Origin: a virus
Strand: one strand, 5' to 3'
DNA length: 64,000 nucleotides
Virus record (IMG/VR): IMGVR_UViG_3300020045_010174
Location: 678-64,677 of that record
Of the stretch, positions 1 to 64,000 are shown one piece after another. Each line of letters starts with the position of its first letter. Positions within the stretch are counted from its first letter, which is position 1. The position numbers and the translations under genes are program-made. The notes below the pieces were generated by a model, which saw nothing but the letters and a program-made list of their open reading frames with translations, searched no databases and was not told where the DNA came from.

Positions 1-4
1 TCGG

Positions 5-2416
5 TCAGTTTTTATTTTGAAATTCTTTATCTAATTTATTGATAAGTTTTTCCATGTCACCCATTGAACGAACCAAAAGTTGATCAATGACTTTCCCACC
101 CTCCTGGACATAAATAATTCCAGCGGTGGAATCATATTTAATTATACGTGTATCCATCTGCCACGTTCCATCTGTATTCTTTGAATACGTGGCATCAAGT
201 TTTTTCTTGACTTCTTCTGGTGTAATATACTCACGGTTGGGAATGTCTGCTTCGGGAGTACCTTCTGCTTTCAATGCCTTTCTATGTGCATCGGCATAAG
301 TCATGCCCTCATCTTTCATCGCCATTCGTTCCACAAGTTCGTGATATGCTGTGTTCCCCGGTGCCAAATCTAAATCAGATACCCAGACTTCATTCTCTGG
401 GATGTAATCGAATACGAAATGATGACCACCTATATAATCATGTTCACCATCTGATCCCGAATGTTTCCAGTCTTTACTGTATCGAGCAGCAACTTTGTCA
501 CCAGATACCAACCAGACTTCAACACCGCTCACGGTGGCAACTTTCTTTATCTTGACACTTGTAAGATCCTTTGGGGGTTCCTCACCCTGTCCGGTAGATT
601 TGCCGAGTTCGGCTTCAATACTGGCTTTCTTCTTTTTCAAAAGAGGATACATCAATTCGGCCGGTCTATGATCGGGCTTCTGAGCTTGACCATTTCCAGA
701 CGGAGTTCCGGGTTCTGTAAACGAGTCACCCGCAACATTAGGCTGCTCCATCTCCAAATACTTTTCTTTCTTTGGCATGAAGACATATGGTTCTTTGATT
801 TTTATATCAGAGAATTCTTCTTCCTCTGCCTTCATTGGTTCAGATTCATCTTCAAGAATCGCATCCTTGGGTGGCATCTCTGGTCCAACTTTTTTATCAA
901 CCCCACCCTCGGTAGGCATAAATGCCGCCGGGGGTAAGAGAGAATCACCAGATGTCACTGGTTCGAGAGTATGTCCACTCTCACCCAACATTGCTCTTGC
1001 TTCGTTAGTTGTGATGATGTTGGCACTTCTGAGTGAGATTGTCTTCTGAACTTCAGCTGAATCATCCTTCTCATATACTTGGTTCCATACCATTCTTGGT
1101 ATTGGAGTTCCTTCTCCAAAGACACCTTCAATAATAGATTTAAACAATTGTTCTTGAAGAGCATCTCCGAGTTGCTGTTGTAATAATTGAATAGTATTAA
1201 TCCAATCATCGAATGTGACCATGGCTGTAGATCTGTTAGATCCACCATGAATACCCAATAGATCGGGAGGAACACCTAGAGAGATCATTCTCTGCTGCAT
1301 ATGAATATCCAAATGCGCTATAAGTGGCGCCAAGGATGATGCAGGGAACGGTAAAGGTGTGGCTGCGACATCTCCCCTATGGTAGATATCTCCACCTGGC
1401 CCACGGGCACTAGTGGATGCAACAAACGCCGTTAGCTGAGATTCCGTCCAGGGATCTTCATCTGTACCACAAGAAAATACAAGTGGGGGTTTTGCACATG
1501 CATGGGAAATTAATATAAGATCGTTTTCGATTGTCCAAATTGCTTCTTGGGTTCTGACCAAGGACAGTAACATTGAAGTACCATAAGCATTCTCAGTCCA
1601 CCACGATTTGGGATTGAATCGAACATGGATAATTTTTGAAGTTGTGAAGGCGACTGGGGGTGTGCTAAGGTACTGCAAGTAACCGAAAACGTTGCCGTAG
1701 GAATCCCTGCGAACTCTCATCCATAGAGGGTCGAGAGGTTTAATCCATACTGGATTTCCTTCAGACGCTATCTCTAAATAACGACCATTACCATTATAAT
1801 TAACTGTTGGTAAATATGGAACACCATCCCCACCCATCTTATAATCTTCGTTGGGATCGGGTATGGCTACACGATGAAATTCATTATCATTACTGTACTT
1901 CTCTTCAACGGTGCTTCCGGTATAAACAACTTCAGCATATGCATTACCATAGGTAAGTGCATCAGATGCTATCATCTGTAATGTGAGTTTGAAGTTTTGC
2001 TGTTGATTAATCCAGCTCTGGAGATACTCGAGAATCTCTTCTCTTCTATCAACATCTGGATCCAACTCGAGTTTAAATCCTTTACTGATAGCTGTCGCTA
2101 CTGTCTTATCAATTGCCTTTTTAACTATAGGAACTGTCCTATACATCATCCTATATTTAGGAAGATCTGTGATTGGGGCAACACCCCACATCTTAGACCA
2201 CTGTGATACATAAGGCGACTGTGTATAACCATAACCTGATGCTGGAGGAGTTTCCTGCCCCGGAATTATTGGTAATTGTTTAAACCAATTCTGGGGAGTA
2301 TACTTATCGTAATTAGCAGAGTCTTTATCATTGAGTCTGCGTTCCGCAACATTCGCGGGTTTACCCATCATTCCTTTAAGCTCGGTTATTAATTTTGTAA
2401 TTCTGGGATATGCCAT
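5..2416 (-). CDS. Large virion morphogenesis protein, putative portal protein (803 aa) with a low-complexity acidic/Lys-rich C-terminal region
   Basis: Long uninterrupted ORF immediately downstream, on the minus strand, of the large terminase and one small ORF, which is the typical position for a portal. Its size fits a portal or portal-fusion protein. I recognise no diagnostic motif by eye, so the call is positional. Confidence 0.4.
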   Translation of the reverse strand: MAYPRITKLITELKGMMGKPANVAERRLNDKDSANYDKYTPQNWFKQLPIIPGQETPPASGYGYTQSPYVSQWSKMWGVAPITDLPKYRMMYRTVPIVKKAIDKTVATAISKGFKLELDPDVDRREEILEYLQSWINQQQNFKLTLQMIASDALTYGNAYAEVVYTGSTVEEKYSNDNEFHRVAIPDPNEDYKMGGDGVPYLPTVNYNGNGRYLEIASEGNPVWIKPLDPLWMRVRRDSYGNVFGYLQYLSTPPVAFTTSKIIHVRFNPKSWWTENAYGTSMLLSLVRTQEAIWTIENDLILISHACAKPPLVFSCGTDEDPWTESQLTAFVASTSARGPGGDIYHRGDVAATPLPFPASSLAPLIAHLDIHMQQRMISLGVPPDLLGIHGGSNRSTAMVTFDDWINTIQLLQQQLGDALQEQLFKSIIEGVFGEGTPIPRMVWNQVYEKDDSAEVQKTISLRSANIITTNEARAMLGESGHTLEPVTSGDSLLPPAAFMPTEGGVDKKVGPEMPPKDAILEDESEPMKAEEEEFSDIKIKEPYVFMPKKEKYLEMEQPNVAGDSFTEPGTPSGNGQAQKPDHRPAELMYPLLKKKKASIEAELGKSTGQGEEPPKDLTSVKIKKVATVSGVEVWLVSGDKVAARYSKDWKHSGSDGEHDYIGGHHFVFDYIPENEVWVSDLDLAPGNTAYHELVERMAMKDEGMTYADAHRKALKAEGTPEADIPNREYITPEEVKKKLDATYSKNTDGTWQMDTRIIKYDSTAGIIYVQEGGKVIDQLLVRSMGDMEKLINKLDKEFQNKN

Positions 2417-2805
2417 TATTTCATCTCAATGAGTTTGTTTATTATTTCTCTAGCTACCTGTCCACGGTTTACTTTAACCGGGTATGACTTAATTAACTTA
2501 CCATTTCTTTTGACTTGAACTTTAGCAACCAATTCAACTTCATATTTATCTTTATGGAGGCTGAGTCCAGCAACACCGAAATCTTCAAAGTTTTCTATGA
2601 AGTCCACTTCCCATTCTTTTGCTGGCCCCTTAGGAACAACCACACTCTCATGTTCCTGACGTGGTATACGTTTAACCGCATAACCTTTTTCTTGCTGTTC
2701 GAGAAATTTCTCTAATGAGAGCCAGTATGTTTGTGTGGAGCCATCTGGATGTGTGCGGATAACAGGTATCAATACTCCACCCGTTGGGTGAACTGGTGCT
2801 GGCAT
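2416..2805 (-). CDS. hypothetical protein (129 aa) between terminase and putative portal
   Basis: ORF in a compact operon arrangement; its stop overlaps the downstream start. No recognisable motif. Confidence 0.5.
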   Translation of the reverse strand: MPAPVHPTGGVLIPVIRTHPDGSTQTYWLSLEKFLEQQEKGYAVKRIPRQEHESVVVPKGPAKEWEVDFIENFEDFGVAGLSLHKDKYEVELVAKVQVKRNGKLIKSYPVKVNRGQVAREIINKLIEMK

Positions 2806-2806
2806 T

Positions 2807-4384
2807 TTAATATCCTTGGGGTACTTGACCCCACATTGTGGGTCTATCTACTTGAACAGTGGGTGTACTCATATCAAATTTTTTCATATCTAAAGTTGGA
2901 TTAAATCCATCAATTGGTATTGCTGCACCTGTGCTATGGAAGAATGCATCACCTTTCCATCTTCGTGCTTTCTTCAGTAATGAAAATGCACCTTCTATTG
3001 CGTCTGGTCCATCATCATGACCTGCTAATGGGAAGTATACAAATTGATTTATTAATTCCTTATAATTTCTGTCATCACGCCAATCAGATCTGATCTTCAA
3101 TAGTCCCTGTTTTATTAGGGGCTGCAATGATTGAATACGAAGTTCTTTATTGGATGAATGTCCTACTTCAACCACGGGTAAATATTCCTTATTCTCCGCT
3201 GAAAACTTTTTTATTTGTTCGGCAAAGAGTGATTGGAATACGTTAGATTCAACACCAAAACTTCTGTAATCAAATATACGATGTTTTGCAAAGATAATAT
3301 CCATCGTTCTATCTGGTGGCATTCGTTCGAGTACAACATCTATGATATAGACAGTACCTTCTTTTCCGCGTCCGAGTGTGACGATACCAGTAAAGTCTGC
3401 AGACTTAGATTTACCTATGGATAAGTCACAGTATCCTACGAATTCTACATCGTATACTGTTCCAGCATCTAAGACTCTATTTGTTCCAAGATACTCAAAT
3501 GTTTTGAAATCGTTTTCAAAGAAGATTTGTGCCTCTTGGGGCATGACTTTTACCATATACTGACTGCTGAATTCAAGTGGACCTTTTTCCACCTTCAGTC
3601 GTTCCAGTACATCTATTGGTAAAATAGTTGGGAACCGGGGAGTTACCCCATCTTCGAGATAACAACCCTCTTTTATAATTAGGTATTGTTCTTCCGGTTT
3701 AAGTTTTAAATTTAAATCGGTTTCTATGTATGCGTATAAATCAGAAAATGCCCACGGCGTTCCGACTACAATGATTTCCCCATCGGGTTCCAGAATAGAA
3801 AGTAAGTCTTTATACCAGGCTTTCTTTTTTTCTCGGATGGAATCGGATTCTCGATCTGCCGCATTACACAAGTCGTCACATATGATTAAATCATAGTGAG
3901 CGGACACTATACTACCAAGTACACCAACACAAGCTACGGTTGGTTCTTTGACATGGCGTGTTCTAGTATTTACTGTGATACTCGAAACTTTAGAAGATCT
4001 GTCATCTAGCAACTTACCGAAGATATCGATGAATCTTTCATTACGCATCAAATGAGATGTGACTTCTCTAAGAAATGCCTCTGCGTTATCCGAAGTAGCA
4101 TTTGCAATGAGTATTCTTAAATTGGGATTCTGAACAATTCTCCAGAGAATATATGATACTGTATGTACAGTACTTTTATAACTTCCCCTGGGTCTTAAAA
4201 TAAGTTTTCTCTTGGCAACATTCTCAGCATCTATGCACCATTTCTTATGCACTTCATCAAGTTTTTTATAACCAAGTATGTGCTTAGTAAATGTATAGAA
4301 ATCAATTTCTTTGATTGCTCCATTACCAATATCGATTCTAAGATTTGCCATGTTATGATTGGGATAATAGGAATGCAATTTCAT
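2807..4384 (-). CDS. terL: terminase large subunit (ATPase + RNaseH-like nuclease)
   Basis: 525 aa. N-terminal P-loop-like 'LILRPRGSYKST', Walker B-like 'YDLIICDD' and a C-terminal acidic nuclease segment 'VGYCDLSIGKSKSADFTGIVT...IIDVV' typical of TerL. Confidence 0.85.
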   Translation of the reverse strand: MKLHSYYPNHNMANLRIDIGNGAIKEIDFYTFTKHILGYKKLDEVHKKWCIDAENVAKRKLILRPRGSYKSTVHTVSYILWRIVQNPNLRILIANATSDNAEAFLREVTSHLMRNERFIDIFGKLLDDRSSKVSSITVNTRTRHVKEPTVACVGVLGSIVSAHYDLIICDDLCNAADRESDSIREKKKAWYKDLLSILEPDGEIIVVGTPWAFSDLYAYIETDLNLKLKPEEQYLIIKEGCYLEDGVTPRFPTILPIDVLERLKVEKGPLEFSSQYMVKVMPQEAQIFFENDFKTFEYLGTNRVLDAGTVYDVEFVGYCDLSIGKSKSADFTGIVTLGRGKEGTVYIIDVVLERMPPDRTMDIIFAKHRIFDYRSFGVESNVFQSLFAEQIKKFSAENKEYLPVVEVGHSSNKELRIQSLQPLIKQGLLKIRSDWRDDRNYKELINQFVYFPLAGHDDGPDAIEGAFSLLKKARRWKGDAFFHSTGAAIPIDGFNPTLDMKKFDMSTPTVQVDRPTMWGQVPQGY

Positions 4385-4410
4385 TCTGTATATGCATCCT
4401 ATGTATCAGT

Positions 4411-4686
4411 TTAATAAATTATGTTTGGTTTTATTATTCCATCCAATGGATATGTTGATGTGCCGTCTGATCTATTCCAGTGAATAACATATGTGCTGCC
4501 GGTATAAGTGCGCGGGATTTCTTTTCCGCAGGCCGGACAGAATTTGAAATCGTTCAGTACCTTGGTGCCACAGTATGGACAGAAATTAACTAGATCATAT
4601 ATGGGAAAATTCCCAAAGGTCGTGGTTGTTCCTGTGGTGGTTGGAACTGTATAGTTTCCGTTAAAATTATTTATTTCATTTGACAT
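4411..4686 (-). CDS. small zinc-ribbon protein
   Basis: 'CPYCGTKVLNDFKFCPACGKEI' C4 zinc ribbon; directly upstream of terL. Confidence 0.5.
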   Translation of the reverse strand: MSNEINNFNGNYTVPTTTGTTTTFGNFPIYDLVNFCPYCGTKVLNDFKFCPACGKEIPRTYTGSTYVIHWNRSDGTSTYPLDGIIKPNIIY

Positions 4687-4688
4687 AT

Positions 4689-5078
4689 TTACTTCACGTC
4701 ATTTAACCATTCTAATTTGATTTTCTTTTCTTCTTTTATGTCACCCAATACTTCGTGCTTTAATTTGAGTGCACGTAAGACATCTTGCATAGTGACACTA
4801 TCCATCAGAGTTGGAGCTTTAGATATAATGAGATCCAATACTTCAACACTGTTGAGAACTCGATTGACACCGCTCTCTTGACTTTTTGCATCCAGGATTC
4901 TAATAGCCTCGTCGGTTATAGAAACCATATGATCCTGCTTATGCCTCAATACAGATGCTGCTGTAATTTTATATCTCTTCACCAATGCAGTTACTGTATT
5001 GGCCGGTCCTCCGTCGGAGATAGCATTCTCTATATCGATTCGCTTCTCGTGATAACAAATTGGACATCTAGTTGCCAT
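4689..5078 (-). CDS. Zn-finger/HTH DNA-binding protein; candidate small terminase subunit or regulator
   Basis: N-terminal 'CPICYH' pair plus an HTH-like segment 'TVTALVKRYKITAASVLRH'; it occupies the position upstream of terL expected for TerS. Confidence 0.35.
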   Translation of the reverse strand: MATRCPICYHEKRIDIENAISDGGPANTVTALVKRYKITAASVLRHKQDHMVSITDEAIRILDAKSQESGVNRVLNSVEVLDLIISKAPTLMDSVTMQDVLRALKLKHEVLGDIKEEKKIKLEWLNDVK

Positions 5079-5208
5079 AATGATCTATGATTGGAAAGAG
5101 AACTCCTAGAGTAAAAGTATGAGAGAAGGAGTCCTTCCAAAGTTTCCTTAGGTAAAAAAAATTATCTCTCATATATATAAGGATGGTTGCTACGCCAAAT
5201 TTATATTT

Positions 5209-5814
5209 TTACTCCCCTTCTGGCATATATATATTTTCTCGTTCTCGATCTATATATGTCGTTGAATCCCTTATGAAGTGGCGATTGAATTCTGGATCCA
5301 TACGCATACTTCTTAAAGCAATTGCTTTAGCATCCGTTCTTCTTTTATTATATTTACTCTTAAGAAGATTATATTCCAGTAACCAAATAGCTCTCTTACA
5401 TTCATCTACTGTGTTGAGACCAAAATGATTTTTAGCAAACCCATATAAGAATTTTTCAACTTTGCGATAGTGGAAATTCTTCTCACACAATTCTTGAACT
5501 TGTAGATCTAATTCATAGAGTTCTAATCTACCTTCGTCTTTGGCCAATTGTCTTTTAACACGAGCCATATGACTATGTTCAGTATGACATTTGTTGCAAT
5601 GGTAAACACGAGCTCTCATTCGTGGATATGTCCAGTTCTTATCTAATAGTAGTATGGTTCCGCATTTGCTGCAAAGTTTATTCATGATTGTCACCGAGGA
5701 GGTTTCCCCGCCAGACACGAAAAGGCACGTTCCAGCGGGGCGAATATGAAAGATCTGGTCAAAAGATCTTACTCTTCTATATGTATGTTCTAGTATATAT
5801 ACTTTTCGGTCCAA
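5209..5814 (-). CDS. C4 zinc-finger protein, hypothetical
   Basis: 'CSKCGT...HCNKCHTEH' zinc-ribbon pair. First gene of the minus-strand block, divergent from the plus-strand genes at ~5830. Confidence 0.5.
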   Translation of the reverse strand: MDRKVYILEHTYRRVRSFDQIFHIRPAGTCLFVSGGETSSVTIMNKLCSKCGTILLLDKNWTYPRMRARVYHCNKCHTEHSHMARVKRQLAKDEGRLELYELDLQVQELCEKNFHYRKVEKFLYGFAKNHFGLNTVDECKRAIWLLEYNLLKSKYNKRRTDAKAIALRSMRMDPEFNRHFIRDSTTYIDRERENIYMPEGE

Positions 5815-5854
5815 TCGAAAGCTTTATATACTAGAAGCTACTATTAGATACTAT

Positions 5855-6355
5855 ATGAATCTAGATTGGAAACTCCGCTCTTCTAAACTACGTCTACATG
5901 TATTTTTACCCACCGAGACGTATGAACGTTTACAGAAGATGGCATTGATTGAAAACACCACGAGGGAGAAACTACTTGAAAAAATGATAGCAAATTATTC
6001 CCCCACACCAGCAATTATTGCAGAAGGTGAATTTCGTTATATTTATGCCAACGAAGTAAAGAATTTGATGCGGATAAATCCCTTTATAATTGTTATTTCG
6101 TTATATAGAAATGCATTGATCGGAAGAAACCGAGAGGAGATGAAAGAATTAAAGGAAGGTAAAATAACTTGGAATGAATTTAAGAGGAAATATATTGAGC
6201 GGTTAAATATGCCAGATGCTATTGAAGAAATAGCTAGATTGAGAAAGTTAAAAACAACACAAGATATATATATCACAAGCTTTGAAAGACACGAAGAGTT
6301 TTCTATAAGAAAATTATTCTGTGATTATGTTAATGGGAAATTAATATGGACATGA
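5855..6355 (+). CDS. hypothetical protein (166 aa)
   Basis: First plus-strand ORF; a TATA-like 'ctttatatac' lies ~30 nt upstream. Confidence 0.5.
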   Translation: MNLDWKLRSSKLRLHVFLPTETYERLQKMALIENTTREKLLEKMIANYSPTPAIIAEGEFRYIYANEVKNLMRINPFIIVISLYRNALIGRNREEMKELKEGKITWNEFKRKYIERLNMPDAIEEIARLRKLKTTQDIYITSFERHEEFSIRKLFCDYVNGKLIWT

Positions 6356-6486
6356 TATATCAGATGATAGTACCGAGAGTTCGCGAATCTAATGGTATAC
6401 AAACACCTACAGGATTAAAAACCATACATTTCAGATGGACTAGCGATGGTCCAGATGAGGATGTGTGGTAGAGGTAAATATGAAAT

Positions 6487-6759
6487 GTGATAAATGTAGA
6501 AACTATGGCACTTGGAAATGCGATGAATGTAGATCTAACCAAGATATGCCATATTATAGAGGAGACGAGGATTGGTTTGATGAATAAAAATTTAAGTAAA
6601 GAAACATGTACAATATGTGGAGAAAAAATCGGCAACGAAGAATCCACATCACACAGATACTTCGGAGTTAAACACGTTAAGTGTCTCGACCAGGGAATCA
6701 AACAGGCGAAATTGGATATTATAGAGTTAGATAAAGAAATAAAGGAGTTAGAGAAATGA
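6487..6759 (+). CDS. hypothetical small Cys-containing protein
   Basis: ORF with 'CTICGEK...HVKC'; overlaps the next ORF by 4 nt (ATGA coupling). Confidence 0.45.
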   Translation: MINVETMALGNAMNVDLTKICHIIEETRIGLMNKNLSKETCTICGEKIGNEESTSHRYFGVKHVKCLDQGIKQAKLDIIELDKEIKELEK

Positions 6760-7034
6760 ATCTTAGAGTAAGAATGTGGATCTTTCCTATGTATAAGGAT
6801 CCATTCCCGTATGAAATAGTAGAGCCAGATGGAAAACAATATCTCCCAGCACTCCCAACCGAGGATGATCTGGTCGATGATGCACATAAAGCAGCTCGCG
6901 TATTGAATTTGTCGTGTATGCTACAATATATCGGTGAACCAATTGATGTTTATATCCAGGGAGTTAAGCAACCCGATGCAAAATTGAGTAAGGTTGGAAT
7001 GAAAGATGGTCTCTGGTACTTTGAAACGGAGTAA
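6756..7034 (+). CDS. hypothetical protein (92 aa)
   Basis: ORF in operon context. Confidence 0.45.
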   Translation: MNLRVRMWIFPMYKDPFPYEIVEPDGKQYLPALPTEDDLVDDAHKAARVLNLSCMLQYIGEPIDVYIQGVKQPDAKLSKVGMKDGLWYFETE

Positions 7035-7036
7035 TA

Positions 7037-7510
7037 ATGAAGCAAAATGATGGTGGCTTTTTAGTAACAGACCTTCCAAAGGACGTGTACAGGTTTTTGA
7101 GAGACAATCACAAGTGTGTTGGGTGCGGAAAATGTTGTCATTGTTACCCAATCGTGATCATGCCTCAAGATATTAAGCGAGCAGCATGTGCTTTGGGTCT
7201 ATCACCCCGGGATTTTAAGAAAGAATATACGATGCCATACCCCGGAGATGCGAGATTAAGCACGTTTAAGAAGGCCGCACCGTGTGTTTTCCTCGACGAA
7301 AATAATAAATGTAAAATTTATGCAGCCAGACCGGACGTTTGTAAGAACTATCCCCTTATGAAAGGCGCAAGAATCCCCCGTGAATGTCAAACATTGCTCA
7401 ATTTGTTTAGCGAATTGGTTGATATCAACGGTCAAGTAAGTAATTTGTCAGTGATTGAGGCACAAAAAAAGAGATTAATGATGGCTACTGAGCCAAAAGG
7501 AGAGTTATGA
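7037..7510 (+). CDS. YkgJ/UPF0153-like CxxCxxCC zinc/iron-chelating domain protein
   Basis: 'CVGCGKCCHCYP...YAARPDVCKNYP' matches the CxxCxxCC putative Fe-S/zinc-chelating domain pattern. Confidence 0.55.
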   Translation: MKQNDGGFLVTDLPKDVYRFLRDNHKCVGCGKCCHCYPIVIMPQDIKRAACALGLSPRDFKKEYTMPYPGDARLSTFKKAAPCVFLDENNKCKIYAARPDVCKNYPLMKGARIPRECQTLLNLFSELVDINGQVSNLSVIEAQKKRLMMATEPKGEL

Positions 7511-7971
7511 ATATAATATTTGAGTTCAAAGACGAGACAAGAATAGAATTTGGTGGTATAAAACTAAATAAAATCAATGAAAGAACATCAATTCATGCCG
7601 AGATCGATGCATGTTTGAGTGATCCCACCCTAGAAAGAATGTATTTGATTGCTGAAGGCAACAGGTTGTGGTAATATGTGGATCCCCGAGAACCTAATTA
7701 GATACAGAATACTGGGTAAAGACCGCATAGAACCATGTAAATGTGGTCATTATCATGTCTCGAAGGTATATATTTTGCCCGAATTAACCACAGAATCCAT
7801 ATGCGACTTAGTAATTGCGGTATGTGATGAGCTAGATAATGAGCCAACAAGATGATATTTGGGCAGTAAAAGGTGGGGGAACCCACCGAAAATGCCTTAA
7901 ATTGGGCATATTCGTATCGAATTGTACGATAAATAACGATTGTAAGGCATGTATTGCCAAGGAGAAAGTAG

Positions 7972-8781
7972 ATGATAAAACGACAATTGGGGGCACTAAA
8001 AGACCCAAAAGACGACAGAGATTATAAGATTAGGGCTTATTTAACAGTATCAAATGAGCAGTTGCCGGTAAGATTGGATGTATCCGGTATAATGATGCCG
8101 GTAAGAGACCAGGGTAATGAGGGAAGCTGTGTATCTTTTGCAGCTACCGGGTTCAAGGAATTCCAGGAAAAGGACTTTAAGACCTATCTAGCACCCAGAT
8201 TCTTAACCGATAGAATACAGAAGATATATGATGGCGGCTCCTATCCCCGCGATGCAATGGAAGTATTGCTTAAAGAGGGGGTTTCTCCTGAGATGTGTCA
8301 GCCATATACTGCGAAAACGCCCACCGATCCATGTCCGAGATCCGCCGATCTTGCCAAAGAGAATAAGATTAAGGCATACGCAAGGATATATAATATAGAT
8401 GAGATGAAGAAATGCCTGTATGAAAACGGAGCATTCCTGGCATCATTCACAGTTACTGATAACTGGTTCAAACCCGTGGGTGGATTAATCATCCCAGAGG
8501 GTAAAGTTGTCGGTGCCCACGCAGTATGTGTAGTTGGATATGATGATGTCGCCCAGGTTCTTAAGTTCAGGAACTCTTGGGGAAGAGATTGGGGCCAAGA
8601 TGGCTACGGATATCTACCCTATGTTAGCGTCACCCAGCATTTATTGGATGCATGGTCGAGTGTAGATGTCCCAGAAGCGGAGGAAGAGAAGGTTAACCCA
8701 GAACCTGCTCCGAAAAATAAAACACTCTGGCAGGCATTGATAGAACTTCTTCTCAGATTACTTGGGAGGAAGAATGTGTGA
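7972..8781 (+). CDS. papain-like (C1 family) cysteine peptidase
   Basis: 'QGNEGSCVSFAATG' (catalytic Cys motif QGxCGSCWAF-like), 'GAHAVCVVGYDD' (His motif) and 'KFRNSWGRDWGQDGY' (NSWG..WG..GY motif). Confidence 0.7.
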   Translation: MIKRQLGALKDPKDDRDYKIRAYLTVSNEQLPVRLDVSGIMMPVRDQGNEGSCVSFAATGFKEFQEKDFKTYLAPRFLTDRIQKIYDGGSYPRDAMEVLLKEGVSPEMCQPYTAKTPTDPCPRSADLAKENKIKAYARIYNIDEMKKCLYENGAFLASFTVTDNWFKPVGGLIIPEGKVVGAHAVCVVGYDDVAQVLKFRNSWGRDWGQDGYGYLPYVSVTQHLLDAWSSVDVPEAEEEKVNPEPAPKNKTLWQALIELLLRLLGRKNV

Positions 8782-9239
8782 GCGAGCCTGGGGAACCTGC
8801 TCACATTGTGGATGGTCTGGATTGATCGATTTGGAAAGATGTGGATGCCCGGATTGTGGGTATGGTGTGAGTATTGGAGGAAAATGAATGAAGTATTAGA
8901 ATTAATGCATAAAGCGTTGGAAGATTATACAGCTTCGGGAATGTACTTAAGCCGGAAATTCCATAAACAGTATGGTAAAATTGGATTGCGAACATATGGA
9001 CAAACTCATTTAAAACAGGAGGGTATCAATGCTACCTGATTCGGTTATATTCATGGGACTGTTGATATTTTTTTACATGATATATCCCATCACACAATCC
9101 ATTGATCTTAGAAGATTATGGAGAGAGTATGGCCTGAGAAGTATATTAGCCGCCGAGATAGGTGCGATTGTATATCTACTCGTTAAAATCGTGGTGTTGC
9201 TGTATGGAGTTTGAAGGATGGGGAGAGAGATGTGGGAAT

Positions 9240-9850
9240 TGCGGGAAGATAGTAATTAAATTCGCGTATCCAACATCTTTAAATTCTCCGATAGAATGTA
9301 TGTATTGCTACGTCGAGAGAATGAATCGGGTATAATTTTTTTTTTATAAATTTTTTCGGGGTACCCCATACGGTATTCCTAATACGAATTGTATTTCTTT
9401 TTTAGAATAATTATCGATTAGCTTTAGCTATAATTTTTTACACCTACATACCCCTCGAATGACCCATGCCATCACTTTGGTTTTATTTTTTTTCTGTTAT
9501 AATGTTTACGCTTAACGATTAATCGTATTTAAGAATCACTCCATAAACTATTGTGTAAAGATTTAATGCTCATGCGTTTTTTTCGTGTCAATGCATAACG
9601 ATTCATATAAAACATGTTTACACTTTGCGGTTTAATTCAGCCTACATATAACGATAAATCGTATTTTATTTAATTCTCCTCTTATCGTTTTTTCCAATCG
9701 TGTCATTGCATCACGTTTAATCAAACGCATATATGTATTTAAATAATTTACACAGACATACATTTAAAACGAAATACCGATATGCAGCGACGTTATATAA
9801 ATACACAACCGCAACGATACATTTATATACTCATAAACTAATGTTTGATT
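9240..9850. repeat. AT-rich non-coding region with imperfect direct repeats / iteron-like repeats built around a palindromic core
   Basis: No ORFs. Repeats include 'ttacgcttaacgattaatcgtatttaagaa' (9506-9535), 'acatataacgataaatcgtattttatttaa' (9644-9673), 'aacgattcatataaaac' (9598) and repeated 'ttacacNNacatac' (9435, 9616, 9745). A perfect palindrome 'ggggtacccc' sits at ~9357. Confidence 0.5.
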
Positions 9851-10392
9851 GTCAGTAAGTAACACTGATAGAGTGAAGCAACACTCATCATCATGATGAG
9901 CATTGCTCACAGATGCAAACGAACAGAGTAAACGGACATGCACAAATAGCGCAAGCTATGCATGAGCATGCACCGATATAACCGGATATAAGACCGTTAG
10001 AGATGTCATCAAATACGGTTAAGTATCCAAATGAATGCCTGATGAGGCGTGGCCAATAACCACGATTAGTTACGTATAGGGCACGATATAGGCCAAACTG
10101 AGCAGTAGCTCTAACCAAGGAATTATAGGGGCTCTACACAGTATCTTCCCCGAAAGGAACTATATACTATTAGGGATCGGGGTAGGTCACCTGAGTGGAC
10201 TCGTGTTAATACAGAAATTCATCGGGGTTAGATGTCATAAGCTGAAATTAGGGGATACTTATTAGTACCCTCTTAAGACGAAACTTCATTTACTACTGCC
10301 CAGTAAGTTAAAATACCACATGGAACAAATGCGGTTAAAGTCCGCAGTCCCCGTATCATATAGGGGACATGTTCCCCAATGAGGTATAGAAA

Positions 10393-11070
10393 ATGAGCGA
10401 AAATTTCAAACTACAGAGCGTAGCAGAACCGAAGAATAGAAACACAGTATTGAGAATAGCGGGAGCTATAAACCACGCTGAGAAGGTACTTGAGAATTTA
10501 CGTACCATGGATGCGGGCGATGCAAAAGACCTACTCCACGTAGTACGTGAAGAATCCAAAGTAATGACCTCTCAATCCCAGCTACTCGCATTACTGGCAG
10601 GCGGGGAAATCCCAGATAAGGCCATGAAAGCCATCGAAGAAGCACAGCCGATAAAATACGTCGAGGCTCGTGCTATGGGCGGGATTCCCGTTAGTCGAGC
10701 AGATGATACGGGCAAGATTGACGATAAGGGTAACCGGATATTTAAGATAGTCTGGTTCATGCCACAAGCAGTTAAAGCCAAAAAGGAATTGGGCGCAAAA
10801 GGACTGCTTAACGTCAAAGACGGCGAGTTCTCATCCAATAAAGAAGGAACTGAAAAAGTATTGAATGAGCTTGACCTTCAGAGAGGAAAAATCAACTTCC
10901 ACAAAACGGCCATAACCCAGTATGTAAAGGCAGCCAAAATCATCAAGCAGGAAGAACTTAAGGCACTACATGACGCCAAGAAAACAGCAAGCATAAACAT
11001 ATATGCACTCGGTCAGGCAATGCTTAAAGACACGCCACATATCCAGGTAGAAAAACCATTGACAGCTTAA
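10393..11070 (+). CDS. hypothetical protein (225 aa), first gene after the 1.1 kb non-coding region
   Basis: Long ORF; SD-like 'gaggtat' upstream. Confidence 0.5.
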   Translation: MSENFKLQSVAEPKNRNTVLRIAGAINHAEKVLENLRTMDAGDAKDLLHVVREESKVMTSQSQLLALLAGGEIPDKAMKAIEEAQPIKYVEARAMGGIPVSRADDTGKIDDKGNRIFKIVWFMPQAVKAKKELGAKGLLNVKDGEFSSNKEGTEKVLNELDLQRGKINFHKTAITQYVKAAKIIKQEELKALHDAKKTASINIYALGQAMLKDTPHIQVEKPLTA

Positions 11071-11100
11071 GAGATGTGAATTTTTTATATCTCTTATGAG

Positions 11101-11550
11101 GTGATTACTATGAATGACCCCTTAACATGCAACCGAAATAACCCAAAGTGGACATACGGAAGCTCAAAATCTGATGCAGTCCCCTATAGTCCATACGAAG
11201 TATCAAATATGAGGCAGGCAAATCCATGTAAGTTTTGCAAATCTCGTAAATCATGCAGAAATGTTACGGGTCATCATACACCCCATAAAAAGGTCAAGTA
11301 TGTGGAAATACCCAAGTCCGGTAACGTACCAGCTCCCATCGTAAAAGGTGAACTCATCAACGGACGGAAGCAGACGGGTCTTAAACCGGTGCTCACCTTC
11401 AAACCTGACGGTACACCAAAAATCATCATCGAAAAACCCTTCTATCCAAGATTATCCGATTCACACGTCAAAGTTCACTCACCAAAGACCCCACAAGTAC
11501 CAATATCCCCAAAACCCCAAGATGCAAAACACAGAAAATTCACAGAGTGA
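11101..11550 (+). CDS. basic Pro/Lys-rich hypothetical protein with Cys cluster
   Basis: 'CKFCKSRKSCRNVTGHH'; SD 'gaggtga' upstream. Confidence 0.45.
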   Translation: MITMNDPLTCNRNNPKWTYGSSKSDAVPYSPYEVSNMRQANPCKFCKSRKSCRNVTGHHTPHKKVKYVEIPKSGNVPAPIVKGELINGRKQTGLKPVLTFKPDGTPKIIIEKPFYPRLSDSHVKVHSPKTPQVPISPKPQDAKHRKFTE

Positions 11551-12528
11551 TACACATGATCATAGATAACAAACATGTTACCATCATCCATATGGATGAC
11601 ATACAGCTAATGCAAATATTTGAATTTCTCCCATCCGGTGAGGTCGAATATTCCGAAGCATACGTATCCGAAAAACAAGGAATCAAAGTAAGTGAATCAC
11701 AACCATATTAAGCGAGTGATGATCATGCAATTTCACAGAATAATTACCGAAAGAAACGATAACACCATGGAATCAAGAATGAACAATGCAGCGAGGGAAG
11801 GTTTTAAACTTCACCAATTCGAAGTTGTCGTTACAGGTGAACGATTAACACCAACATTTTGCGCACTAATGATAAAGGAAGTACCATGAAAACTCCAATA
11901 TGCAGCGACTGCATAAATTTACAAACCTGCGATGAACCCTTCATCTATTCATTTCTTGAATGTATAAACTTCGAATACATCCCCTACATAAAGGAGTAAT
12001 ACTATGAGTATGAAAAGAATTTCAACAAGAATCCAAAGCACAGTAATGGAAAAACTGGGAATCCGTCCAAAGTCCATCAAGCAAATACTCAATGATGAGT
12101 ATGTAAAATCTTTACAGGTGTGTTGATTATGCAACGAAACGATTTTCTTTACATGATCATCCATCTTCCACTTACATTACTATGCATCTACTTAATCTAT
12201 GATTTACTATCCTCTCCCATTATCCATCCATGAGCATATAAAATACTCCAGATAGTATCCTTTATATACTCACGTTTTAATCATTACTGAGCAACTTCAA
12301 AAATAAACTATCTAAAACATTTTAGACCACACACTTAAAAGAATTTTATACTTCACAAATTCCTTTGACATGACGGGTCTAAATTCTTTAAGATAGTCAC
12401 GAATGATTCACCCGACATCATTTCCAAGGCAAAATATGAGGTGAATTTATTTTTAAAAACCAGCGGTTTTACCCATATTTTCCTAAATTCTGTCTTAAAC
12501 TCTATCCTCTACTCTTTTTCTTTTATGC

Positions 12529-12598
12529 AAAAAAAATAAATAGAAGAAAGAAAAAAAGAATAGAAAAAATAAAAGTATAAACCCTTAAGTTTAAGACA
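12529..12598. repeat. ~70 bp A-rich intergenic element, copy 1 (second copy at 59632-59702)
   Basis: 'aaaaaataaatagaagaaagaaaaaaaga...gtataaa...ttaagtttaagaca' is shared with 59632-59702 (about 85% identity by eye). Confidence 0.6.
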
Positions 12599-12853
12599 CT
12601 TTCTTTAGACAGTGTGGTCTAAACTTTTAAGTGAAGTTCAAGGATGCGTTATAAGCAATTAAAATTATCGTTTCCTCCAAAGATATAGGGGTATATTCGA
12701 TCTCTTCTCCTGGATAGAATTTACCCTTATGCTGATGATCTGGGACTAAGCCACATGTCCCACTCCTAAACCACGGTTAATTCCCTGCGAAGTCTTAGGG
12801 AAAGTGAGTCCGTTTACGGGCATGAAACCCTACCGTGGAAGCATTTATAAAAG

Positions 12854-13063
12854 GTGATACTTATGGAACTAATAAAAGGAACGAAAGTATATTATGATGG
12901 CTCTTTGATAGGTCGCAACAGTGGAATGGGCGGCTCAAAGGGAACTGGTGTTATTACAAAGACACATTTAACAGATGATTGGGTGGAAGTAACACTCGAC
13001 AAAACCGGATACAAAATAGCAATGTCAAAAGAGCGTATGAAAATTGCAACCAATACAAAGTAA
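12854..13063 (+). CDS. small hypothetical protein, distant relative of the tandem mini-gene family
   Basis: 69 aa; G-x-x-V/Y...W-V-E-V pattern; SD 'aaggtga' upstream. Confidence 0.4.
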   Translation: MILMELIKGTKVYYDGSLIGRNSGMGGSKGTGVITKTHLTDDWVEVTLDKTGYKIAMSKERMKIATNTK

Positions 13064-13374
13064 TGGAGTTGATACAATGCCAAACCAATCTGAAACATTT
13101 ATACTCGACCGTGAAAACGGAGCTATGATCTGGATAGATATAGACATTGAAGTACATAAAAAGAAAAAGGAAAATGAAGGTTAATAACATGAAACTAATA
13201 TCAGCAAAGCCTGTGAAACAATTTCGACCATTCGACATAAGAATAGAAACAGTAGCAGAAGCAAGATCCTTGTGGCTCGAATTGGAAAACGATATGATTG
13301 AAGCAGAAGCACCAAGTCAAAAGTTAGCAGAAATGATACGCATCGAACTCAGTAATCAAGAGTTATTATAAGAG

Positions 13375-13671
13375 GTGATAATTATGCCAAAACTAAGATA
13401 CAAACGCAGTAAAGATACATCAAGAAAGGAAGCAAAAATAAAAGAATCAATTGCTTCCCAAGAAAGAAGAGAACAACGGACTGTCGAATCCATCAAATCA
13501 AAACCAATGGGGACACAGTATCCTAAAGGATATAAAACCTGCAGGCCAGACCTTGCAGTCCGGGAAACATCAGACAACAGTATTGAAAAACTCAAGGAAG
13601 AACTGCGGAAACTTCCCTCAATCATAACCGAAAACAAACCAAGCGACCCATCATCTCCCCGCTTCAAGTGA
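13375..13671 (+). CDS. basic hypothetical protein
   Basis: ORF with Lys/Arg-rich N-terminus; 'gaggtga' SD. Confidence 0.4.
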   Translation: MIIMPKLRYKRSKDTSRKEAKIKESIASQERREQRTVESIKSKPMGTQYPKGYKTCRPDLAVRETSDNSIEKLKEELRKLPSIITENKPSDPSSPRFK

Positions 13672-13970
13672 TGAGTATGCCACTCGCCGAGAAATACAAT
13701 AAAGATAAATTAAATACACAGATTGAGTTTCCATTTTGGGAAATTAAAGATGCATATAAACAGGATAAGATGCGGGTTAAGTATCAAGATAACATCAGAG
13801 CTATCCAAAGAAATTTTAGAGCGGATCTTATTCAAACATATCTACCTGGAAATAGAAAGGCAGAAAAGGTTTTTTTTATCGCTTGGAAAACTGCACATAA
13901 CCGCGGATATGAAGAGGTAGAAAAATGCTTCAAAGAACTTGCAGAACTGGTGACATCAGACGACGATTAG
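13668..13970 (+). CDS. hypothetical protein (100 aa)
   Basis: ORF whose start overlaps the upstream stop. Confidence 0.4.
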   Translation: MMSMPLAEKYNKDKLNTQIEFPFWEIKDAYKQDKMRVKYQDNIRAIQRNFRADLIQTYLPGNRKAEKVFFIAWKTAHNRGYEEVEKCFKELAELVTSDDD

Positions 13971-14560
13971 AACTCAGTAATCCAGAATCATTTCCCACAT
14001 CGGAAGAGCTTGAAGTGAGAAGAGAATTCGCATCTGATGTCATGCTCATGGGTTTGAATATAAGTATGATCTTTATGATACTGGGTGCAGTAATAGTAGC
14101 ATTCGTATCGACCCGATATATGGGGTATACTGGATTCAACATTGCTTTCTTTGGCACACTCTTAGATGTATTGTGTGGTGCATTGATTGCATATCATTTC
14201 GGAAGTAGACAGAGGATGATTGTATGAAAATAGAACATGAAATAAAAGAAAAAAAATTCGAACCGTTTAAGATAGCAATTGAAACGGAAGAAGAAGCGAT
14301 GACTTTCTGGGTGAGGTTTCTTCAAGGTGATATCTCATTTGCAAATGGGTTCGGAGATCCTATAATGAGGGCGGCATCAGCGACACTTGAAACAAGAAGC
14401 ATCTTCAATAAGCTATCTGAAGAGATGGAAAGGCAAGGTATAACGAGAAGTAAAATTATTTCCCGGGTGAAAAAATGAACATCAATATAAAAATGTATGG
14501 GTTACTATCCGTAGTGACCTTAATAACAGCAGCGGCGATAGCAGTATTTGCGGAGAATAT

Positions 14561-15031
14561 GTGAAAAGAAATATAAAAGAATCTGTCTGGAAACAAATAG
14601 ATAAGAGGGGAGAAGATGATTGTTGGGAATGGATGGGATATAAAAATAAAGATGGATATGGTAGGATTAGTATTGGCCGTAAACTTTATTCCACACATAG
14701 GTTGGTATATGAATTAATGAAAGGTAATATATTACATAATGAGGTCATAATGCATTTGTGTAATAATCCATCCTGTTGCAATCCAAAGCATCTTAAGTGT
14801 GGAACCCAAGAAGATAATATATATCAAATGTATGAAGAGGGTAGAGATAGACATATGATTCAAGAAGGGGAACTTAATAATAATAGTAAATTATCAAATG
14901 AAAAAGTTATTGAAATTAGAAAATTATATTCTTCTGGAAATCATTCTCAAAGACAGATTGCAAATCAATATAATATAAATCAGGCACTGGTTTCTGGAAT
15001 TATAAATAAAAAATTATGGAAACATATATAA
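14561..15031 (+). CDS. HNH homing endonuclease with C-terminal HTH
   Basis: 'HRLVYELMKGNILHNEVIMHLCNNPSCCNPKHLKCGTQEDN' HNH motif; C-terminal 'RQIANQYNINQALVSGI' HTH. Confidence 0.75.
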   Translation: MKRNIKESVWKQIDKRGEDDCWEWMGYKNKDGYGRISIGRKLYSTHRLVYELMKGNILHNEVIMHLCNNPSCCNPKHLKCGTQEDNIYQMYEEGRDRHMIQEGELNNNSKLSNEKVIEIRKLYSSGNHSQRQIANQYNINQALVSGIINKKLWKHI

Positions 15032-15035
15032 GGAA

Positions 15036-15272
15036 GTGAATGAAATGGTTTCAGACGCAGGACTAATAGCAATAGGTGCAGGAATAGCAGTAGGACTAAC
15101 AGGAATCGGGGCTGGTTTAGCCGAGGCTACTATCGGTGCAGTAGCTGTGAGAGCGATGAAAGAAGATAGTAAATTCTTAGGAAAAGGATTACTCATGACA
15201 GTGATCCCCGAATCAATAGCCATCTTTGGCTTAGTAGTAGCCCTCATCTTACTGTTCGTATTCAACACATGA
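15036..15272 (+). CDS. A/V-type ATP synthase proteolipid (subunit c/K)-like two-helix membrane protein
   Basis: 78 aa. Helix 1 is 'GAGIAVGLTGIGAGLAEATIGAVAV'; helix 2 is 'IPESIAIFGLVVALILLFV' with a conserved carboxylate in a PE(S/T)xxI(Y/F)GLV context, as in archaeal AtpK / V-type c subunits. Confidence 0.6.
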   Translation: MNEMVSDAGLIAIGAGIAVGLTGIGAGLAEATIGAVAVRAMKEDSKFLGKGLLMTVIPESIAIFGLVVALILLFVFNT

Positions 15273-15282
15273 GGGGACAGAT

Positions 15283-15570
15283 ATGGATAATAAATTTGCA
15301 GAGTTTGTAAGTGCTTGTATTTTGGAGAAGTTAAATGAGATAACTTTCTCAGTAAGACATGCTGACTTGATTAAAATTCAAGAGAGTATATACTCAAAGA
15401 GAATGTATGCTCCGGGTTATAGAGTCTTCGGTGGATTTTTCTGCCCTTGTTGTAAGAAGAATTTAACTAAAGAGGAAGTGGATAATAAATATATCCTAAA
15501 ATGTACATGCGGATATGAGTATGCAGGATCAACCTATCCAGATGATGATGATGAATCATATAGATTCTAG
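15283..15570 (+). CDS. zinc-ribbon hypothetical protein with acidic tail
   Basis: 'FCPCCKKN...KCTCGYEY'. Confidence 0.45.
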   Translation: MDNKFAEFVSACILEKLNEITFSVRHADLIKIQESIYSKRMYAPGYRVFGGFFCPCCKKNLTKEEVDNKYILKCTCGYEYAGSTYPDDDDESYRF

Positions 15571-16147
15571 GGGTTAATTATGAATGAATATAAACTTATT
15601 TCTCCTCACGGACATACAGTAATTGTGATGGGTGATATGTTTACACGTGATCAAATTTGGGTGGGTGATCTTTGGCAGGCGAGAGTACCAACCGATTGGT
15701 TGGTTATAGTTACCAGGGGTGTTGATAAGAAATGAACGATGAAGAACGAACAGAAGAAATTGATAGACTATATTCAGCTCTTCGGGTAGAACTCGATGAG
15801 ATCGAAAGAGTTTCCAATGAAGCCATGGAGAAAAGGAAATCTAATCTGATCACCAAGTTTAATAAGCGTATGGTAAAACTTATAAAGCTATGGGAAAAAT
15901 TAGATAAGCAGGAAGAAGTAATCAAAACCAAAGCAACCCTATATAAACTCAACCACGAATCCAGTGAACTCGACGAACAGATAAACGAACTCTCACAATA
16001 AACCGGGGGATGGTATGTTCGAATCAAGAATCGAAAGAGTGTTAGCCCTTAAATGTGGAATCGAAATGAAACAAATCGAAAAGTATTACATCAAATCAAA
16101 TTGCATTACTGTACTCAGATTCAGTAAATAAAATCAGGGAGGTCATC

Positions 16148-16501
16148 ATGTCAGAAACAGAATTAATAATGAACACATTGATAGCACTATCTGATAAGAT
16201 CGGGATAGCTGCAACGGAAATCTCCCGTATCTTCATCGAGGCACAACCCAAAATAGCGATGGTGAATTTAACATTAGCGGGAATCATTATAATATTAACC
16301 AGTATATCAATGGCGATTGTAGCATACATAGAATATAATATCAATCATTCCGATGATTGTCTATCTGCAATACTGGTTGCTGGAATAGTAACATTGGTTA
16401 TCTCTATATTCATAGCAGCAATTATTGCACCAAATCTATATGCTATCGTAGCTCCAGAATACATTGGTCTCAAAGATATGATCAGTACAATAAGAGGATA
16501 A
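16148..16501 (+). CDS. small multi-TM membrane protein (holin-like candidate)
   Basis: Strongly hydrophobic 117-aa ORF; followed by another small TM ORF (~16513-16695). Confidence 0.4.
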   Translation: MSETELIMNTLIALSDKIGIAATEISRIFIEAQPKIAMVNLTLAGIIIILTSISMAIVAYIEYNINHSDDCLSAILVAGIVTLVISIFIAAIIAPNLYAIVAPEYIGLKDMISTIRG

Positions 16502-17004
16502 TAGGTGAGAGCATGCTCGGACAATTAATATTACTTTATGTAATTATATTTTTAGCATTCGCATTTCACCAAAATAAAACGAATGATATTATATCAACAT
16601 TCGTCACTGTTGCGTTAAAATTTTTTATTGTAACAGCCTGTATAATGTTGATACTCATCGTCGGATCTATAATCATTGCGCTATGGAATGTATAAAATAA
16701 ACGGAGGTCGCCATGTATATACTGGACATCATTAAAAACTACATCAGTAATTTCTTTAAGGGGATAGAAGAAAAACATGGTGGCCTCAGCAGAGAGTCAA
16801 CCGAAGAATATAAAATAAAGAAACCATTCAAATGCACATCAAAAAAGATCAGAGTTCCAGAAAAGATTATCAAAGTAAAGGAAAGAAAACCCACAGTAAT
16901 AAAACATAAGAAATTAAACCTTGAGTTTTATCCAATACATGAAGCCCCAAAAGCAAGGGTGATGAAGCAACAAGACTCGTGTCAGCTGAAGTATAATTAA
17001 GGAA

Positions 17005-17376
17005 GTGATGATCATGAAATATCCCGAAGCTTTAAACTTAATAGAAGGTTATCTTATATCAACCGGCATTCGAAAGTATTGTACTGAAGTATGTCATGGT
17101 GATTGCTGTAGGACATGTGACTCACATCAATGTAATACACAAAGAAACATTGCATGTTCAACATACGTATGTGATAAGATAAAGGATAAGAGGATACACA
17201 TCATACTGTGGATGCAATCACTCAGACACATATCAAATACAATAGGTAGATCGGCCTTCTGTGTATATGATGGACTGACAGATGAGGAATATAAAAAATT
17301 AAATGAGTCTGAGTTACCCCGTGGATTTGTAATAGACCTATTAAATCTTTTAGAAAAACCCAGGATAAAACAATAA
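17005..17376 (+). CDS. Cys-rich hypothetical protein
   Basis: 'CTEVCHGDCCRTCDSHQCNTQRNIACSTYVCDK'. Confidence 0.45.
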   Translation: MMIMKYPEALNLIEGYLISTGIRKYCTEVCHGDCCRTCDSHQCNTQRNIACSTYVCDKIKDKRIHIILWMQSLRHISNTIGRSAFCVYDGLTDEEYKKLNESELPRGFVIDLLNLLEKPRIKQ

Positions 17377-17383
17377 AATTAAT

Positions 17384-17477
17384 ACTCCGGTATCTCAGTC
17401 AAGTATGTATGCATCATACTGCAGAAGAGAGCTGGTGTTAAACCAGAGTGTCGTGGGTTCAAATCCCACCCGGAGTT
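17384..17477 (+). tRNA. tRNA-like gene (unusually long, ~94 nt; probable intron or long variable arm; isotype undetermined)
   Basis: 7-bp acceptor pairing 'actccgg' / 'ccggagt' flanks a canonical T-arm 'gtggg-ttcaaat-cccac'. A perfect 5-bp/7-nt-loop hairpin 'gtatg-tatgcat-catac' sits inside. I could not fold a canonical D-arm by eye. Confidence 0.5.
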
Positions 17478-17735
17478 TTGGCCAAATAAACGGCCATATT
17501 AAAACGGAAGTATTATATGTAAGTAGTTATGAATAAGGCTGCCCGGATTGGGCGAGAGAGGCGATCGGATTATGAATAGGATAAGAGGTTGTCGTAAATA
17601 AAGATAGAAGATTTAACTATTTATATCAAAACAAAACCATATAAAAGACATACCGAGATGAACCACTTCTCTGTTGAGTAACATTGGATCAGGATCATAA
17701 TTAAAAGTGGCTGTGTATGTTAGTCATAATCTCGT

Positions 17736-17827
17736 GCTTCGGTAATCTAATGGCGAGGTGCTAGTCTAGGTAGGAGTGGGTGGCCTATCGGAAACCTGTT
17801 AAGTGAGTTCGATTCTCACCCGGAGCA
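17736..17827 (+). tRNA. tRNA gene (~92 nt; long variable arm or intron; isotype undetermined)
   Basis: Acceptor 'gcttcgg' / 'ccggagc' (one U-G), D-arm 'atct-aatggcg-aggt', T-arm 'gtgag-ttcgatt-ctcac', discriminator a. Confidence 0.55.
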
Positions 17828-17868
17828 TTTGCCAGATTCGGCAATAGTATTTCAGAGGTGAAATAAAT

Positions 17869-18993
17869 ATGAACAATAAATTGTGGATAGTCTTGATCGC
17901 CCTTGTTGGGATCGGATTGTATGCACTGCCAGCGACCATGTCGCTCTTCGCGGGACAACATTCGTTCGTTAACATCGACGCAACAGGCAATCAGATCGAC
18001 TGTGTGAAATGTCATGGCGACGTAAAAGCAGAATTAAATTCTGGTGGAGTCAATGCCAAGACAGGAACAGTAGGCCCACACGCTTCGTTCAAATGCGAAT
18101 ACTGTCACAGAATAGAAGCCGGTGCTTCAAGCGGTGACAACGCCTACGCAATAGTCACATATACAAACGGAACAATTCCGACTGTATCTGGGATCAGTAA
18201 TATGAGAACCATTGCTATTAGCATGGCTGACTTTGAGGAAGAGAACTTCCCAGCAACCATAACAAATGATGTGACAACCATAACACAGGTTGAAACAGCA
18301 TGGGGTAATACATTCGCTAAGGCATATGGTGGATCCGCTCAGGCTGCAATCAGTCCTCAGGCAATAGGAACTGAACTGGACACAACAGTATTAACAATAT
18401 ATAATGAGTACGAGAAGCCTTTGTATTCAGCAGGCGCACCCATAGATACCTCCGCTAGAAAAACCGAGGGTATGATCCTTAATAAGAATGGTGCTACCAA
18501 CTGGACGAAGAGTTCAAGGTACTGGACACCATCGTTGTATGGTGTAGGTTCCAGAGTAATTAATCCAGGCTCAGAGTATCACGCCGCATCATTGGTATCA
18601 TGTCTTGAATGCCACGGTGGTTCAGAACCACTCGGTCATTACAGCAGAGTACTTGATGGTGAATCAACCGCCTCATGTGAACAGTGTCACTATGGTTCTA
18701 CAAATAGATGGACAGAACTTAGTGCTGGAGGATTCGGTATACTCGGTGGAAAAGATACTGGAGCAACAGAAGCCCACAAGGATTTCGTCACAACCAATGA
18801 TGGAATGACAAGGCAGAAAGATGGTATAAGTAATGGTGCATGTGTTGCATGTCATACTCACGTAGCAGTAGACATCACATACAACAAACCAGATACATAT
18901 ACATTCAATGCAGCAAACACAATTGGAAATGGTGACTGGACAGTCGGCCCATATACAGCAGCAGGAAACGTAACAAGTAACAGCAGCCCGTAA
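17869..18993 (+). CDS. secreted multiheme c-type cytochrome (5 CxxCH)
   Basis: N-terminal TM/signal 'MNNKLWIVLIALVGIGLYALPATMSLFAGQHSF'. Heme motifs CVKCH, CEYCH, CLECH, CEQCH, CVACH. Confidence 0.8.
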   Translation: MNNKLWIVLIALVGIGLYALPATMSLFAGQHSFVNIDATGNQIDCVKCHGDVKAELNSGGVNAKTGTVGPHASFKCEYCHRIEAGASSGDNAYAIVTYTNGTIPTVSGISNMRTIAISMADFEEENFPATITNDVTTITQVETAWGNTFAKAYGGSAQAAISPQAIGTELDTTVLTIYNEYEKPLYSAGAPIDTSARKTEGMILNKNGATNWTKSSRYWTPSLYGVGSRVINPGSEYHAASLVSCLECHGGSEPLGHYSRVLDGESTASCEQCHYGSTNRWTELSAGGFGILGGKDTGATEAHKDFVTTNDGMTRQKDGISNGACVACHTHVAVDITYNKPDTYTFNAANTIGNGDWTVGPYTAAGNVTSNSSP

Positions 18994-19000
18994 AGAGAAC

Positions 19001-19423
19001 GTGGGGGTCAAATCCCCACACTTTCTATCACGAGGAGATGAAATGAAATATTTATTAATAGTTATATTTATATTACTCGTGCCTCAAAACACAATGGCCT
19101 TAAAACAACCATTGGAGTATGGAATAAATCAATGTGAATTGATAGCAAAAGATTATCAAAACATATATGGTGGTTCATTAGTCTGGATACAACCACTCAA
19201 AGACAATGGTGCGTATGATCTCGGTGAATACAATGCCCATATAATCAATCGTGTATATATATATAATGAGGGAATTATTTATATTGATTATCAATCTGGA
19301 TTCAGCGGGCATAATTTATCAGATGTCGGTAATTGGTATGAAGTATATAGTGGGAACAATGCTTTCATGATTTTTGAATTATATAAAGAAAGACCACCCT
19401 TCCCTATGTGGTGGCATTACTAA
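19001..19423 (+). CDS. secreted hypothetical protein
   Basis: Signal peptide 'MKYLLIVIFILLVPQNTMA'. Confidence 0.45.
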   Translation: MGVKSPHFLSRGDEMKYLLIVIFILLVPQNTMALKQPLEYGINQCELIAKDYQNIYGGSLVWIQPLKDNGAYDLGEYNAHIINRVYIYNEGIIYIDYQSGFSGHNLSDVGNWYEVYSGNNAFMIFELYKERPPFPMWWHY

Positions 19424-19437
19424 CATCAGAGGTGACC

Positions 19438-19893
19438 ATGAGACTATATCTTTTTATACTATTACTGTGCCTCATTCCACTCGCAAATGCGGATGATGGT
19501 GTATGTATATTCTGTCATAAAAATATAGATAGCTTCATGTTCCAATCAGCATGTAAGGATTGTCATGATACAGAAGATCCCACACATGCCATCAACAGAT
19601 GTATCGGTTGTCATCGAGCAACCAATGTAGATTCCTATCATCGACTACACAACAACACACCATGTTCAACCTGCCATGCTGATGCGGAAAAACCAAAGGG
19701 AATAACCCTGTCAGCATGTGCTTCATGTCATAAGAATACTGTGGTTAATATCCACTTAAATAAAACGATGACTCCAGAAACATCGTTACCTATTATTAAA
19801 CCAGCACTCATAGACACATGGAAAAAATATACAGTAAGTTCCATAATACAATTCTTCTATAACGTATACAGTAAAGAAATAAAGGTGATATAA
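19438..19893 (+). CDS. secreted pentaheme c-type cytochrome
   Basis: ATG preceded by SD 'gaggtga'. Signal 'MRLYLFILLLCLIPLANA'. Heme motifs CIFCH, CKDCH, CIGCH, CSTCH, CASCH within ~120 aa. Confidence 0.8.
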   Translation: MRLYLFILLLCLIPLANADDGVCIFCHKNIDSFMFQSACKDCHDTEDPTHAINRCIGCHRATNVDSYHRLHNNTPCSTCHADAEKPKGITLSACASCHKNTVVNIHLNKTMTPETSLPIIKPALIDTWKKYTVSSIIQFFYNVYSKEIKVI

Positions 19894-19894
19894 A

Positions 19895-20311
19895 ATGGCA
19901 AACAAACTAATGATATTATTCGGATTGACTCTCATGATTGTGGCAGTAACAAGTTTACAATCTGCTGCAAATGAAACCAAACCGGGTCTGAGCTTAGAGA
20001 TTACAGTGAAGGATGATGTCGTTACCAATGTAAGTATGAAGCAGGTTGAACTTCCATTCTTCTATAAACAAACCAGCGGCACAGTTGACTTCCCGGATAT
20101 AAGTGTCAACGCAAAACCTGGTCAGCTTGAAGCAAAGCCAATAACATACTGGGCATCTTCTCCATATTCAGGGGACGGTATCTATACAATGACCCTATCA
20201 TTTGATGGAACTATACCGAAGGTAGATGACTTCCTAATACTTCCCATCAGAATAACAAATGACAGAGGCCACATCATCTATAAACAAACCGGGTTTTATA
20301 CCTGGAGATAA
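19895..20311 (+). CDS. secreted hypothetical protein
   Basis: Signal peptide 'MANKLMILFGLTLMIVAVTSLQSAANE'. Confidence 0.45.
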   Translation: MANKLMILFGLTLMIVAVTSLQSAANETKPGLSLEITVKDDVVTNVSMKQVELPFFYKQTSGTVDFPDISVNAKPGQLEAKPITYWASSPYSGDGIYTMTLSFDGTIPKVDDFLILPIRITNDRGHIIYKQTGFYTWR

Positions 20312-20628
20312 ACATGTATGATAGAATAGAACCTATCATGATGTTTGTATTCATACTCATGATGTTTATATCAGTGGGTATGGTGATGATTGCATCATAT
20401 AATTTATTAGTGGGTGTAGGTAATCTCCCCTGCAACGAACCATTGATAGTATTATATATCAATCCACCCTGAGTAAAGATAACTAAAGTTATATTCGGAG
20501 GTAAGTATGAAAAAGTCTACGGAGATAATATTAAGTCTTGTGTTAGGATTAATCGCAATGGGTGTGGGAATATACATGAGTGGATCACCATGTACATGAG
20601 ATTCATATATGAAGAAATGAGGTGACTT

Positions 20629-20985
20629 ATGAAAGCGTTGGTAGTAATGGTAGCATTGATAGGTATATTGTTTTGGAATCTACCCGCTACCAACTCATCA
20701 TTTAAAGGACAGCATTCCTTCTACACCGAAGTAGATTGTACCAAGTGTCACTTAGAACAAACCAATTATCTAACCCATACATCAACACTCAACCATACAA
20801 TGACCTGTAAGATATGTCACCCGCAAGATAGAATGTCATCTCACTCAGCAAGGAGAGGATCATGTTATGTTTGTCACTATACTATTCCTTCTGTTGTTCC
20901 TTCTACTGTGCTTGTGGATGCGGGGGTCACCGAAACTCTTACAGTTAATAGCGACCCAATACAAATTCAAACCAGCCCAACTTGA
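20629..20985 (+). CDS. small triheme c-type cytochrome, paralog of the 17869 N-terminus
   Basis: 'LPATNSSFKGQHSF' parallels 'LPATMSLFAGQHSF'. Heme motifs CTKCH, CKICH, CYVCH. Confidence 0.7.
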   Translation: MKALVVMVALIGILFWNLPATNSSFKGQHSFYTEVDCTKCHLEQTNYLTHTSTLNHTMTCKICHPQDRMSSHSARRGSCYVCHYTIPSVVPSTVLVDAGVTETLTVNSDPIQIQTSPT

Positions 20986-21025
20986 AAAGGATACTCGCAA
21001 AGAGGATTGGATCATCTTAATAATA

Positions 21026-21505
21026 ATGATCACCCTCATTATAATACTGGGTGTTAAACTAATAACACTGCAGGTTATAGTATCCGATAGTATGAAGCCC
21101 GAATTCCAACGTGGTGATATCATAGTATCCCAATCAATTGATCTCAATGTTTCAGTTGGGGACATCATCACATTCAATACAATCAGTAGTCAATACGCAG
21201 TCACACATAGAGTTATAGAAATCAGAGATGATAGAATCATAACCCGCGGTGATGCTAATCCCTGGAACGATGACTACTACACCACAAACAAAGATGTAAT
21301 ATTCAAAGCTATAAATCTTTCCGGCCCCATCGTAATTAAAAACCTCGGTGGATTCTTCATAACAGATTACAGTAAGCAGGGAATGATTTATAAGTTTGGA
21401 GACCAGTACACCTTCATGCAAAATCTATCAGCCACAATTAAAGTGTGGGGTAGATTGATTACATTAATAGCAATAGTAATATACATTCTTTCTATGAAGA
21501 GGTGA
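21026..21505 (+). CDS. signal peptidase I, ER/archaeal (Sec11-like) type
   Basis: Box B 'SDSMKPEFQRGDIIV', box C 'GDIITF', box D with His 'THRVIE', box E 'GDANPWNDD'. The six-frame ORF begins at 20867 but would overlap the cytochrome by 118 nt, so the internal ATG at 21026 is preferred. Confidence 0.65.
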   Translation: MITLIIILGVKLITLQVIVSDSMKPEFQRGDIIVSQSIDLNVSVGDIITFNTISSQYAVTHRVIEIRDDRIITRGDANPWNDDYYTTNKDVIFKAINLSGPIVIKNLGGFFITDYSKQGMIYKFGDQYTFMQNLSATIKVWGRLITLIAIVIYILSMKR

Positions 21506-21508
21506 GTT

Positions 21509-22255
21509 ATGAAACTACAAAGTATCTGTTCAATAATACTTGGAGGCATCATAGGTATAGCAGGCACAGTATCCCTTGTGATTGATATCCTTACCATGCT
21601 TGAACCAATGAAACTATTAATAGATATGGTAGTCATGATTATGGGATTCCTCACCGCATATCAGGGACTCACAGCACATCTCTTCGAGACGATGCTTAAG
21701 AATAAGATGGAAGCAGAGTGGGATTATAAAATGAAACCACTCATTGATCTCATAACAATTACCGCTGGTAAAGTAAATAGTCTTGAGGAAAATGCCCTTG
21801 AAACAAATCTAAAGGTATCTCATACATTAGATCAGTTGAATAATAATAGGATTGAGAACATTGATATCATACCGGGTGCATCATTCAAGTTTATTATTAA
21901 GTCAATGATGCTCTTGACATTTACATTCTCCGCACTGGTATTCGTTAGTGAATATCCCCTAGGAATAATACATTACTTCCTTACTGTATTATTTGTAGCG
22001 TGGTTCGCACTCATAACTTCCGAATATAAGTTGTGGGGAAATACAAATGCAATGGTGATAGGTGTCATGCCTGTCCTGATAGTACCAACACTGGCAATGC
22101 TACTCGATACATTAATAGGAATCAATAACATGATTGGTCTAATGTTTGTATGTCTCTTTATATATACTTATAGTTATTATACATGGGCATCATATACAAC
22201 AACAGGTTATCAACTCATCAGCCTGAAACCAATCAAGCAATTACTTCGGAGGTAA
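21509..22255 (+). CDS. polytopic membrane protein, hypothetical
   Basis: 248 aa with multiple hydrophobic helices. Confidence 0.5.
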   Translation: MKLQSICSIILGGIIGIAGTVSLVIDILTMLEPMKLLIDMVVMIMGFLTAYQGLTAHLFETMLKNKMEAEWDYKMKPLIDLITITAGKVNSLEENALETNLKVSHTLDQLNNNRIENIDIIPGASFKFIIKSMMLLTFTFSALVFVSEYPLGIIHYFLTVLFVAWFALITSEYKLWGNTNAMVIGVMPVLIVPTLAMLLDTLIGINNMIGLMFVCLFIYTYSYYTWASYTTTGYQLISLKPIKQLLRR

Positions 22256-22617
22256 TATGATGGAAGATATACTGCAAAGAAGTATTGAGGAAAGAAATCA
22301 TCACACAACTTATCATGTAGTTCATTTGGGTGGGGGTAAGTATGTAATCCTAAATAGATTTTCACCACACTTGAAACCAGGTTGGTGATAACAAACCATT
22401 CCCCGATGTCAAGATTGGGGATGTGGTATAGCGATATAGATATCGTGTAGTAAAATTCGGAGGTAAAAATATGAGCTTAGTAAAACATCTATGGATGGAC
22501 ATCGTTCCACAAACAACACATAAAGCAAGAAAATATATACCATCGTATGAAACAAGACTCAAGAAAGCAGAGGCTAATGTGGCCAGACGAATGGCCAAGG
22601 TTAAGTAAATAGATTTG

Positions 22618-22681
22618 ATGGTGTCAGGTAGACGCGCTGAAACTTTGAGATTACCTGGGTTCAATTCCCGGGCACCATCAT
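22618..22681 (+). other. tRNA-like fragment / truncated tRNA (acceptor + T-arm, no canonical D/anticodon arms)
   Basis: 'atggtgt'...'ctggg-ttcaatt-cccgg'-'gcaccat'-c. Only 28 nt lie between the acceptor and the T-arm, too short for a full tRNA; the internal hairpin is ggta...tacc. Confidence 0.3.
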
Positions 22682-22816
22682 TGTGTGGGAGCCTTGGATT
22701 TCAAATATCCGGGCTCTATTAAAAAGATACGCTCGAGTATATAGGAGTGGTCGCGTGAATCTAATTTTTATGTCCCGCCTTAATAGCAGTCCGCGATGAC
22801 TGCCGTATCTTTTGAA

Positions 22817-22899
22817 GCGAGTATTGCTGAGTGGTCAAAGGCGCGAGACTCAAGATCTCGTCTAGTAGTAGTTCAGGAGTTCGAATCTCCTTACTCGCA
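22817..22899 (+). tRNA. tRNA-Leu(CAA), type II with long variable arm
   Basis: Acceptor 'gcgagta' / 'tactcgc', D-arm 'gct-gagtggtcaaa-ggc', anticodon arm 'cgaga-ctCAAga-tctcg', variable 'tctagtagtagttc', T-arm 'aggag-ttcgaat-ctcct', discriminator a. Confidence 0.65.
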
Positions 22900-22912
22900 T
22901 AGAGGTGATTAC

Positions 22913-23119
22913 ATGGTTAAAGTTGGAGAGGTGTGGGTAAAAGATCCGTGTAAGGAATGGTATTGGGGAGATCATTGTGGTGAACCTGTAATCGTCATGG
23001 GAGTAACGTCCCGTGAAATTTATTATAGATATGTATATATAGATTATAATTATCATTTGGTGGGTATGTTGATGCGAGATGATTTTTTATCTTTCTATAA
23101 ATTGATTAAATCTGTTTAG
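22913..23119 (+). CDS. tandem mini-gene family member A1 (~68 aa, M-V-K-V-G-E-V-W ... Y-R-Y ... KSV)
   Basis: ATG directly after tRNA-Leu, with 'agaggtga' SD; paralogous to the next four ORFs. Confidence 0.6.
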   Translation: MVKVGEVWVKDPCKEWYWGDHCGEPVIVMGVTSREIYYRYVYIDYNYHLVGMLMRDDFLSFYKLIKSV

Positions 23120-23138
23120 ATTATGGAGTGATAATCAT

Positions 23139-23354
23139 ATGGTTCTAGTTGGTCAGATCTGGATGAGAAATCCAAAGATGAAAAATTACTGGGGAGATGA
23201 CGCTGGTAAATTAGTTGTCGTTACTACTCTAACTAATAGCACAGTATATTATAGATATGTGGATTATGAATCCTATGATGAGTTTGTTCACTTCCAGGGG
23301 GCTAGAGAATTAGATGCCTTCATAAAAAGATTCGTATTATATAAAGATGTGTGA
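23139..23354 (+). CDS. tandem mini-gene family member A2
   Basis: 'MVLVGQIWMRNPKMKNYWGDDAGKLVVV...YYRYV...FVLYKDV'. Confidence 0.6.
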   Translation: MVLVGQIWMRNPKMKNYWGDDAGKLVVVTTLTNSTVYYRYVDYESYDEFVHFQGARELDAFIKRFVLYKDV

Positions 23355-23578
23355 GGTATCATATGATTGAACCCGGTCAGATTTGGATGAGAGATCCAGA
23401 GATGAAAATTTATTGGGGAGATGCGGCTGGTAAATTGGTTATCATTATTTCTATACTCGATGACAATATAAGGTATAGATATATATCTTGGTATAATGAT
23501 GAGTCAGATCACCACCACGTGGGGGAGTACAGTAGATTTTCTTTTTTAAGAAAATTTAAATTATATAAAGATGTATGA
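23351..23578 (+). CDS. tandem mini-gene family member A3
   Basis: 'MIEPGQIWMRDPEMKIYWGDAAGKLVII...RYRYI...FKLYKDV'; ATGA overlap with A2. Confidence 0.6.
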   Translation: MRYHMIEPGQIWMRDPEMKIYWGDAAGKLVIIISILDDNIRYRYISWYNDESDHHHVGEYSRFSFLRKFKLYKDV

Positions 23579-23590
23579 GGTGATAATCAT

Positions 23591-23806
23591 ATGGTTAAAG
23601 CAGGGCAGATCTGGGTAAGAGATCCCACGATGGCATATTACTGGGGGGAGGATGTTGGAAAATTAGTCATCATTACCAGTGTATCAACTCATGAGATTAA
23701 TTATAGATATGTTGAACATTCTTGGGAGGATGGATTCAAACATTATATTGGATGCAGACCATTCGATAATTTTCAAAATAGATTTAAATTATATAAAGAT
23801 ATATAA
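23591..23806 (+). CDS. tandem mini-gene family member A4
   Basis: 'MVKAGQIWVRDPTMAYYWGEDVGKLVII...NYRYV...FKLYKDI'. Confidence 0.6.
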   Translation: MVKAGQIWVRDPTMAYYWGEDVGKLVIITSVSTHEINYRYVEHSWEDGFKHYIGCRPFDNFQNRFKLYKDI

Positions 23807-23817
23807 GGTGATATGAC

Positions 23818-24024
23818 ATGGTGAAGGTAGGTGAAGTATGGGAAAAGGTTGATCCAGTGGGGGACTATTGGCAGTATGAGGAATACCCATTAGTAATTGT
23901 TACCAAGGTGACTGAGAATTATGTAAAGTATAGATGTCATGTTACTAATATAGTAGGTCATTATAAAAATATCAGACCACTTAAAGAGTTTGAATCTATG
24001 TTTGCACTACACAAATCCATATAG
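23818..24024 (+). CDS. tandem mini-gene family member A5
   Basis: 'MVKVGEVWEKVDPVGDYWQYEEYPLVIV...KYRCH...FALHKSI'. Confidence 0.55.
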   Translation: MVKVGEVWEKVDPVGDYWQYEEYPLVIVTKVTENYVKYRCHVTNIVGHYKNIRPLKEFESMFALHKSI

Positions 24025-24475
24025 GAGAGAGTATGATAGAACAACTACCAACCAGAAGGGAAATGTTTTTAATAGCCATCGCAATAATACTATACCTGAC
24101 CACAGCTTATACAATGATTGAACCCACTGAGTCTCTTCAAGTGGATGAGGAAATAATATATCTTATTAACCCAAGTGACTATGATGGTATTATTATCAGG
24201 GCACTACCACCCACCTCATACTTGGATGAAGAGAATGTCCTCCGAAGATATGGGAGATGAATATGTGGGGTTGAATACCTATGGTCTCGATACTATAATA
24301 ACCCTCCTCTGGACACATAAAAATAGTACCATAGAGTTATCTTGCTTCGAGGCAAGCAATCCCGATTAAAAGTTACCCCTGTGTAACAGCAGGTTTAACC
24401 GGTGGGATAAAGATACTACGCGCAAAACCTAATCAATACCCCCAAGTCCCACCGTCTTATTTATGAGGTGATAAT

Positions 24476-24946
24476 ATGAAAGTAAGTAAAATAACATTTG
24501 CTATGATTATAATTGCTATAAATATAGCACTATTAATTGCAATAGTATCAACGGATATTGGTGTCAAATCATCCACCACATTATATTATATCAACGACTC
24601 AGATCGACATACTGCAGATTATATCTTAGGGAATACTTATGCAATACATGATGAAAATTTGAGGATGGTTGATACATCGATGACACCATCGATGATTCCA
24701 ACTATTCAACCCGGGCAAAATGTATTGGTAAGTAATAATGTATCTAATATAAATTTGGGTGACATTGTTATTTATAAATATGATGAGAACTTTGCTGCAT
24801 TCCCAACGTCCTATAATTTAATTATACATAGAATCATCTTTATAAATGAAACGCACTTCATAGCGATGGGTGATAATAATTCAATCGATGATGGACTTTA
24901 TCCAAGAAGCGCATTGAAAAGTGTGGTGGTTGCAATTTTATTTTGA
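24476..24946 (+). CDS. second signal peptidase I paralog (ER/archaeal type), N-terminal TM anchor
   Basis: Box B 'DTSMTPSMIPTIQPGQNVLV', box C 'GDIVIYKY', box D 'IIHRIIF' (His), box E 'MGDNNSIDDGLY'. Confidence 0.6.
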   Translation: MKVSKITFAMIIIAINIALLIAIVSTDIGVKSSTTLYYINDSDRHTADYILGNTYAIHDENLRMVDTSMTPSMIPTIQPGQNVLVSNNVSNINLGDIVIYKYDENFAAFPTSYNLIIHRIIFINETHFIAMGDNNSIDDGLYPRSALKSVVVAILF

Positions 24947-25090
24947 GGTGATAACATGAGAATAGAATTATTTGGTAAAGAAGTTGTGGATACATACATG
25001 TCTAATACAGAAGGAGAGTGTGTGGTTATTCTAGGAGTTGTTATCTTTTTAATAATGATGATAGCTCCACTTTGGAAATGGTGGTGAACT

Positions 25091-25537
25091 GTGGTCTTAG
25101 ATATTTTGGTGGGGAAAAAGATAGAAAGAATATTTTTCAATGAATCATATCTTAAATTCCAAACCGATTCGGGATCATTTGTTTTTTATGTAGATGGTGA
25201 TTGCTGCTCACGTTCTATATTTTATGACTTCATTGGTGTTAAAAAATTATTAGAGAATGGAAGAGTGGTATCCATAGATAGTATTGCACTCGATCCAGAT
25301 GATATAAGAGAGAATGAGGATGGGGAAATGCAAGATAAAAAAAGAAGTGATGAAGCTATTAAAGTATACGGTTACAGAATTGTAACGGAAGATCCCACAT
25401 TCGGTCTACTCAGTTCTGTATTTTCATTCCGTAATTATTCTAATGGATACTATGGAGGAAGTCTGGAAGACAATGGTGGAGACAGAGATGTTCAACCGGA
25501 AATATTTGATGATGTTTTTGAGACAGTAAGTGAATAA
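25091..25537 (+). CDS. hypothetical protein (148 aa)
   Basis: ORF; acidic C-terminal half. Confidence 0.45.
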   Translation: MVLDILVGKKIERIFFNESYLKFQTDSGSFVFYVDGDCCSRSIFYDFIGVKKLLENGRVVSIDSIALDPDDIRENEDGEMQDKKRSDEAIKVYGYRIVTEDPTFGLLSSVFSFRNYSNGYYGGSLEDNGGDRDVQPEIFDDVFETVSE

Positions 25538-25917
25538 AAATAATACGAGGTAAAATATGGATAAAAATAACTGTGCATTTGGTCAAGCAATACTTGGTGG
25601 GGACACCATTAAGTTCCCTGTATGTAAAGGCGATTGTCCTGATGACTGTAAATATCATGTGGCTCCAGTAACATTATCATCTAAGAAGGCACGTAAACAA
25701 AACATTATCAAGTGAGGTGATTCGATGGAATTTAGAATGATGATAGCGAGGACATATATGCTTTTCCTTGGGCTACTGATGTTGATATTATATTTTACTT
25801 CAACACTTCCCGACCCCACCCTTACAATACGTTTCAAAATAATATGGGGAGTAATAACTTCAATAGGAACTTCATTCTGTTGGAGTACAGCTATAACATA
25901 AATGGAGGTGAATTGTT

Positions 25918-26187
25918 ATGACTTTATGCGACTGGTATAATGATGTAATGAATTGGATGGATGTGGTGGGAAATAAATTAACAGATGATGATTCCCACCG
26001 CAGAGAAAATGTGAAAGAAATAAATATATTATTAATTCCAATTCATATAGTGGGGTATTTTATATTAGCCTCCATCCTAGTATTAATTATATTGGGTGGT
26101 AGGTGGATTTTAAAATTCTCCACATCAAAGGAAAGTGATGCACACAGAGAAAAATATTTTCAGAGACGGGTGGATTACGATCTATGA
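25918..26187 (+). CDS. small TM hypothetical protein
   Basis: ORF with one strongly hydrophobic helix. Confidence 0.4.
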   Translation: MTLCDWYNDVMNWMDVVGNKLTDDDSHRRENVKEINILLIPIHIVGYFILASILVLIILGGRWILKFSTSKESDAHREKYFQRRVDYDL

Positions 26188-28110
26188 CAGAATCAATCCA
26201 ATTCACTTGTAAAAAATGTGGGCGAGGATATCAATCTCTCCCACAATGTGCCTGTGAGATATGCGGGAATACGATTTTTATTGCGGAGAAAAGAAAAAGT
26301 TTACAGTTAATATAAGAGGTGAAACTATGGCAAGAGCAAATCAAAAATTTAAATCACATAAAAATAAACATGAGATACTTGAAACGAAAAGAAAATCACA
26401 CGGAGGCAAGCCCATCAAAGTTAAAGCGGAGATAGTGGTATGAAGTACATAGCCCGGGCAGGTTCATATGAGGATGGGAATATAATCACCATCCCAGACG
26501 GTTCAATTGGAGTCACCACATTAAAAACTGCATATGAGGGATGCTTATGTGTAACGTGGCTTGAGCCATACGAGAAATGAAACATGAAGCTTATAACGAA
26601 AGAAGAGATAAATGATTACGAGGTGGAGATCGGCCCCGGTGATACTGTTCCCCTATCCACATTAGTACATAAGATGCAAGAACGCATTAGGGCAACAGCA
26701 TTTGAAGTTGATCTCTGGAGAAAATAATGAAAAGATATTGCTTGAAAGATGGAACTATCTTCGATGATGATCCTGCTCGTGAAGGTGGGGAACGATTCAA
26801 GTGTCCAACATGCGCATTAAGAAAAGAAATGCAAGAAGAGATACAGAATCTTAAAGATGAGATTCTTTCTCTTACAATACGTCTCGGAGATATTAAGAGG
26901 TGAAACTATGGTACTTACATACTATGAAGTCTTAAAACGAATTGATGAAATTTTAGTTGCGATCGAGGGGGAAGTGGCAGTTGATCCATACGAATTGATC
27001 CAAGAACTTAGAAATGATATGGTGGCATGATTATGTTTCAAGTCTTAATAGGATGTAATCTTACCAAAGGACATGTGGATCCAAACGCTGGTATGTTCGG
27101 GGTATTACACGAGGGATCATTCCCAAATCTAATACGACATTCTCCTATACTTGCAAGAGATAATACTGAGTGTCATGATAGGAGAACTAACAAATGCAGC
27201 TCCAATTGCAGACATTCAGTCTATGCTATCGCCGGAACAAAACTTTCATTCAGAAATACGGGGGCTCGGATATGAAATTTTCACACATTCTTGGGGGTAT
27301 ATTATGTCATATCATACCACCTACTGCTCTTGTTTTATTATATCTCCATCTGGTTTTACCATATGTGCGTAATGGAAATGATATATTCGCAGCAATACTT
27401 GTTGGGTTAATTGCTTGGATAGTATTATACTTTTCATTTGGTAATACGTGGGGAGAGATAATAGAAGTATATATGAGAGATGATAAGTAATGGATCTCAT
27501 AACCAATCTTATCAATGGAGGATTATTGATACTTTCCTTCATGGCAATAATAATAAATCGAAATAAAAACAGAGATGCGGCGATCTGGGCAACGGTTGCT
27601 TTTCTATCAGTCATACGATTATTATGAAGCTAATTAATTTAAGTGATCAAAGAATATGGGTTGAATTCCAAGGAGAAGATTTTACACAGGATGCAGAAAT
27701 GATTCCCCCCGGTAAAACTATCGAGATCCCAGAAGATTGTGGGGAAATAATAGTGAGGTGAATAGAATGTTTCAAGATGAACGCTCTGTAATTGGAGGTA
27801 TAGTTCATTCACCAGAGATATATATTATGGATCGGATATGTATAAATTGTGGAAAACGATACGGTAATCATTTTGGTGAAATGTGTTGGGAAGAATTTAT
27901 TAAGTTGAAAAGAAGTCCCACACCAACTGTTCCTGTACCCCTGTATTCCCCAACCCAGTGAAGCAACCACATTAAAAGCTGGGGAAGAAACTCGGATCAG
28001 ATCAGCAGGAATGTGTTGATATAAAGGGGTAAGAGAATAAGACACAACATAAATCTGGGGGTACATTGCCCGGGTTAGGGAGTCCCGGGCTTATATTTTA
28101 GGAGGATACT

Positions 28111-28296
28111 ATGTCAGATTATATTGAGGTGGGTGAGATATGGGAAATGAGTGCGGGTGGAAAGTTGATTGGGGTAGTATGTCGTGTCACACACCATGAA
28201 GTTAAATTGAGATTCTCAATGAGTGGGGGACATAGTATGCATAGTGTTTCTATACCTGCATTAAAATCCTGTTATAAGAAGGTATCATATGATTGA
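28111..28296 (+). CDS. tandem mini-gene family member B1
   Basis: 'MSDYIEVGEIWEM...KLRF...KKVSYD'; SD 'taggagga'. Confidence 0.6.
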   Translation: MSDYIEVGEIWEMSAGGKLIGVVCRVTHHEVKLRFSMSGGHSMHSVSIPALKSCYKKVSYD

Positions 28297-28492
28297 GATT
28301 GGAAGTATATGGGAACTGTTTGGTAGAAATCCAACTAACTCCGTCATTGTAATTGTTATATATACAACACCAGAAACTGTTTTTATCAGATTTTTATATA
28401 ATCATGCTGGTGCTATTAGACCCGGGCACGTTACCGCAATGGAATGTATGGATATGTTTTTAAAATACTACCGAGAGGTGACATATGATTGA
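28289..28492 (+). CDS. tandem mini-gene family member B2
   Basis: 'MIEIGSIWELF...VIVIVIYT...FIRFLY...YREVTYD'; 8-nt overlap with B1. Confidence 0.6.
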   Translation: MIEIGSIWELFGRNPTNSVIVIVIYTTPETVFIRFLYNHAGAIRPGHVTAMECMDMFLKYYREVTYD

Positions 28493-28688
28493 AGTTGGTA
28501 GTATGTGGATGTTGGGGAATGGTGTAATCAGCACACCCATGATTGTAATTGTTACTAATGTAACTAACGAATCCATTCATTTTAGATTTTTATATACTAC
28601 CAATTATCATAATGAACCCAGGCATTATATGGCAAGTGAATCTAAGAATGTATTTCTAAGATTTTATAAAGAGGTGACATATGATTAA
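28485..28688 (+). CDS. tandem mini-gene family member B3
   Basis: 'MIEVGSMWML...IVIVTNV...HFRFLY...YKEVTYD'. Confidence 0.6.
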   Translation: MIEVGSMWMLGNGVISTPMIVIVTNVTNESIHFRFLYTTNYHNEPRHYMASESKNVFLRFYKEVTYD

Positions 28689-28866
28689 GATTGGTAGTGT
28701 ATGGGAACTTCCCAATTGGAATCCTCCCCTTTCATTAATAGTAATTGTTACCAACGTTGATAGAGAATACGTTTCAATTAGATATTTATATGATTCACAA
28801 GGTCATTATTCCGGTCGTGAGGAAATGAATAGGTTTTTAAAATATTATGTGGAGTTGATATATTGA
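28681..28866 (+). CDS. tandem mini-gene family member B4
   Basis: 'MIKIGSVWELP...IVIVTNV...SIRYLY'. Confidence 0.6.
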   Translation: MIKIGSVWELPNWNPPLSLIVIVTNVDREYVSIRYLYDSQGHYSGREEMNRFLKYYVELIY

Positions 28867-29243
28867 CACCGGAAGAAGAGAGAACTCTTGCATTAAGAAT
28901 ATTAAATGATCTTCTCGAGTTCAAAGGATTCGTGAGATCAATTAATATTAATTTTAAAACCAATTTATTTTTTAATTTTGAGTGGTGTTATTGGATAGAA
29001 TATTCCAGCAGATCAACTCGAGATATTAAAATCTTTACCCATTATAAAACAAATCGATTGGGATTTGTAAATAAATTTATAGAATCTTATAGTGATGCCA
29101 TACTTAGTTTAAAAAACGAGATTAGACCAACGTGTTCTATAGAACCACAATATGCAGAAATGCTTAAAGATGTTCATACTGATTCCCTTTTTGTTGCCAT
29201 ACCAAATTTAGATGAACCATTAATATGTGACTACCGAAGTTAG
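28863..29243 (+). CDS. hypothetical protein (126 aa) interrupting the B arrays
   Basis: ORF overlapping the B4 stop. Confidence 0.45.
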   Translation: MTPEEERTLALRILNDLLEFKGFVRSININFKTNLFFNFEWCYWIEYSSRSTRDIKIFTHYKTNRLGFVNKFIESYSDAILSLKNEIRPTCSIEPQYAEMLKDVHTDSLFVAIPNLDEPLICDYRS

Positions 29244-29424
29244 AATAAGATGTAGGAGGTAAATATCATGTGTATAAAATATAATGGAAGTAAACACCCA
29301 TCGTTATTTGCATGGTATTTTTTTAATCATACCTCCAGATTAGCCAGAGATAGCGGTATTAAATTATTGATGCGAGTAAGTAAATACAAATTTGAATTCA
29401 ACTTTACTGTTGAAAAGGTGAAGT

Positions 29425-29628
29425 ATGATTAAGGTGGGGGATTTGTATAGGAAGAGTGGATCCAGATGGACAGATGATAAAGATGATATTGTAGTTATTG
29501 CAGAAGTTTCAGGTGACTGGTTAAGATATCGTTATATTACTTCGGGAGATGATTCCTATCATTCTCATAGTGGACGTTGGTCATTCGAAGGATTTAATAG
29601 AGAATTTACGAAGGTGACATATGATTAG
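29425..29628 (+). CDS. tandem mini-gene family member B5
   Basis: 'MIKVGDLYRK...IVVIAEV...RYRYI...FTKVTYD'. Confidence 0.6.
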   Translation: MIKVGDLYRKSGSRWTDDKDDIVVIAEVSGDWLRYRYITSGDDSYHSHSGRWSFEGFNREFTKVTYD

Positions 29629-29824
29629 GGTTGGAGATATCTATCAAAAGGTTGGGAAAGGTAGGTGGGGTGATGAAGAGAATGATTTAGTGGTCATTGT
29701 ATGGTCCACACCTTTACAAATAAGATATCGTTATATTGATAGGGCATCACATGATCATCAACTAAGTTCTAGCTGGGATCTCAAATCATTCGATAGATGG
29801 TTTAGAGGGGTGAAATGTGATTAA
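29621..29824 (+). CDS. tandem mini-gene family member B6
   Basis: 'MIRVGDIYQK...LVVIVW...RYRYI...FRGVKCD'. Confidence 0.6.
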   Translation: MIRVGDIYQKVGKGRWGDEENDLVVIVWSTPLQIRYRYIDRASHDHQLSSSWDLKSFDRWFRGVKCD

Positions 29825-30017
29825 AATTGGTAGTATCTGGGAGAGAGTATTAACACTCGACAGAAATATACACGTGGGAGATATTGCAATTGTCACGGAT
29901 ATAGTTGGTAATGATATCAAATATCGATTTATGGTACATGAAGGTAATAGACATTTAAATTTCCAAAGATCCCATGAAGAGTTTTTAAATATTTTCAGAG
30001 AGGTGAAGTATGATTGA
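29817..30017 (+). CDS. tandem mini-gene family member B7
   Basis: 'MIKIGSIWERV...IAIVTDI...KYRFM...FREVKYD'. Confidence 0.6.
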   Translation: MIKIGSIWERVLTLDRNIHVGDIAIVTDIVGNDIKYRFMVHEGNRHLNFQRSHEEFLNIFREVKYD

Positions 30018-30207
30018 ACCTGGTAGTGTATGGGAAAGATCGGTTTTTATAGGAGGAATTCCAGCAGGTAGTTTAGTTATAGTTGAGAGGGTTAATAGTA
30101 GAGAGGTTCAATATAGATTTGTAGATGCCGAAGACAACAATCATTCTTATTACAGTAGACATGTTAGCGATTTCCAGAAAAATTTTAAGGAAGTGAAACA
30201 TGTATAA
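30010..30207 (+). CDS. tandem mini-gene family member B8
   Basis: 'MIEPGSVWERS...LVIVERV...QYRFV...FKEVKHV'. Confidence 0.6.
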   Translation: MIEPGSVWERSVFIGGIPAGSLVIVERVNSREVQYRFVDAEDNNHSYYSRHVSDFQKNFKEVKHV

Positions 30208-30388
30208 AGTAGGTGATGTATTAAAACGAGTTGGACCTCTCTGGGATTCGAGATGGTTGGGTGCATTTGTAATAGTAATTTTTATTGATGAAGAATATAT
30301 GTTGTATAGATATCCTTCACATGCTATATCAAAGCATTCTTCTGGTCATGTATCCAAAGAAGACTTTGATTCATTTTCATATCCATAG
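30200..30388 (+). CDS. tandem mini-gene family member B9
   Basis: 'MYKVGDVLKRV...FVIVIFI...LYRYP'. Confidence 0.55.
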   Translation: MYKVGDVLKRVGPLWDSRWLGAFVIVIFIDEEYMLYRYPSHAISKHSSGHVSKEDFDSFSYP

Positions 30389-30398
30389 GATAATATTT

Positions 30399-30608
30399 AT
30401 GACGATTAAAGTTGGTCAAGTATGGCGCCGAGTAGGAGAAGCATGGTCTATATATTATAAAGAAAAACCCGTTGTTATTATACAGGTATCTCGTATCGGA
30501 GTTAAGTATAGATATACAGATCAACATGAACAAGAGCATGTTGATGGTGAAATATTATCATTCAGTAGATTTGAAGATATTTTTAGATTGTGGAAGGATG
30601 TGGATTGA
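30399..30608 (+). CDS. tandem mini-gene family member B10
   Basis: 'MTIKVGQVWRRV...VVIIQV...KYRYT...FRLWKDVD'; internal ATG of the six-frame ORF 30285-30608. Confidence 0.55.
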   Translation: MTIKVGQVWRRVGEAWSIYYKEKPVVIIQVSRIGVKYRYTDQHEQEHVDGEILSFSRFEDIFRLWKDVD

Positions 30609-30817
30609 TGACGGTTGAAGTTGGACAAGTATGGGTGAGATATGGAGATACCTGGCTACCAGATGATCGTGAGAATCCAGTCATTATTATAAGCGCGACT
30701 ATTCTTGGAATTGTATATAGATATTTAGATATGTATGAAGAAGAACATGCTTGTAGTAGTGAGTGGCCAATAGAACAATTTGAAGAATCTTTTAAATTAT
30801 ATAAGGATGTGAAATAA
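30608..30817 (+). CDS. tandem mini-gene family member B11
   Basis: 'MTVEVGQVWVRY...VIIISA...VYRYL...FKLYKDVK'; ATGA overlap with B10. Confidence 0.55.
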   Translation: MTVEVGQVWVRYGDTWLPDDRENPVIIISATILGIVYRYLDMYEEEHACSSEWPIEQFEESFKLYKDVK

Positions 30818-31048
30818 TGAAAGGTGAAATAAGTATGGGTCACGGAGATAGATTGGTTCTATCCAATGAAGATGGTGTCCGAATGTTAGAAATCCAGAAG
30901 ATGGGTAAATTATTTTACATCAACCCAATTCCAAATTGTGTAATGGAATCACCCAGTGAAGATTGTGGATCAACAACCATAGGTACAAGAAAGAGGAAAT
31001 CATCATGTCTGAAAAAATTCATAACTATAGAATAATTGTGGAGAGAGA

Positions 31049-31561
31049 ATGTCAAATAAAATAAAGAAAGCAGAGTCATTAGCTCGCTTTGTACATGAAG
31101 GTCAGAAGAGAGGAGACGGAGAAAATTATATTAAACATTGCGAACGAGTAGTAGACGAGACAAGAAAATATATATATAGTCATTTCGAAAGTAAAGAACA
31201 ATCGGAAAATCTTATTTGTGCAGCATGGCTTCATGATTGTATCGAGGATGCAGATCTCAAACTTGAAATGAATGACTTTATATTGAAAGCATTTGGTTAT
31301 GATATATGGGATATAGTTGCAACACTGACACATGATCCTAAACTTGAATCTTATAATCAATATATCGAGGGAGTATTCAAACACCCCACAGCATGGCAAA
31401 TCAAGTGGCTTGATATGATAGATAACACATCATACAAGACCACAAAGAAACAAATTATTAAATACAAAGATGCCTGCACACACTTAATGATTCATGGGGT
31501 TACTGTGCCCCCAATCCTAATAGAACGATTAGGACTTTCAGAATCATCAATTGATGAATAA
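31049..31561 (+). CDS. HD-domain phosphohydrolase, RelA/SpoT-type (p)ppGpp hydrolase-like (small alarmone hydrolase / Mesh1-like)
   Basis: 'ARFVHEGQKRGDGENYIKHCERV' (H...GxxRxxGxxYxxH) followed by 'AAWLHDCIEDADL' (HD...ED), the signature arrangement of the SpoT hydrolase HD domain. Confidence 0.6.
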   Translation: MSNKIKKAESLARFVHEGQKRGDGENYIKHCERVVDETRKYIYSHFESKEQSENLICAAWLHDCIEDADLKLEMNDFILKAFGYDIWDIVATLTHDPKLESYNQYIEGVFKHPTAWQIKWLDMIDNTSYKTTKKQIIKYKDACTHLMIHGVTVPPILIERLGLSESSIDE

Positions 31562-31574
31562 AAGAGGTTTAAAT

Positions 31575-32471
31575 ATGAGTAATGAAAAAATCGACAAAGG
31601 AATCTTCTTCGATATAGATTCTTATGGAGATATAACAAAAATGCACTACGAGAGGATAGTAACGACAGTGATATTAGTATTATTACTTTCGTCAATGATC
31701 TTGGGTGGAATCTATCGTATCAATACAGGTGAAGGTGCTATCCTCACCGGAGCAAGTGGAGTAAAAGAACCTATCACAAAAGTAGGATGGGGTTTAAAAG
31801 TCCCAGTATTTTCAAGCATTGAAATCAAAACTGTTGTGAATAGAAACATTTACTTCCCATCGGACTATGTTGCATTGGAAGCTAATTTTAAAAGTGATTC
31901 GCAGACCGGCGCAATAGGTATCGATATCAAAACAACGGATGATAAAGTTGTAGACACTGGCGCAGTAATGACATATTCAATCACCGATCTATATCAATAT
32001 GGTGTAATGAATGCATACCCAGAAGAACAATTACAAAAAGCATTCGATGCAGCAGTGTTTAATCATCTGCAGACACTCGATTCAAACAAGATCACCAGTG
32101 AAATTTCCACAGTAAATGCTGAATTATTAACTAAAATAAAAGCATCAAACCTGGAACAGCAGTATGGTATTGTAGTGACATCAGTCCAATTACTGAGGCC
32201 AACATTCACCAAGGAAGCACTTAGTGGATTATCACAGAAACAGGCGATCCAAGCAATAGCAGAAGGTAAACTCAATGCAGCCAAATCCGAAGCCTTAGCC
32301 ATCGAAACTATAGCAATGGCTACTAAGAATCAGGCAGATACATTGGCTGGTATTAGTGACGAGCGGTTAGCATACACTGCCAAGATGACTCTATACAATA
32401 ATCTGAAAGGCCAGACAAATGTAATATGGGTTATCCCAGACAACGTGAACTTAAATCTAGTTGCAAAGTGA
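31575..32471 (+). CDS. SPFH/band-7 (stomatin/prohibitin-like) membrane protein
   Basis: N-terminal TM 'IVTTVILVLLLSSMILGGI', then an SPFH-like core and a coiled-coil 'QAIQAIAEGKLNAAKSEALAIETIAMA'. The ATG at 31575 has an 'agagg' SD; the upstream ATG at 31551 overlaps the previous gene. Confidence 0.55.
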   Translation: MSNEKIDKGIFFDIDSYGDITKMHYERIVTTVILVLLLSSMILGGIYRINTGEGAILTGASGVKEPITKVGWGLKVPVFSSIEIKTVVNRNIYFPSDYVALEANFKSDSQTGAIGIDIKTTDDKVVDTGAVMTYSITDLYQYGVMNAYPEEQLQKAFDAAVFNHLQTLDSNKITSEISTVNAELLTKIKASNLEQQYGIVVTSVQLLRPTFTKEALSGLSQKQAIQAIAEGKLNAAKSEALAIETIAMATKNQADTLAGISDERLAYTAKMTLYNNLKGQTNVIWVIPDNVNLNLVAK

Positions 32472-32503
32472 GGATATATTCCTCCTTTCTTTTTTGGAGG
32501 ATT

Positions 32504-32695
32504 ATGGAAATTGGTTCAATTGTAAAAATTAAAGATAATGCTGGGACATATGGAGAAGCACTCGGAGCAATTGGTATATGTACACGTATAGAATATATTG
32601 CAAGAATTAAAACTATTCTAATATATGTAAGGATTCCGGGTAGGTTATCACACACGGGTGTAATGTTACTTGAGACGGAGGTAGACTTAATATGA
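32504..32695 (+). CDS. small protein distantly resembling the tandem mini-gene family
   Basis: 'MEIGSIVKIKD...GAIGICTRIEYI...'. Confidence 0.35.
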   Translation: MEIGSIVKIKDNAGTYGEALGAIGICTRIEYIARIKTILIYVRIPGRLSHTGVMLLETEVDLI

Positions 32696-33585
32696 TAGAT
32701 ACAACTATAGGTAGCGATCCAGAATTCATGATTATAGATTCTAATGGGGAAATATTACCAGCAGTTAAAATTTTATCGGGATGTGATGATTGCAATCCTT
32801 GTGATACATGTAGTAAAACACGCGACGAGGATGCGTGTGTTCGTGGATGTGGTGGGGATTGTGATGTATGTCATATGTGTAGCAGTGAACCAGGAAATTG
32901 CGATTCATGCTATGAATGTCAGGAACCTCTGGAACATTCGGAAGTTGGTATAGATGGGAACAGTACAGTTGGAGAACTTCGACCGATTTATTCATTTGAT
33001 CCTATAATGCATCATGCAGCCATCAAATCATTGATTCGACATATTAATCTTCCAAAAGAATATAAATTATTGGGAGGTACAGTACAATGTGGATTTAAAC
33101 TGGGAGGACATATTCATATAGGTTATAATGAATCTGGTATTGATAATGATCATTTCGCAAAATATCTTTCATACTATTGTGGGATACCCCTCAAGAGAAT
33201 AGAGAATCCAGACGATATTGAATGTCGTGGTAAATACGAGGAGACATATGGATACTACGGTTCTTATCATGATACTGATTATGGTATAGAATTTAGAATG
33301 CCTGCATCATGGTTAGTTGATTCTACCATTGCAAAAGCAGCATTGTGTTTAGCTAAGGTGGTAGCATATGAATATCTCAATGTGGATTCATCAGCTGATG
33401 TTGACTTATCTCATGATGAGTATGTGGAATTACTTGATGCTAGAAACATAGATGATATCATAGAAGAAATAAAAGATATGGAAGAATTTTCTAAATATGC
33501 TAATGAAATAAATCCCCTGCTTACAATGATTGAGAATCATCAAACATGGGATACAGATAAAAACATACGGGAGAACTGGAAATGA
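32692..33585 (+). CDS. Amidoligase_2-family (glutamine-synthetase-like) amidoligase paralog 1, with Cys-rich N-terminal insert
   Basis: 'IGSDPEFMII' N-terminal motif and 'LGGHIHIGY' / 'YGIEFRMPASW' core, shared with the ORFs at 39834 and 42237. A 60-aa insert carries ~16 Cys ('CDDCNPCDTCSK...CGGDCDVCHMCSSEPGNCDSCYECQEP'). Confidence 0.6.
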   Translation: MIDTTIGSDPEFMIIDSNGEILPAVKILSGCDDCNPCDTCSKTRDEDACVRGCGGDCDVCHMCSSEPGNCDSCYECQEPLEHSEVGIDGNSTVGELRPIYSFDPIMHHAAIKSLIRHINLPKEYKLLGGTVQCGFKLGGHIHIGYNESGIDNDHFAKYLSYYCGIPLKRIENPDDIECRGKYEETYGYYGSYHDTDYGIEFRMPASWLVDSTIAKAALCLAKVVAYEYLNVDSSADVDLSHDEYVELLDARNIDDIIEEIKDMEEFSKYANEINPLLTMIENHQTWDTDKNIRENWK

Positions 33586-33893
33586 AACTAAAAAAATTTA
33601 TATTGTATCTGATGGAATGGTTGACCCCCTCCTGTACCGCAGCATACATTGTCTTAACAGATAAGATACAGTGGGGGACATATATGTTTTGGGGATATGC
33701 GGTTAACATCCCCTCATATATCTTGGCATCACTCGCGGGTGCAGCTATCTTTTATTATCTGAATAAATATATATTTAAATCAGATGTAAAAGAAGTAATA
33801 GTAACAGTTGATGGCTCTACTTATACCATGCGTGATGGTGATAATATTAGAGCAGTTAATAATATAGTAATCGTAAAACATAAGGAGGTATAA
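33582..33893 (+). CDS. small TM hypothetical protein
   Basis: Two hydrophobic helices. Confidence 0.4.
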   Translation: MKLKKFILYLMEWLTPSCTAAYIVLTDKIQWGTYMFWGYAVNIPSYILASLAGAAIFYYLNKYIFKSDVKEVIVTVDGSTYTMRDGDNIRAVNNIVIVKHKEV

Positions 33894-34041
33894 GATGGAA
33901 AATTTTATTGAAATTGCACCCCTAACACCGTTTATAGAGCGAGAGGTTTTTGAAGATACAAGACATGTGTTTGCAAAACCCCGGGAAATATTTGCACAAA
34001 CAGATACGACAACAATCACTAAACCAACATGAGGTGAATAC

Positions 34042-34410
34042 ATGACCAAAAAACAAAAAGAAAGGACGTGGAAAAATCCAGAAGAACCTCCACACAACGT
34101 TTATTATTTTATTGATCATCTTGATCCCCAGAAGAGATTGAGAGTGTGGGGAGGACAACACATGAATGATGTAATTGAGTCATTGAAGCCCTCAAATTAT
34201 TTAACCGAGTTTGTTCGGTTCATGAAAGGCTGCGACAGCCTTAGCCGATGTTATCCACTCCATGAAGAATTGGGTCATGTTGACGAGATTCGACTTGAAT
34301 TTTGGTCACGATATCAAACAAAAGTTAAGACAGTAATAAAACCAATGATCAAAAGAATGATAAAGGACGAGATAAAGAAGGATTTGGAGAGGATGAAATT
34401 TTATGAGTGA
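34042..34410 (+). CDS. hypothetical protein (122 aa)
   Basis: ORF with 'gaggtga' SD. Confidence 0.45.
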   Translation: MTKKQKERTWKNPEEPPHNVYYFIDHLDPQKRLRVWGGQHMNDVIESLKPSNYLTEFVRFMKGCDSLSRCYPLHEELGHVDEIRLEFWSRYQTKVKTVIKPMIKRMIKDEIKKDLERMKFYE

Positions 34411-34828
34411 TGAAGTTTTTACTCAAATAATTTTTCCTCCACTCCCCAAAGTAATTTATAATCAAACGCCTTTGGCAAACCAACGGTTTGATATCAATAA
34501 CAAACCAATGAAGTCAGAAATTCCAACGTACAACGTTCCACCAGATAAACCATATTGGTTTGAATTTTATCCCGACAGATCGGATTTTATGTGTAAGTGT
34601 CCTGCATGTAATTTGGTATATTGTTATAGTTCAATGCGACCCGATACGGATCCTGATGCATTGATGAAGACAGTCCTTGCTTTAAAATCGTATTATAATC
34701 AGGAATTTGAATGGTTCTGCCCCAATAAAAAAGATCATGAAGTAATATCATTCAATGATCGAAGGAAGGCGAACGAAGGATACGAGGAATATTCCGAAGA
34801 ATACTGGTCGGAGTTCATGATGAGGTAA
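34403..34828 (+). CDS. 'FTQIIFPP'-tagged Zn-ribbon protein 1 (candidate substrate / precursor of the ligase locus)
   Basis: 'MSDEVFTQIIFPPLPK...' then a variable body with 'CKCPACNLVYCY...FCPNKKDH'. Confidence 0.55.
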   Translation: MSDEVFTQIIFPPLPKVIYNQTPLANQRFDINNKPMKSEIPTYNVPPDKPYWFEFYPDRSDFMCKCPACNLVYCYSSMRPDTDPDALMKTVLALKSYYNQEFEWFCPNKKDHEVISFNDRRKANEGYEEYSEEYWSEFMMR

Positions 34829-34830
34829 GT

Positions 34831-35124
34831 ATGGATAATGTATTTACTCAGATAATATTCCCACCCAAACCAAGACAAGAACTCGTTATAAAATCAAGCG
34901 GTGATAAAGATATAGATTATTGGGTTGTTGCAGAAGAATCGCATAAGGCATTATATGTTCAATGTCCCATCTGCTATACTTCGTTTAGATTGGCAATGGT
35001 TATGAATGAGGCAGCATTGAAAGAATATATAAATAGATATCCTGATATGTATTACAATGCGGCAATCAGAGAATGCCCGGAAAAAGATAAGCATGGACAA
35101 CAAGTCTGGCACACGGTGATATGA
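34831..35124 (+). CDS. 'FTQIIFPP'-tagged Zn-ribbon protein 2
   Basis: 'MDNVFTQIIFPPKPRQ...QCPICYTSF...ECPEKDKH'. Confidence 0.55.
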   Translation: MDNVFTQIIFPPKPRQELVIKSSGDKDIDYWVVAEESHKALYVQCPICYTSFRLAMVMNEAALKEYINRYPDMYYNAAIRECPEKDKHGQQVWHTVI

Positions 35125-35125
35125 A

Positions 35126-35443
35126 ATGGAAACTTTTACTCAGATAATATTTCCACAGAAGAAAAAAGATACTCCATTACTAATGAAACCCGCGGGATCT
35201 ACAGATGGAAAACAATTCATATTTTGGTTTAAGGATGTATTGGATTATAATACTAAGGAAGAAGAATCATTCGTTATGGTAAAATGTCCAGAATGTAATT
35301 TTATCTACGAGTTTATTAAAATAGATCCCAGACAAAAAGAATTGATAAATGAAAATCTCCACACAAATCTATCCTACTATAAAATACGTGCAATAAGCGG
35401 TTGCCCAAGATGTAAAGGAAATTATAATTCGGGGTATGCATGA
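35126..35443 (+). CDS. 'FTQIIFPP'-tagged Zn-ribbon protein 3
   Basis: 'METFTQIIFPQKKKD...KCPECNFIY...GCPRCKG'. Confidence 0.55.
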   Translation: METFTQIIFPQKKKDTPLLMKPAGSTDGKQFIFWFKDVLDYNTKEEESFVMVKCPECNFIYEFIKIDPRQKELINENLHTNLSYYKIRAISGCPRCKGNYNSGYA

Positions 35444-35690
35444 TCATTCAAATCCTGGAAGAGTCAGATCGTTTTCTTGTTCAGGAAATGGAAGATATGG
35501 AATTTCATCTTTTAGAAGAAATAAAATATTCCGATTTAATAACATATCAAAAGTGGCTTAAAGAGCAACTTGAGTTGATAGATAAAATATTTAAATAGGA
35601 GGAATTGTTATTTGGGAAGAATTTATAGGGAAAAGAATATATGTAAAAAGATTTGATACAGATGATACTTACGAGAATCTCAGTATAGAA

Positions 35691-36041
35691 ATGATGACAG
35701 TATTGGAAATAATACCAATCATAAGAAATACTTTGGCAAAAATACTTACGAAAAATAATCTTATCAATTGTATATATCCTTCGGCATACGAGGTTTTAAG
35801 TTCGGAATCTCTTACTGAATCCACGGATGATTGGAATCAATATGTGGGGAAACGTATTTTAGTTTCACAACATGATAGAGAGGAAGATAGAACGTTGGGG
35901 TATCCTATACAAGAGTATCTTGTTGTGGCAACGAAAGGAAAGTATGTCATGTTATATGATGTAAATACCCGTGATGAAGTTTATGGGCATCAGGTAATAT
36001 GGAGAGATACAAACGATTATGATGTATTGGGTACGTTGTGA
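35691..36041 (+). CDS. hypothetical protein
   Basis: ORF; 4-nt gap/overlap to the next. Confidence 0.4.
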   Translation: MMTVLEIIPIIRNTLAKILTKNNLINCIYPSAYEVLSSESLTESTDDWNQYVGKRILVSQHDREEDRTLGYPIQEYLVVATKGKYVMLYDVNTRDEVYGHQVIWRDTNDYDVLGTL

Positions 36042-36440
36042 ATGGTAAATACATATAAAATATTATTCAAGAAGAATGGTATTCGGGTTACTCCCAGTAG
36101 ATTGCGGGGAGCCGATGCTCGCATATTCCAATTACATCTTAAAAGGTTGAGTAAAGGATTTGAAGATAACCACACCGATGTATTGGATAATATAGCTTTA
36201 TTAGTTGCTATAGATGGAGAAGAGCATTATCGAAAAAGAGACAATTTAAAAAAGAAAGAGATATTAACAATAGATGATATGATCATCGACTACGAGCTAA
36301 ATAATATAACTCATATATTAGTCGATGGCATACTCACTAAAGACAAAAATACTCTGCTGGATAATATCTATGTATTAGAATTGTTTAGTGAGAGTATGTA
36401 TCAATCTCCTCAACTCGATGCAAAACTAAGAAAGAGGTGA
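36042..36440 (+). CDS. hypothetical protein
   Basis: ORF. Confidence 0.4.
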   Translation: MVNTYKILFKKNGIRVTPSRLRGADARIFQLHLKRLSKGFEDNHTDVLDNIALLVAIDGEEHYRKRDNLKKKEILTIDDMIIDYELNNITHILVDGILTKDKNTLLDNIYVLELFSESMYQSPQLDAKLRKR

Positions 36441-36526
36441 TATAATGACAGAAGAAGAAGAAAAAGAAGTGAAGGTATTTGTACCCCACGACACTCGGAT
36501 GTTGATATATGATCCCGAATTAACGG

Positions 36527-36892
36527 GTGATACATATGTTTGAAAAAGGAGACGTGGTTAAATATATTGGTGATAGCCAGCGATGGAAAAATAAAGAATT
36601 TACAATAGTAAATGATCCCGTTCAACGTGATCGTAGTGTACTTCATTGTATACGAAATAATATGACATATTTTAGGATATTTACTACAGATCAAGTGGAG
36701 AAAGTAGAATCAATTCCTAAATTTCAAACGGGAACTATTGTTGATGTTAAAACTTTAATTTACAATGATCCAAATAGAATTGGTATTATTAAATTATCAA
36801 ATCATTTGGGATCAATTGTTAGATATCCACTCGGTGGATTCGCTCATAGAGAAGATTATATTCCAAATAGTAGGCTGAGGTTATCAAAATAA
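36527..36892 (+). CDS. tandem-duplicated SH3/KOW-like small-barrel protein (two G-x-V-V/I-x-V repeats)
   Basis: 'FEKGDVVKYIGDS...' and 'FQTGTIVDVKTLIYND...' internal repeat. Confidence 0.35.
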   Translation: MIHMFEKGDVVKYIGDSQRWKNKEFTIVNDPVQRDRSVLHCIRNNMTYFRIFTTDQVEKVESIPKFQTGTIVDVKTLIYNDPNRIGIIKLSNHLGSIVRYPLGGFAHREDYIPNSRLRLSK

Positions 36893-37282
36893 TGGAAATA
36901 AATGTAAAGGATGTTATAGAAACAGTTTCATTATCGAATGGATTTATATTATTTCAAAATGATACTGGATACTATCTGGGAATAGTGTGTGAAAATACGG
37001 GTATCGCAGCCGTTCATGCGATCGATAAAAGAACATATGAGTGTGTAAAAAGACGAGAAGGCAAGAAACAATGATGGATACATTACTTCTATATGCAAAT
37101 TATCAGTATACTATAAAGGTTACTGATGTCCTTGTAGATATGTATGTGAATAATTATCCGCATATAAGTGGATATGGTATATCGGTTATGCTCCCCGATC
37201 ATCATACCAAGAGAGCGGGAATAGCAAAAGGATTATTATCCGATATTCCAAATCATGGAGCTATTATAACAGAGGTAGAATA

Positions 37283-37570
37283 ATGACATTGGATGACTTG
37301 GTATTAGAAATATATACCGATATGAAAAAAGCATTTGCTGATGGTAATGCATTAGTATATGCTAATAAATTGGCGCAAAAAATAATGATAGTAGAAGGTT
37401 CAAGGGAAACAGTAAGTAGAGCAGAAACAACTAGACCAGTGATCTCTCAACCCAGGCCAGTACAACCTGCCGTGGAAGTGAGAGAAGAACTGCGTGAAGT
37501 TCCTAGACCTCCGGCGAGAACAAATACAGCAACTGAGCAAAGAGATAACGTGAGAGTATCACGGGGTTAA
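37283..37570 (+). CDS. hypothetical protein with Pro/Arg-rich tail
   Basis: ORF immediately upstream of the ATP-grasp. Confidence 0.4.
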   Translation: MTLDDLVLEIYTDMKKAFADGNALVYANKLAQKIMIVEGSRETVSRAETTRPVISQPRPVQPAVEVREELREVPRPPARTNTATEQRDNVRVSRG

Positions 37571-37580
37571 GAGGTAGAAT

Positions 37581-38312
37581 ATGCCAGATTTTATATTATA
37601 TCATGAAAATAGTTTAGATACGGGAAAAGCTTTACAGAGAGCACTTGGAATCGAAGGTGGAGAACATATGCCAGATAGGAGATATGATCATCTTATCAGA
37701 TGGGGGAACCGAGAAAAAATCCACTATGCATCACCAAAGACACTTAACAAATCATCGGCGATGGATAATGCATCTAACAAAACAAGAGCGATCGAAGTCA
37801 TGCAGGCGAATGGAATTTCCCATGCACCAATAAAAACAAGGTTCGATGGAGTTCTTCTTCTTGCAAGAAAGTCATCTCATATGCACGGTTCGGGATGTTA
37901 TTTCGTGACATCACAGTATGACTTTGATAATGCCAGAAGAATCGGATGCACATCATTTACCGAGTTTATTCCAACCAAGCGTGAATTCAGAGTTCATGTG
38001 ATCAATGGAGAAGCTGTATTCATATTTGAGAGAGTATGTCCCAGCGAACCAGAGAGTCTCAACATAAGGAATGAGTGGAATGAAGAGAGAAGAACAGTAA
38101 ATGAAGTTCCTTCAACAGTTATTGCAGAAGCAATTAGGGTTGTTGAAGTCATGGGTTTACATTTCGGTGCGGTGGATATCGGGTTCAGTATGAATGATCG
38201 GCCATATGTGTATGAAGTCAATACAGCACCTGGTCTTGTGAATGATGATACCCATATGAAACCATCGTTCGCTGTATATAAGAATGCATTCGCTGCATGG
38301 TTAAGAACATAA
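37581..38312 (+). CDS. RimK-like ATP-grasp ligase (alpha-L-glutamate/peptide ligase family)
   Basis: C-terminal 'GLHFGAVDIGFSMNDRPYVYEVNTAPGL' matches the RimK/ATP-grasp 'G.D.AGVD.......V.EVN.SPG' signature; 'FRVHVINGEAV' is a central beta-strand motif. Confidence 0.7.
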   Translation: MPDFILYHENSLDTGKALQRALGIEGGEHMPDRRYDHLIRWGNREKIHYASPKTLNKSSAMDNASNKTRAIEVMQANGISHAPIKTRFDGVLLLARKSSHMHGSGCYFVTSQYDFDNARRIGCTSFTEFIPTKREFRVHVINGEAVFIFERVCPSEPESLNIRNEWNEERRTVNEVPSTVIAEAIRVVEVMGLHFGAVDIGFSMNDRPYVYEVNTAPGLVNDDTHMKPSFAVYKNAFAAWLRT

Positions 38313-38323
38313 GTTTGAGTATT

Positions 38324-38560
38324 ATGACAGATACATTTACTCAAATAATTTTTCCACCAAAAATAAAACCAATCGAACCCAAGCAATCTAATATAGTTAA
38401 TACGTTAGCAAGTATCTATGAAAATTCTAGTCGTAAATATACCCCCCTACAAGTTTATTGTAGTGAGAAGAGGGGGATGGTTTTACTAATAGGTTGTCTT
38501 AGATGTGAGAAAAGAACTGTTCCACTTGAATCGATATTCACAGTAATGATGGGGTGTTAA
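38324..38560 (+). CDS. 'FTQIIFPP'-tagged small Cys protein 4
   Basis: 'MTDTFTQIIFPPKIKPIEP...YCSEKRG...GCLRCEKR...MMGC'; internal ATG of the six-frame ORF 38297-38560. Confidence 0.5.
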   Translation: MTDTFTQIIFPPKIKPIEPKQSNIVNTLASIYENSSRKYTPLQVYCSEKRGMVLLIGCLRCEKRTVPLESIFTVMMGC

Positions 38561-38561
38561 T

Positions 38562-39071
38562 ATGTCTTTACTTATGATGCATATAAGTACCACGCAAACT
38601 GCATTAGAAACATTATTGCACGTATTTCATTCCCAAATGAATGGTGGATATAAAAATCTATCATTGAGTATTAAACATGTGGATGGCACTAATCAATGGG
38701 TTCGAGGAAATCTTGATACAGTATTTGGAAGTGATATAATATTAGATATGGAATATCATGATCTTGTCATACTTGAACATTACAATGATAGAAGTGCCAC
38801 CTCTACAACGTGGCTCAATGGGAACACGACACTGGCTACGTTGATCGATATGTACAGTGATCAAGAATACTGCATCATGGCAACTCTTGCGTCGGGTGGA
38901 CCGCATGCATATTTCATATTTAAAAATGAACCGATGTCGAGATATAAATTGTTGGGCAATGAAGTTATTTCTTTCTTTGTCCCGAACGGTGCAACACAGG
39001 TATCGATTATGAATAACATCAGCGGAAAATTAACATGTGATAGAGGTCTATCGCATATGATGAAATTATGA
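38562..39071 (+). CDS. hypothetical protein (169 aa) inside the ligase locus
   Basis: ORF; no recognisable motif. Confidence 0.4.
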   Translation: MSLLMMHISTTQTALETLLHVFHSQMNGGYKNLSLSIKHVDGTNQWVRGNLDTVFGSDIILDMEYHDLVILEHYNDRSATSTTWLNGNTTLATLIDMYSDQEYCIMATLASGGPHAYFIFKNEPMSRYKLLGNEVISFFVPNGATQVSIMNNISGKLTCDRGLSHMMKL

Positions 39072-39074
39072 GAG

Positions 39075-39815
39075 GTGAGTATTATTTGCAGATTAGCATT
39101 TATTACAAGTAATAATATAGACAGAAGAATCTTAAATGAACTATTCATCGCCCTGGAGAAATCTATGGGCGGTGATGGAAATGGTATTGGTGGATTTATT
39201 GGAGGACATCCTCTCGTATCTAAATCAACGAAAGCAACGGCAGATAAATTTGTATCTGATATGCAATGGGATAACAACAGATATATATTCCATACCAGAC
39301 GAGCGTCAGTAGGTAGTATTGATGATGATAATTGTCACCCCTTTATATGGGGAAATACAATCACAATGCATAACGGACATATTGATGGAGCCGGAGTTCT
39401 GAAGCTTATGATGCTTGAGAATCTTGATCAGTATGAAGATGATGGGTGGACACTTGAAAAGTTAAGTAATTCCACAGACAGTAATATAATGGCATATTTT
39501 ATCTGGAAGCGAGGATTTGAGATAGTGTCATTATTGTCGTGTGGAACAGTAGTAACTATGTATCCGCATCAGACATTACTGCATGCTGGCAATGCTTTGG
39601 AAGCCATCAGAGTTAATGGTGAATGGATCTTCGCATCCGAATTTCCCGACACTATGGGTATGGCATCAGATCAGTGGCTGGTATTTGAAAAAGGTACCGA
39701 GATAACAGTAAAGAACACAGATGAATATATTATCACCAAAGGATGTTGTTTTGATGGTAAGAAAATTTATCTATTAAAAAAAGAGAGCGAAAGAAAAAAT
39801 AAGAAAAGAAAATAA
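39075..39815 (+). CDS. class-II glutamine amidotransferase-like (Ntn-hydrolase fold) protein 1
   Basis: 'MHNGHIDGAG' (HNG motif) and 'FHTRRASVGS' with an N-proximal Cys ('..SIICRLAFI'). The annotated start is GTG; an in-frame ATT directly before the Cys would make it N-terminal. Confidence 0.45.
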   Translation: MSIICRLAFITSNNIDRRILNELFIALEKSMGGDGNGIGGFIGGHPLVSKSTKATADKFVSDMQWDNNRYIFHTRRASVGSIDDDNCHPFIWGNTITMHNGHIDGAGVLKLMMLENLDQYEDDGWTLEKLSNSTDSNIMAYFIWKRGFEIVSLLSCGTVVTMYPHQTLLHAGNALEAIRVNGEWIFASEFPDTMGMASDQWLVFEKGTEITVKNTDEYIITKGCCFDGKKIYLLKKESERKNKKRK

Positions 39816-39833
39816 AATTATGGAGGTAGCAAT

Positions 39834-41486
39834 ATGAAAGGTAAAATAAAAGGAAATATCCCAACGTCAAATGTTGAATGTCTTTCTCAGAGAGAAAGTA
39901 TGCAGAGTTATATAGGCACTTTTGGTAAATATTTTTCCAGAGTTGGTAACTGGTTAAATAATATTGATGCATCTAGTGCAAGAGATACCGCACTTATATA
40001 CACAAAGGTAAATAAGATGTCAGCATGTGCTTCATGCACCAATGAAACATGTCTTCAAATTCCCGATAAGTGGAAATTTGGTCCAGAGTCCCCGATATGG
40101 GAGCATAGCTTCTTGAATCAAAAAACTCCCGAATTCATGAGAGTAGAATCATCTGTATTTGAGAGAAGACTTTGTGATAAATCCATCATGATAACACTTC
40201 AAACAAATACATATGATAGAGTTATCGCAGAGTTTTGTCCATCCAAAAAAGTATTATTAACAACCGACTGGACCCACGATGAAACAACGATGGAATTTGT
40301 AAGAGAGGTGTTGGATATGATGGCAGATATGGGATTACTTTCAACCCGTTCAAATAAACCCATCAAGCCTAATATCACACTCGGTGCAGATCCAGAATTA
40401 GAATTTGTGGATCAAGATACGAAGATGGTATTACATTGTGGTGATGCTGGAATTCAGGATAGAATTCCAATGAGTCCAGGTTCAAGTACAGGTAGAATCG
40501 GAAAAGATGGATCCGCAGCACAGAGAGAAATAAGACCAGAACCATCCCCCACACCAGAGGGTCTTGTCGAAAATATAGACAAACTCATTGGTGCTGCATT
40601 AGATGAGCAGTGGTCATTGAAGGGAGAAAAATATTCCCTCGGTGGACATATACATATTGGAGGAATAACAGAGTCAAGGGACTTTATTAAGTTGCTTGAT
40701 TATTACCTTGCACCTCTCTCAATATTGAATTCTTCAATGAGATCGGGTTCTTCGTATGGAAAATCCGGCGACTATAGAAAGCAGCCATATGGTCTTGAAT
40801 ATAGAGTTCCACCGGCTGGATGGTTAGCATCCAGAAGATTAGCAACAATTACATTAAAGATAGTTAAGCTTGTTGCTGAGAAACATTATACTGGGGAAGA
40901 TATAGAACTTACAGATGACCTCAATCGTGACCTAACAACACTTGGATTAACTATGGAAGAAGTAGTAACATTCTTCACAGAAATAAAATCTTTCCAGGAA
41001 AATGGTCTTCCAGATAATCTACAGAAAGCATGGGGATATAAAAATCCAATAAAGTTTTCTCTAGAATTTAGAGATGGGTGGAACGAAGATGTTAAAAAAT
41101 ACATCAACGGTCTTGTAATCGAGATGGCTAAAAAGGAAGAATTGGGTGGACGTGTGGTTCTATATGGGCTTGATGCATCGAGGGGAAATGTTTTCTCATT
41201 GGTCATGGCTCATATGAATGGAATAGATATGCCGGAGAACTATGGGTTTATGCCGCCACTAAAACAAGGTGCAGGTATAAATCATGTTGGTATACCATCA
41301 TCCATTAGAAGTAGTCTACCGGAGGCTAAACATATGGCAGAGGTTGTTCTTGAGGTAATCAGAAGAACTATCAACCCGCCCAAACCAAAGAAAAATAAAA
41401 AATCCAAACATGAGGAAGAAGAGGCAGTGGAAGTCGATATACCTACCGGATGGACATACACACAAACCTTATCCAGGAGATCATAA
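39834..41486 (+). CDS. Amidoligase_2-family amidoligase paralog 2 (N-terminal ~190-aa extra domain)
   Basis: 'LGADPELEFV', 'YSLGGHIHIGG', 'YGLEYRVPPAGW'. Confidence 0.6.
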   Translation: MKGKIKGNIPTSNVECLSQRESMQSYIGTFGKYFSRVGNWLNNIDASSARDTALIYTKVNKMSACASCTNETCLQIPDKWKFGPESPIWEHSFLNQKTPEFMRVESSVFERRLCDKSIMITLQTNTYDRVIAEFCPSKKVLLTTDWTHDETTMEFVREVLDMMADMGLLSTRSNKPIKPNITLGADPELEFVDQDTKMVLHCGDAGIQDRIPMSPGSSTGRIGKDGSAAQREIRPEPSPTPEGLVENIDKLIGAALDEQWSLKGEKYSLGGHIHIGGITESRDFIKLLDYYLAPLSILNSSMRSGSSYGKSGDYRKQPYGLEYRVPPAGWLASRRLATITLKIVKLVAEKHYTGEDIELTDDLNRDLTTLGLTMEEVVTFFTEIKSFQENGLPDNLQKAWGYKNPIKFSLEFRDGWNEDVKKYINGLVIEMAKKEELGGRVVLYGLDASRGNVFSLVMAHMNGIDMPENYGFMPPLKQGAGINHVGIPSSIRSSLPEAKHMAEVVLEVIRRTINPPKPKKNKKSKHEEEEAVEVDIPTGWTYTQTLSRRS

Positions 41487-42226
41487 TGTGTGGGATTTCT
41501 GGTATCATCCCACTTTCAAATGATGTAAGTAAAGAAACCACGTTAGAAGTAACGAAATTTCTTTTATTAGAAAATGAAAGTAGGGGAAGAGATGCCACAG
41601 GAATAGCAACGATGAATATTGCAGATAAGAAAGTTTTAATCTGCAAGCAAGCCGAAACAGCGAAGGAATTTATTACTCACCTCACAACGGAACATATCTG
41701 GGGGCCAGTAATATGTCATAATAGAGCAAAGACGAGAGGTGAACCAGAAGATCCAGAGAATAATCATCCTATGTTTGGACCAAAATTTTGTATGGTTCAT
41801 AACGGAATGGTTCATTCTATGAAAGAATTACCGGAATATAAACTGAAAGGTAAGTGTGATACTGAGGTTCTTCTATCATATTTTGAAGTAAAGGGTATAA
41901 AGCAAGCTATCCCCGAAATTGATGGTAGTGCAGCAGTAGCAATATTTAGCCCCCTCGATCGTATGTTTTATCTTTATAGACATACAAGCCCGTTATCGAT
42001 AGCATACTTCCCGGGTAAGGCAATCGTATTTTCAAGTTTGGATTCCCCACTCAAAAAAGTAGGAGCCATGCTCGGTGTAGAAAAGACACTAGGTCTTTTT
42101 AACAATTACCACCTTGTGGATGTGGAGGAGGGACAGTTAATAACAATGGATCTATCGACAAACAATATATCCCTCGATATGATAAAAATTGAATACAAGG
42201 CAGGCAATTGGTGTAATGTAAAATAG
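41486..42226 (+). CDS. class-II (Ntn) glutamine amidotransferase domain protein 2
   Basis: Begins 'MCGISGII' (catalytic N-terminal Cys). 'RGRDATGIA' and 'VHNGMVHS' motifs follow. Its ATG overlaps the stop of 39834-41486. Confidence 0.65.
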   Translation: MCGISGIIPLSNDVSKETTLEVTKFLLLENESRGRDATGIATMNIADKKVLICKQAETAKEFITHLTTEHIWGPVICHNRAKTRGEPEDPENNHPMFGPKFCMVHNGMVHSMKELPEYKLKGKCDTEVLLSYFEVKGIKQAIPEIDGSAAVAIFSPLDRMFYLYRHTSPLSIAYFPGKAIVFSSLDSPLKKVGAMLGVEKTLGLFNNYHLVDVEEGQLITMDLSTNNISLDMIKIEYKAGNWCNVK

Positions 42227-42236
42227 AGGTGATAGT

Positions 42237-43547
42237 ATGAAAAAAGTTATAAGAAGAAATGAACTTCTTGTAAAAAATGCTGCATCTGATGAATGTATCG
42301 ATGAGTATATAGATATACTCAAACCATACTTCAACAAAATCACGCATCATTATACTACAAATCACAATCTAAATCACGATTGTATTTTAGTATACTCGTA
42401 TTTCCCCAATGAAATATGTTGTGATAATTGTAGGCAAAAACCAATCACAATAAATATTTCTCAGTTGGATTCATCTATTCCTATCAAAAAGGGATTTGGT
42501 GACAATAGATTCCGAGATGAGCCGTGCTCGAGACTTTTACGTATTCGATATGGTTCATTAACTTTTGGATATTATTGTGTTAGAAACAATATGATGTTGG
42601 CAGCAGACTTTGCACATGTGGATGGAAATCAACCTCATCTAAAGGTCATACTTGAAACTTTATATGATACGGATATTCTCATACACATGGAAGATAAAAG
42701 AGGACAATGCGAAATCACTCTCGGAACAGATCCAGAAATGGAAGCTATGGTGGATGGAAAAATTATTGCGGGTAATTGTTTGCCAAGTATTCGTAGCAAC
42801 GATAAGGCATATATATCTCATGATGGTGCAAGAAATCAACGGGAACTTAGACCAGATCCATCGAAATCACCAGAAGAATTAGTTGAAAATATTCGAGACC
42901 TAATCCGCATATCTTCCTTCTTCGGCGAAGAACTGATTATTGCGGGGAATAATTATTCCCTTGGTGGACATATACACATTGGGGGAGCTTATCCAAGCGC
43001 TGAAATTATAGAAGTGTTGGATTACTTCTTATATCCATTAAACGCATTATCTGGTAAAATAAGAAAAGATAGTCAGTATGGGAAAATGGGTGATTTTAGA
43101 TATCAGCCGCATGGTTTTGAATATCGTACCCCTCCCGCCGCATGGCTATTAACACCGGAATTGGCCTTAAAAACTCTACAGCTTACAAAAGTTTCGATAG
43201 AAACTCTGTTAAATACTGGAGAAGTTATTGTCTCGGAGGAAAATACCTGGTCTAATTATTTAGAAGATCTTCGTCAATTTCCTATATGTACCGAGGAATG
43301 GATCGAAAAATATAAGAATGAATTCAAATGGGCATCCGATAATTTAAATAAACCTCTCAGTGAAACTTGGGGTGTAGATATTCCAAAAGAATTCCGAGCC
43401 CAGAAAAAATACCAATATAGTCCTGATGTCGAAGTATCACGTGTTAATCCAGTGAGGGTAGTTCAATTATGTTCGGATGATGAAGATGAAAATGGTGTAG
43501 AACCTTTAATAAATACTGTCTCATCTCCAGATGTGGATGCATTATGA
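42237..43547 (+). CDS. Amidoligase_2-family amidoligase paralog 3 (N-terminal ~160-aa extra domain)
   Basis: 'LGTDPEMEAMV', 'YSLGGHIHIGG', 'HGFEYRTPPAAW'. Confidence 0.6.
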   Translation: MKKVIRRNELLVKNAASDECIDEYIDILKPYFNKITHHYTTNHNLNHDCILVYSYFPNEICCDNCRQKPITINISQLDSSIPIKKGFGDNRFRDEPCSRLLRIRYGSLTFGYYCVRNNMMLAADFAHVDGNQPHLKVILETLYDTDILIHMEDKRGQCEITLGTDPEMEAMVDGKIIAGNCLPSIRSNDKAYISHDGARNQRELRPDPSKSPEELVENIRDLIRISSFFGEELIIAGNNYSLGGHIHIGGAYPSAEIIEVLDYFLYPLNALSGKIRKDSQYGKMGDFRYQPHGFEYRTPPAAWLLTPELALKTLQLTKVSIETLLNTGEVIVSEENTWSNYLEDLRQFPICTEEWIEKYKNEFKWASDNLNKPLSETWGVDIPKEFRAQKKYQYSPDVEVSRVNPVRVVQLCSDDEDENGVEPLINTVSSPDVDAL

Positions 43548-43915
43548 AACATAAATCAATACGGTACTTTTTGTCGAAGACTATCTCAGATAGATCTTCT
43601 TCATTTTCTATAGAGAATAGAAATGGAGGAAAATGGTTATGCTATATGGAGAGGCATTCTATAATTGCAGATATGCAAATCAGCAAAAAAAGCTTCAATT
43701 CCTTGATGCGATTCACAAGTGGAGTCACCTGTCAAGAATGTATACATGATGATTGTGATGATTTAGCAGATGAAGTTGAGGAAGCTTTGATAGATATGGT
43801 ATCAAAACATAATAAGAAGCATGGTAGAAAAATGCATACATCTTTCGTTAATGAGCCTCAACCTAAAAGAGAAATGAATCCTTTCGTTGTACAAATATTT
43901 GATCCATCATTATGA
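43544..43915 (+). CDS. hypothetical Cys-containing protein
   Basis: 'CQECIHDDCDD'. Confidence 0.4.
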   Translation: MKHKSIRYFLSKTISDRSSSFSIENRNGGKWLCYMERHSIIADMQISKKSFNSLMRFTSGVTCQECIHDDCDDLADEVEEALIDMVSKHNKKHGRKMHTSFVNEPQPKREMNPFVVQIFDPSL

Positions 43916-44094
43916 AAAATAAAGGAGATGTTATAGAATTTCGTATAAGTGACTTATTCTGGAAAATAGGAATTATTATAGATACAGAAACTTTTCGCGA
44001 AGGATTTGTATATACAATAAGATATCCAGGTGAATATATACACAAACATTTACATATTACTCTTGATGAGATATATACTCGTGATTTAATATGA
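43912..44094 (+). CDS. degenerate member of the tandem mini-gene family
   Basis: 'MKNKGDVIEF...IGIIIDTE...VYTIRYP'. Confidence 0.4.
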   Translation: MKNKGDVIEFRISDLFWKIGIIIDTETFREGFVYTIRYPGEYIHKHLHITLDEIYTRDLI

Positions 44095-44819
44095 CCATTT
44101 ATAAAAAACCATTAAGCCCATCGAGTATTAACACATATTTAAATTGCCCCTATAGTTGGTATCTTAGATATGTTAAAAAAATAAAACTCGGATCAAATGA
44201 TGCTGGAATATTTGGATCGTTCGTTCATAAAGTATATGAATATTTCTGGGATTTTTATACTTCGGGATCAAATATTACATCAGCTGTAATAAATGCCACC
44301 GATAAATATATGTCTTCTCCAAAAGAAACGCATCCAAATATAGAGCCAGAATATGAAGAGGCCGCACACATTTGCCTCGAAAACTTTATTTCTAAAATAG
44401 AAAAGTATCCAACCTACATACCAATATATAAAGAGCTGAGGTGCGAAAACCCCATCAATAATACTGTGGCCATCATTGATACTGTATATGAAGATAAAAT
44501 CGTAGATTATAAAACTTCAACACAGTATACAATAAAACCTAAGCTACCGAATAAAATACAGGCTTTAATGTGTAGTCAAAATCTTTTGGAAGTATATGGT
44601 CTAAATATAAAAGACGTGGAATTTTGGTATGTTAGATTCAACAAATATCAAAATGTAAAGATTGATGCTGCTCTTACTGAAGAAGTGAATAATATCATTG
44701 AGAATGTGAAGGAGTCTATAAAGAAGGACGAGTTTCCAAAACAAGAAACAAATTGTTTTTTCTGTGATTATAAATTAATTTGTGAATCAGAAAAAAGATA
44801 TAATAACAAAAGGAGGTAA
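44091..44819 (+). CDS. Cas4-like PD-(D/E)xK nuclease with Fe-S cluster cysteines
   Basis: N-terminal Cys 'CPYSWYLRY', 'IIDTVYEDKIVDYKTS' (D..E.K core) and C-terminal 'CFFCDYKLICE' (three-Cys cluster). Confidence 0.6.
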   Translation: MTIYKKPLSPSSINTYLNCPYSWYLRYVKKIKLGSNDAGIFGSFVHKVYEYFWDFYTSGSNITSAVINATDKYMSSPKETHPNIEPEYEEAAHICLENFISKIEKYPTYIPIYKELRCENPINNTVAIIDTVYEDKIVDYKTSTQYTIKPKLPNKIQALMCSQNLLEVYGLNIKDVEFWYVRFNKYQNVKIDAALTEEVNNIIENVKESIKKDEFPKQETNCFFCDYKLICESEKRYNNKRR

Positions 44820-44820
44820 A

Positions 44821-45015
44821 ATGACATTAAAGGTAGGGGATATTTTACATACCCGATCCCATATAAATAATTTTTATGTGGGTATATTTCTGGGAAAAAT
44901 ACGTGATTATTATACGGTGCGATACTTTGTCGAGGGTGATACAACCGGACATTCGACTACCAGATACACCTCTTTAAATGAAATGTATGGCTCATGGGAG
45001 GATTACGAGATATGA
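44821..45015 (+). CDS. tandem mini-gene family member C1
   Basis: 'MTLKVGDILHT...YYTVRYF...'; SD 'aaggaggtaaa'. Confidence 0.55.
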   Translation: MTLKVGDILHTRSHINNFYVGIFLGKIRDYYTVRYFVEGDTTGHSTTRYTSLNEMYGSWEDYEI

Positions 45016-45200
45016 AACCAGGAACCATCTTATTTACCAAACCGAGTATAAATTATTTATATGCGGCAATATATGAAGGTATAAATAATGATTATGGATA
45101 CTACGCAGTGAGATATACCGGTGGAATATCCCCTATACCTCAGCATACTGTTGTTCATTATAAAACATTAACTGAGTTATTTGAAGTATGGGGGAGATAA
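45012..45200 (+). CDS. tandem mini-gene family member C2
   Basis: 'MKPGTILFTKP...YYAVRYT...'; ATGA overlap. Confidence 0.55.
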   Translation: MKPGTILFTKPSINYLYAAIYEGINNDYGYYAVRYTGGISPIPQHTVVHYKTLTELFEVWGR

Positions 45201-45202
45201 TT

Positions 45203-45373
45203 ATGGAGTTAGGTGATATATTAACTTATCGAACAGCTTTACTTATAGGAGTTTATGCTGGTATACGAAGAGGTGATAAAAAGCACATTGTTAGGTGGAT
45301 TAATAAGGATCATCATTCAGATGCTTCATATGAAGATATGGATGAAATATTTTTCTTCTGGGAAAAAATATGA
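45203..45373 (+). CDS. tandem mini-gene family member C3
   Basis: 'MELGDILTYR...HIVRWI...'. Confidence 0.5.
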   Translation: MELGDILTYRTALLIGVYAGIRRGDKKHIVRWINKDHHSDASYEDMDEIFFFWEKI

Positions 45374-45543
45374 CAATTAAAATAGGGGATGTAATTACAC
45401 ATACAAGTCATCTGGGTATCGTGGGTATATACATCGGTAAAGTTAATGGTTTATTACAGGTGAGGACTATTGATACAAGCACTCATAAATCATATGTTTA
45501 TGAGGAAAAAGATCAACTTGAGTATTTTTGGAGGCATTTTTAA
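45370..45543 (+). CDS. tandem mini-gene family member C4 (57 aa, not in ORF track)
   Basis: 'MTIKIGDVITH...LLQVRTI...LEYFWRHF'; ATGA overlap with C3. Confidence 0.5.
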   Translation: MTIKIGDVITHTSHLGIVGIYIGKVNGLLQVRTIDTSTHKSYVYEEKDQLEYFWRHF

Positions 45544-45586
45544 AACGAGCGAAATATATTAGAGGTAGCTTCTTAGTTATACCTAA

Positions 45587-46828
45587 ATGACCACAAGCTT
45601 TATATACTTGGGAGTCATATTAGGATATAATATCAAGGACAAGTGTCCAAGAGGTTACGGAATGTTTGAAGAACTAGCAAAAGATTTCAATATAACAACT
45701 GCCAGAGTGGCAGAAGAATATGCAAGGATAGAAGCTTCTTATAAAAGAGATTACGATCTATCTGGAAAAGAATTAGAAAATGAAGTTCTCGGTATGCTAC
45801 GGTTCCACCTGGGTGCATTAACCGGAAAATCAAAAGGAGAATTGTTAAAGGGGATAATCTTGGGGGCAGATAAAGTAAAAGACCAAGCCAACCCTACAAA
45901 TAAAGCATCGAGAAGAAATCAGTATGTGGATGAGTATGTATCTAACCCAACCGAAACAATTGCAAGTGGTAAAGTCGCTGTCTTGAAATTGGGAGCTGAT
46001 GGAATACTCGTTAGAACAATGAAGAATGTAAAAACAGGAGAAGTTACATCTGATACTGTCACAGAAAATATATGGAAGGAAGAGAGAATCCGAGTAAAGG
46101 ATGACTTTGTAATTCCACTTGAAGATAAACCAAAGTGGCCCAATGGATCTGATAACCGGGGTTATCTTAAGGCCCTCCCATTACATCAATATCAAACCAC
46201 ATTGTTGATATCCTTAAAGACAGATACTGGATATAAGCTCGCGGAATTCAATTATAATAGTGAGAGACATCCGGGAAAAATTCCAATGTATGTCCCAATA
46301 GAATTCGTGGCTACAGTAAGGGAAGAGAAGAATGGAATAATCCAGTTGGGAACAAGTAAGTTAACATCCTTTGAACCAGTCAATGAAGACTTCGGAAAGA
46401 CACCAAAGGAATTAATAGAAGCATTCCTAGCAGACATAAAATATCCTATAGCAAAACTCACCGAATATCATCAGGCGATGGTAGCTGCCGGTAAGCAATG
46501 GGATACACTTGTCATGTTGGAGGCATGGGTTGGTGAAATCAAGGGTCTTGATAAAATACCATTCCTACTCGTAGGAGATGAATCAACAACTGACCCGAAG
46601 CAACACATAAGAGTATTCTTACACGAGGGATTAATGCCGATAATATATGCTCAGAACAGTAAAGTATATATAATTGGTAGAACATCCCAAGGCGATAAGT
46701 ACGATATCGAAACCAAGAAAGTGCTCAAAGGAGTTCTTGGCGACATTACTGTGTGGGCCCTCGGAGTATTTCCAAAATATAACATGAAACCATCGGGTGT
46801 TAAACCATTAACAGGAGTCACGTTATAA
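45587..46828 (+). CDS. hypothetical protein (413 aa)
   Basis: Long ORF at the start of the replication module; no recognisable motif. Confidence 0.5.
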   Translation: MTTSFIYLGVILGYNIKDKCPRGYGMFEELAKDFNITTARVAEEYARIEASYKRDYDLSGKELENEVLGMLRFHLGALTGKSKGELLKGIILGADKVKDQANPTNKASRRNQYVDEYVSNPTETIASGKVAVLKLGADGILVRTMKNVKTGEVTSDTVTENIWKEERIRVKDDFVIPLEDKPKWPNGSDNRGYLKALPLHQYQTTLLISLKTDTGYKLAEFNYNSERHPGKIPMYVPIEFVATVREEKNGIIQLGTSKLTSFEPVNEDFGKTPKELIEAFLADIKYPIAKLTEYHQAMVAAGKQWDTLVMLEAWVGEIKGLDKIPFLLVGDESTTDPKQHIRVFLHEGLMPIIYAQNSKVYIIGRTSQGDKYDIETKKVLKGVLGDITVWALGVFPKYNMKPSGVKPLTGVTL

Positions 46829-47059
46829 TGAGATTTGTACTGGCTACAGAAGAAAGTATGACAGTCGAGGAAGGAGAGAAGACTCTTCTTCTTTTGGAAG
46901 AAGTATTCCATGGTCTCAAATTAACTCTCACTGAGTCAGAGCTCAGTGAAATAGATGTAGAGGAGACAAAGATTGGGGATGGTGTTCTTATACAGGAACA
47001 TTTTTTCGAATCTAAAATTGTCAGAAAAAAAGAATCCAAGAAAAGAAAGTAGGTTTTAA

Positions 47060-47887
47060 ATGGCTATAAGTGGTTTAATATTACCAGTGAAACCGAAGAA
47101 GGATGAGCCGGTGGTTCCTCTTTTTTCAGAAGCAGATATAAAGGGATGGATGACAAATGGTACATCCGTAGATAGTGAAATATGTGCTTTATTTGTTGGT
47201 GATCCTAAGACATGTAAGACGGGAACAGCTCTCGATAGAAGAACTCCAGAGGAAAAAGCAGCCGGAAAGAAAATCATTTGTATTGAATTAAATTCAGATA
47301 ATGGATGTAAGATTAATAAGAAAGTATTCCATGCAGATGATCCATCGATAATTGTAATTGATCCAAGAGAATTCACAGTCAATGATGAAGGTGATTGGGA
47401 ATTTGATTATATCAAAACAATGGCTAAAATTAAAGCCTTCCTCGCATACATCAAATCAAATTTGGATACCTTAAACGTTAAGACAATTGTATTTGATGGT
47501 GCGGATGTATATCTATCTGAAATTTGTGAAAATCAAATGAGGATGGATGAACATCTGGATGTATCCGGTGGTGTCAAAATGACATTCTGGAAGAGGCGTA
47601 ATAAATATTTCTACGATGTTATGAATATGTTATTCACAATTGACGTCGATAAAATTATTATTACTCATTTCAAGAAGGATGAGGCGGGAAAAGAAGTCTA
47701 TAATATTCAAAAAGATTTCCCGGATAAAGTCCACCAGATCGTAGAGTTCCGAAAGGATACAAAAACAAATAAACACACCGCAAAGATTGTCAGTGATAGA
47801 CGCGACAAGCCCGCTGTTCTCAATAAAGAACAGGTCGTTATGGAGACAGTAGATGGAAAGAAAATATGGCACAAGTTGGATCTATAA
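47060..47887 (+). CDS. putative P-loop NTPase with deviant Walker A
   Basis: 'VGDPKTCKTGTAL' (GxxxxCKT) and 'IVFDGADVYL' (Walker B-like hhhhDxxD); weak call. Confidence 0.3.
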   Translation: MAISGLILPVKPKKDEPVVPLFSEADIKGWMTNGTSVDSEICALFVGDPKTCKTGTALDRRTPEEKAAGKKIICIELNSDNGCKINKKVFHADDPSIIVIDPREFTVNDEGDWEFDYIKTMAKIKAFLAYIKSNLDTLNVKTIVFDGADVYLSEICENQMRMDEHLDVSGGVKMTFWKRRNKYFYDVMNMLFTIDVDKIIITHFKKDEAGKEVYNIQKDFPDKVHQIVEFRKDTKTNKHTAKIVSDRRDKPAVLNKEQVVMETVDGKKIWHKLDL

Positions 47888-48100
47888 TTACTTCTGAAAT
47901 AATTGTAGATAATGTAATATGGTTTGATCGCTTTGATACTATATCAAGGGAGATCTTATTATTTTTTGAAAAAACAATTTTATTAAATGTCCGTGTGGAA
48001 TCACTCCACATAGAAGCTAATAAACCAACAACTGCCAAAATATTCTACCATTCGGATGTAATAATCCCATGGGCGAAAGTATAATAAATAGGAAAGGAAT

Positions 48101-48397
48101 ATGAATAAAATATCAGTAGTGCTCATAGTAGCACTTATATTAGCACTTCTAAGTGCAGCACAGCCAGCAACCGCAACAGAGTTGGAGGTATATAATTATG
48201 TCACAACTCATCAAGATAATCCACGCAATGCAGTAATCCTGAATGACCTTGTCTATCAGTATGGAACGATGGAAAAGCTCGTAGCAAAGATGAATTACTT
48301 AGCAACTCAGCCAGTATTCATACTGAACTTCGATGAGAAATATGACCCAACCTCAGGAAACATTCGCTACACTGGTGTGTGGGCAGTAGTGAGATAA
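48101..48397 (+). CDS. secreted small protein
   Basis: Signal peptide 'MNKISVVLIVALILALLSAAQPATA'. Confidence 0.45.
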   Translation: MNKISVVLIVALILALLSAAQPATATELEVYNYVTTHQDNPRNAVILNDLVYQYGTMEKLVAKMNYLATQPVFILNFDEKYDPTSGNIRYTGVWAVVR

Positions 48398-48630
48398 CAT
48401 GGCAGCACCCAACCTTAAGCAGAAAGAAATTGTTAAGCCGGGGGCAACCGAACCAGATATGACTGCTACCACTATGGGAATGCAGGATAGAATAAAAATG
48501 GATAACACACTCGGTACATTAAAAAGTACTGAGAAAGATACTGCCAAGAAAACCTTAAAAGGTTTGATACAGTAAAGATAGAGGGTGGACTTGTAAAAAA
48601 GTTCGCCCTTTTTTATCTACGGAGATTTAT

Positions 48631-50943
48631 ATGATTATTGAGGCGAAGGATCATTATATGATAACATTTTCCAGGGATCCCAGTGGAAACAGAGTTATCA
48701 ACAGATGCGATAATTTTAACAATTATTTTTATGTGGGATTAAACGAGCAATCCATCTACGATAATCGTATAATGAAAGTGGAATTGTCGGAAAAGAAAAC
48801 TCTTTTTGGGGAAGAGGTTAGAAAAATCACAGTAAAGAATGCGTGGGATATTCATGCACTCAAATCTAATTTTTACAAAACATATGAATCTGATATACCT
48901 ATCACGTGGAGATATTATATAGATAGGATTGGGGAAATTCCACAGGAGAATTTGAGAAAGCTTTACTTAGATATTGAGACGGCAGATATGCCCGGGCCCC
49001 AATTAAATAATCAACCCATTACTTGTATAGGGTGGTGGGACAATTATACTAAAGCTTATACCACTTTAATTATAGATACAGATAAAGGATCCAATAAGGT
49101 AGAAGACAGAGACGAGCATAGAATATATTACTTTCCAGATGAATATGCTTTACTATCAAAGTTTGTTTCCATCGTTCAAGAATTAGATCCCGATATGATT
49201 ATTGCCCATAACGGGGATAAGTTTGACTTTCCCGTTATTGTGGGGAGACTTATAGAATTAACAGTAATGGGATATGGAAGCATGTCCCCACTGGGAATAG
49301 TTAAAAGAGATAATTCTTTCGGGGAGTGGAAGACCAAATGCGCCGGGAGAATTTTATTTGATTTCTTGGGCACCAAAACCAATCATGGAATAAAAGGAGG
49401 CATACGTGGTTTACTCGATGGCCGTGACATTACTATCAAAGATAAGAACGGTGAAGATAAGATTGTGCGAATTAAGCGATGGAGTTTGTCATATCTTGCT
49501 CAATTCGTGGGTATGAAGAAAGGGGATTATATGGGCGTCCAGACGCTCGATGAAATGATAACGTATAATAAACTGGACGTATCCATTATGGTAGAGTTGG
49601 ATCGCTACTTCAATGTTACTGAATACTATCACAATATGCAAATTTTAATAGGTTGTCCATATGAGGCGACTTATTTTAATACAAACATGATAGATTTCTT
49701 CCTATTGAAAAGATATAGTAGCAATGTATTCCCGACTAAGCCAGCTCGTAATCAATTTGAAAGTGATGCTACGATAGAAGGTGCACTGGTAGATGATCCT
49801 ATACAAGGACTGTATAAGATATTGTATGTGGTCGATCAGACCTCTCTCTATCCTACTGTGGTCGTATCTGGAAATCTTTCAATTGAGACTGTTGATCCCA
49901 ATGGTAATATCATTCTTGGTAATGGTATGAGATTTAGAGATGGTAAATTGGGAGTAATTCCAGATGCAGTTCAGTTTCTGTTAAGTATCCGTCTTAAATA
50001 TAAGAAGCTTGCAAAGAGTGAGCAGGACTCATACAAAGCCCAGATGTATGATTTACTATCTAATGGATATAAAACTTTGCTGGTGAGCTTCTATGGAGCT
50101 CTATTGTACAAGGGATTTAGGTTATATCAGCACGATGTTGCTGAGAGTATACCCTACATGGGAAGAGTTATCAAAGCTCATGTACGGAAGCTCGTAGAAG
50201 ACAATGGCTATCAAGTAATTGCTGGGGATACAGACAGTTCATTCTTAAATCCGATTCGAGCAGATGCAACTCCAATCGATGAAATGATTGCAATAATCAA
50301 TAAATCATTCGATAAGTTTGCAGCAGATCGGGGAATGAAAACTCATATCTTTAATATTGAACTTGACAAGACATACTCACCCATCATCATGTCAGACGTC
50401 AAAAAACGTTATGTGGGCTACTTAATCAAGAACGGTAAGAAGATATATAAAGTAACTGGATGGGAAAGTGTCAGAAGAGATACTGCACCTGTCACTGAGT
50501 TTTTCCAGGAGACGGTATTCAAAATGATTCTTGATGGTAAATCCCAGAAAGAGGTTGAGGCATTCGTAAAAGATTTGCAAGCCAAATGTATTAGTGGAGA
50601 AATTCCACTATCACAGCTTATGCTTCCGAAAGGATTTTCAAAAACGTTTGGTGAGTATAAAACTGAGAATCTATGGATGCGAGGAGTTCAATACAGTAAT
50701 GAAAATCTGGGAACGCACTTTGATCACTTCAGCGAGATAGGTGCTTTTCATATCAAATACTGTCCCGAAGATAAAGCAGTAACTGATGTATTATGCGTTG
50801 ATGAAGAATCATTACATATATTAAAGGGATTTATAATTGACTGGAAGACACAGCTCGATAAAACAATAGGATCTAAATTCGAAAATATAAAGAATATGAT
50901 GGGGTGGCTGGATTTACAGCAAAGAACCCTGGGAGATTTTTGA
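48631..50943 (+). CDS. polB: family B DNA polymerase with 3'-5' exonuclease domain
   Basis: Exo I 'LYLDIETAD', Pol motif A 'VVDQTSLYPT', motif B-like 'KTLLVSFYGAL', motif C 'IAGDTDSSF'. Confidence 0.9.
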   Translation: MIIEAKDHYMITFSRDPSGNRVINRCDNFNNYFYVGLNEQSIYDNRIMKVELSEKKTLFGEEVRKITVKNAWDIHALKSNFYKTYESDIPITWRYYIDRIGEIPQENLRKLYLDIETADMPGPQLNNQPITCIGWWDNYTKAYTTLIIDTDKGSNKVEDRDEHRIYYFPDEYALLSKFVSIVQELDPDMIIAHNGDKFDFPVIVGRLIELTVMGYGSMSPLGIVKRDNSFGEWKTKCAGRILFDFLGTKTNHGIKGGIRGLLDGRDITIKDKNGEDKIVRIKRWSLSYLAQFVGMKKGDYMGVQTLDEMITYNKLDVSIMVELDRYFNVTEYYHNMQILIGCPYEATYFNTNMIDFFLLKRYSSNVFPTKPARNQFESDATIEGALVDDPIQGLYKILYVVDQTSLYPTVVVSGNLSIETVDPNGNIILGNGMRFRDGKLGVIPDAVQFLLSIRLKYKKLAKSEQDSYKAQMYDLLSNGYKTLLVSFYGALLYKGFRLYQHDVAESIPYMGRVIKAHVRKLVEDNGYQVIAGDTDSSFLNPIRADATPIDEMIAIINKSFDKFAADRGMKTHIFNIELDKTYSPIIMSDVKKRYVGYLIKNGKKIYKVTGWESVRRDTAPVTEFFQETVFKMILDGKSQKEVEAFVKDLQAKCISGEIPLSQLMLPKGFSKTFGEYKTENLWMRGVQYSNENLGTHFDHFSEIGAFHIKYCPEDKAVTDVLCVDEESLHILKGFIIDWKTQLDKTIGSKFENIKNMMGWLDLQQRTLGDF

Positions 50944-51392
50944 TATGGATAAAAAAGAATATATTGAATGGTATTGGAAACATATCTCCGATCTATCCAA
51001 AGATCATAGTATAATATGTACATGTCATCTTTGCATTCAACTTGTGGAAAAAGGTTATATTAAAATACAAAAACAGTGGTTGAAGAAAATATGACCTTAA
51101 GATTCCCAGAAGACGCGAGAAAGTGTCAATACTTACAACACGCAGTGTCTGGTCTTCAGCAGTGTATTACTCCAATTAGTGCAGGCACTGCTGCCCTATG
51201 GGCAACCGGTAATACAAATTTCTGGGTGGCAGCAATACCATTTGCATTAAATTTTATACTGGGAAGACTAAGTAGTGAGATAAGTTATCAAACAAGTATC
51301 AGATTATTTAAGGAATATAAGAAATAAAAGAATTGTTCAGGAAAGAACTCAGAGTTTTTAATGAATATAGGGTTTAAACCCACGAGGTATAA

Positions 51393-51869
51393 ATGGTAAG
51401 TAAAAAAATAAAATTCATTGGAGCAATAATATTATTATTTATAATATTAGCATCCATGGGTGATAATAACACCAACACAGTATCGAAAACAACTACACCA
51501 ATAACAGATACATACACTGAAATTGGAAATAAGTTACGTACCTGCGGAACTTTATTACAATGTGATACATTCGTAGATTCCTACGTAAATACAAATAGAA
51601 TCCAGTGGACGGGTGTGGTGGCAGATGTTGGTGATAATGTTCTTTTGTATGTAAGTAAGGAAGCAAACAATCCTAATGTACGACTATATGGAATAGATGA
51701 ACCGATAAGATTAAAGCTTAAACAGAATCAAGAAATAACATTTACTGGGCAGATGAAACTCGAAAAGTCCATGACAGATAATCCTTATGGTAGTGGAAGA
51801 ATAACATGGGGTGATGCGTGGGGTAGAAAAGTACTTAATATCTACAATGCAGAAATCCAAAATATTTAA
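51393..51869 (+). CDS. secreted/lipoprotein-like hypothetical protein
   Basis: N-terminal TM/signal 'KIKFIGAIILLFIILASMG'. Confidence 0.4.
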   Translation: MVSKKIKFIGAIILLFIILASMGDNNTNTVSKTTTPITDTYTEIGNKLRTCGTLLQCDTFVDSYVNTNRIQWTGVVADVGDNVLLYVSKEANNPNVRLYGIDEPIRLKLKQNQEITFTGQMKLEKSMTDNPYGSGRITWGDAWGRKVLNIYNAEIQNI

Positions 51870-52173
51870 ATTTAAACCAAGTATAGTGATATTTAAGGAG
51901 TATAAGAAATGAAAAGAAAGTATGATAAATATATTATTATAATATCATTATTTATAATATTAAGTTTAATCGCGTTGGTTGATATCAATGCGGATGCTGC
52001 AAGTGAAAAGAATGTTCATACAATAGAAGAAGGTCAATATTCGTCTGCTTGGAGATTTTGGTATTTTATTATACATGATGATAAAAGAGATGTAACATGT
52101 TATATTACAAATTATGGCATGTCATGTTTACCAGATAAGGATTTGAAAACATAAAAATTGTGGAAAAAATATT

Positions 52174-52440
52174 ATGGATATTGAAATAATACCATATTGG
52201 AATTGTGTTTGTATAAATAAAAGAAGTCCATTAAAACCGAGTAAGTATTTTGGATGGTGTTTATTTAAACCACCTTCTTCTTTTATGATTGGATTAACTA
52301 AATTTGTAACAGAAGAATATATTATACAGATTCTTATTCATGAAATCACACATATATTATTATATGAATTGGAAGGTAATATAGCATATTCGAAATTCGA
52401 TAATCTTGATAATAACATAATACCGTGGTATGAGGAGTGA
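52174..52440 (+). CDS. mini zincin-like protein with HExxH motif
   Basis: 'QILIHEITHILLYELEG' (HEITH). Confidence 0.3.
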   Translation: MDIEIIPYWNCVCINKRSPLKPSKYFGWCLFKPPSSFMIGLTKFVTEEYIIQILIHEITHILLYELEGNIAYSKFDNLDNNIIPWYEE

Positions 52441-53510
52441 AAAATATGAATAGAAAACTATGTACAATACAAACTATTGCATCTATATCCCCGATAGATG
52501 GTGCAGATAAGATAGAGTTAGCAACCATGAATGATCTTGGGTGGCAAGTAATTGTCAAGAAAGGCGAATTTGATGTAGATGATCTATGCATCTACTGTGA
52601 GTTAGATAGCCTATTCCCAGAGAAACCTGAATTTGAATTTCTCAGATCCAAACATTTCCGCATTAAAACTATGAAAATGAAGGGGACACTGAGTCAGGGA
52701 ATAATATTTCCAATGTCTATAATGGGAGAAGATGTATGTAATGGTATGATACGAGATTTCAATTCGGGTAAATCGAATATCATTGGAATTGATGTATCAG
52801 ACATACTCGGAGTAACTAAATTTGAATTACCGATAAGCCCAGGCCAGAAAGGAAATACTAAAGGCAATTTCCCAACCGACATACTTCCAAAAACAGATGA
52901 GATGCGCTTACAATCAGTTCCAAAACTATTGAATGAAATCAAGGGAAAGGATGTTTACATCACCGAAAAGCTTGATGGTACATCATTCACTGGAATTTAT
53001 CTTAACAATGAACTTCGCGTATGTTCAAGGAACTTGGAACTTAAAGAAGGAGACCCAGTTAATATCAATCTCCCGGAAGATGTATACTGGAGAGTCGCTC
53101 ATAATATAAATCTAAAAGAGAAGCTCAGTAAGTATGATGGAAATATTGCAGTGCAGGGTGAAATATGTGGGGAAGGTATTGCTAAAAATCCTCTGGGGTT
53201 AAAAGGTCAACACCTATTCCTTTTCAATATCTATGATATAGATGCTCATAAGTATATGGATTACACACAATTTATCCAAACTGCAAAGAATCTCGGATTA
53301 ACAACAGTTCCCATTCTGGAAGTCAAACAAAATTTCAATATGAGTGTAGAGGAATTATTAAAATATTCCGAGGGTCATTATACTGGAACCAAGAATCATA
53401 GAGAAGGTATTGTAGTCAGACCACTCATTGAAACATTTTCAAAAGTTCTGGGTGGGAGAATGTCATTCAAAGTGATAAACAATCAGTTCTTATTGAAAAG
53501 TGAGGAGTAA
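52437..53510 (+). CDS. ATP-dependent RNA ligase-like nucleotidyltransferase (KxDG motif I)
   Basis: 'YITEKLDGTSFTGIY' lysine-adenylation motif; N-terminal OB-like region; downstream 'EGIVVRP' (motif IV-like) and 'FKV' (motif V-like). Confidence 0.5.
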   Translation: MKNMNRKLCTIQTIASISPIDGADKIELATMNDLGWQVIVKKGEFDVDDLCIYCELDSLFPEKPEFEFLRSKHFRIKTMKMKGTLSQGIIFPMSIMGEDVCNGMIRDFNSGKSNIIGIDVSDILGVTKFELPISPGQKGNTKGNFPTDILPKTDEMRLQSVPKLLNEIKGKDVYITEKLDGTSFTGIYLNNELRVCSRNLELKEGDPVNINLPEDVYWRVAHNINLKEKLSKYDGNIAVQGEICGEGIAKNPLGLKGQHLFLFNIYDIDAHKYMDYTQFIQTAKNLGLTTVPILEVKQNFNMSVEELLKYSEGHYTGTKNHREGIVVRPLIETFSKVLGGRMSFKVINNQFLLKSEE

Positions 53511-53513
53511 TAT

Positions 53514-53843
53514 ATGAAAGTAAAACAAAAGGAAAAGATCCCGCGCATGATGTGGCGTATGAATTTATTAAAGAGAGTAGTGGAGGTATATGGTCAGGAT
53601 GCTCAATTAAATCAATTGATTGAAGAATTGGCAGAACTGATAGTAGCTATTCAACATCTCAGAAGAGATCGCATCGGTTGGGATAAAGTTGCCGAAGAGT
53701 GCGCAGATGTAAGGATAATGATTTCCCAAATAGGAACAATAGCTAATATGGGAGATGCAATGGCCATACACGAAACTGCAAAACTCGAACGATTGGAAGC
53801 AAGATTGAATAAACATTTGGAAGAGAAGAATGATACCAACTAA
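53514..53843 (+). CDS. MazG-like nucleoside triphosphate pyrophosphohydrolase
   Basis: 'LIEELAELIVAIQHLRRDR...ECADVRIMISQIG', the EExxE...D helical MazG pattern. Confidence 0.55.
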   Translation: MKVKQKEKIPRMMWRMNLLKRVVEVYGQDAQLNQLIEELAELIVAIQHLRRDRIGWDKVAEECADVRIMISQIGTIANMGDAMAIHETAKLERLEARLNKHLEEKNDTN

Positions 53844-53983
53844 ATGTAAGTGTGGGGAAACATTGTTGGATATAAATGATCCCGAGATACTGGGGAGAAC
53901 CGGACAAACGTGGTATGTTTGTCCACTTATTTTATGGGGTTGTGAAGAAGAAAATCACACTTCAATATATGAGGAACAAGTGA

Positions 53984-54403
53984 ATGATGAGGGTAAGTAA
54001 AGATCAATATTATCAAAATATAGCTAAAGCTGTTGCAGAACGGGGTACGTGTCTTCGGGCTAAAGTCGGTGCAGTAATTGTGAAGAATGATGCAATCATA
54101 TCTACTGGATATGTTGGGGCAGCTCGCGGCGAAGTTAATTGTTGCGATGTTGGGGAATGTGAGAGGATCAAGCTTGGTGTATTACCAGGTCATAGATATG
54201 AGCTATGTAAATCAGTTCATGCAGAAGCAAATGCTATAATCAATGCTGCTCGTAATGGACAGAATGTTGTGGATGGTGTTATGTATGTTTACTTCGAACG
54301 CCTCGATGGTGGCAAGATAAAACACACTGGGCCATGTATGATGTGTGCTCGTATGATTACAAACGCTGGAATCAAACGAATACATTCAGAGGAAATAGTA
54401 TGA
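53984..54403 (+). CDS. dCMP / cytidine deaminase (zinc-dependent)
   Basis: 'SVHAEANAIINAA' (H-A-E) and 'GPCMMCARMI' (PCxxC). Confidence 0.8.
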   Translation: MMRVSKDQYYQNIAKAVAERGTCLRAKVGAVIVKNDAIISTGYVGAARGEVNCCDVGECERIKLGVLPGHRYELCKSVHAEANAIINAARNGQNVVDGVMYVYFERLDGGKIKHTGPCMMCARMITNAGIKRIHSEEIV

Positions 54404-54502
54404 TTGAATGTGATGGTGATTGTCTCAATTGTAAATACTGGGATCATTCTATACCACACGATTCACATAGTGAGAGTAATTGTTGTACAAGAGGTGTGGA
54501 TA

Positions 54503-54697
54503 ATGAATGATGTTTCACTTAAGGATGTTATAAAAGTTCTTATTGATGTGGGTGTTCTTAAAAGCGGTATGTTTATATTACCAAAGAAACCAACACATGG
54601 TGAATGTTGTATGTGTCGATGGTGTGGATATATGCATGAAGATTGTGTGTGTACACATAATGAAATATTAGCAAAGTTAATGAAATTGAAGGAATAG
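54503..54697 (+). CDS. small Cys-rich hypothetical protein
   Basis: 'ECCMCRWCGYMHEDCVCTH'; internal start of the six-frame ORF 54404-54697. Confidence 0.35.
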   Translation: MNDVSLKDVIKVLIDVGVLKSGMFILPKKPTHGECCMCRWCGYMHEDCVCTHNEILAKLMKLKE

Positions 54698-54700
54698 AAT

Positions 54701-54943
54701 ATGAATAAGAGAATGAAAAAACTTTCAGAAATAAAATCTACAATAGATTGTAAGTGTAAAGAAGGACACCTTATTTTAAAAAGAATTACTGTTAGTCCAA
54801 AGACTGGTAACGTTATACTTTCATATTCTTCTTGTGATAAATGTCATTATGGGTGGATAAGAGAAGGAATTCTTGCTGGAACACCGGGTAATATTACAGT
54901 ACTTACAGATATAATAATTCCAGAATTAATTTTAGGAGAGTGA
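54701..54943 (+). CDS. zinc-ribbon hypothetical protein
   Basis: 'CKCKEGH...CDKCHYGW'. Confidence 0.4.
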   Translation: MNKRMKKLSEIKSTIDCKCKEGHLILKRITVSPKTGNVILSYSSCDKCHYGWIREGILAGTPGNITVLTDIIIPELILGE

Positions 54944-55656
54944 ATTATGAAGAAAAAAATATTAATAATATGTATAATTGTACTATTATTGAGTAGTGTG
55001 ATTATAGTTAGTAGTAAAACTACTTTAAGTGATACGAAAATAAATGGACAGAAGGTATATATATCACATATCACCGATGATAATGGTATGAAATATGTTT
55101 GTTTCTATATGTCCGGTGGTGGAATTCAACGTAATCCAACGTTGTCTTGTCTGAGAGAATAATATTAGAGGAGGTATATCATGAATGGAGCATTTAAAAC
55201 AATAATTATGGATAAGGATGCGGTAATTGAAATGTATGCATCCATTAAAAACGAAGAGGGAAACCCAGTTGCATTGGCAATGGAGGGAAAAAGCAAAACA
55301 AAGTATGATGAAGAGATTACTGTGTGGGTTCCCGCCGGTAGTAAGATGGGAACTTTCAATAATGTATCTGGTTATCAGAAACGTGGAACCTGGTAATGTC
55401 AAAATATTTAACAATTTATGTTAAGTGTCCGATGTATGGGGGCACTCCAATTGAGGAGTGTTATGACTGTGAATCTTTTAAGGGGTTAAATGATTCGAGG
55501 GATTTAGTCGAGTGCGCCTTTGTGGGAGACGACTCGAATTAATAATTACAAAGTTAATGTATGGGCAATCTTCCGCTACCTCGGATCCCTGTACAGGTGA
55601 TGTAGGTATTCTTCGCTCGGATACATACTATATCACCACTAACATTTATAAAGGAG

Positions 55657-56586
55657 ATGAATATGAATTATTACGATTTTGCTATACCCGCGAGAATAGC
55701 AAGAGTATCCACAGCTGAGGAGGTTGTGGGGCTGGTTAATATATGGAATGGGATAGTTCCATGTTATCTTAGTGTGAATCCATATACAGTATTGAGTGTG
55801 GATGAATTTGATAATGAAATACGTCAGGCTTTCATTAGTAAAGCATTTTTCGATTTCGACAATGATTTAGAATCAGTTAAAAAATTTGTAGGATATCTTC
55901 TTAATCACGATATTAAATTTGAAATTAACCATTCGGGAAATGGTCATCATGTCTATGTTCATTTGACTGGATATGGAAATGGTCAGAATCTTAGGATTCT
56001 CCAGCTTTCATTATTGAATGAAGCTAAATCAACCTGTGATATGCACGTTGTGGGGGATACCCAGAGAGTAAGTAGAATCCCCAACACCTGGAATTTTAAA
56101 TCCAAGTCATACTGTATACCAATCAAAGTAGAAGAATTGGGACATGAAGATGGGAGCATCCAAAGACTGGGGGAAAAATATATTTACGGAACACGCTTAT
56201 TAGATCTTTCAACTTTCACGGAGGATAAATTTGAATATATAAAATCTGAAGTACTAAAAGATATGAAGATCGAATCTAATATTTTACTGATTCCCTGCAT
56301 AAAAAACATTGTTCGTAAGATCAATCCAACTCAGATAGAGAGATATTTACTCGTAGTATTTTTATCAAATGCTTTGAGAAATGGAAGAGATCTTAGATAT
56401 TTTGATCAAGTATTTTTACTGGAAGAAATTAAAGCCTTCTTCATATCAAACTGTAAACATTGGATGGACTTTGATTTGGGGAAAAGTATGTATCAAATAA
56501 AGAATATCCTACCAAAAACGAATATCATATGTGGATGTCGATTTTTAAAATCAAAAGGTATTTGCATTGGATGTATGGAGGAATAA
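55657..56586 (+). CDS. archaeo-eukaryotic primase (AEP)-like primase-polymerase with C-terminal Zn-binding region
   Basis: Motif I 'FFDFDND', motif II 'HSGNGHHVYVH', C-terminal 'CGCRFLKSKGICIGC'. Confidence 0.55.
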   Translation: MNMNYYDFAIPARIARVSTAEEVVGLVNIWNGIVPCYLSVNPYTVLSVDEFDNEIRQAFISKAFFDFDNDLESVKKFVGYLLNHDIKFEINHSGNGHHVYVHLTGYGNGQNLRILQLSLLNEAKSTCDMHVVGDTQRVSRIPNTWNFKSKSYCIPIKVEELGHEDGSIQRLGEKYIYGTRLLDLSTFTEDKFEYIKSEVLKDMKIESNILLIPCIKNIVRKINPTQIERYLLVVFLSNALRNGRDLRYFDQVFLLEEIKAFFISNCKHWMDFDLGKSMYQIKNILPKTNIICGCRFLKSKGICIGCMEE

Positions 56587-56587
56587 T

Positions 56588-56774
56588 TATGAAAGGAAAA
56601 CTTAATTTAGGAACGGGTGCATTATACGTACCATGTCATAATAATCATGATGTAGATAATTGTACACATTGTGAGTTGGAATGCATAGACCCGGCATGTA
56701 ATGGTAGTATGTGTGATGTACATCATAATTGTATGTGTCAACGAACACAATGTATTTGCCTCGGAAGACCTTAA
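56588..56774 (+). CDS. Cys/His-rich mini-protein
   Basis: 'CHNNHDVDNCTHCELECIDPACNGSMCDVHHNCMCQRTQCIC'. Confidence 0.4.
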
Positions 56775-57013
56775 TGAAACAAAAAGATTTTGAAGACTGG
56801 AAAAGAAATTGGTTTAAATATGTTCCACAATGTTTTGATTTCGTATGTTGTCATGAGATGACATCATGCGGGGTTGAAAGATTTTGTGGAGATTGTACAA
56901 TTTATCCAACATGGAATACAGCCATTGAAAAAAAGTTTAAAATTCCAACTTGTAATGATGTTGGATGTGATGATTGTTTACGTAATCATGATTGTAAACG
57001 GAGGAAAGTATGA
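56774..57013 (+). CDS. Cys-rich mini-protein
   Basis: 'CFDFVCCHEMTSCGVERFCGDCT...CNDVGCDDC'. Confidence 0.35.
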   Translation: MKQKDFEDWKRNWFKYVPQCFDFVCCHEMTSCGVERFCGDCTIYPTWNTAIEKKFKIPTCNDVGCDDCLRNHDCKRRKV

Positions 57014-57621
57014 CAGATATAACAGCATTTTGTATAACATGTAGAGTTGATGTTGAAGTAAAGACTATAAATATAGCCAGTGGTTGTATTTATACAAGAC
57101 TTGCATGTGGTCATGAAAGAACAATATATATGAATCCTGGAAGACATTTATGATAGATTTACATTTTTGTTTAAAATGTAGAAGTTATCAAGTATCAGCA
57201 ACTCATTGGTGGCATATGTATTTATCAATGAATCCGCATGATAGATCAACGTGTTTAGCATGTCAGTGTAGGAAGGTCGATGATGAATAAAAAATATATT
57301 AGATGGAATGATGTAATAAATACATGGTTGGCAATGTTTCCACATATTACTTTAAGTGACGAAGAATATAAATCGCTTGATAATGCTATAAGTGATTATG
57401 GAGATGAACGATGGTCAAGTGGAATACAAGTTGGGCAGGAATCTGCTTATGAATAAAGAATGTTTCGGGTGTTTCGGAAACTGCCCCATAGAAATACCAG
57501 ATGGATTGGATGAGAATTGGGATGCACTCTATTGGAGAATAGATTGTCCCGATAAGTTCGAATGTTATAAACATATGACGAATGTATATCAAAATCCAAT
57601 TTTATATTTAGGAGATGGAAA

Positions 57622-57897
57622 ATGACATCACAGGATAAAATAAAGGAAGTATATGACAATATGAAAAGTTTGTCATTGTATAAGAATGAAAAGTATGGGG
57701 ACTCAGCACTCAATCCAATGCAGATTTTCTGCAAGGATTCCGCTGGTTCACAGATATTATCACGACTCGATGATAAATTATCTCGGATAAAAAATTCTTC
57801 AGAGCTAAGAAAAAATGATGTCAGTGATATAATGGGATACTTAGTATTATTATGTATCGATAAAGAATGGTTAAACTTTGAAGAGTTTAAGGATTAA
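57622..57897 (+). CDS. hypothetical protein (91 aa)
   Basis: ORF; possible all-alpha nucleotide-binding fold, not resolved. Confidence 0.35.
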   Translation: MTSQDKIKEVYDNMKSLSLYKNEKYGDSALNPMQIFCKDSAGSQILSRLDDKLSRIKNSSELRKNDVSDIMGYLVLLCIDKEWLNFEEFKD

Positions 57898-58071
57898 ATA
57901 AAGGAGAATATAAATGGTTAAAACAACACAAATCAGTTATCATGTGACCGCAGATGTCACATCATTGAGTGATGATGCATTATTAGAAATCGCAGATAAT
58001 CTGAGTAGAAGAAAAAATTCAGTTGAAAAGGATCTCATAATCATTCGTGAGGAAATAACACGAAGACGTCT

Positions 58072-59601
58072 ATGAAACTTCTCGATGAATTAAAAGAGAA
58101 AAGCATATTAACTAAAACGATGGTGAAAGAAAATACCCAAAAACTGAAATCGATGAAGGGTGAAGATGCTATAGATTATCCAGCGATTGCACACGGGATG
58201 ATGCAGAAATTCACCATTAAAACAACTCGCGATAATCAAAACGTCTTGTTATATAAACCAGAATTTGGATATTATGTCCCAGGAATTACCTACATCAATG
58301 AACTTGGATATGGTGAATATAATATAACTACCAAAAATCAGATGGTAAATGTTATTGAAAACATCAGAGCCAGAACATTTGTTGAGAGAGAACTATTCGA
58401 AAAACATGATGGCTTCGTGAATCTTAAAAATGGAACGCTCGAACTAGCCACCATGACACTACATGAACATAGTCCAGAATATCACTTTCTCAACCGTGTG
58501 GAAGTAGATTATGTTCCCGATGCAATATGTCCTCGCTGGGAGTCAGTAATTCAATTCGCATTAAGCGATGAGAAAGATAGACTCACCCTACAGGAATGGT
58601 TCGGCTACCAACTATTCAGCGGCCAACCATTGGAATCTGCTATGTTCATGATCGGGAAACCGAGCACATCCAAATCAACTATATTGGGTATTCTCAAGTT
58701 ATTACTCGGAATCAATAGCACGGTAAGTTTTGCACTACAAGATTTCGATAAGGAGAGTACCAAGGCAGTTCCATCATTATACGGTAAAATGGCCAATATA
58801 TGTTTTGATATGGGCATGGAGACAGTAAGAGATACTGGAAAGTTTAAACAACTGACGGGATCCAATGATACTTTAAGTGCCAGGATGTTATATGTAATGC
58901 CATTTCAGTTTAATAACTCGGCTAAATTAACATTCGCAGCAAATAATACACCACAACTTTCCCCCACAGTAGAGAAAGATGAAGCCTTTTGGAAGAGAAT
59001 TATTCTCCTACACTTCATTAATCAGATTACTACGGAACAAAAAGATGTGGAGTTAAGTAATAAACTTAAAGCTCATGAACTACCGGGTATTTTGAATTGG
59101 ATGTTGGTGGGATATAGAAGATTACAGACCAATAAACGATTTACTAATCAAGATAGTAATACGATTTATTCAAGATGGGAAGCCACAAAAGTATCTGAAA
59201 CTGAATCGGATAGATTTTTCGATGAATGTTGCTATTTCAATCCAGAAGGATATGTTGTTAAAGAAGTCCTCAGGATGCATTATATGAAATGGTGCTCAAC
59301 TGAATCTATAAGATTGGGTAAAAGTATTATTCCCCTATCACCGTATAAATATGTGGAATGTCTTGCTCGAATTTATCCAGAAGTCACGGGTAGACAGGAA
59401 CGGATAAACGGAGAACGAGAATATGTATGGAAAGGTATAAGTATAAATACAAATCCCGTCGTAAAAGTTGCTACTGATACTGACCAATTAACATTGCGAA
59501 CTAATTTTATGGCCAGAATGGATAAAATTAACGCAGATGAAGAGGCATTATTAGAACATTTGATCAATCAGCACGAAGAAGAATCTTCAGAAGTGTCTTA
59601 A
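58072..59601 (+). CDS. D5/P4-family primase-associated SF3 helicase (NTPase)
   Basis: 'MFMIGKPSTSKSTIL' Walker A, 'ICFDMG' Walker B-like, 'LTFAANNTP' motif C. The N-terminal D5_N-like region carries 'VNLKNGTL'. Confidence 0.7.
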   Translation: MKLLDELKEKSILTKTMVKENTQKLKSMKGEDAIDYPAIAHGMMQKFTIKTTRDNQNVLLYKPEFGYYVPGITYINELGYGEYNITTKNQMVNVIENIRARTFVERELFEKHDGFVNLKNGTLELATMTLHEHSPEYHFLNRVEVDYVPDAICPRWESVIQFALSDEKDRLTLQEWFGYQLFSGQPLESAMFMIGKPSTSKSTILGILKLLLGINSTVSFALQDFDKESTKAVPSLYGKMANICFDMGMETVRDTGKFKQLTGSNDTLSARMLYVMPFQFNNSAKLTFAANNTPQLSPTVEKDEAFWKRIILLHFINQITTEQKDVELSNKLKAHELPGILNWMLVGYRRLQTNKRFTNQDSNTIYSRWEATKVSETESDRFFDECCYFNPEGYVVKEVLRMHYMKWCSTESIRLGKSIIPLSPYKYVECLARIYPEVTGRQERINGEREYVWKGISINTNPVVKVATDTDQLTLRTNFMARMDKINADEEALLEHLINQHEEESSEVS

Positions 59602-59631
59602 ACTATATCCTTATACTTACTTTTTAATCTT

Positions 59632-59702
59632 AAAAAAATAAATAGAAGAAAGAAAAAAAGAGTATAAAAAAAATAAATGTATAAATGGTTAAGTTTAAGA
59701 CA
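59632..59702. repeat. ~70 bp A-rich intergenic element, copy 2 (see 12529-12598)
   Basis: 'aaaaaataaatagaagaaagaaaaaaagagtataaaaaaaataaatgtataaatggttaagtttaagaca'. Confidence 0.6.
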
Positions 59703-59722
59703 AAATTAAATAGGAGAACTAA

Positions 59723-60175
59723 ATGGTAAAAAAAGAAACAAAAGAAGAAGTGAAAAATACAGTAGATGATGCAGAATCAGAACAACCCCAGGATGTTATC
59801 ATTGAAAGTGATAAACAATTCACTATCTTTCATACGATTGGAGCAGATCCCGAGTTTTATGTATCACATGGAACTGATTATAAATTGGCAACAATTGATA
59901 TCCAATCACTACATACCGGAGAAATATATGCTCATCCAGTAGTATTTGTGATTGATTCGAAGGAAGATACTATGGATATGATTCCTTTCGGTGCTGTTGC
60001 TAAACTCAGATATAACTGGGGATATAAAGAGGAGTCTGCAAAATTTGTTACTGACCTGAAAGAACTTAAAAAACAGGCAGCAACCGCCAGGAAGAAAAAT
60101 CAAAAACAAAAAGAGGGGAAAGTAGCCGATATGGTTATGCCAAAAGAAAATGACTATCTTCATCAGTATGGATAA
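59723..60175 (+). CDS. truncated Amidoligase_2-like N-terminal domain protein with Lys-rich tail
   Basis: 'TIGADPEFYVSHG' matches the GxDPE motif of the three amidoligase paralogs; the GGHIHIG core is absent. Confidence 0.35.
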   Translation: MVKKETKEEVKNTVDDAESEQPQDVIIESDKQFTIFHTIGADPEFYVSHGTDYKLATIDIQSLHTGEIYAHPVVFVIDSKEDTMDMIPFGAVAKLRYNWGYKEESAKFVTDLKELKKQAATARKKNQKQKEGKVADMVMPKENDYLHQYG

Positions 60176-60297
60176 AATATGAAATTGAGTAAAATTTTAT
60201 GTATACTCAATTGGCATCTTCATGTTAAATGGGAAGATAAAAGAGAGATGGTTATAGTATGCAGAACATGTGGTTTTAGTGAAAGCATATATTACAT

Positions 60298-60537
60298 ATG
60301 AGAAAAATTATGGATATAATACCAAAAACAACTTTAGATGTGATGGCTAATATAGCCATTCTTGGAGCAATAGTGGTATCCTTAGGATACCCCTTCATTG
60401 CAAATGTATTGTGGATGATAAGTAATCCATATATGTTGTGGCACAATAGGAAAATAAATCAACCCGAACAAGCAAAAATGTTTCTTACATATACTCTGGT
60501 GAGTCTGTTTGGAATTATAAATCTATGGCCAAAGTGA
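60298..60537 (+). CDS. small TM protein
   Basis: Two hydrophobic helices. Confidence 0.4.
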   Translation: MRKIMDIIPKTTLDVMANIAILGAIVVSLGYPFIANVLWMISNPYMLWHNRKINQPEQAKMFLTYTLVSLFGIINLWPK

Positions 60538-61145
60538 TAACACTCGACACGAGAGAAAATAAAGATTCATTTATAGCATATTTAATAGATGCTGCAAATA
60601 AGAGGGGCTATACAATTCAGTTGAAAGCCCTTCCTTTTGGTGATATACAATTCGAAAATATCATCATAGAGAGAAAAGAGATAAATGATTTCTGCTCAAG
60701 TGTATGTGGTAATAGAATGTATGAACAACTCGCTCAAATGAAAGCAAATCTTGAATACACATCTATTATTGCATTGTCCGGCACATACAATAACTTGTGG
60801 AAAAATAATAAAGATAAAATCCCAGCACTTAATGGTGCATTGATGCAAATTTTAGCATGGGGTGTTCCAGTTATGCACTGTATAAGCGATGAAGATCTTG
60901 TGGATAGAGTTCTAAATGTATTTGAGTATTCCAGACCGATAGATGTTCCTATCAAACATGTCACCAAAGATACTCAAATTTCTCTATTTGCAGCACTCCC
61001 AAGAGTTGGGAGAAAAAATGCTAAAAAAATACAGAAGAAGTATAATAATATGATAACACTCTGCACCATACCAAAAGAAGAATTGCAAACTTTATTGGGC
61101 CCAGTAAAGGGAGAGGAGATATTCAATGCCCTCAGAAACATCTAG
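60525..61145 (+). CDS. XPF/ERCC4-family nuclease with C-terminal helix-hairpin-helix
   Basis: 'FGDIQFENIIIERKEINDF' (GD...ERK...D nuclease motif); C-terminal 'ALPRVGRKNAKKI...LGPVKGEEI' HhH. Confidence 0.55.
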   Translation: MAKVITLDTRENKDSFIAYLIDAANKRGYTIQLKALPFGDIQFENIIIERKEINDFCSSVCGNRMYEQLAQMKANLEYTSIIALSGTYNNLWKNNKDKIPALNGALMQILAWGVPVMHCISDEDLVDRVLNVFEYSRPIDVPIKHVTKDTQISLFAALPRVGRKNAKKIQKKYNNMITLCTIPKEELQTLLGPVKGEEIFNALRNI

Positions 61146-61392
61146 ATGTTGTATATGCAACAGGGTAGTTAAGATAAATTGCACTGGTAAAATATACAAT
61201 GATCTCATTTACTGTATGCCGGACTATAGGGAATTTATTTTAATGCCAAAACTTAAAGGAAAAATATGAGTAATATGACAAGGCTAATGGGTAAAGAGTT
61301 CAAAGAAAAACATTCTTTCAAATTACTGAGCCCGGAGGAGATGAAAGAACACATGTTGAAATTTAAAAAATCTGGGGGAGGAGGATAATTTT

Positions 61393-63201
61393 ATGAGTGA
61401 AAAATTAATAGAGGAATATGTGGGGAAAAGTAGTTGGAGATCAAATGCCAATGCTAATTGGAATTATAGTTTTAGTGGTTTACAGTCTCATATAGCGGGA
61501 ACCATATTAGCTAAAGATGCTATAAATAAATATGGGAAATATGGGAAACGACATTCGGATGGAAGTTATCATATTCATAATCTCGAGGCTGGAGTTTATG
61601 GAAGATATTGTAATGGTAATGATCTTATGGGATTATTACAAAAAGGTTTATATAATCCATCTGGTGTATCGGCAAAACCCGCCAAACATTTCTCAACGGC
61701 CTTGGATCATATTGTTAATATGACCTATATTTTGACGGGGGAATTCGCTGGGGCACAAGCCTGGAGAGATATGGATATCTTACTGGCTCCATTTGTGAAG
61801 AAAGATAACCTTGATTACAATGAAATAAAGCAAGAAATTCAAGAAATGATATGGTCGTTTTCATTTCCAATGAGACCATCATTCCAAACACCATTTATAA
61901 ACCTTACATTTGGACTCAAGCCTTCGAAATATTATAAGGAATTGACTCCAATAATCGGGGGAGAATATATAAAAGGTGATACCTATTCCGATTACCAGGA
62001 TGAAATTGATACAATCAATGAAGCATTTTTAGATATTATGATCGAGGGGCCGGGGGATGGTAAACCATTTACCTTCCCACTCCCAACTTATAATATCAAT
62101 AAAACATTTGATTGGGATAACAATATCAGTGATAAAATATTCGAACTTGCAGCAAAATGGGGAACACCATACTTCGCCAATTACATTAACAGTACAATGA
62201 GTGAAGAAGATGCTCTCAGTATGTGTTGTAGACTTCGTTTGAATTTAAAAGAAGTTCAAAGAGTATCTGGTGGTATCTGGAATTTCGGTTCCAATACTGG
62301 ATCCCTCGCGGTATTTACTGTGAATTTGCCTCGAATAGGATATATGGCGAATGGTAATGAGGAAAAATTCTTCAAGATTCTTGATACTGTACTTCAAGAC
62401 GGTAAAGAATATTTACTGATGAAGAAGGATTATATTAAGAAATCTACGAAGCTTGGTTTATTTCCAATGACAAATAGTTATGTTGGAGATAAATTAACTA
62501 AAACATATTTCCTAACTATAGGCATCAATGGATTAAATGAGTGTTCTATCAACTTTTGTAATGAAGATATTCTAAGCAATAATGACTGGTGTGAGAATGT
62601 TTTAAAACATATTGCAGCCAAAGTGCTTGAGTTCCAAGTTGAGACCGGACATCTGTTTAATTTCGAAGCAACTCCCGGTGAAGGATGTAGCTACTCATTG
62701 GCAAGAATTGATACAGAAAAGTTTCCTGGTATATTTACACAGGGATCTGTGGATTCACCATACTATACTGGATCATCTTTAATCCCATCCAATATGGAGA
62801 TAGGAATTATTGATGCGTTAAAACATCAGGAACAACTTCAGAGACATTATACCGGAGGAACTGTTTTCCATATAGATATGGGAGACAATTCTGGTTGTGG
62901 TATATCTGGGATAAAAGATATGATACGAGCCACATGCACTCACAACACACTTCCATATATCACATGGTCTCCTTCCTACAGTATCTGCCCAATACATGGA
63001 AAGAACTTAGGAAAAGGAAATTGTTGTGAAAAATCTGAAGTGTATAGTAGAGTAGTGGGATACTATCGTCCAGTCGATAGATGGAATATTGGTAAAAAAG
63101 AAGAGTTTAAAACAAAACAGTTTTTTAAAGAAATGAAACCAACGGATATAAAAGAAATTCCGTATACAATAGATGAAAATGGTGAAGTTATAGTAGAATG
63201 A
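61393..63201 (+). CDS. nrdD: anaerobic ribonucleoside-triphosphate reductase (class III RNR)
   Basis: 602 aa. C-terminal zinc ribbon 'CPIHGKNLGKGNCCEKSE' followed by glycyl-radical motif 'RVVGYYRPV'. Other conserved regions include 'FANYINS' and 'MCCRLRL'. Confidence 0.85.
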   Translation: MSEKLIEEYVGKSSWRSNANANWNYSFSGLQSHIAGTILAKDAINKYGKYGKRHSDGSYHIHNLEAGVYGRYCNGNDLMGLLQKGLYNPSGVSAKPAKHFSTALDHIVNMTYILTGEFAGAQAWRDMDILLAPFVKKDNLDYNEIKQEIQEMIWSFSFPMRPSFQTPFINLTFGLKPSKYYKELTPIIGGEYIKGDTYSDYQDEIDTINEAFLDIMIEGPGDGKPFTFPLPTYNINKTFDWDNNISDKIFELAAKWGTPYFANYINSTMSEEDALSMCCRLRLNLKEVQRVSGGIWNFGSNTGSLAVFTVNLPRIGYMANGNEEKFFKILDTVLQDGKEYLLMKKDYIKKSTKLGLFPMTNSYVGDKLTKTYFLTIGINGLNECSINFCNEDILSNNDWCENVLKHIAAKVLEFQVETGHLFNFEATPGEGCSYSLARIDTEKFPGIFTQGSVDSPYYTGSSLIPSNMEIGIIDALKHQEQLQRHYTGGTVFHIDMGDNSGCGISGIKDMIRATCTHNTLPYITWSPSYSICPIHGKNLGKGNCCEKSEVYSRVVGYYRPVDRWNIGKKEEFKTKQFFKEMKPTDIKEIPYTIDENGEVIVE

Positions 63202-63269
63202 TGGGGTACTCTTACCCATACTCACTATGCGATCGGGCCTCATATCGAATCCTGGAGGCTCGTTTTTTT

Positions 63270-63593
63270 CTATTTTAGAAAAATACTTGACAAAAATTGC
63301 AATATAATTATTGCACTTGCTCCGACACCCATGAAATAATATTGTCTTTTTTCAATTGTTTCTAGCTTCTCATCGAGTTTATCTACACGCTTACTTACGA
63401 GACAATCTTCACATGATATGCCCTCAATCTTCGATATGAATAAAGTTTGCATTGCTGCATGTGATTCGTCATTACTTTTTTGGAATTGCATAAATAACTC
63501 CGTGATTCTTTCGTTCAATACCTCAAATTCATCCATGTTTTTTCTCCTTCGTTTTTTTAATTCTTCTAAAATAGGTGATCCCACCCGGGGCAA
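63270..63593 (-). CDS. coiled-coil protein with C-terminal TM anchor, hypothetical
   Basis: 107 aa, convergent with nrdD; 'YYFMGVGASAIIILQFLSSIFL' TM segment. Confidence 0.4.
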   Translation of the reverse strand: MPRVGSPILEELKKRRRKNMDEFEVLNERITELFMQFQKSNDESHAAMQTLFISKIEGISCEDCLVSKRVDKLDEKLETIEKRQYYFMGVGASAIIILQFLSSIFLK

Positions 63594-63626
63594 TTGCCCA
63601 CTAACCCCTTTTCCCCTACGTTGATT

Positions 63627-64000
63627 TTGGTATACTCACCGTTTTATTTCCAACCGCATTTGGATCTTCTGGTGATAATGACCAGTTTTTATTATAAGTT
63701 ATTGTTGTTTGTGCTGAGTAATCACCCGTGGCTACGTGCATCGTTGTATTGGTATCAAGTAGTGCATAACCCGCAGCCATTGTTTTTTTGGCATTTGCCC
63801 AAGAAAATCCATCTCCGCTATCATCAGATTTATTTATATCAACATATACATCGGTGATGGATATAGTTGCAAGTATACTCGTATCCCCGTGAGAAGTGAA
63901 AGATGTGGAAAAATTTATATTTGTACCAGTTTGTTTTCCGCTTTCCCTATAATAAGTATGGCTCCCAGAAAGATCGTGGGCAATTTCACCATTTGAATCT
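63627..64000 (-). CDS. C-terminal part of a minus-strand protein running off the window edge
   Basis: Manual reverse-strand translation gives an open frame '...DSNGEIAHDLSGSHTYYRESGKQTGTNINFSTSFTSHGDTSILATISITDVYVDINKSDDSGDGFSWANAKKTMAAGYALLDTNTTMHVATGDYSAQTTITYNKNWSLSPEDPNAVGNKTVSIPKST*' with a stop at ~63627. It is absent from the track because the start lies outside the window. Confidence 0.4.

Follow-up and report, generated by a model that had tools for sequence, protein, structure and literature searches.

A putative stand-alone alarmone hydrolase of the RelA/SpoT superfamily conserved in a viral lineage

The gene at 31049..31561 on the + strand of the window, by which we mean the whole 64,000-nucleotide stretch of viral DNA analysed here, probably encodes a stand-alone small alarmone hydrolase (SAH) of the RelA/SpoT-homologue (RSH) superfamily that would strip 3′-pyrophosphate and act on host RSH products during infection. 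Its identity as a SAH with an intact active site is very likely, and its physiological role, proposed by analogy with tested phage SAHs, is held with roughly even confidence. The gene is a new divergent member of the virus-encoded SAHs, which are already known and tested in phages; virus SAHs are useful mainly as candidate counter-defence or host-takeover genes. The viral nature of the window is evident from genes for a portal protein (Phage_portal, Pfam), large terminase, family-B DNA polymerase, D5-type primase-helicase and RNA ligase, and it also carries genes for NrdD, a Cas4-like nuclease and dCMP deaminase, and two tRNA genes.

The hydrolase gene and its active site

The SAH coding sequence specifies 170 amino acids plus a stop, running from an ATG at 31049 to a TAA at 31559-31561 as read from the sequence. 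It is preceded by a ribosome-binding site, likewise read from the sequence (GGAGAGAG, 31040..31047, + strand), whose Shine-Dalgarno GGAG occupies 31040-31043 with its core 5 nt 5′ of the ATG, and many genes in the window are preceded by similar GGAGG-type sites. The ATG lies 13 nt past the stop of an upstream ORF of 72 amino acids (30817..31035, + strand), and the SAH stop lies 13 nt before the likely start codon, ATG 31575, of an SPFH/Band_7 gene (31575..32471, + strand; Pfam Band_7, E = 1.2e-13). This 13-nt spacing on both sides makes the SAH gene one member of a densely packed operon on the + strand. An antisense ORF at 31079..31399 was rejected as a mere shadow of the conserved sense gene.

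Three family-typical motifs are present on the + strand. The first-pass annotation had described two of them, the pair H...GxxRxxGxxYxxH and HDxxED, and both can be read directly in the translation of 31049..31561. By alignment, the first (FVH16-E-G18-Q-K-R21-G-D-G24-E-N-Y27-I-K-H30, 31094..31138) holds the substrate-binding Arg and the first metal-ligand His, matching 'HFYQVRKSGEPYIVH' of RelSeq and 'HRQQRRKD..YVNH' of Mesh1, while the second (LH62-D63-C-I-E66-D67, 31232..31249) holds the HD metal ligands and the ED catalytic pair, H62-D63-x-x-E66-D67 aligning with the 'LHDxxEDT' of Rel, Mesh1, Aph1 and the SSU5 SAH. The third, which was absent from the first-pass annotation, is LD122-M-I-D125-N126 (31412..31426), where alignment places the last metal-ligand Asp and the ribose-contacting Asn; D122..N126 corresponds to 'ADKLDN' in Mesh1, 'HDLEDN' in Aph1 and 'ADRLHN' in Rel.

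Alignment to Rel, Mesh1 and Aph1 thus gives H30, H62, D63 and D122 as metal ligands and E66-D67 as the catalytic pair, with R21 equivalent to the Arg of RelSeq 'QVR44KSG' and N126 to the ribose-contacting Asn. R21, Y27, H30, H62, D63, E66, D67, D122 and N126 are invariant in all 17 relatives recovered (described below), as are Q19, T94, Y102 and Q135-x-x-K138-Y139. The K138-Y139 pair within the last of these (31460..31465, + strand) is common to Aph1, where it corresponds to K133-Y134. It lies at N126+12/+13, the register of the KY found in a wider set of small HD proteins (the 'shell'), and the KY of that wider set also aligns with Aph1 K133-Y134.

Family membership and fold

Membership of the SpoT/Mesh1-like hydrolases, as proposed in the first-pass annotation, is borne out by both profile and structure-database searches. 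Its suggested check, alignment against RelA/SpoT HD profiles, gave a match to Pfam HD_4 (PF13328, the RelA/SpoT-type HD domain) at 28.9 bits (E = 1.1e-6), a narrow margin above the gathering cut-off of 27.2, and a local match to the NCBIfam model TIGR00691 spoT_relA (E = 2e-9); the SpoT model also matched locally. PHROG 990, 'metal-dependent phosphohydrolase', matched with E = 1.5e-29. Used alone, the SAH sequence matched PDB entries for Drosophila Mesh1 (6e-5), the Bacteroides (p)ppApp hydrolase Aph1 (9e-5) and RelSeq. A search of 5.8 billion proteins returned 18 matches, all metagenomic, comprising the SAH itself and 17 relatives at 51-72% identity, and a precomputed PF13328 match was found for 11 members of this close-relative set of 18. 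When a profile of these 18 sequences was compared with the PDB, every one of the 19 matches at E<0.01 was an RSH hydrolase domain; the best was Aph1 (7smg, 4e-12), and the others included Mesh1, the Rel proteins of M. tuberculosis and B. subtilis, RelSeq, A. baumannii SpoT, RelH and a Leptospira SAH. Against 1.84 billion cluster representatives, a profile search gave 17,390 matches at E<=1e-3 and only 15 at E<=1e-30, so that by sequence the tight SAH clade is small and nested in a very large superfamily. This clade amounts to about 15 clusters at 50% identity and has been seen in metagenomes only.

The protein is single-domain, with no further Pfam domains and no synthetase, TGS or ACT domain. 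Its identity to Mesh1/MESH1, PaSAH (6Z3N) and the hydrolase domains of Rel/SpoT is 18-25%. It differs from Rel/SpoT in having neither synthetase nor regulatory domains, and its K-Y pair is not found in Rel, which has A-R-K-A at that place.

The AlphaFold2 model, built with the family alignment as input, is one all-helical domain (pLDDT 93, pTM 0.88). In comparisons with this predicted model, the fold is nearer to the solved SAH, Rel and SpoT hydrolase domains than to other HD families, which follow after a gap in the scores (YpgQ at 9.9; dNTP triphosphohydrolases, exopolyphosphatases and HD-GYP proteins at 8.8 or below, the dNTPases at no more than 8.6). Foldseek searches of predicted viral structures retrieved phage and giant-virus proteins labelled (p)ppGpp synthetase/hydrolase. 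These relationships bear on whether the gene might instead encode a generic HD phosphohydrolase, such as a YfbR-like 5′-deoxynucleotidase or a dNTP triphosphohydrolase, that remodels the supply of nucleotides for synthesis of viral DNA. Such an enzyme would be in keeping with the weak match to the generic Pfam HD model (18.5 bits, under its cut-off), with the 'metal-dependent phosphohydrolase' label that databases give to phage homologues, and with the nucleotide-metabolism genes of the window (NrdD, dCMP deaminase and a weak MazG-like ORF). However, neither the closest sequence relatives nor the closest structural relatives are YfbR or SAMHD1/Dgt-like proteins, and this explanation is very improbable and largely refuted. 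The first-pass annotation had held that catalytic residues of a generic HD enzyme or dNTPase would overturn its assignment to the SpoT subgroup; the residues map to Rel, Mesh1 and Aph1, and the assignment survives.

Predicted specificity and known phage hydrolases

The specificity of Aph1 for (p)ppApp has been attributed to a signature of six residues, D24, R96, D116, R119, K133 and Y134, with Y134 assigned to pyrophosphate contact, and the double mutant D24R/R119A gains ppGpp hydrolysis (PMC10083569). For mapping of this signature, residues 6-144 of Aph1 were recovered from alignments. Two of the six positions are kept in the viral SAH (K133-Y134, as K138-Y139) and four are missing: D24 is replaced by R21, R96 by G108 and D116 by S128, while R119 falls inside a four-residue insertion of Aph1 and is without equivalent. 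The position of G108 is R or K in 12 of the 17 relatives, and an Arg stands at the D24 position in all 17 members of the close family and in 116 of 135 sequences of the wider set. In sequence, the SAH therefore naturally resembles the broadened D24R/R119A mutant. With only two of six signature residues and an Arg of the Rel/Mesh1 type, it is therefore predicted to be a broad (p)ppGpp/(p)ppApp hydrolase and not an Aph-type specialist, a prediction that draws on two positions (the Arg at the D24 position and the absent R119) and on mutagenesis of an enzyme with 30% identity. A natural SAH with 'Arg for Asp24, no Arg119' offers a ready test of the Aph1 specificity rule.

An Aph1-type role, in which a (p)ppApp-specific hydrolase confers immunity against a (p)ppApp-synthesising toxin carried by the virus, has a precedent in the Bacteroides prophage where Aph1 guards against the MuF-fused toxin Apk2. 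For the viral SAH this arrangement is unlikely, given the poorly kept signature and the resemblance to a ppGpp-hydrolysing mutant. It also differs from Aph1 (Bacteroides caccae prophage, PDB 7SMG) in having about 20 more residues and a variable insertion at 37-55, and in that no partner toxin was detected in the window. Pfam and/or PHROG scans of 62 window ORFs, the portal and neighbouring genes included, found no RelA_SpoT domain, and a synthetase motif scan of the 225 window ORFs of at least 60 amino acids gave one irrelevant match, in the DNA polymerase. A pairing of toxin and immunity protein as in Aph1 thus has no support in the window, where no RSH synthetase turned up; with about 10 kb of the source contig lying beyond the window, this is a weak test.

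The preferred reading, a broad alarmone hydrolase, places the gene beside SAHs already known from phages. A tblastn search whose query represented the surrounding set of proteins found homologues in 681 of 50,697 deposited phage records, among them Pakpunaviruses, rV5/PVP-SE1-like phages, T4-like Aeromonas phages, pneumococcal prophages and SSU5. The SAHs of SSU5 (PaSpo) and PVP-SE1 (PbcSpo) neutralise all five of the toxic small alarmone synthetases (toxSAS) tested (PMC7229694), and SSU5 PaSpo serves routinely as the detoxifying partner when CapRel is expressed (PMC9712102). Like these two proteins, the SAH described here is a single-domain RSH hydrolase of a tailed virus with no adjacent synthetase. 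The Salmonella phage SSU5 protein (SSU5_099, PaSpo) scored 47 bits (E 2e-16) against the SAH family HMM and shares with the viral SAH the motifs GQKR..GEDYINH, LHDxxED and IKxxDxxDNTS. The relation to SSU5 is at the level of motifs only, SSU5 not being among the tblastn matches at 1e-5, and SSU5_099 differs in its length of 213 amino acids with a C-terminal extension and in lacking the Q-x-x-K-Y that the SAH has in the same register. PVP-SE1 gp023 was also considered as the SAH gene of that phage and was rejected, as it did not match the SAH family HMM.

By homology, the SAH would be a Mn2+-dependent HD enzyme, translated from a long + strand operon together with the mini-genes described below and the SPFH gene, that removes the 3′-pyrophosphate of (p)ppGpp and (p)ppApp. 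It may also clear 3′-pyrophosphorylated tRNA and thereby repair it, as the pyrophosphate that toxSAS enzymes add to the tRNA CCA end is removed by the SAHs MESH1 and ATfaRel (bioRxiv 10.1101/2021.04.30.441581). During infection, the enzyme would erase the products of host RSH synthetases, and the outcome could be either that a stringent-type shutdown is held off or that toxSAS acting in abortive infection are neutralised. According to work cited in the same preprint (bioRxiv 10.1101/2021.04.30.441581), Mesh1 is also an NADPH phosphatase, and members of the fold can therefore have other physiological substrates.

Conserved neighbourhood and possible host

The first-pass annotation had placed the gene after mini-gene arrays and before an SPFH protein and a ligase locus, and the coordinates agree, with mini-genes at 29425..30817, the SPFH gene from 31575 and the first ligase gene from 32692. 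Immediately upstream in the same operon, the 72-aa ORF has a counterpart with 68% identity at the same position in the metagenomic contig L043. It is preceded by an array of seven paralogous mini-genes of about 65 amino acids each (29425..30817, + strand), which is included here as context only. Consecutive genes of this array mostly overlap by 8 nt. A second array, of three copies, lies upstream at 23351..24024, and its copies are spaced by short gaps. The mini-genes have in common an N-terminal M-I-K-V-G and a central RYRY-like motif. No Pfam or PHROG family match was found for the mini-genes, the 72-aa ORF or most neighbours of the SAH gene, so that the anti-defence or host-manipulation island proposed in the first-pass annotation is speculative.

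Three syntenic metagenomic contigs were identified, L012 (89.7 kb), L042 (40.9 kb) and L043 (14.3 kb), the first under an accession prefix, JBINNZ, that is cited in a landfill-metagenome paper (PMC12607003). The position of the SAH gene is kept in all three, at 52-63% identity by tblastn. In each, the SAH gene comes after a series of small genes (~55-73 aa), with homology to the mini-genes shown for L012 and L043, and a COOH-NH2 ligase gene lies downstream, followed in L012 and L043 by a homologue of the ATP-grasp gene of the window at 77-79% identity. Direct adjacency of the SAH and SPFH genes is kept in L043 (62% identity) and not in L012 or L042. The synteny across three contigs thus indicates that the SAH is a conserved component of a viral lineage and not a recent insertion. 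Among deposited phages, megablast of the 16 kb around the SAH gene against INPHARED (50,697 phage records) found no nucleotide-level relative, and tblastn with the portal and XPF nuclease found no match.

The amidoligase locus downstream (32692..43547), also conserved in the three contigs, contains three COOH-NH2 ligase genes (starting at 32692, 39834 and 42237), an ATP-grasp RimK-like gene at 37581 and glutamine amidotransferase-like genes at 39075 and 41450. Further along, at 53514..53843 and 53984..54403, a weak MazG-like ORF (17.8 bits, below cut-off) adjoins a clear dCMP deaminase gene, downstream of the RNA ligase gene (52437..53510), and would be a second candidate nucleotide pyrophosphohydrolase.

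Several genes of the window have archaeal affinities, and it is possible, if doubtful, that the window belongs to a tailed virus whose host is an anaerobic archaeon, such as a methanogen or methanotroph with cytochromes, with the SAH conserved in that viral lineage. The DNA polymerase (48631..50943) aligns colinearly with family-B polymerases of euryarchaeal type (Thermococcales/Desulfurococcus, E about 1e-36), far ahead of Pol alpha (1e-22) and E. coli Pol II (1e-13), and its best virus relatives are haloarchaeal tailed viruses. Similarly, an ERCC4+HhH nuclease (60525..61145) best matches Aeropyrum XPF and Pyrococcus Hef, and the terminase (2807..4384) best matches that of ANMV-1 (41% identity), a virus attributed to ANME-1 archaea that shares only the terminase gene with the window. 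In layout the virus, from a contig of at least 74 kb, resembles the head-tailed viruses of ANME-1 (PMC9894754): a short arm of structural genes is joined to a long arm of enzymatic ones, and PolB, NrdD and genes resembling glutamine amidotransferases are present. The best genome matches of the SAH itself are archaeal in five of nine cases (DPANN, Nitrosopelagicus).

Other features are neutral on the host or point away from archaea. No TBP/TFB gene was found in the window, nor a TBP homologue upstream of the terminase such as occurs in ANMV-1. Between 22 and 41 kb, neither sigma-70-like sites (111 versus 97+/-9) nor intrinsic terminators (11 versus 7.5+/-3) were enriched, and no convincing TATA/BRE or phage promoter motif emerged from k-mers of the intergenic regions. 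The Shine-Dalgarno sites of the window are strong, which does not discriminate between bacteria and archaea. At 48585..48618, shortly before the polymerase gene, lies a hairpin with arms GGGTGGACTT and AAGTTCGCCC followed by TTTTTT; its look of a bacterial-type intrinsic terminator counts mildly against a purely archaeal reading.

An archaeal host would also bear on the substrate. RSH proteins are rare in archaea, with a few SAHs and one small alarmone synthetase (SAS) in methanogens and a haloarchaeon (PMC3153485), and with (p)ppGpp synthetases so rare an archaeal host might lack the classical substrates. The SAH could then have a non-alarmone role, as a Mesh1-like NADPH phosphatase or on another 3′-(pyro)phosphorylated nucleotide or RNA end, the gene being derived from archaeal chromosomal HD_4 genes. 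The archaeal-type polymerase, nuclease and terminase, together with the archaeal share of the best SAH matches, two of them in ordinary chromosomal contexts, would fit such a role. However, the residues through which (p)ppGpp/(p)ppApp hydrolases contact their substrate (Arg, Asn and Tyr) are all retained, SAS or SAH proteins occur in some Methanosarcinales (PMC3153485), the window lacks TBP/TFB or any other strictly archaeal transcription gene, and the origin of a gene is not the identity of a host. We therefore consider a non-alarmone role in an archaeon rather improbable, and retain hydrolysis of host alarmones as the preferred reading.

The literature searched contained no RSH hydrolase of an archaeal virus, with only MazG discussed there as a possible alarmone degrader, and if the host is archaeal, no alarmone hydrolase of the RSH type would, as far as that literature shows, have been described from such a virus before this SAH. 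This would suggest either that 3′-pyrophosphorylated nucleotides or tRNAs from sporadic archaeal SAS or toxSAS-like enzymes matter in conflicts between archaeal viruses and their hosts, or that archaeal SAHs have a different, undiscovered substrate. Archaeal alarmone biology is almost unexplored, and given an archaeal host a conserved viral SAH would offer a handle on which RSH-type products exist.

The two archaeal stand-alone HD_4 (SAH-like) genes in chromosomal contexts (7977..8516 of contig L021 and 8004..8522 of contig L014) are 35-37% identical to the viral SAH; one, in a Nitrosopelagicus SAG, adjoins an XPD-like helicase gene, and the other, in a Woesearchaeota MAG, lies near genes for RPA and a GT2 glycosyltransferase. 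The window also carries a gene for a multihaem c-type cytochrome (Cytochrome_C7, above cut-off), two weaker cytochrome-like ORFs (below cut-off) and an S26/S24-like signal peptidase gene, at 17869..18993, 19408..19893, 20629..20985 and 20867..21505; cytochrome-like genes are also present in L012. This cluster is an unusual auxiliary set that hints at a host with extracellular electron transfer.

Two long stretches, 9215..10392 and 12127..12853, are without convincing ORFs. The words TAACGAT/ATCGT and TATAGGG recur in both stretches, which are candidates for an origin, a regulatory region or a region of non-coding RNA. In addition to a normal tRNA-Leu(CAA) at 22817..22899, two 94-nt tRNA-like genes with insertions were found at 17384..17477 and 17735..17828, perhaps degenerate tRNAs or tRNAs with introns. 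In one (Rfam tRNA, 40 bits) the D-loop holds a hairpin of 27 nt; for the other, ARAGORN predicts tRNA-Thr(GGT), and its variable region is long and unstructured.

Follow-up and report, generated by a model that had tools for sequence, protein, structure and literature searches.

The combination of a GS/GCL-fold ligase, a class-II glutamine amidotransferase (GAT-II) and a RimK-like ATP-grasp was predicted as a phage module by Iyer, Abhiman, Burroughs & Aravind (2009), and family PF14395 is named after the phiEco32-like phage module in that work. As relayed by papers that cite it, the predicted role was cell-wall modification or a secondary metabolite. A comparable gene set is grouped together in a LUZ24-like phage and the module also occurs in phiEco32-like phages, but our literature search found no experimental function for the phage multi-amidoligase module.

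The window analysed here is a 64,000-nt stretch of DNA from an uncultivated tailed virus whose host is probably archaeal, with an association to Methanoperedens (methane-oxidising archaea). The locus at 32692-43547 is well supported as a phiEco32/LUZ24-type viral multi-amidoligase module. The evidence supports equally well its expansion to three PF14395 ligases of GS/GCL/PafA fold, one RimK-like ATP-grasp, two apparently active class-II (Ntn) proteins and one degenerate Ntn-fold protein, with a lineage-specific family of Zn-ribbon-like small proteins inside the module. The ORFs, motifs and four FTQIIFP-tagged proteins listed in the earlier note were all found on the + strand at the coordinates first given. 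That note did not recognise the arrangement as a described system; the enzyme combination is known from LUZ24-like phages and from the 2009 prediction as cited, and the novelty is the FTQIIFP-tag family. Eight loci bear the tag: the window and L007, L008, L009, L011, L014, L015 and L016. The features of the block are as follows.

32692..33585, + strand: A1, GS/GCL-fold carboxylate-amine ligase, 297 aa (Pfam PF14395, E 6e-34)
33582..33893, + strand: small putative membrane protein, 103 aa, conserved beside A1 (orthologs in L007, L008, L009)
34042..34410, + strand: p122, 122 aa, always immediately 5' of the first tagged gene (orthologs in L007, L011)
34403..34828, + strand: T1, tagged Zn-ribbon-like protein, 141 aa, MSDEV-FTQIIFPPLPK..., with CKCPxC...CPxxxxH
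34831..35124, + strand: T2, tagged Zn-ribbon-like protein, 97 aa, MDNV-FTQIIFPPKPR...
35126..35443, + strand: T3, tagged Zn-ribbon-like protein, 105 aa, MET-FTQIIFPQKKK..., with CPEC...CPRC
35691..37570, + strand: six small conserved ORFs (116, 132, 118, 60, 70 and 95 aa), from T3 to the ATP-grasp
37581..38312, + strand: RimK-like ATP-grasp ligase, 243 aa (PHROG 2599, E 7e-34)
38324..38560, + strand: T4, tagged small protein, 78 aa, MTDT-FTQIIFPPKIKP..., with C..CxxC..GC at the C-terminus
38562..39071, + strand: U169, cryptic third Ntn/GAT-II-fold protein, 169 aa
39075..39815, + strand: G1, class-II (Ntn) amidotransferase/amidohydrolase with a weak EgtC-like match (GATase_6 1.2e-4, GATase_4 2.3e-4, sub-threshold)
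39834..41486, + strand: A2, GS/GCL-fold ligase, 550 aa, extended at both termini (Pfam PF14395, E 6e-24)
41486..42226, + strand: G2, stand-alone class-II glutamine amidotransferase domain, 246 aa, MCGISGII... (GATase_6 5.5e-11, GATase_7 3e-9)
42237..43547, + strand: A3, GS/GCL-fold ligase, 436 aa, whose N-terminal ~155 aa form a beta-rich domain
43544..43915, + strand: p123, conserved, 123 aa, 3' of A3 in all syntenic loci (orthologs in L007, L008, L011)

Searches of Pfam, PHROG and NCBIfam bore out the classes of GS-like ligases, RimK-like ATP-grasp and class-II/Ntn proteins. The ligases had been called Amidoligase_2, a label that needs changing because none of the three matched PF12224 at E<=0.1 in Pfam; profile scores against PF14395 COOH-NH2_lig (117.8 bits for A1, 85.2 for A2 and 88.0 for A3; cutoff 25) assign them to that family, the phiEco32-like type 2. 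Catalytic motifs were intact in A1 (GSDPEF, KLGGHIHIG), A2 (GADPEL, YSLGGHIHIG) and A3 (GTDPEM, YSLGGHIHIG). A1 has a Cys-rich insert downstream of the GSDPEF strand and orthologs in L007, L008, L009, L011 and L014, while A2 orthologs share 40-63% identity. The N-terminal domain of A3 had no recognisable match apart from matches to the catalytic domain, and the closest structural relatives of A3 are enzymes acting on amino acids, peptides or proteins.

Both GAT-II proteins reported earlier are present, but that count missed the cryptic U169. G1 matched NCBIfam EgtC at a sub-threshold 6.7e-9; its orthologs start MCRLAY and keep Cys1, and in the window the Cys follows GTG plus 4 codons, or an ATT start. 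The G2 matches to GATase_6 and GATase_7 both exceed the Pfam cutoff, and it also matched the GlmS glutaminase domain 1xff (E 1.6e-5). Its true start at 41486 overlaps the A2 stop as TAATG with GGAG upstream, and Cys1 is kept. The HNG motif is kept in G1, and HNG and DTEV in G2. U169, between T4 (the fourth tagged gene) and G1, lacks the catalytic N-terminal Cys nucleophile and is a probable pseudo-glutaminase or adaptor.

The remaining ORFs are conserved. Orthologs of the 103-aa membrane protein lie directly 3' of A1 in L007, L008 and L009 (45-51% identity), and the protein had no family match. The conservation of p122 (72% identity to L007, 66% to L011) is among the highest in the block, behind the ATP-grasp and G2; its stop overlaps the T1 start, and it had no match in Pfam, PHROG, NCBIfam or PDB. 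The six-ORF stretch has syntenic orthologs in L007 and partial ones in L008, L009 and L011. The four of these six that were scanned had no family match, nor did p123.

Decoration of DNA bases had also been suggested for this locus. Under such a scheme amino acids would be put on hydroxymethyl- or carboxyl-bearing bases of DNA or RNA, with the Zn-ribbon proteins as nucleic-acid-binding specificity or regulatory factors; nucleic-acid binding is common among Zn ribbons. Lee et al. (2021) reported viral contigs with Pfam amidoligase and glutamine amidotransferase genes beside thymidine-hypermodification genes. Genes for dCMP deaminase, NrdD and a weakly MazG-like protein are present in the window, and in the relative L007 a thymidylate-synthase-family gene lies 3' of PolB. 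However, the nucleotide genes are >10 kb from the locus, past PolB, and no 5-hmdU DNA kinase, aGPT-pyrophosphorylase or thymidylate-synthase-like hydroxymethylase was matched among the ~58 window ORFs in Pfam. Together with the amino acid-, peptide- or protein-using relatives of A3, this makes base hypermodification improbable.

The tag peptide is written FTQIIFPPKPKP. The degenerate DNA pattern TTYACNCARATHATHTTYCC occurs four times in the window, at the four tagged N-termini and nowhere else, a count reached in 0/100 shuffles. The T4 start is most likely 38324 (MTDTFTQ...) rather than 38297, because the database protein P0115 (on a 74,458-nt contig) has 78 aa, the same as the ORF from 38324. 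The invariant F, I and F of the tag are each encoded by 2-3 synonymous codons and Pro by all 4 codons, a synonymous variation that shows the peptide to be under selection; no DNA conservation was found upstream of the start codons of the tagged genes. The tag is real and under peptide-level selection, and it is conserved at homologous loci; the earlier note had named a lack of such conservation as grounds for refutation. That note placed the tag on divergent Zn-ribbon bodies. The shared tag stands, but the bodies are not independent scaffolds, as T1-T3 are mutual paralogs with a CxxC knuckle common to T4. A profile of the T family gave a weak, non-significant match to the LysW chain 5k2m_E (E 0.022).

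Among 5.8 billion proteins the tag family had 49 members, every one from a single viral clade, with the consensus M-x(0-5)-F-x-[QE]-I-[IV]-F-P-P-K-P-K in the first ~15 residues followed by a Zn-ribbon-like body; the tag F is at residue 2-6 in 46/49. The family was found on contigs of this clade alone, and the module is present on each contig long enough to inspect. Genomes carry 2 to 4 tagged genes with a nearly constant enzyme set. In 8/8 tag-bearing loci the ATP-grasp stop is adjoined or overlapped by a T4-type gene, at ATP-grasp identities down to 41%. One more divergent locus retains a degenerate-tag protein at the T4 position, and in another distant module the ATP-grasp is followed directly by double Zn-ribbon proteins that carry no tag. 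Tag positions -1 and +2 vary in parallel across the T1-T4 paralogs by genome lineage: one lineage has [TVIL]-F-T and the second [YF]-F-[RKES], with bodies orthologous between the two. From these parallel changes we infer a common partner for T1-T4, although gene conversion could be an alternative source.

Our preferred reading, with a probability of roughly 0.4, is a multi-amidoligase module in which the T proteins, as substrates or carriers, dock through the tag on a partner that they have in common, plausibly the ligases. As a docking motif, the N-terminal peptide would recruit every paralog of a given genome to one and the same protein, with one of the ligases the most plausible choice. The ATP-grasp would be the leading candidate because the T4-type gene comes directly after its gene. 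At the expense of ATP, the ligases would convert carboxylates to acyl-phosphates, to which Glu/Gln-type residues or ammonia would be attached, and the stand-alone GAT-II proteins would provide glutamine-derived ammonia or trim off gamma-glutamyl groups in an EgtC-like manner. From these docking, ligase and GAT-II steps, the small proteins would be modified substrates, or LysW/Pup-like carriers for building a Glu/Gln-derived moiety. The purpose might be to change how these viral Zn-ribbon proteins act, or to label targets of the host or the virus.

The ATP-grasp carries ...YVYEVNTAPGL. Its Pfam RimK score of 18.2 bits is under the cutoff of 21, and its NCBIfam matches (GRASP_SAV_5884 1.8e-9, rimK_fam 1e-8, MptN 3e-8) are all far under theirs. 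In microviridin biosynthesis, ATP-grasp ligases bind a leader motif, and a similar logic had been proposed here. The tag would then be a true leader, and the ATP-grasp, possibly along with the GS-fold ligases, would cross-link side chains of the core through ester or amide bonds to give a mini-protein that is stabilised or bioactive. A conserved N-terminal motif ahead of a variable remainder recalls leader and core, a precursor-like gene adjoins the ATP-grasp gene, the top NCBIfam match (E 1.8e-9) is a ribosomal peptide maturase family, and the PDB sequence matches include MdnC 5ig9 and CdnC 7mgv. Yet the scores against RiPP-maturase families are 25-37 bits against cutoffs of 350-475, and the RimK/MptN matches are equally good. 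The cores are Cys-knuckle Zn-ribbon-like domains without repeated Thr/Ser...Asp/Glu motifs, neither a leader peptidase nor an exporter was identified beside the genes, and known graspetide pathways have no place for the three GS-fold ligases or for the three Ntn-fold proteins. The likeness is therefore one of resemblance, and a graspetide-type pathway is improbable.

A less remote alternative, which we hold to be possible though unlikely, is that the tag is unrelated to the ligases. It would be a short linear motif for capsid or internal-protein targeting, or for docking Zn-ribbon regulators onto a host factor, while the substrate of the module would be a small molecule, a cofactor or a component of the envelope. 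The sub-threshold ATP-grasp matches include MptN and CofF, methanogen-type archaeal cofactor ligases, and the 2009 prediction, as cited, fits such a target. The tag family was absent from LUZ24-like phages and from 77 distant IMG/VR and 14 genome loci with PF14395 ligases (30/77 of the IMG/VR loci also carry an ATP-grasp), so the module clearly works without it elsewhere. L015 and L016 retain T1-T3, and no A1 was called in the upstream sequence examined, which for L015 was part of that region. Synteny within the clade spans everything between the HD protein and PolB, and adjacency is perhaps just inherited; because the tag-bearing genomes form one syntenic clade, conserved adjacency lends weak support to a functional link. 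Against this alternative, tight coupling between the T4-type gene and the ATP-grasp stop holds at all tag-bearing loci, the most diverged included, and a small Cys-rich protein is retained at that position even where the tag is lost. The locus is also placed among early/replication genes, on the strand opposite to portal and terminase, and by inspection the tag fits neither the PIP-box Qxx[ILM]xx[FY][FY] nor the bacterial clamp motif QL[SD]LF.

Bacteriophage T4 internal proteins are otherwise diverse and share a conserved N-terminal capsid-targeting sequence. The ~10-residue conserved N-terminal peptide, diverse small phage proteins and tandem genes are alike, but no link to a scaffold or a protease was seen here, the block is early/replication and one paralog is coupled to the ATP-grasp gene. 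Graspetides share a conserved hydrophobic N-terminal motif on small ribosomal products beside an ATP-grasp, with weak sequence matches to MvdC, MvdD, MdnC and CdnC, but differ in the scores and cores given above and have no counterpart for the extra GS-fold ligases and GATases.

In pupylation, Dop deamidates the Gln of Pup to Glu and GS-fold PafA then ligates it. The tagged proteins likewise are small with a conserved, unstructured-looking tail bearing a Q/E position, and the GAT-II proteins make glutamine-amide chemistry available. The Pup reactive residue is in a C-terminal GGQ/GGE, whereas the Q/E here is inside an N-terminal motif; a link to the proteasome is missing, and the deamidase candidates are Ntn-fold rather than Dop-like. 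For the small Zn-ribbon carrier LysW (Thermus, archaeal lysine/arginine biosynthesis), the ligating enzyme is LysX, a RimK-type ATP-grasp. In both systems a small Zn-ribbon gene adjoins a RimK-family ATP-grasp gene, and the functional element would be the flexible tail of the small protein. The LysW tail is the C-terminal EDWGE, in contrast to the N-terminal tail here, no LysZ/Y/J/K-type enzymes are present, and the LysW pathway has neither GS-fold ligases nor Ntn proteins.

The phiEco32/LUZ24-like module likewise joins a PF14395 ligase, a class-II GATase and a RimK-like ATP-grasp (~29% identity between the ATP-grasp here and that of LUZ24-like phages) in a tailed-virus early region. The locus here differs in its three PF14395 paralogs without PF12224 Amidoligase_2 or gamma-glutamyl cyclotransferase, in two stand-alone GAT-II proteins and a degenerate third in place of one long GATase, and in its probably archaeal host. 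It also differs in the tagged Zn-ribbon family that LUZ24-like phages lack, whose Zn-binding members may be the long-sought targets of these amino-acid-joining phage enzymes.

The ORFs at 32692–43547 form a tight run on a single strand, in agreement with the earlier note.

Genes of the ligase locus, with window coordinates
32692–33585, + strand: ligase A1, with GxDPE and GGHIHIG motifs (PF14395, E 6e-34, 117.8 bits)
34403–34828, + strand: T1, tagged small protein
34831–35124, + strand: T2, tagged small protein
35126–35443, + strand: T3, tagged small protein
37581–38312, + strand: RimK-like ATP-grasp (PHROG 2599, E 7e-34)
38324–38560, + strand: T4, tagged small protein
38562–39071: U169, a 169-aa ORF
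39075–39815, + strand: G1, Ntn protein, Pfam sub-threshold, weakly EgtC-like, HNG kept
39834–41486, + strand: ligase A2, with GxDPE and GGHIHIG motifs (PF14395, E 6e-24, 85.2 bits)
start 41486, + strand: G2, Ntn protein beginning MCGISG, its ATG overlapping the A2 stop as TAATG
42237–43547, + strand: ligase A3, with GxDPE and GGHIHIG motifs (PF14395, E 8e-25, 88.0 bits)

All three ligase paralogs scored above the 25-bit gathering threshold of PF14395 (COOH-NH2_lig, "Phage phiEco32-like COOH.NH2 ligase-type 2"), which is their correct family. They had been labeled Amidoligase_2 (PF12224), a family that none of the three matched at E ≤ 0.1 and that is a separate gene in LUZ24-like phages. The paralogs had intact catalytic motifs and the GS/GCL-type catalytic fold with conserved metal, ATP, and carboxylate residues, the A3 fold being PafA/Dop-like. 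Here and at every syntenic locus they were accompanied by a class-II GATase and an ATP-grasp. The 150-aa ORF at 59723–60175, which has a GADPEF motif resembling the first strand of the ligases, was rejected as a fourth ligase; the profile comparison gave an hhalign probability of 31% over 16 columns, so the motif is probably a chance match or a remnant.

The ATP-grasp protein belongs to the wider RimK-like group through PHROG 2599 only. It missed the cutoffs of the curated RimK families (Pfam RimK, 18.2 bits vs 21; NCBIfam TIGR00768, 34.9 vs 143; MptN, 33 vs 350), and every NCBIfam match to RimK, MptN, CofF, or RiPP maturases was sub-threshold. The Mg-ATP-binding E-x-N motif at its C-terminus (...YVYEVNTAPGL) was kept in orthologs. 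G2 was above the cutoff in both GATase_6 and GATase_7, had the GlmS glutaminase domain as its PDB match, and carried MCGISG, HNRAKT, VHNG, and DTEV. The features of class-II (Ntn) glutamine amidotransferases, namely an N-terminal catalytic Cys after Met removal, an oxyanion N-G, and Gln-binding R/T and D, were present. G1 could be placed with G2 by its ortholog motifs (MCRLAY at the start, HTRRAS, HNG, and DS) despite sub-threshold Pfam scores. No ATG precedes the catalytic Cys of G1 in the window (39075–39090), where translation would begin at a GTG with a 4-residue propeptide or at a rare ATT, unlike the plain MCRLAY start of its orthologs.

U169 had no sequence-family match in Pfam, PHROG, or NCBIfam and was rare, a set of 1.84 billion proteins yielding nine cluster representatives. 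A novel fold was ruled out, as the fold is Ntn/GAT-II. The protein lacked a conserved N-terminal nucleophile and did not show the full feature set of class-II glutamine amidotransferases; it is probably a pseudo-glutaminase or adaptor. With U169 as an Ntn-fold protein without a nucleophile, the order of genes in the core block is thus ATP-grasp, T4, pseudo-GAT, GAT, ligase, GAT, ligase.

The four small proteins T1–T4 share an N-terminal peptide (the tag), whose family consensus is M-x(0-5)-F-x-[QE]-I-[IV]-F-P-P-K-P-K; T4 begins M-T-D-T-FTQIIFPPKIKP. The degenerate pattern TTYACNCARATHATHTTYCC occurred four times in the 64 kb, exclusively at the N-termini of T1–T4, which agrees with the FTQIIFPP tag originally reported, and 0 of 100 shuffles reached four occurrences. 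A profile built from 17 members placed 49 proteins of 68–141 aa in the tag family within a collection of 5.8 billion proteins. F-x-[QE]-I-[IV]-F was present in 49/49 with F, I, and F invariant, P-P-K-P-K was nearly invariant, and the tag F fell at residues 2–6 in 46 of the 49. Several synonymous codons were used for invariant tag residues, including all four for Pro, and no conserved DNA was found upstream of the starts of the tagged genes; because of this, we conclude from the sequences that selection on the tag acts at the peptide level. A DNA or regulatory element was ruled out, as upstream conservation was lacking and variation was confined to synonymous third positions. By inspection, the tag also did not fit the patterns of a PCNA PIP-box or a bacterial clamp-binding motif.

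Behind the tag, T1–T3 are paralogs with the pattern CPxC...CPxxxxH/CPxC, T4 has the pattern C...CxxC...GC, and a CxxC knuckle is common to all four. Judged by these Cys patterns only, the T proteins are putative Zn ribbons; all their matches to Pfam Zn-ribbon models were sub-threshold. The C-terminus of T4 is ...G-x-G-C in one lineage and often, though not always, ...GC-x-G-[ED] in the other. The variable positions of the tag followed genome lineage rather than paralog and were the same across T1–T4, with [TVIL]-F-T-[QE] in the lineage of the window and [YF]-F-[RKES]-[QE] in the other. Parallel evolution of this kind among the paralogs points to a common binding partner, or else to gene conversion. 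A second conserved linear motif, [RK][FY]DI[NDH]N[KRN]P[MI], follows the tag at a distance of about 20 residues; one lineage has it in T1 (34487–34513 in the window), the other in T3 (the T3-type proteins of contigs L009, L014, and L015).

The 5.8-billion-protein collection contained 75 homologs of A3, and we compared the locus across contigs L007, L008, L009, L010, L011, L014, L015, and L016. The shared gene order was HD protein, A1, membrane protein, p122, tagged genes, small ORFs, ATP-grasp, tagged T4, U169, G1, A2, G2, A3, p123, Cas4-like nuclease, and PolB, where p122 lies upstream of T1 and p123 (43544–43915) follows A3. Protein identity between the window and its syntenic relatives ranged from 77% down to about 40%. 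The earlier note had named a lack of tag conservation in homologous loci as grounds for refuting its proposal; two to four tagged genes were present in every syntenic relative. Gene adjacency was strict within this clade, with the T4-type gene abutting or overlapping the stop of the ATP-grasp gene at each of the eight loci that bear the tag, the window among them. The more divergent L010 had a 125-aa Cys-rich protein with a degenerate tag, MTANQFSEHILILEKE, after the ATP-grasp, and the distant module on L012 had untagged double Zn-ribbon proteins at that place. HNH/NUMOD-type homing endonuclease ORFs were found between module genes in relatives (L010, 8602–9153, minus strand; L011, 5133–5756; L014, 8429–8905 and 10755–11204) and not in the window, and L011 had an extra unannotated ORF between module genes (8756–9190).

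Outside the clade, LUZ24-like phages lacked the tag, as did 14 distant loci in genomes and 77 in viruses. Those 77 ligase-bearing viral loci included an ATP-grasp homolog in 30 and a G2-like GATase in 21, and their shared N-termini were those of ordinary paralog families, with none tag-like. The locus was not found in 50,697 GenBank phages (megablast; tblastn of A2), where the ATP-grasp alone had relatives at ~29% identity. A scan of IMG/VR with the single protein A2 gave no match, and IMG/VR and the species-representative genomes held distant relatives of the locus only. Five IMG/VR matches to the exact tag pattern were discarded as irrelevant, since all of them fell in the interior of longer frames, in an unrelated ORF, and none was near a start.

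We propose that the small proteins are brought by their tag to a common partner, which is most plausibly a ligase. In this scheme, the ligases would attach Glu/Gln-type residues or ammonia by acyl-phosphate chemistry, the GAT-II proteins would supply ammonia or trim gamma-glutamyl groups, and the small tagged proteins would be substrates or LysW/Pup-like carriers. We put the probability of this mechanism as a whole at roughly 0.4. A more specific version, which we hold tentatively, is that the tagged Zn-ribbon proteins are dedicated ribosomal acceptors or carriers of a viral conjugation or peptide-assembly system, with FxQIIFPPKPK recruiting them to PafA/GCL-fold and RimK-like ligases that, with Ntn amidotransferases, would build or attach a Glu/Gln-derived moiety. 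The main rival, also possible, separates the tagged proteins from the ligases: the tag could be a host-factor or capsid-targeting motif, and the adjacency could be inherited synteny. The capsid-targeting sequence of the phage T4 type is bound by the scaffold and removed by the prohead protease; the tag's resemblance to it is formal only, both being N-terminal peptides common to small proteins encoded in tandem. p122 (34042–34410) is a candidate tag partner; it always sat directly ahead of the first tagged gene, had no homolog that could be detected beyond the clade, and at 72% and 66% to relatives was among the best conserved of the block after the ATP-grasp and G2.

A graspetide-type reading seems improbable to us. 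The ATP-grasp was below the maturase cutoffs (TIGR04187, 37.2 vs 350; MvdC, 25.6 vs 425; MvdD, 24.6 vs 475). As precursors the T proteins gave a mixed picture, with a leader-like, conserved N-terminus and with Cys-knuckle cores lacking the typical Thr/Ser-Asp/Glu repeats. Decoration of DNA bases, the other hypothesis offered initially, is also unlikely. Lee et al. (2021) reported amidoligase and amidotransferase genes adjoining thymidine-hypermodification genes. Such clusters (Lee et al. 2018/2021) have a 5-hmdU DNA kinase, an aGPT-pyrophosphorylase, and a dUMP hydroxymethylase or TET/JBP. Pfam scans of ~58 ORFs of the window, including a minority of those shorter than ~100 aa, gave no match to a thymidylate-synthase-like hydroxymethylase, kinase, or pyrophosphorylase, and no hypermodification genes were found in that set; the contig extends ~10 kb beyond the window. 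The original interpretation is supported in part, and the observation behind it is confirmed.

The window belongs to a tailed virus, with portal and terminase on the minus strand. The plus strand encodes a family-B DNA polymerase (48631–50943), D5-like primase-helicase (58072–59601), RNA ligase, Cas4-like nuclease, ERCC4/XPF-type nuclease with HhH (60525–61145), dCMP deaminase, and NrdD; its replication/repair set (ERCC4/XPF, D5-like, PolB) is archaeal- or eukaryotic-virus-like. Multiheme c-type cytochromes (Cytochrome_C7/C3 matches at 17869–18993 and 19438–19893) lie beside several small membrane or secreted proteins, an unusual viral cargo that fits a host with extracellular electron transfer such as Methanoperedens. 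L015, a close relative of the locus, came from a bin named Methanoperedens, and this bin name together with the viral gene content, including the cytochromes, makes an archaeal Methanoperedens-type host plausible. A host search through species-representative genomes returned only distant bacterial (pro)phage-like relatives. Sigma-70 promoter and terminator counts equaled those of shuffled sequence, the method being ill-suited to a likely archaeal virus. Tandem arrays of 60–75 aa paralogs (M[IV]K[VI]G.[IV]W...RY[RF]...) flank the locus on both sides (22796–24024, 28111–28866, 29425–30817, and 44821–45543), and L010 carries a different small family of 66-aa proteins as eight tandem copies (1724–3385). 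Two tRNA genes, Thr-GGT and Leu-CAA, were called (17735–17828 and 22817–22899), the 94 nt of tRNA-Thr possibly indicating an intron. Other cargo included a papain-family cysteine protease (7972–8781), a signal-peptidase S26-like protein (20867–21505), DUF488 (5855–6355), and a CxxCxxCC metal-binding protein (7037–7510).

Sets of GS-like amidoligase, GAT-II, and ATP-grasp genes occur in many phages, including LUZ24-like phages isolated against Pseudomonas aeruginosa, and have been annotated since 2009 with no demonstrated role in the searchable literature. This clade has what is missing from the model phages: a small protein family confined to it, whose N-terminal peptide is under strong selection and one of whose members is coupled to the ATP-grasp gene. 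As candidate substrates, carriers, or adaptors, the tagged proteins are concrete enough to turn a vague prediction into a simple experiment, and we consider the locus of moderately high interest because it provides testable candidate substrates for a widespread phage enzyme module. If the link between tag and ligases is real, archaeal viruses would possess a new type of ribosomal-protein-directed ligation system; should it prove false, the tag would remain a newly recognized conserved short motif, and its partner, whether host factor or capsid component, would merit a search. Were the tagged proteins acceptors or carriers, they would be the first substrates for the phage amidoligase module and LysW/Pup-like logic would have been invented in archaeal viruses.

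Compared with those two systems, the locus shows likenesses and differences. As with LysW, a small putative Zn-ribbon protein, T4, directly follows a RimK-like ATP-grasp in eight loci including the window, but T4 has no counterpart of the C-terminal acidic EDWGE tail at which LysW is attached. The PafA/Dop-like fold of A3 recalls the Pup system, whereas Pup is small and disordered with a C-terminal GGQ/GGE, and no tagged protein ends in GGQ/GGE. The gene combination, whose arrangement the earlier note did not recognize as a described system, has been described before: LUZ24-like phages carry together COOH.NH2 ligase, amidoligase, GATase, ATP-grasp, and gamma-glutamyl cyclotransferase, a set listed in their genome papers. 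As relayed in later papers, Iyer et al. (2009) predicted cell-wall modification, superinfection exclusion, or secondary-metabolite synthesis for it, and our literature search found no experimental function for the phage module. The tagged family is the foremost novelty here; the tripling of the PF14395 ligases, the cryptic third Ntn protein, and the probable archaeal host are new as well.

Follow-up and report, generated by a model that had tools for sequence, protein, structure and literature searches.

Several amide-bond enzymes are known together with a dedicated protein or peptide: RimK with S6, LysX with the small zinc-ribbon carrier LysW, and PafA and Dop with Pup. The LysW/ArgW system uses a single protein handle that is recognized by a series of enzymes, and the microviridin leader motif PFFARFL is bound by ATP-grasp ligases. 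In bacteriophage T4, the internal proteins IPI-III and Alt have a capsid targeting sequence (CTS) of ~10 residues in common at their N-termini (PMC3012670). The early regions of tailed phages carry a set of ATP-grasp, amidoligase and glutamine amidotransferase genes of unknown function (PMC3890496; PMC4431377), and the phage R2K ATP-grasp enzymes are predicted to modify proteins (PMC4431377).

Here we describe a locus with such an enzyme set from an uncultured tailed virus that is probably archaeal; there are only hints that its host belongs to the methane-oxidising Methanoperedens archaea. Four genes of this locus encode small proteins that begin with nearly the same peptide, hereafter the tag. 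The window is the whole stretch of DNA that was analysed (64,000 nucleotides), and all coordinates refer to it.

Four tagged genes in a ligase block

The tagged genes and their neighbors are as follows.

32692-33585, plus strand: COOH-NH2 ligase 1 (PF14395, 6e-34), containing a Cys-rich insert; bounds the block on its upstream side
34042-34410, plus strand: conserved 122-aa protein directly 5' of the tagged trio; its stop overlaps the type A start
34403-34828, plus strand: type A, tagged zinc-ribbon protein, 141 aa, MSDEVFTQIIFPPLPK; body HMM E=9.8e-27
34831-35124, plus strand: type B, tagged zinc-ribbon protein, 97 aa, MDNVFTQIIFPPKPRQ; body HMM E=7.4e-27
35126-35443, plus strand: type C, tagged zinc-ribbon protein, 105 aa, METFTQIIFPQKKKD
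37283-37570, plus strand: conserved 95-aa protein directly 5' of the ATP-grasp gene
37581-38312, plus strand: RimK/R2K-type ATP-grasp ligase (Pfam RimK/R2K_2 sub-threshold; PHROG 2599 at 7e-34)
38324-38560, plus strand: type D, tagged protein, 78 aa, MTDTFTQIIFPPKIKP; gene callers take the ATG at 38324
38562-39071, plus strand: conserved 169-aa protein between type D and the first amidotransferase-like gene
39075-39815, plus strand: class-II amidotransferase-like Ntn hydrolase 1, EgtC-like (sub-threshold)
39834-41486, plus strand: COOH-NH2 ligase 2, 550 aa; PF14395 core at residues 183-353
41486-42226, plus strand: class-II glutamine amidotransferase 2, starting MCGISG
42237-43547, plus strand: COOH-NH2 ligase 3, 436 aa (PF14395, 8e-25)

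The tag spans F6-K16 in type A (34418-34450), F5-R15 in type B (34843-34875), F4-K14 in type C (35135-35167) and F5-K15 in type D (38336-38368); METFTQIIFPPKPKPI is an example as a 16-mer. Exactly four ORFs of the window open with M, 2-4 residues and FTQIIFP, and a six-frame search of the 64 kb for F[TS]Q[ILV][ILV]F found these four places only. The back-translated pattern TTYACNCARATHATHTTYCC matched four times, against 0.00 expected from 100 shuffles. Thus, the near-identical start of ~12 residues reported for four genes in the preliminary description was confirmed, and its Cys pairs were also recovered, as CPxC...CPx4H in types A (CPAC...CPNKKDH) and B (CPIC...CPEKDKH), CPxC...CPxC in type C (CPEC...CPRC) and C...CxxC...C in type D, whose body reads YC...GMVLLIGCLRC...GC. 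Type A has a second linear motif, R28-FDINNKPM-36, at 34484-34510, and an acidic/aromatic C-terminal tail (EEYSEEYWSEFMMR).

Synonymous sites vary among the four tag copies (CAA/CAG, ATA/ATT, TTT/TTC and CCT/CCA/CCC), and the DNA upstream of the four ORFs is dissimilar. The motif therefore acts, and is selected, at the protein level, and a DNA-level repeat was rejected as its origin.

The tandem tagged genes abut or overlap. They belong to the non-structural half of the genome and share a strand with PolB and primase, opposite to portal and terminase; the head/structural module is mostly outside the window. The ATP-grasp protein matched RimK best in the PDB (5zct/4iwx, ~1e-5), and neither LysX nor ArgX was among its matches at E<=1; all its NCBIfam matches were below threshold (GRASP_SAV_5884, 1.8e-9; rimK_fam, 1e-8; MvdC/MvdD, ~1e-5). 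COOH-NH2 ligase 2 carries large extensions on both the N- and C-terminal sides of its PF14395 core. The relatives of Ntn hydrolase 1 begin MCR, and the start in the window is probably the ATT at 39084, directly 5' of the Cys codon at 39087. The 95-aa protein has a helical head, a disordered stretch rich in Pro, Gln and Arg, and a C-terminus that is conserved (...DNVRVSRG), and a homologue of the 122-aa protein precedes the tagged trio in related contigs. Pfam and PDB searches with the 169-aa protein gave no match, and GenBank phages gave neither a DNA nor a protein match to the block. Neither sigma-70 promoters nor terminators were enriched in scans for them, a result that carries no information on the host.

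All eight genomic contexts retrieved were syntenic and belonged to a single virus clade. The tagged genes lay inside the ATP-grasp/COOH-NH2 ligase/amidotransferase block in all six contexts that reached far enough. In five of these six, the ATP-grasp gene was directly 5' of type D, whose start fell between +20 nt and -17 nt from the ATP-grasp stop (11 nt past the stop codon in the window); in the sixth, contig L174, a 41-aa ORF separates the two genes. Counting the full set of types only where the contig reaches, four tagged genes were found in the window, L047, L048, L171 and L174, and five in L276.

The tag and the zinc-ribbon bodies

The consensus of the tag over 12 residues is [Y/F/T/V/I]-F-x-[Q/E]-I-I-F-P-[P/S]-x-x-K, with the core FTQIIFPP. 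It begins 1-6 residues from the N-terminus, and its first conserved Phe (F0) stands at residue 2-7 in 88 of 94 sequences. The counts in the logo (n=94) are F 91, Q 67 plus E 23, I 80, I 84, F 91, P 82 and K 77 (plus 7 R); the Glx position is thus Q in 71% and E in 24%, with almost no other residue. Tag columns hold 3.1-4.2 bits, compared with 4.3 for the zinc ligands and 0.4-1 for the linker, which is of low complexity and varies both in sequence and in length (25-63 residues separate the motif from the first CxxC).

The tag was present in 27 of 27 relatives from a word search and in every full-length small match of an HMM search of 1.84 billion proteins. Among the 60 clusters obtained, only an N-terminally truncated fragment of 55 aa and two unrelated zinc-knuckle repeat proteins were without it. 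The 46 matches of an exact-motif DNA scan of IMG/VR included none at the start of a related gene and are attributed to chance, as are those of the corresponding scan of JGI metagenomes, where none was at a related-gene start among the matches listed. A profile-based IMG/VR scan likewise gave no tag at the start of a related gene.

The strict N-terminal position, the PP/PxP run after the hydrophobic block and selection on amino acids rather than RNA would also be expected if the segment I-I-F-P-P-x-P at codons 8-15 stalled its own translation, as an EF-P/aIF5A-dependent polyproline pause that sets or couples translation. However, roughly one sequence in four has S, T or Q in place of P7, and the most conserved residues, F0, I3 and I4, are far from the PP. 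We know of no precedent for an arrest peptide common to functional proteins, which also counts against stalling, and we consider this explanation barely credible.

The preliminary description regarded the tag as invariant on hypervariable bodies that diverge completely, a recognition element rather than a shared fold. A discrete tag, conserved far above the linker, was borne out. The bodies, on the other hand, are conserved: A, B and C align over their whole length (YWF...hMVKCPxC...Y...YY...CP), a body-only HMM recovers each of them at E ~1e-23 to 1e-27, and each type has recognisable orthologues in related contigs. On this alignment, A-C clearly belong, as paralogues, to a single zinc-ribbon family that has not been described before (60 clusters at 50% identity), so that complete divergence does not hold and only type D is unlinked. 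The tag is not alone in being conserved, the zinc ligands being equally so. With the tag trimmed, the type D body showed no detectable link to A-C (hhalign E=0.13), suggesting a different or very divergent body, and homology of D to A-C outside the tag was dropped as unsupported.

No family in Pfam, PHROG or NCBIfam exceeded its curated threshold for any of the four tagged proteins; zinc-ribbon/zinc-finger models scored 13-15 bits, where their cut-offs are 25-31, and the few other matches were likewise sub-threshold. The A-C profile matched only generic zinc knuckles in a PDB sequence search. In the AlphaFold model of type C, residues 31-100 form three strands and three helices at pLDDT 93-95, the tag stands at ~72 without secondary structure, and the linker at 54-62; the model of type D has a hairpin and a helix. 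A shared fold, which the preliminary description had argued against, is confidently predicted for the three paralogues among the four proteins. The predicted body fold had no match among solved or viral model structures. In both models, the tag has a higher pLDDT than the linker and contains neither strand nor helix, a profile that is typical of a conditionally ordered binding motif.

Alternatively, the tag could simply be the best-conserved segment of the family, packing on its own zinc-ribbon domain with no external partner in common. Tag and body always co-occur, the tag is modeled with more confidence than the linker, and hhalign with the tag kept extends through the first zinc knuckle of type D, which may then be a divergent paralogue. 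But self-docking does not predict a concerted change of the tag across differing bodies, described below, and the tether is long, variable and of low complexity, with no strand or helix in the modeled tag. Packing on the own domain is therefore very improbable in our judgement.

The orthologue sets also bear on whether the tag targets the proteins to the virion or capsid. The virus has a portal and a terminase, and small proteins delivered with the genome often counter host defence. However, the bodies are conserved orthologue by orthologue and are not hyperplastic, and the genes lie among enzyme and replication genes in the orientation opposite to portal and terminase. We give capsid targeting little chance.

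Concerted change of the tag and its putative partner

The residue at tag position +1 is T in the clade of the window, R in L171, K in L174 and L276, and E in L274; position -1 is T/V, Y or Y/F, and I in L278. Residue +1 was identical in 72% of within-genome paralogue pairs and in 9% of pairings with the best body match from a different lineage. Codon identity at identical residues was 0.52 within genomes and 0.49 between them, which rules out gene conversion as the cause. Concerted change among paralogues without gene conversion points to one partner, common to all paralogues, with which the free positions of the tag would co-evolve. The suggestion of a common interaction peptide in the preliminary description agrees with this behavior. 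A search for partner columns with a charge complementing position +1 gave as many matches as the control, and one suggestive column in ligase 1 was discarded, as it rests on a mis-assigned paralogue.

We infer that the tag is probably a binding site, and the identical tag on the second body, type D, which is not detectably homologous after trimming, argues for docking. We tentatively favor the reading that the tag is a docking peptide for one partner and that this partner is in the ligase block. The four, sometimes five, paralogues of a genome would bind the same surface of one partner through the tag, and the zinc-ribbon bodies would provide the type-specific function. The likeliest partner would be a protein of the surrounding block, namely the RimK-type ATP-grasp ligase, one of the three GCS2-type COOH-NH2 ligases or one of the two Ntn amidotransferase-like proteins. 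The zinc-ribbon proteins would thereby be brought to the amide-bond enzymes as substrates, carriers or specificity adaptors, like a RiPP precursor by its leader or like the LysW carrier recognized by the lysine-pathway enzymes.

That the partner belongs to the ligase block is a doubtful part of this reading, possible in our estimate at clearly worse than even chances. Recognition by the adjacent ligases, as the preliminary description suggested, is favored only by the constant synteny within one clade, including the type D gene, which abuts or overlaps the ATP-grasp stop in five of six contexts. However, the adjacency may reflect shared ancestry within one clade; the linkage of tag and ligases is inseparable from ancestry, because all contexts form one syntenic clade. 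The nearest outgroup, L177, whose ATP-grasp is 44% identical, keeps the ATP-grasp, COOH-NH2 ligase and amidotransferase and has neither a tagged gene nor a tag-less body, and the same absence was found in 96 further phage loci with a related ATP-grasp. The enzymes thus need no tag, and the tagged zinc-ribbon proteins, absent from the 97 examined loci, are an addition found only in this virus clade. Moreover, neither a conserved acidic tail nor any other obvious site for ligation is present in types B, C and D. L177 also keeps a homologue of the 95-aa protein (...VRVxRL), which is therefore an at least equally good candidate for the substrate or partner of the ATP-grasp ligase.

In a more specific version, the tagged proteins would be virus-encoded carriers or modifiers like LysW or Pup, with the Glx of the tag as the reactive residue. 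The EgtC-like Ntn amidohydrolase would start by deamidating the tag Gln, as Dop acts on Pup-GGQ; either the GCS2-type COOH-NH2 ligases or the RimK-type ATP-grasp ligase would next activate the resulting gamma-carboxylate. An isopeptide or a growing metabolite would be made on the tag, giving a conjugation or carrier pathway in an archaeal virus. We assign this version only a slight probability.

The partner might instead be a hub protein of the host, in replication, transcription or proteolysis, on which the tag docks; the proteins would then be early host-takeover or anti-defence factors, and changes in the tag would track hosts. The clamp-binding consensus in bacteria is QL[SD]LF and the PCNA PIP box is Qxx[LIM]xx[FY][FY]. 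The tag is unlike both, with E in 23 of 94 sequences at the Q position, the spacing Q-I-I-F-P-P and no aromatic pair at +7/+8, and its identity as a clamp or PIP-box motif was rejected; this mismatch counts against a host hub. The concerted shift between lineages and the ligases that exist elsewhere without the tag speak for one, as do the small size, paralogy and lineage restriction of the genes themselves and their place in the non-structural half, on the strand of PolB and primase. Host proteins are the generally predicted targets of phage R2K enzymes and of small early proteins (PMC4431377), which we also count in its favor. Overall, docking on a host hub seems unlikely, though it deserves attention.

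Homotypic contacts between the tags, zipping A, B, C and D into one hetero-oligomer, would likewise predict that the tags change together in the absence of gene conversion. The hydrophobic hexapeptide FxQIIF is beta-prone and has gatekeeper residues on either side (acidic before, PP and K after), and its composition is similar to that of steric-zipper peptides such as tau VQIINK/VQIVYK. Wherever the contig extends far enough, all types are present, and abutting or overlapping tandem genes fit equal dosage. But six residues are short for a stable assembly, and the charge swaps at +1 (T/R/K/E) fit a complementary partner more easily. Self-pairing is in our view decidedly unlikely.

If the tag docks on the enzymes of the block, as in the reading that we favor, an enzyme set that is widespread in the early regions of phages and, to our knowledge, has had no assigned function since its description in 2009 would gain, in the tagged proteins, its first concrete candidates for substrates or adaptors; the tag peptide would then be an immediate experimental bait. 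Whatever the partner, proteins outside all Pfam, PHROGs and NCBIfam families would offer a clean natural case of a tethered short linear motif that co-evolves across paralogues.

Comparison with known systems

The CTS of T4 is a ~10-residue N-terminal tag common to several different small proteins, as is the tag described here (PMC3012670). The T4 internal proteins have hyperplastic, unrelated bodies, whereas the present bodies are conserved orthologue sets and A-C form one family; the tagged genes are also in an enzyme block and not near head genes.

The precursors of RiPPs (microviridin/graspetide leaders of the PFFARFL type and prochlorosin sets) resemble the tagged proteins in their short hydrophobic N-terminal motif, which is more conserved than the sequence after it, in their several tandem genes and in the adjoining ATP-grasp. 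A RiPP precursor has a short unstructured core, while the "cores" here are predicted folded zinc-binding domains of 60-130 residues (pLDDT 93-95; proteins of 70-140 aa in all), conserved from one genome to another, and the tag has ~12 residues and lies 1-6 residues from the N-terminus. The conserved body columns hold Cys, Pro, His, Trp, Tyr and hydrophobic residues only, and the graspetide cross-link pattern (Thr/Ser/Lys with Asp/Glu) is absent from them. The ATP-grasp matches RimK-family and graspetide-maturase models equally weakly.

The LysW/ArgW system has a small zinc-ribbon protein beside a RimK-type ATP-grasp, comparable with the predicted zinc-ribbon proteins and the RimK-like ATP-grasp here, and type A also carries an acidic/aromatic C-terminal tail. 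Beyond a zinc-knuckle match (E=0.013), no homology was detected. An N-terminal tag is absent from LysW, whose conserved acidic tail ends in the Glu that is ligated; the present proteins lack this C-terminal EDWGE and terminal Glu, since the last residues of type A are ...EEYWSxxxMR and an acidic tail is not conserved in B, C and D.

In Pup, the key Glx is Q or E (Pup-GGQ/GGE), as in the tag, and an amidohydrolase-like protein is encoded alongside. PafA and Dop belong to the same broad carboxylate-amine superfamily (GS/GCS fold) as PF14395. The Glx of Pup is C-terminal in a disordered protein, whereas here it is inside an N-terminal motif of a protein predicted to be folded.

Finally, tagged zinc-ribbon proteins set this locus apart from the ATP-grasp/amidoligase/glutamine amidotransferase clusters of LUZ24-like and phiEco32-like phages (none in 97 loci examined), with which it has the same enzyme set, including PF14395, in common (PMC3890496; PMC4431377).

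The tagged genes and their viral setting

The N-terminal tag, a 12-residue peptide with the core FTQIIFPP, is a genuine short linear motif, not described before, that marks a lineage-specific family of zinc-ribbon proteins; the tag string had no match in the literature searched. ORF and six-frame motif searches of the 64 kb found exactly four ORFs starting M(2-4 residues)FTQIIFP, referred to as types A to D. The back-translated pattern was observed 4 times against 0.00 expected (100 shuffles), bearing out the shared start on four genes that the preliminary description had reported. The 78-aa start of type D at 38324 matches the public gene call and relatives starting METFTQ. The tagged genes lie within a tightly packed same-strand block.

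Portal and terminase, followed by the block in gene order
5-2416, minus strand, portal
2807-4384, minus strand, terminase
32692-33585, COOH-NH2 ligase (PF14395)
next, membrane protein
next, 122-aa protein
34403-34828, plus strand, type A, 141 aa
34831-35124, plus strand, type B, 97 aa
35126-35443, plus strand, type C, 105 aa
next, about eight small genes
37283-37570, 95-aa protein
next, RimK/R2K-type ATP-grasp
38324-38560, plus strand, type D, 78 aa
next, 169-aa protein
39075-39815, amidotransferase-like Ntn hydrolase
next, COOH-NH2 ligase
next, amidotransferase
next, COOH-NH2 ligase

Judged by its gene content, the window is that of a tailed virus, which also encodes a family B DNA polymerase, a D5-type primase-helicase, an RNA ligase, NrdD, a Cas4-like nuclease, an ERCC4/XPF-type nuclease, two c-type cytochromes and a signal peptidase. 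An archaeal host is likely, since one related contig was binned as Methanoperedens and some Methanoperedens viruses are reported to encode multihaem cytochromes (bioRxiv 10.1101/2023.08.02.551345). The two cytochromes, with five CxxCH motifs each, and the S26 signal peptidase (17869-18993, 19408-19893, 20867-21505), together with tRNA-Thr (17735-17828), tRNA-Leu (22817-22899) and the Methanoperedens-binned relative, fit those viruses.

Three products (60525-61145, 7972-8781, 7037-7510) are unusual cargo in a tailed virus: the ERCC4/XPF-type nuclease, which has a helix-hairpin-helix tail and is of a type known chiefly from archaea and eukaryotes; a cysteine protease of the papain family; and a zinc/iron-chelating protein with CxxCxxCC. 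A second, larger expansion, also present in relatives, comprises at least 13 mostly tandem paralogues of ~56-71 aa starting M[I/V]x[I/V/P]G[S/Q/D/E][I/V]W (22913-30817, 44821-45373). Within the block, the catalytic core of the first COOH-NH2 ligase is preceded by a Cys-rich insert, with ~16 Cys in ~45 residues (GCDDCNPCDTC...CDSCYEC). Directly 5' of the catalytic N-terminal Cys, the first amidotransferase-like (EgtC-like) gene lacks ATG, GTG and TTG alike, whereas every relative begins with MCR; its start may be a non-canonical ATT at 39084, which comes after GAGGTGA, a good ribosome-binding site.

Anatomy of the tag and the bodies behind it

None of the four tagged proteins had a match above threshold in Pfam, PHROG or NCBIfam. 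A word-indexed search found 27 relatives, all bearing the tag (27/27), in four orthologous types that correspond one-to-one with the window genes. When 1.84 billion representative proteins were searched exhaustively by profile, 60 clusters matched at E<=1e-3 (43 at E<=1e-10); the tag was missing only from a 55-aa fragment truncated at its N-terminus and from two unrelated zinc-knuckle-repeat proteins.

Types A, B and C are built alike: behind the tag and a variable linker come [YF]W[FI], a hydrophobic strand that closes with CPxC, a strand containing Y and two helices bearing a Y[YF] pair, and the series ends in CPx4H or CPxC. The preliminary description had taken the bodies to be hypervariable and to lack a common fold; for A-C, three genes out of four, this is incorrect, as they have one architecture. 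The type D body (C...CxxC...C) is modeled as a hairpin and helix (pLDDT 68.6). Its match to the A-C profile, 98% probability with the tag, falls to E=0.13 once the tag is trimmed, so that this second body is unrelated or very divergent. By these comparisons, the tag is borne by one well-defined family (A-C) and a second body (D). A 180-aa relative outside the window, P0034, consists of two family units fused or read through, with an intact N-terminal tag (FFKEIIFEPLPK) and a degenerate internal copy (IFEENIFYV).

Tag residues over 94 sequences, numbered from the first F of the core
-1: Y/T/F
0: F 91/94
+1: free (T 37, K 14, E 14, R 13)
+2: Q 67, E 23
+3: I 80
+4: I 84
+5: F 91
+6: P 82
+7: P 66, S 15
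+8, +9: variable
+10: K 77, R 7

Position 0 is residue 2-7 in 88/94 sequences. Tag columns hold 3.1-4.2 bits, on a par with the zinc ligands (4.3) and Trp (3.7), against 0.4-1 for each linker column; 25-63 residues separate the tag from the first CxxC. Neither model gives the tag any secondary structure, yet the pLDDT of the tag (~72) exceeds that of the linker (49-62). This conservation, variable linker and model profile are characteristic of a short linear interaction motif on a tether. A further linear motif, RFDINNKPM (34484-34510 in type A of the window), occurs in some linkers and is common to type-A relatives and, in more distant lineages, to a subset of a longer C-like type (relative protein P0023; contig L174, 5439-5789).

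The conserved object is the peptide, since synonymous sites within the motif vary (CAA/CAG, ATA/ATT/ATC, TTT/TTC and all four Pro codons; 20 copies, five genomes) and comparison of the DNA 5' of the four start codons found no relatedness; a DNA or RNA element is thereby ruled out. A nascent-peptide effect on translation, ranked last among the candidate readings, is very improbable.

Concerted change of the free positions

At its free positions the tag agrees among the paralogues of one genome and not with orthologues of other lineages.

Start of the tag by lineage (related contigs by label)
window clade: [T/V]FTQ
L171: YFRQ x3 + YFTQ
L174: YFKQ x3 + YFSQ
L274: [Y/F]FEE x4
L276: mostly FK
L278: IFxx x3

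Residue +1 was the same in 72% of same-genome paralogue pairs, against 9% for the best body match in another lineage; for residue -1 the values were 46% and 16%. Codon identity at identical residues is alike within (0.52) and between (0.49) genomes, which rules out recent gene conversion as the cause. Selection-driven concerted change on differing bodies argues against a tag that merely packs on its own domain, a reading we consider improbable. It argues instead for one shared surface evolving with virus or host, which could belong to a partner common to all types or to the tags. The tag is probably a peptide that docks onto a single shared partner. That this partner is a host hub protein is unlikely, and binding of the tags to each other somewhat more so.

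Candidate partners and the ligase block

Our ranking places a protein of the ligase block first, as a tentative candidate, followed by the host hub, the tags themselves, the procapsid and the protein's own domain. The procapsid reading, modeled on the T4 capsid targeting sequence (PMC3012670), is doubtful, although slightly less so than own-domain packing.

Gene order was conserved in 8/8 related contexts retrieved, as far as each contig extends, and the full block in 6/6 contexts long enough to take in the enzymes. Type D adjoins or overlaps the ATP-grasp gene end in 5/6 enzyme-bearing contexts, and this putative translational coupling counts in favour of the ligase link. However, the contexts form one syntenic clade, in which adjacency is not separable from common descent, and genomic context is a weak tie between tag and ligases. 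The nearest outgroup contig, L177, whose ATP-grasp is 44% identical to that of the window, retains this enzyme along with a ligase, an amidotransferase and the block's 95-aa protein, including its conserved C-terminus ...VRVxR[LG]. Neither tags nor tag-less bodies were found there or at 96 other loci with related ATP-grasp genes (79 IMG/VR, 17 GTDB genomes), indicating that the enzymes work without tagged proteins.

The 95-aa protein directly upstream of the ATP-grasp (37283-37570; L177 9634-9960) combines a helical head with a disordered stretch rich in Pro, Gln and Arg, and its C-terminus is conserved as [D/N]xVR[V/I][S/G][R/Q/D][G/L]. It is retained in relatives whose contigs extend there as well as in tag-less L177, and looks like an alternative candidate substrate or partner of the RimK-type ATP-grasp.

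The restriction of position +2 to Q/E, beside enzymes of gamma-glutamyl-type amide-bond making and breaking, leaves room for Pup/LysW-like chemistry on the tag, which we hold to be improbable. Enzymes acting on protein handles are known from RimK-S6, LysX-LysW, microviridin leaders and Pup-PafA. As related enzymes, such precedents (PMC4431377; PMC12998189) speak in favour of a link between the tag and the ligases.
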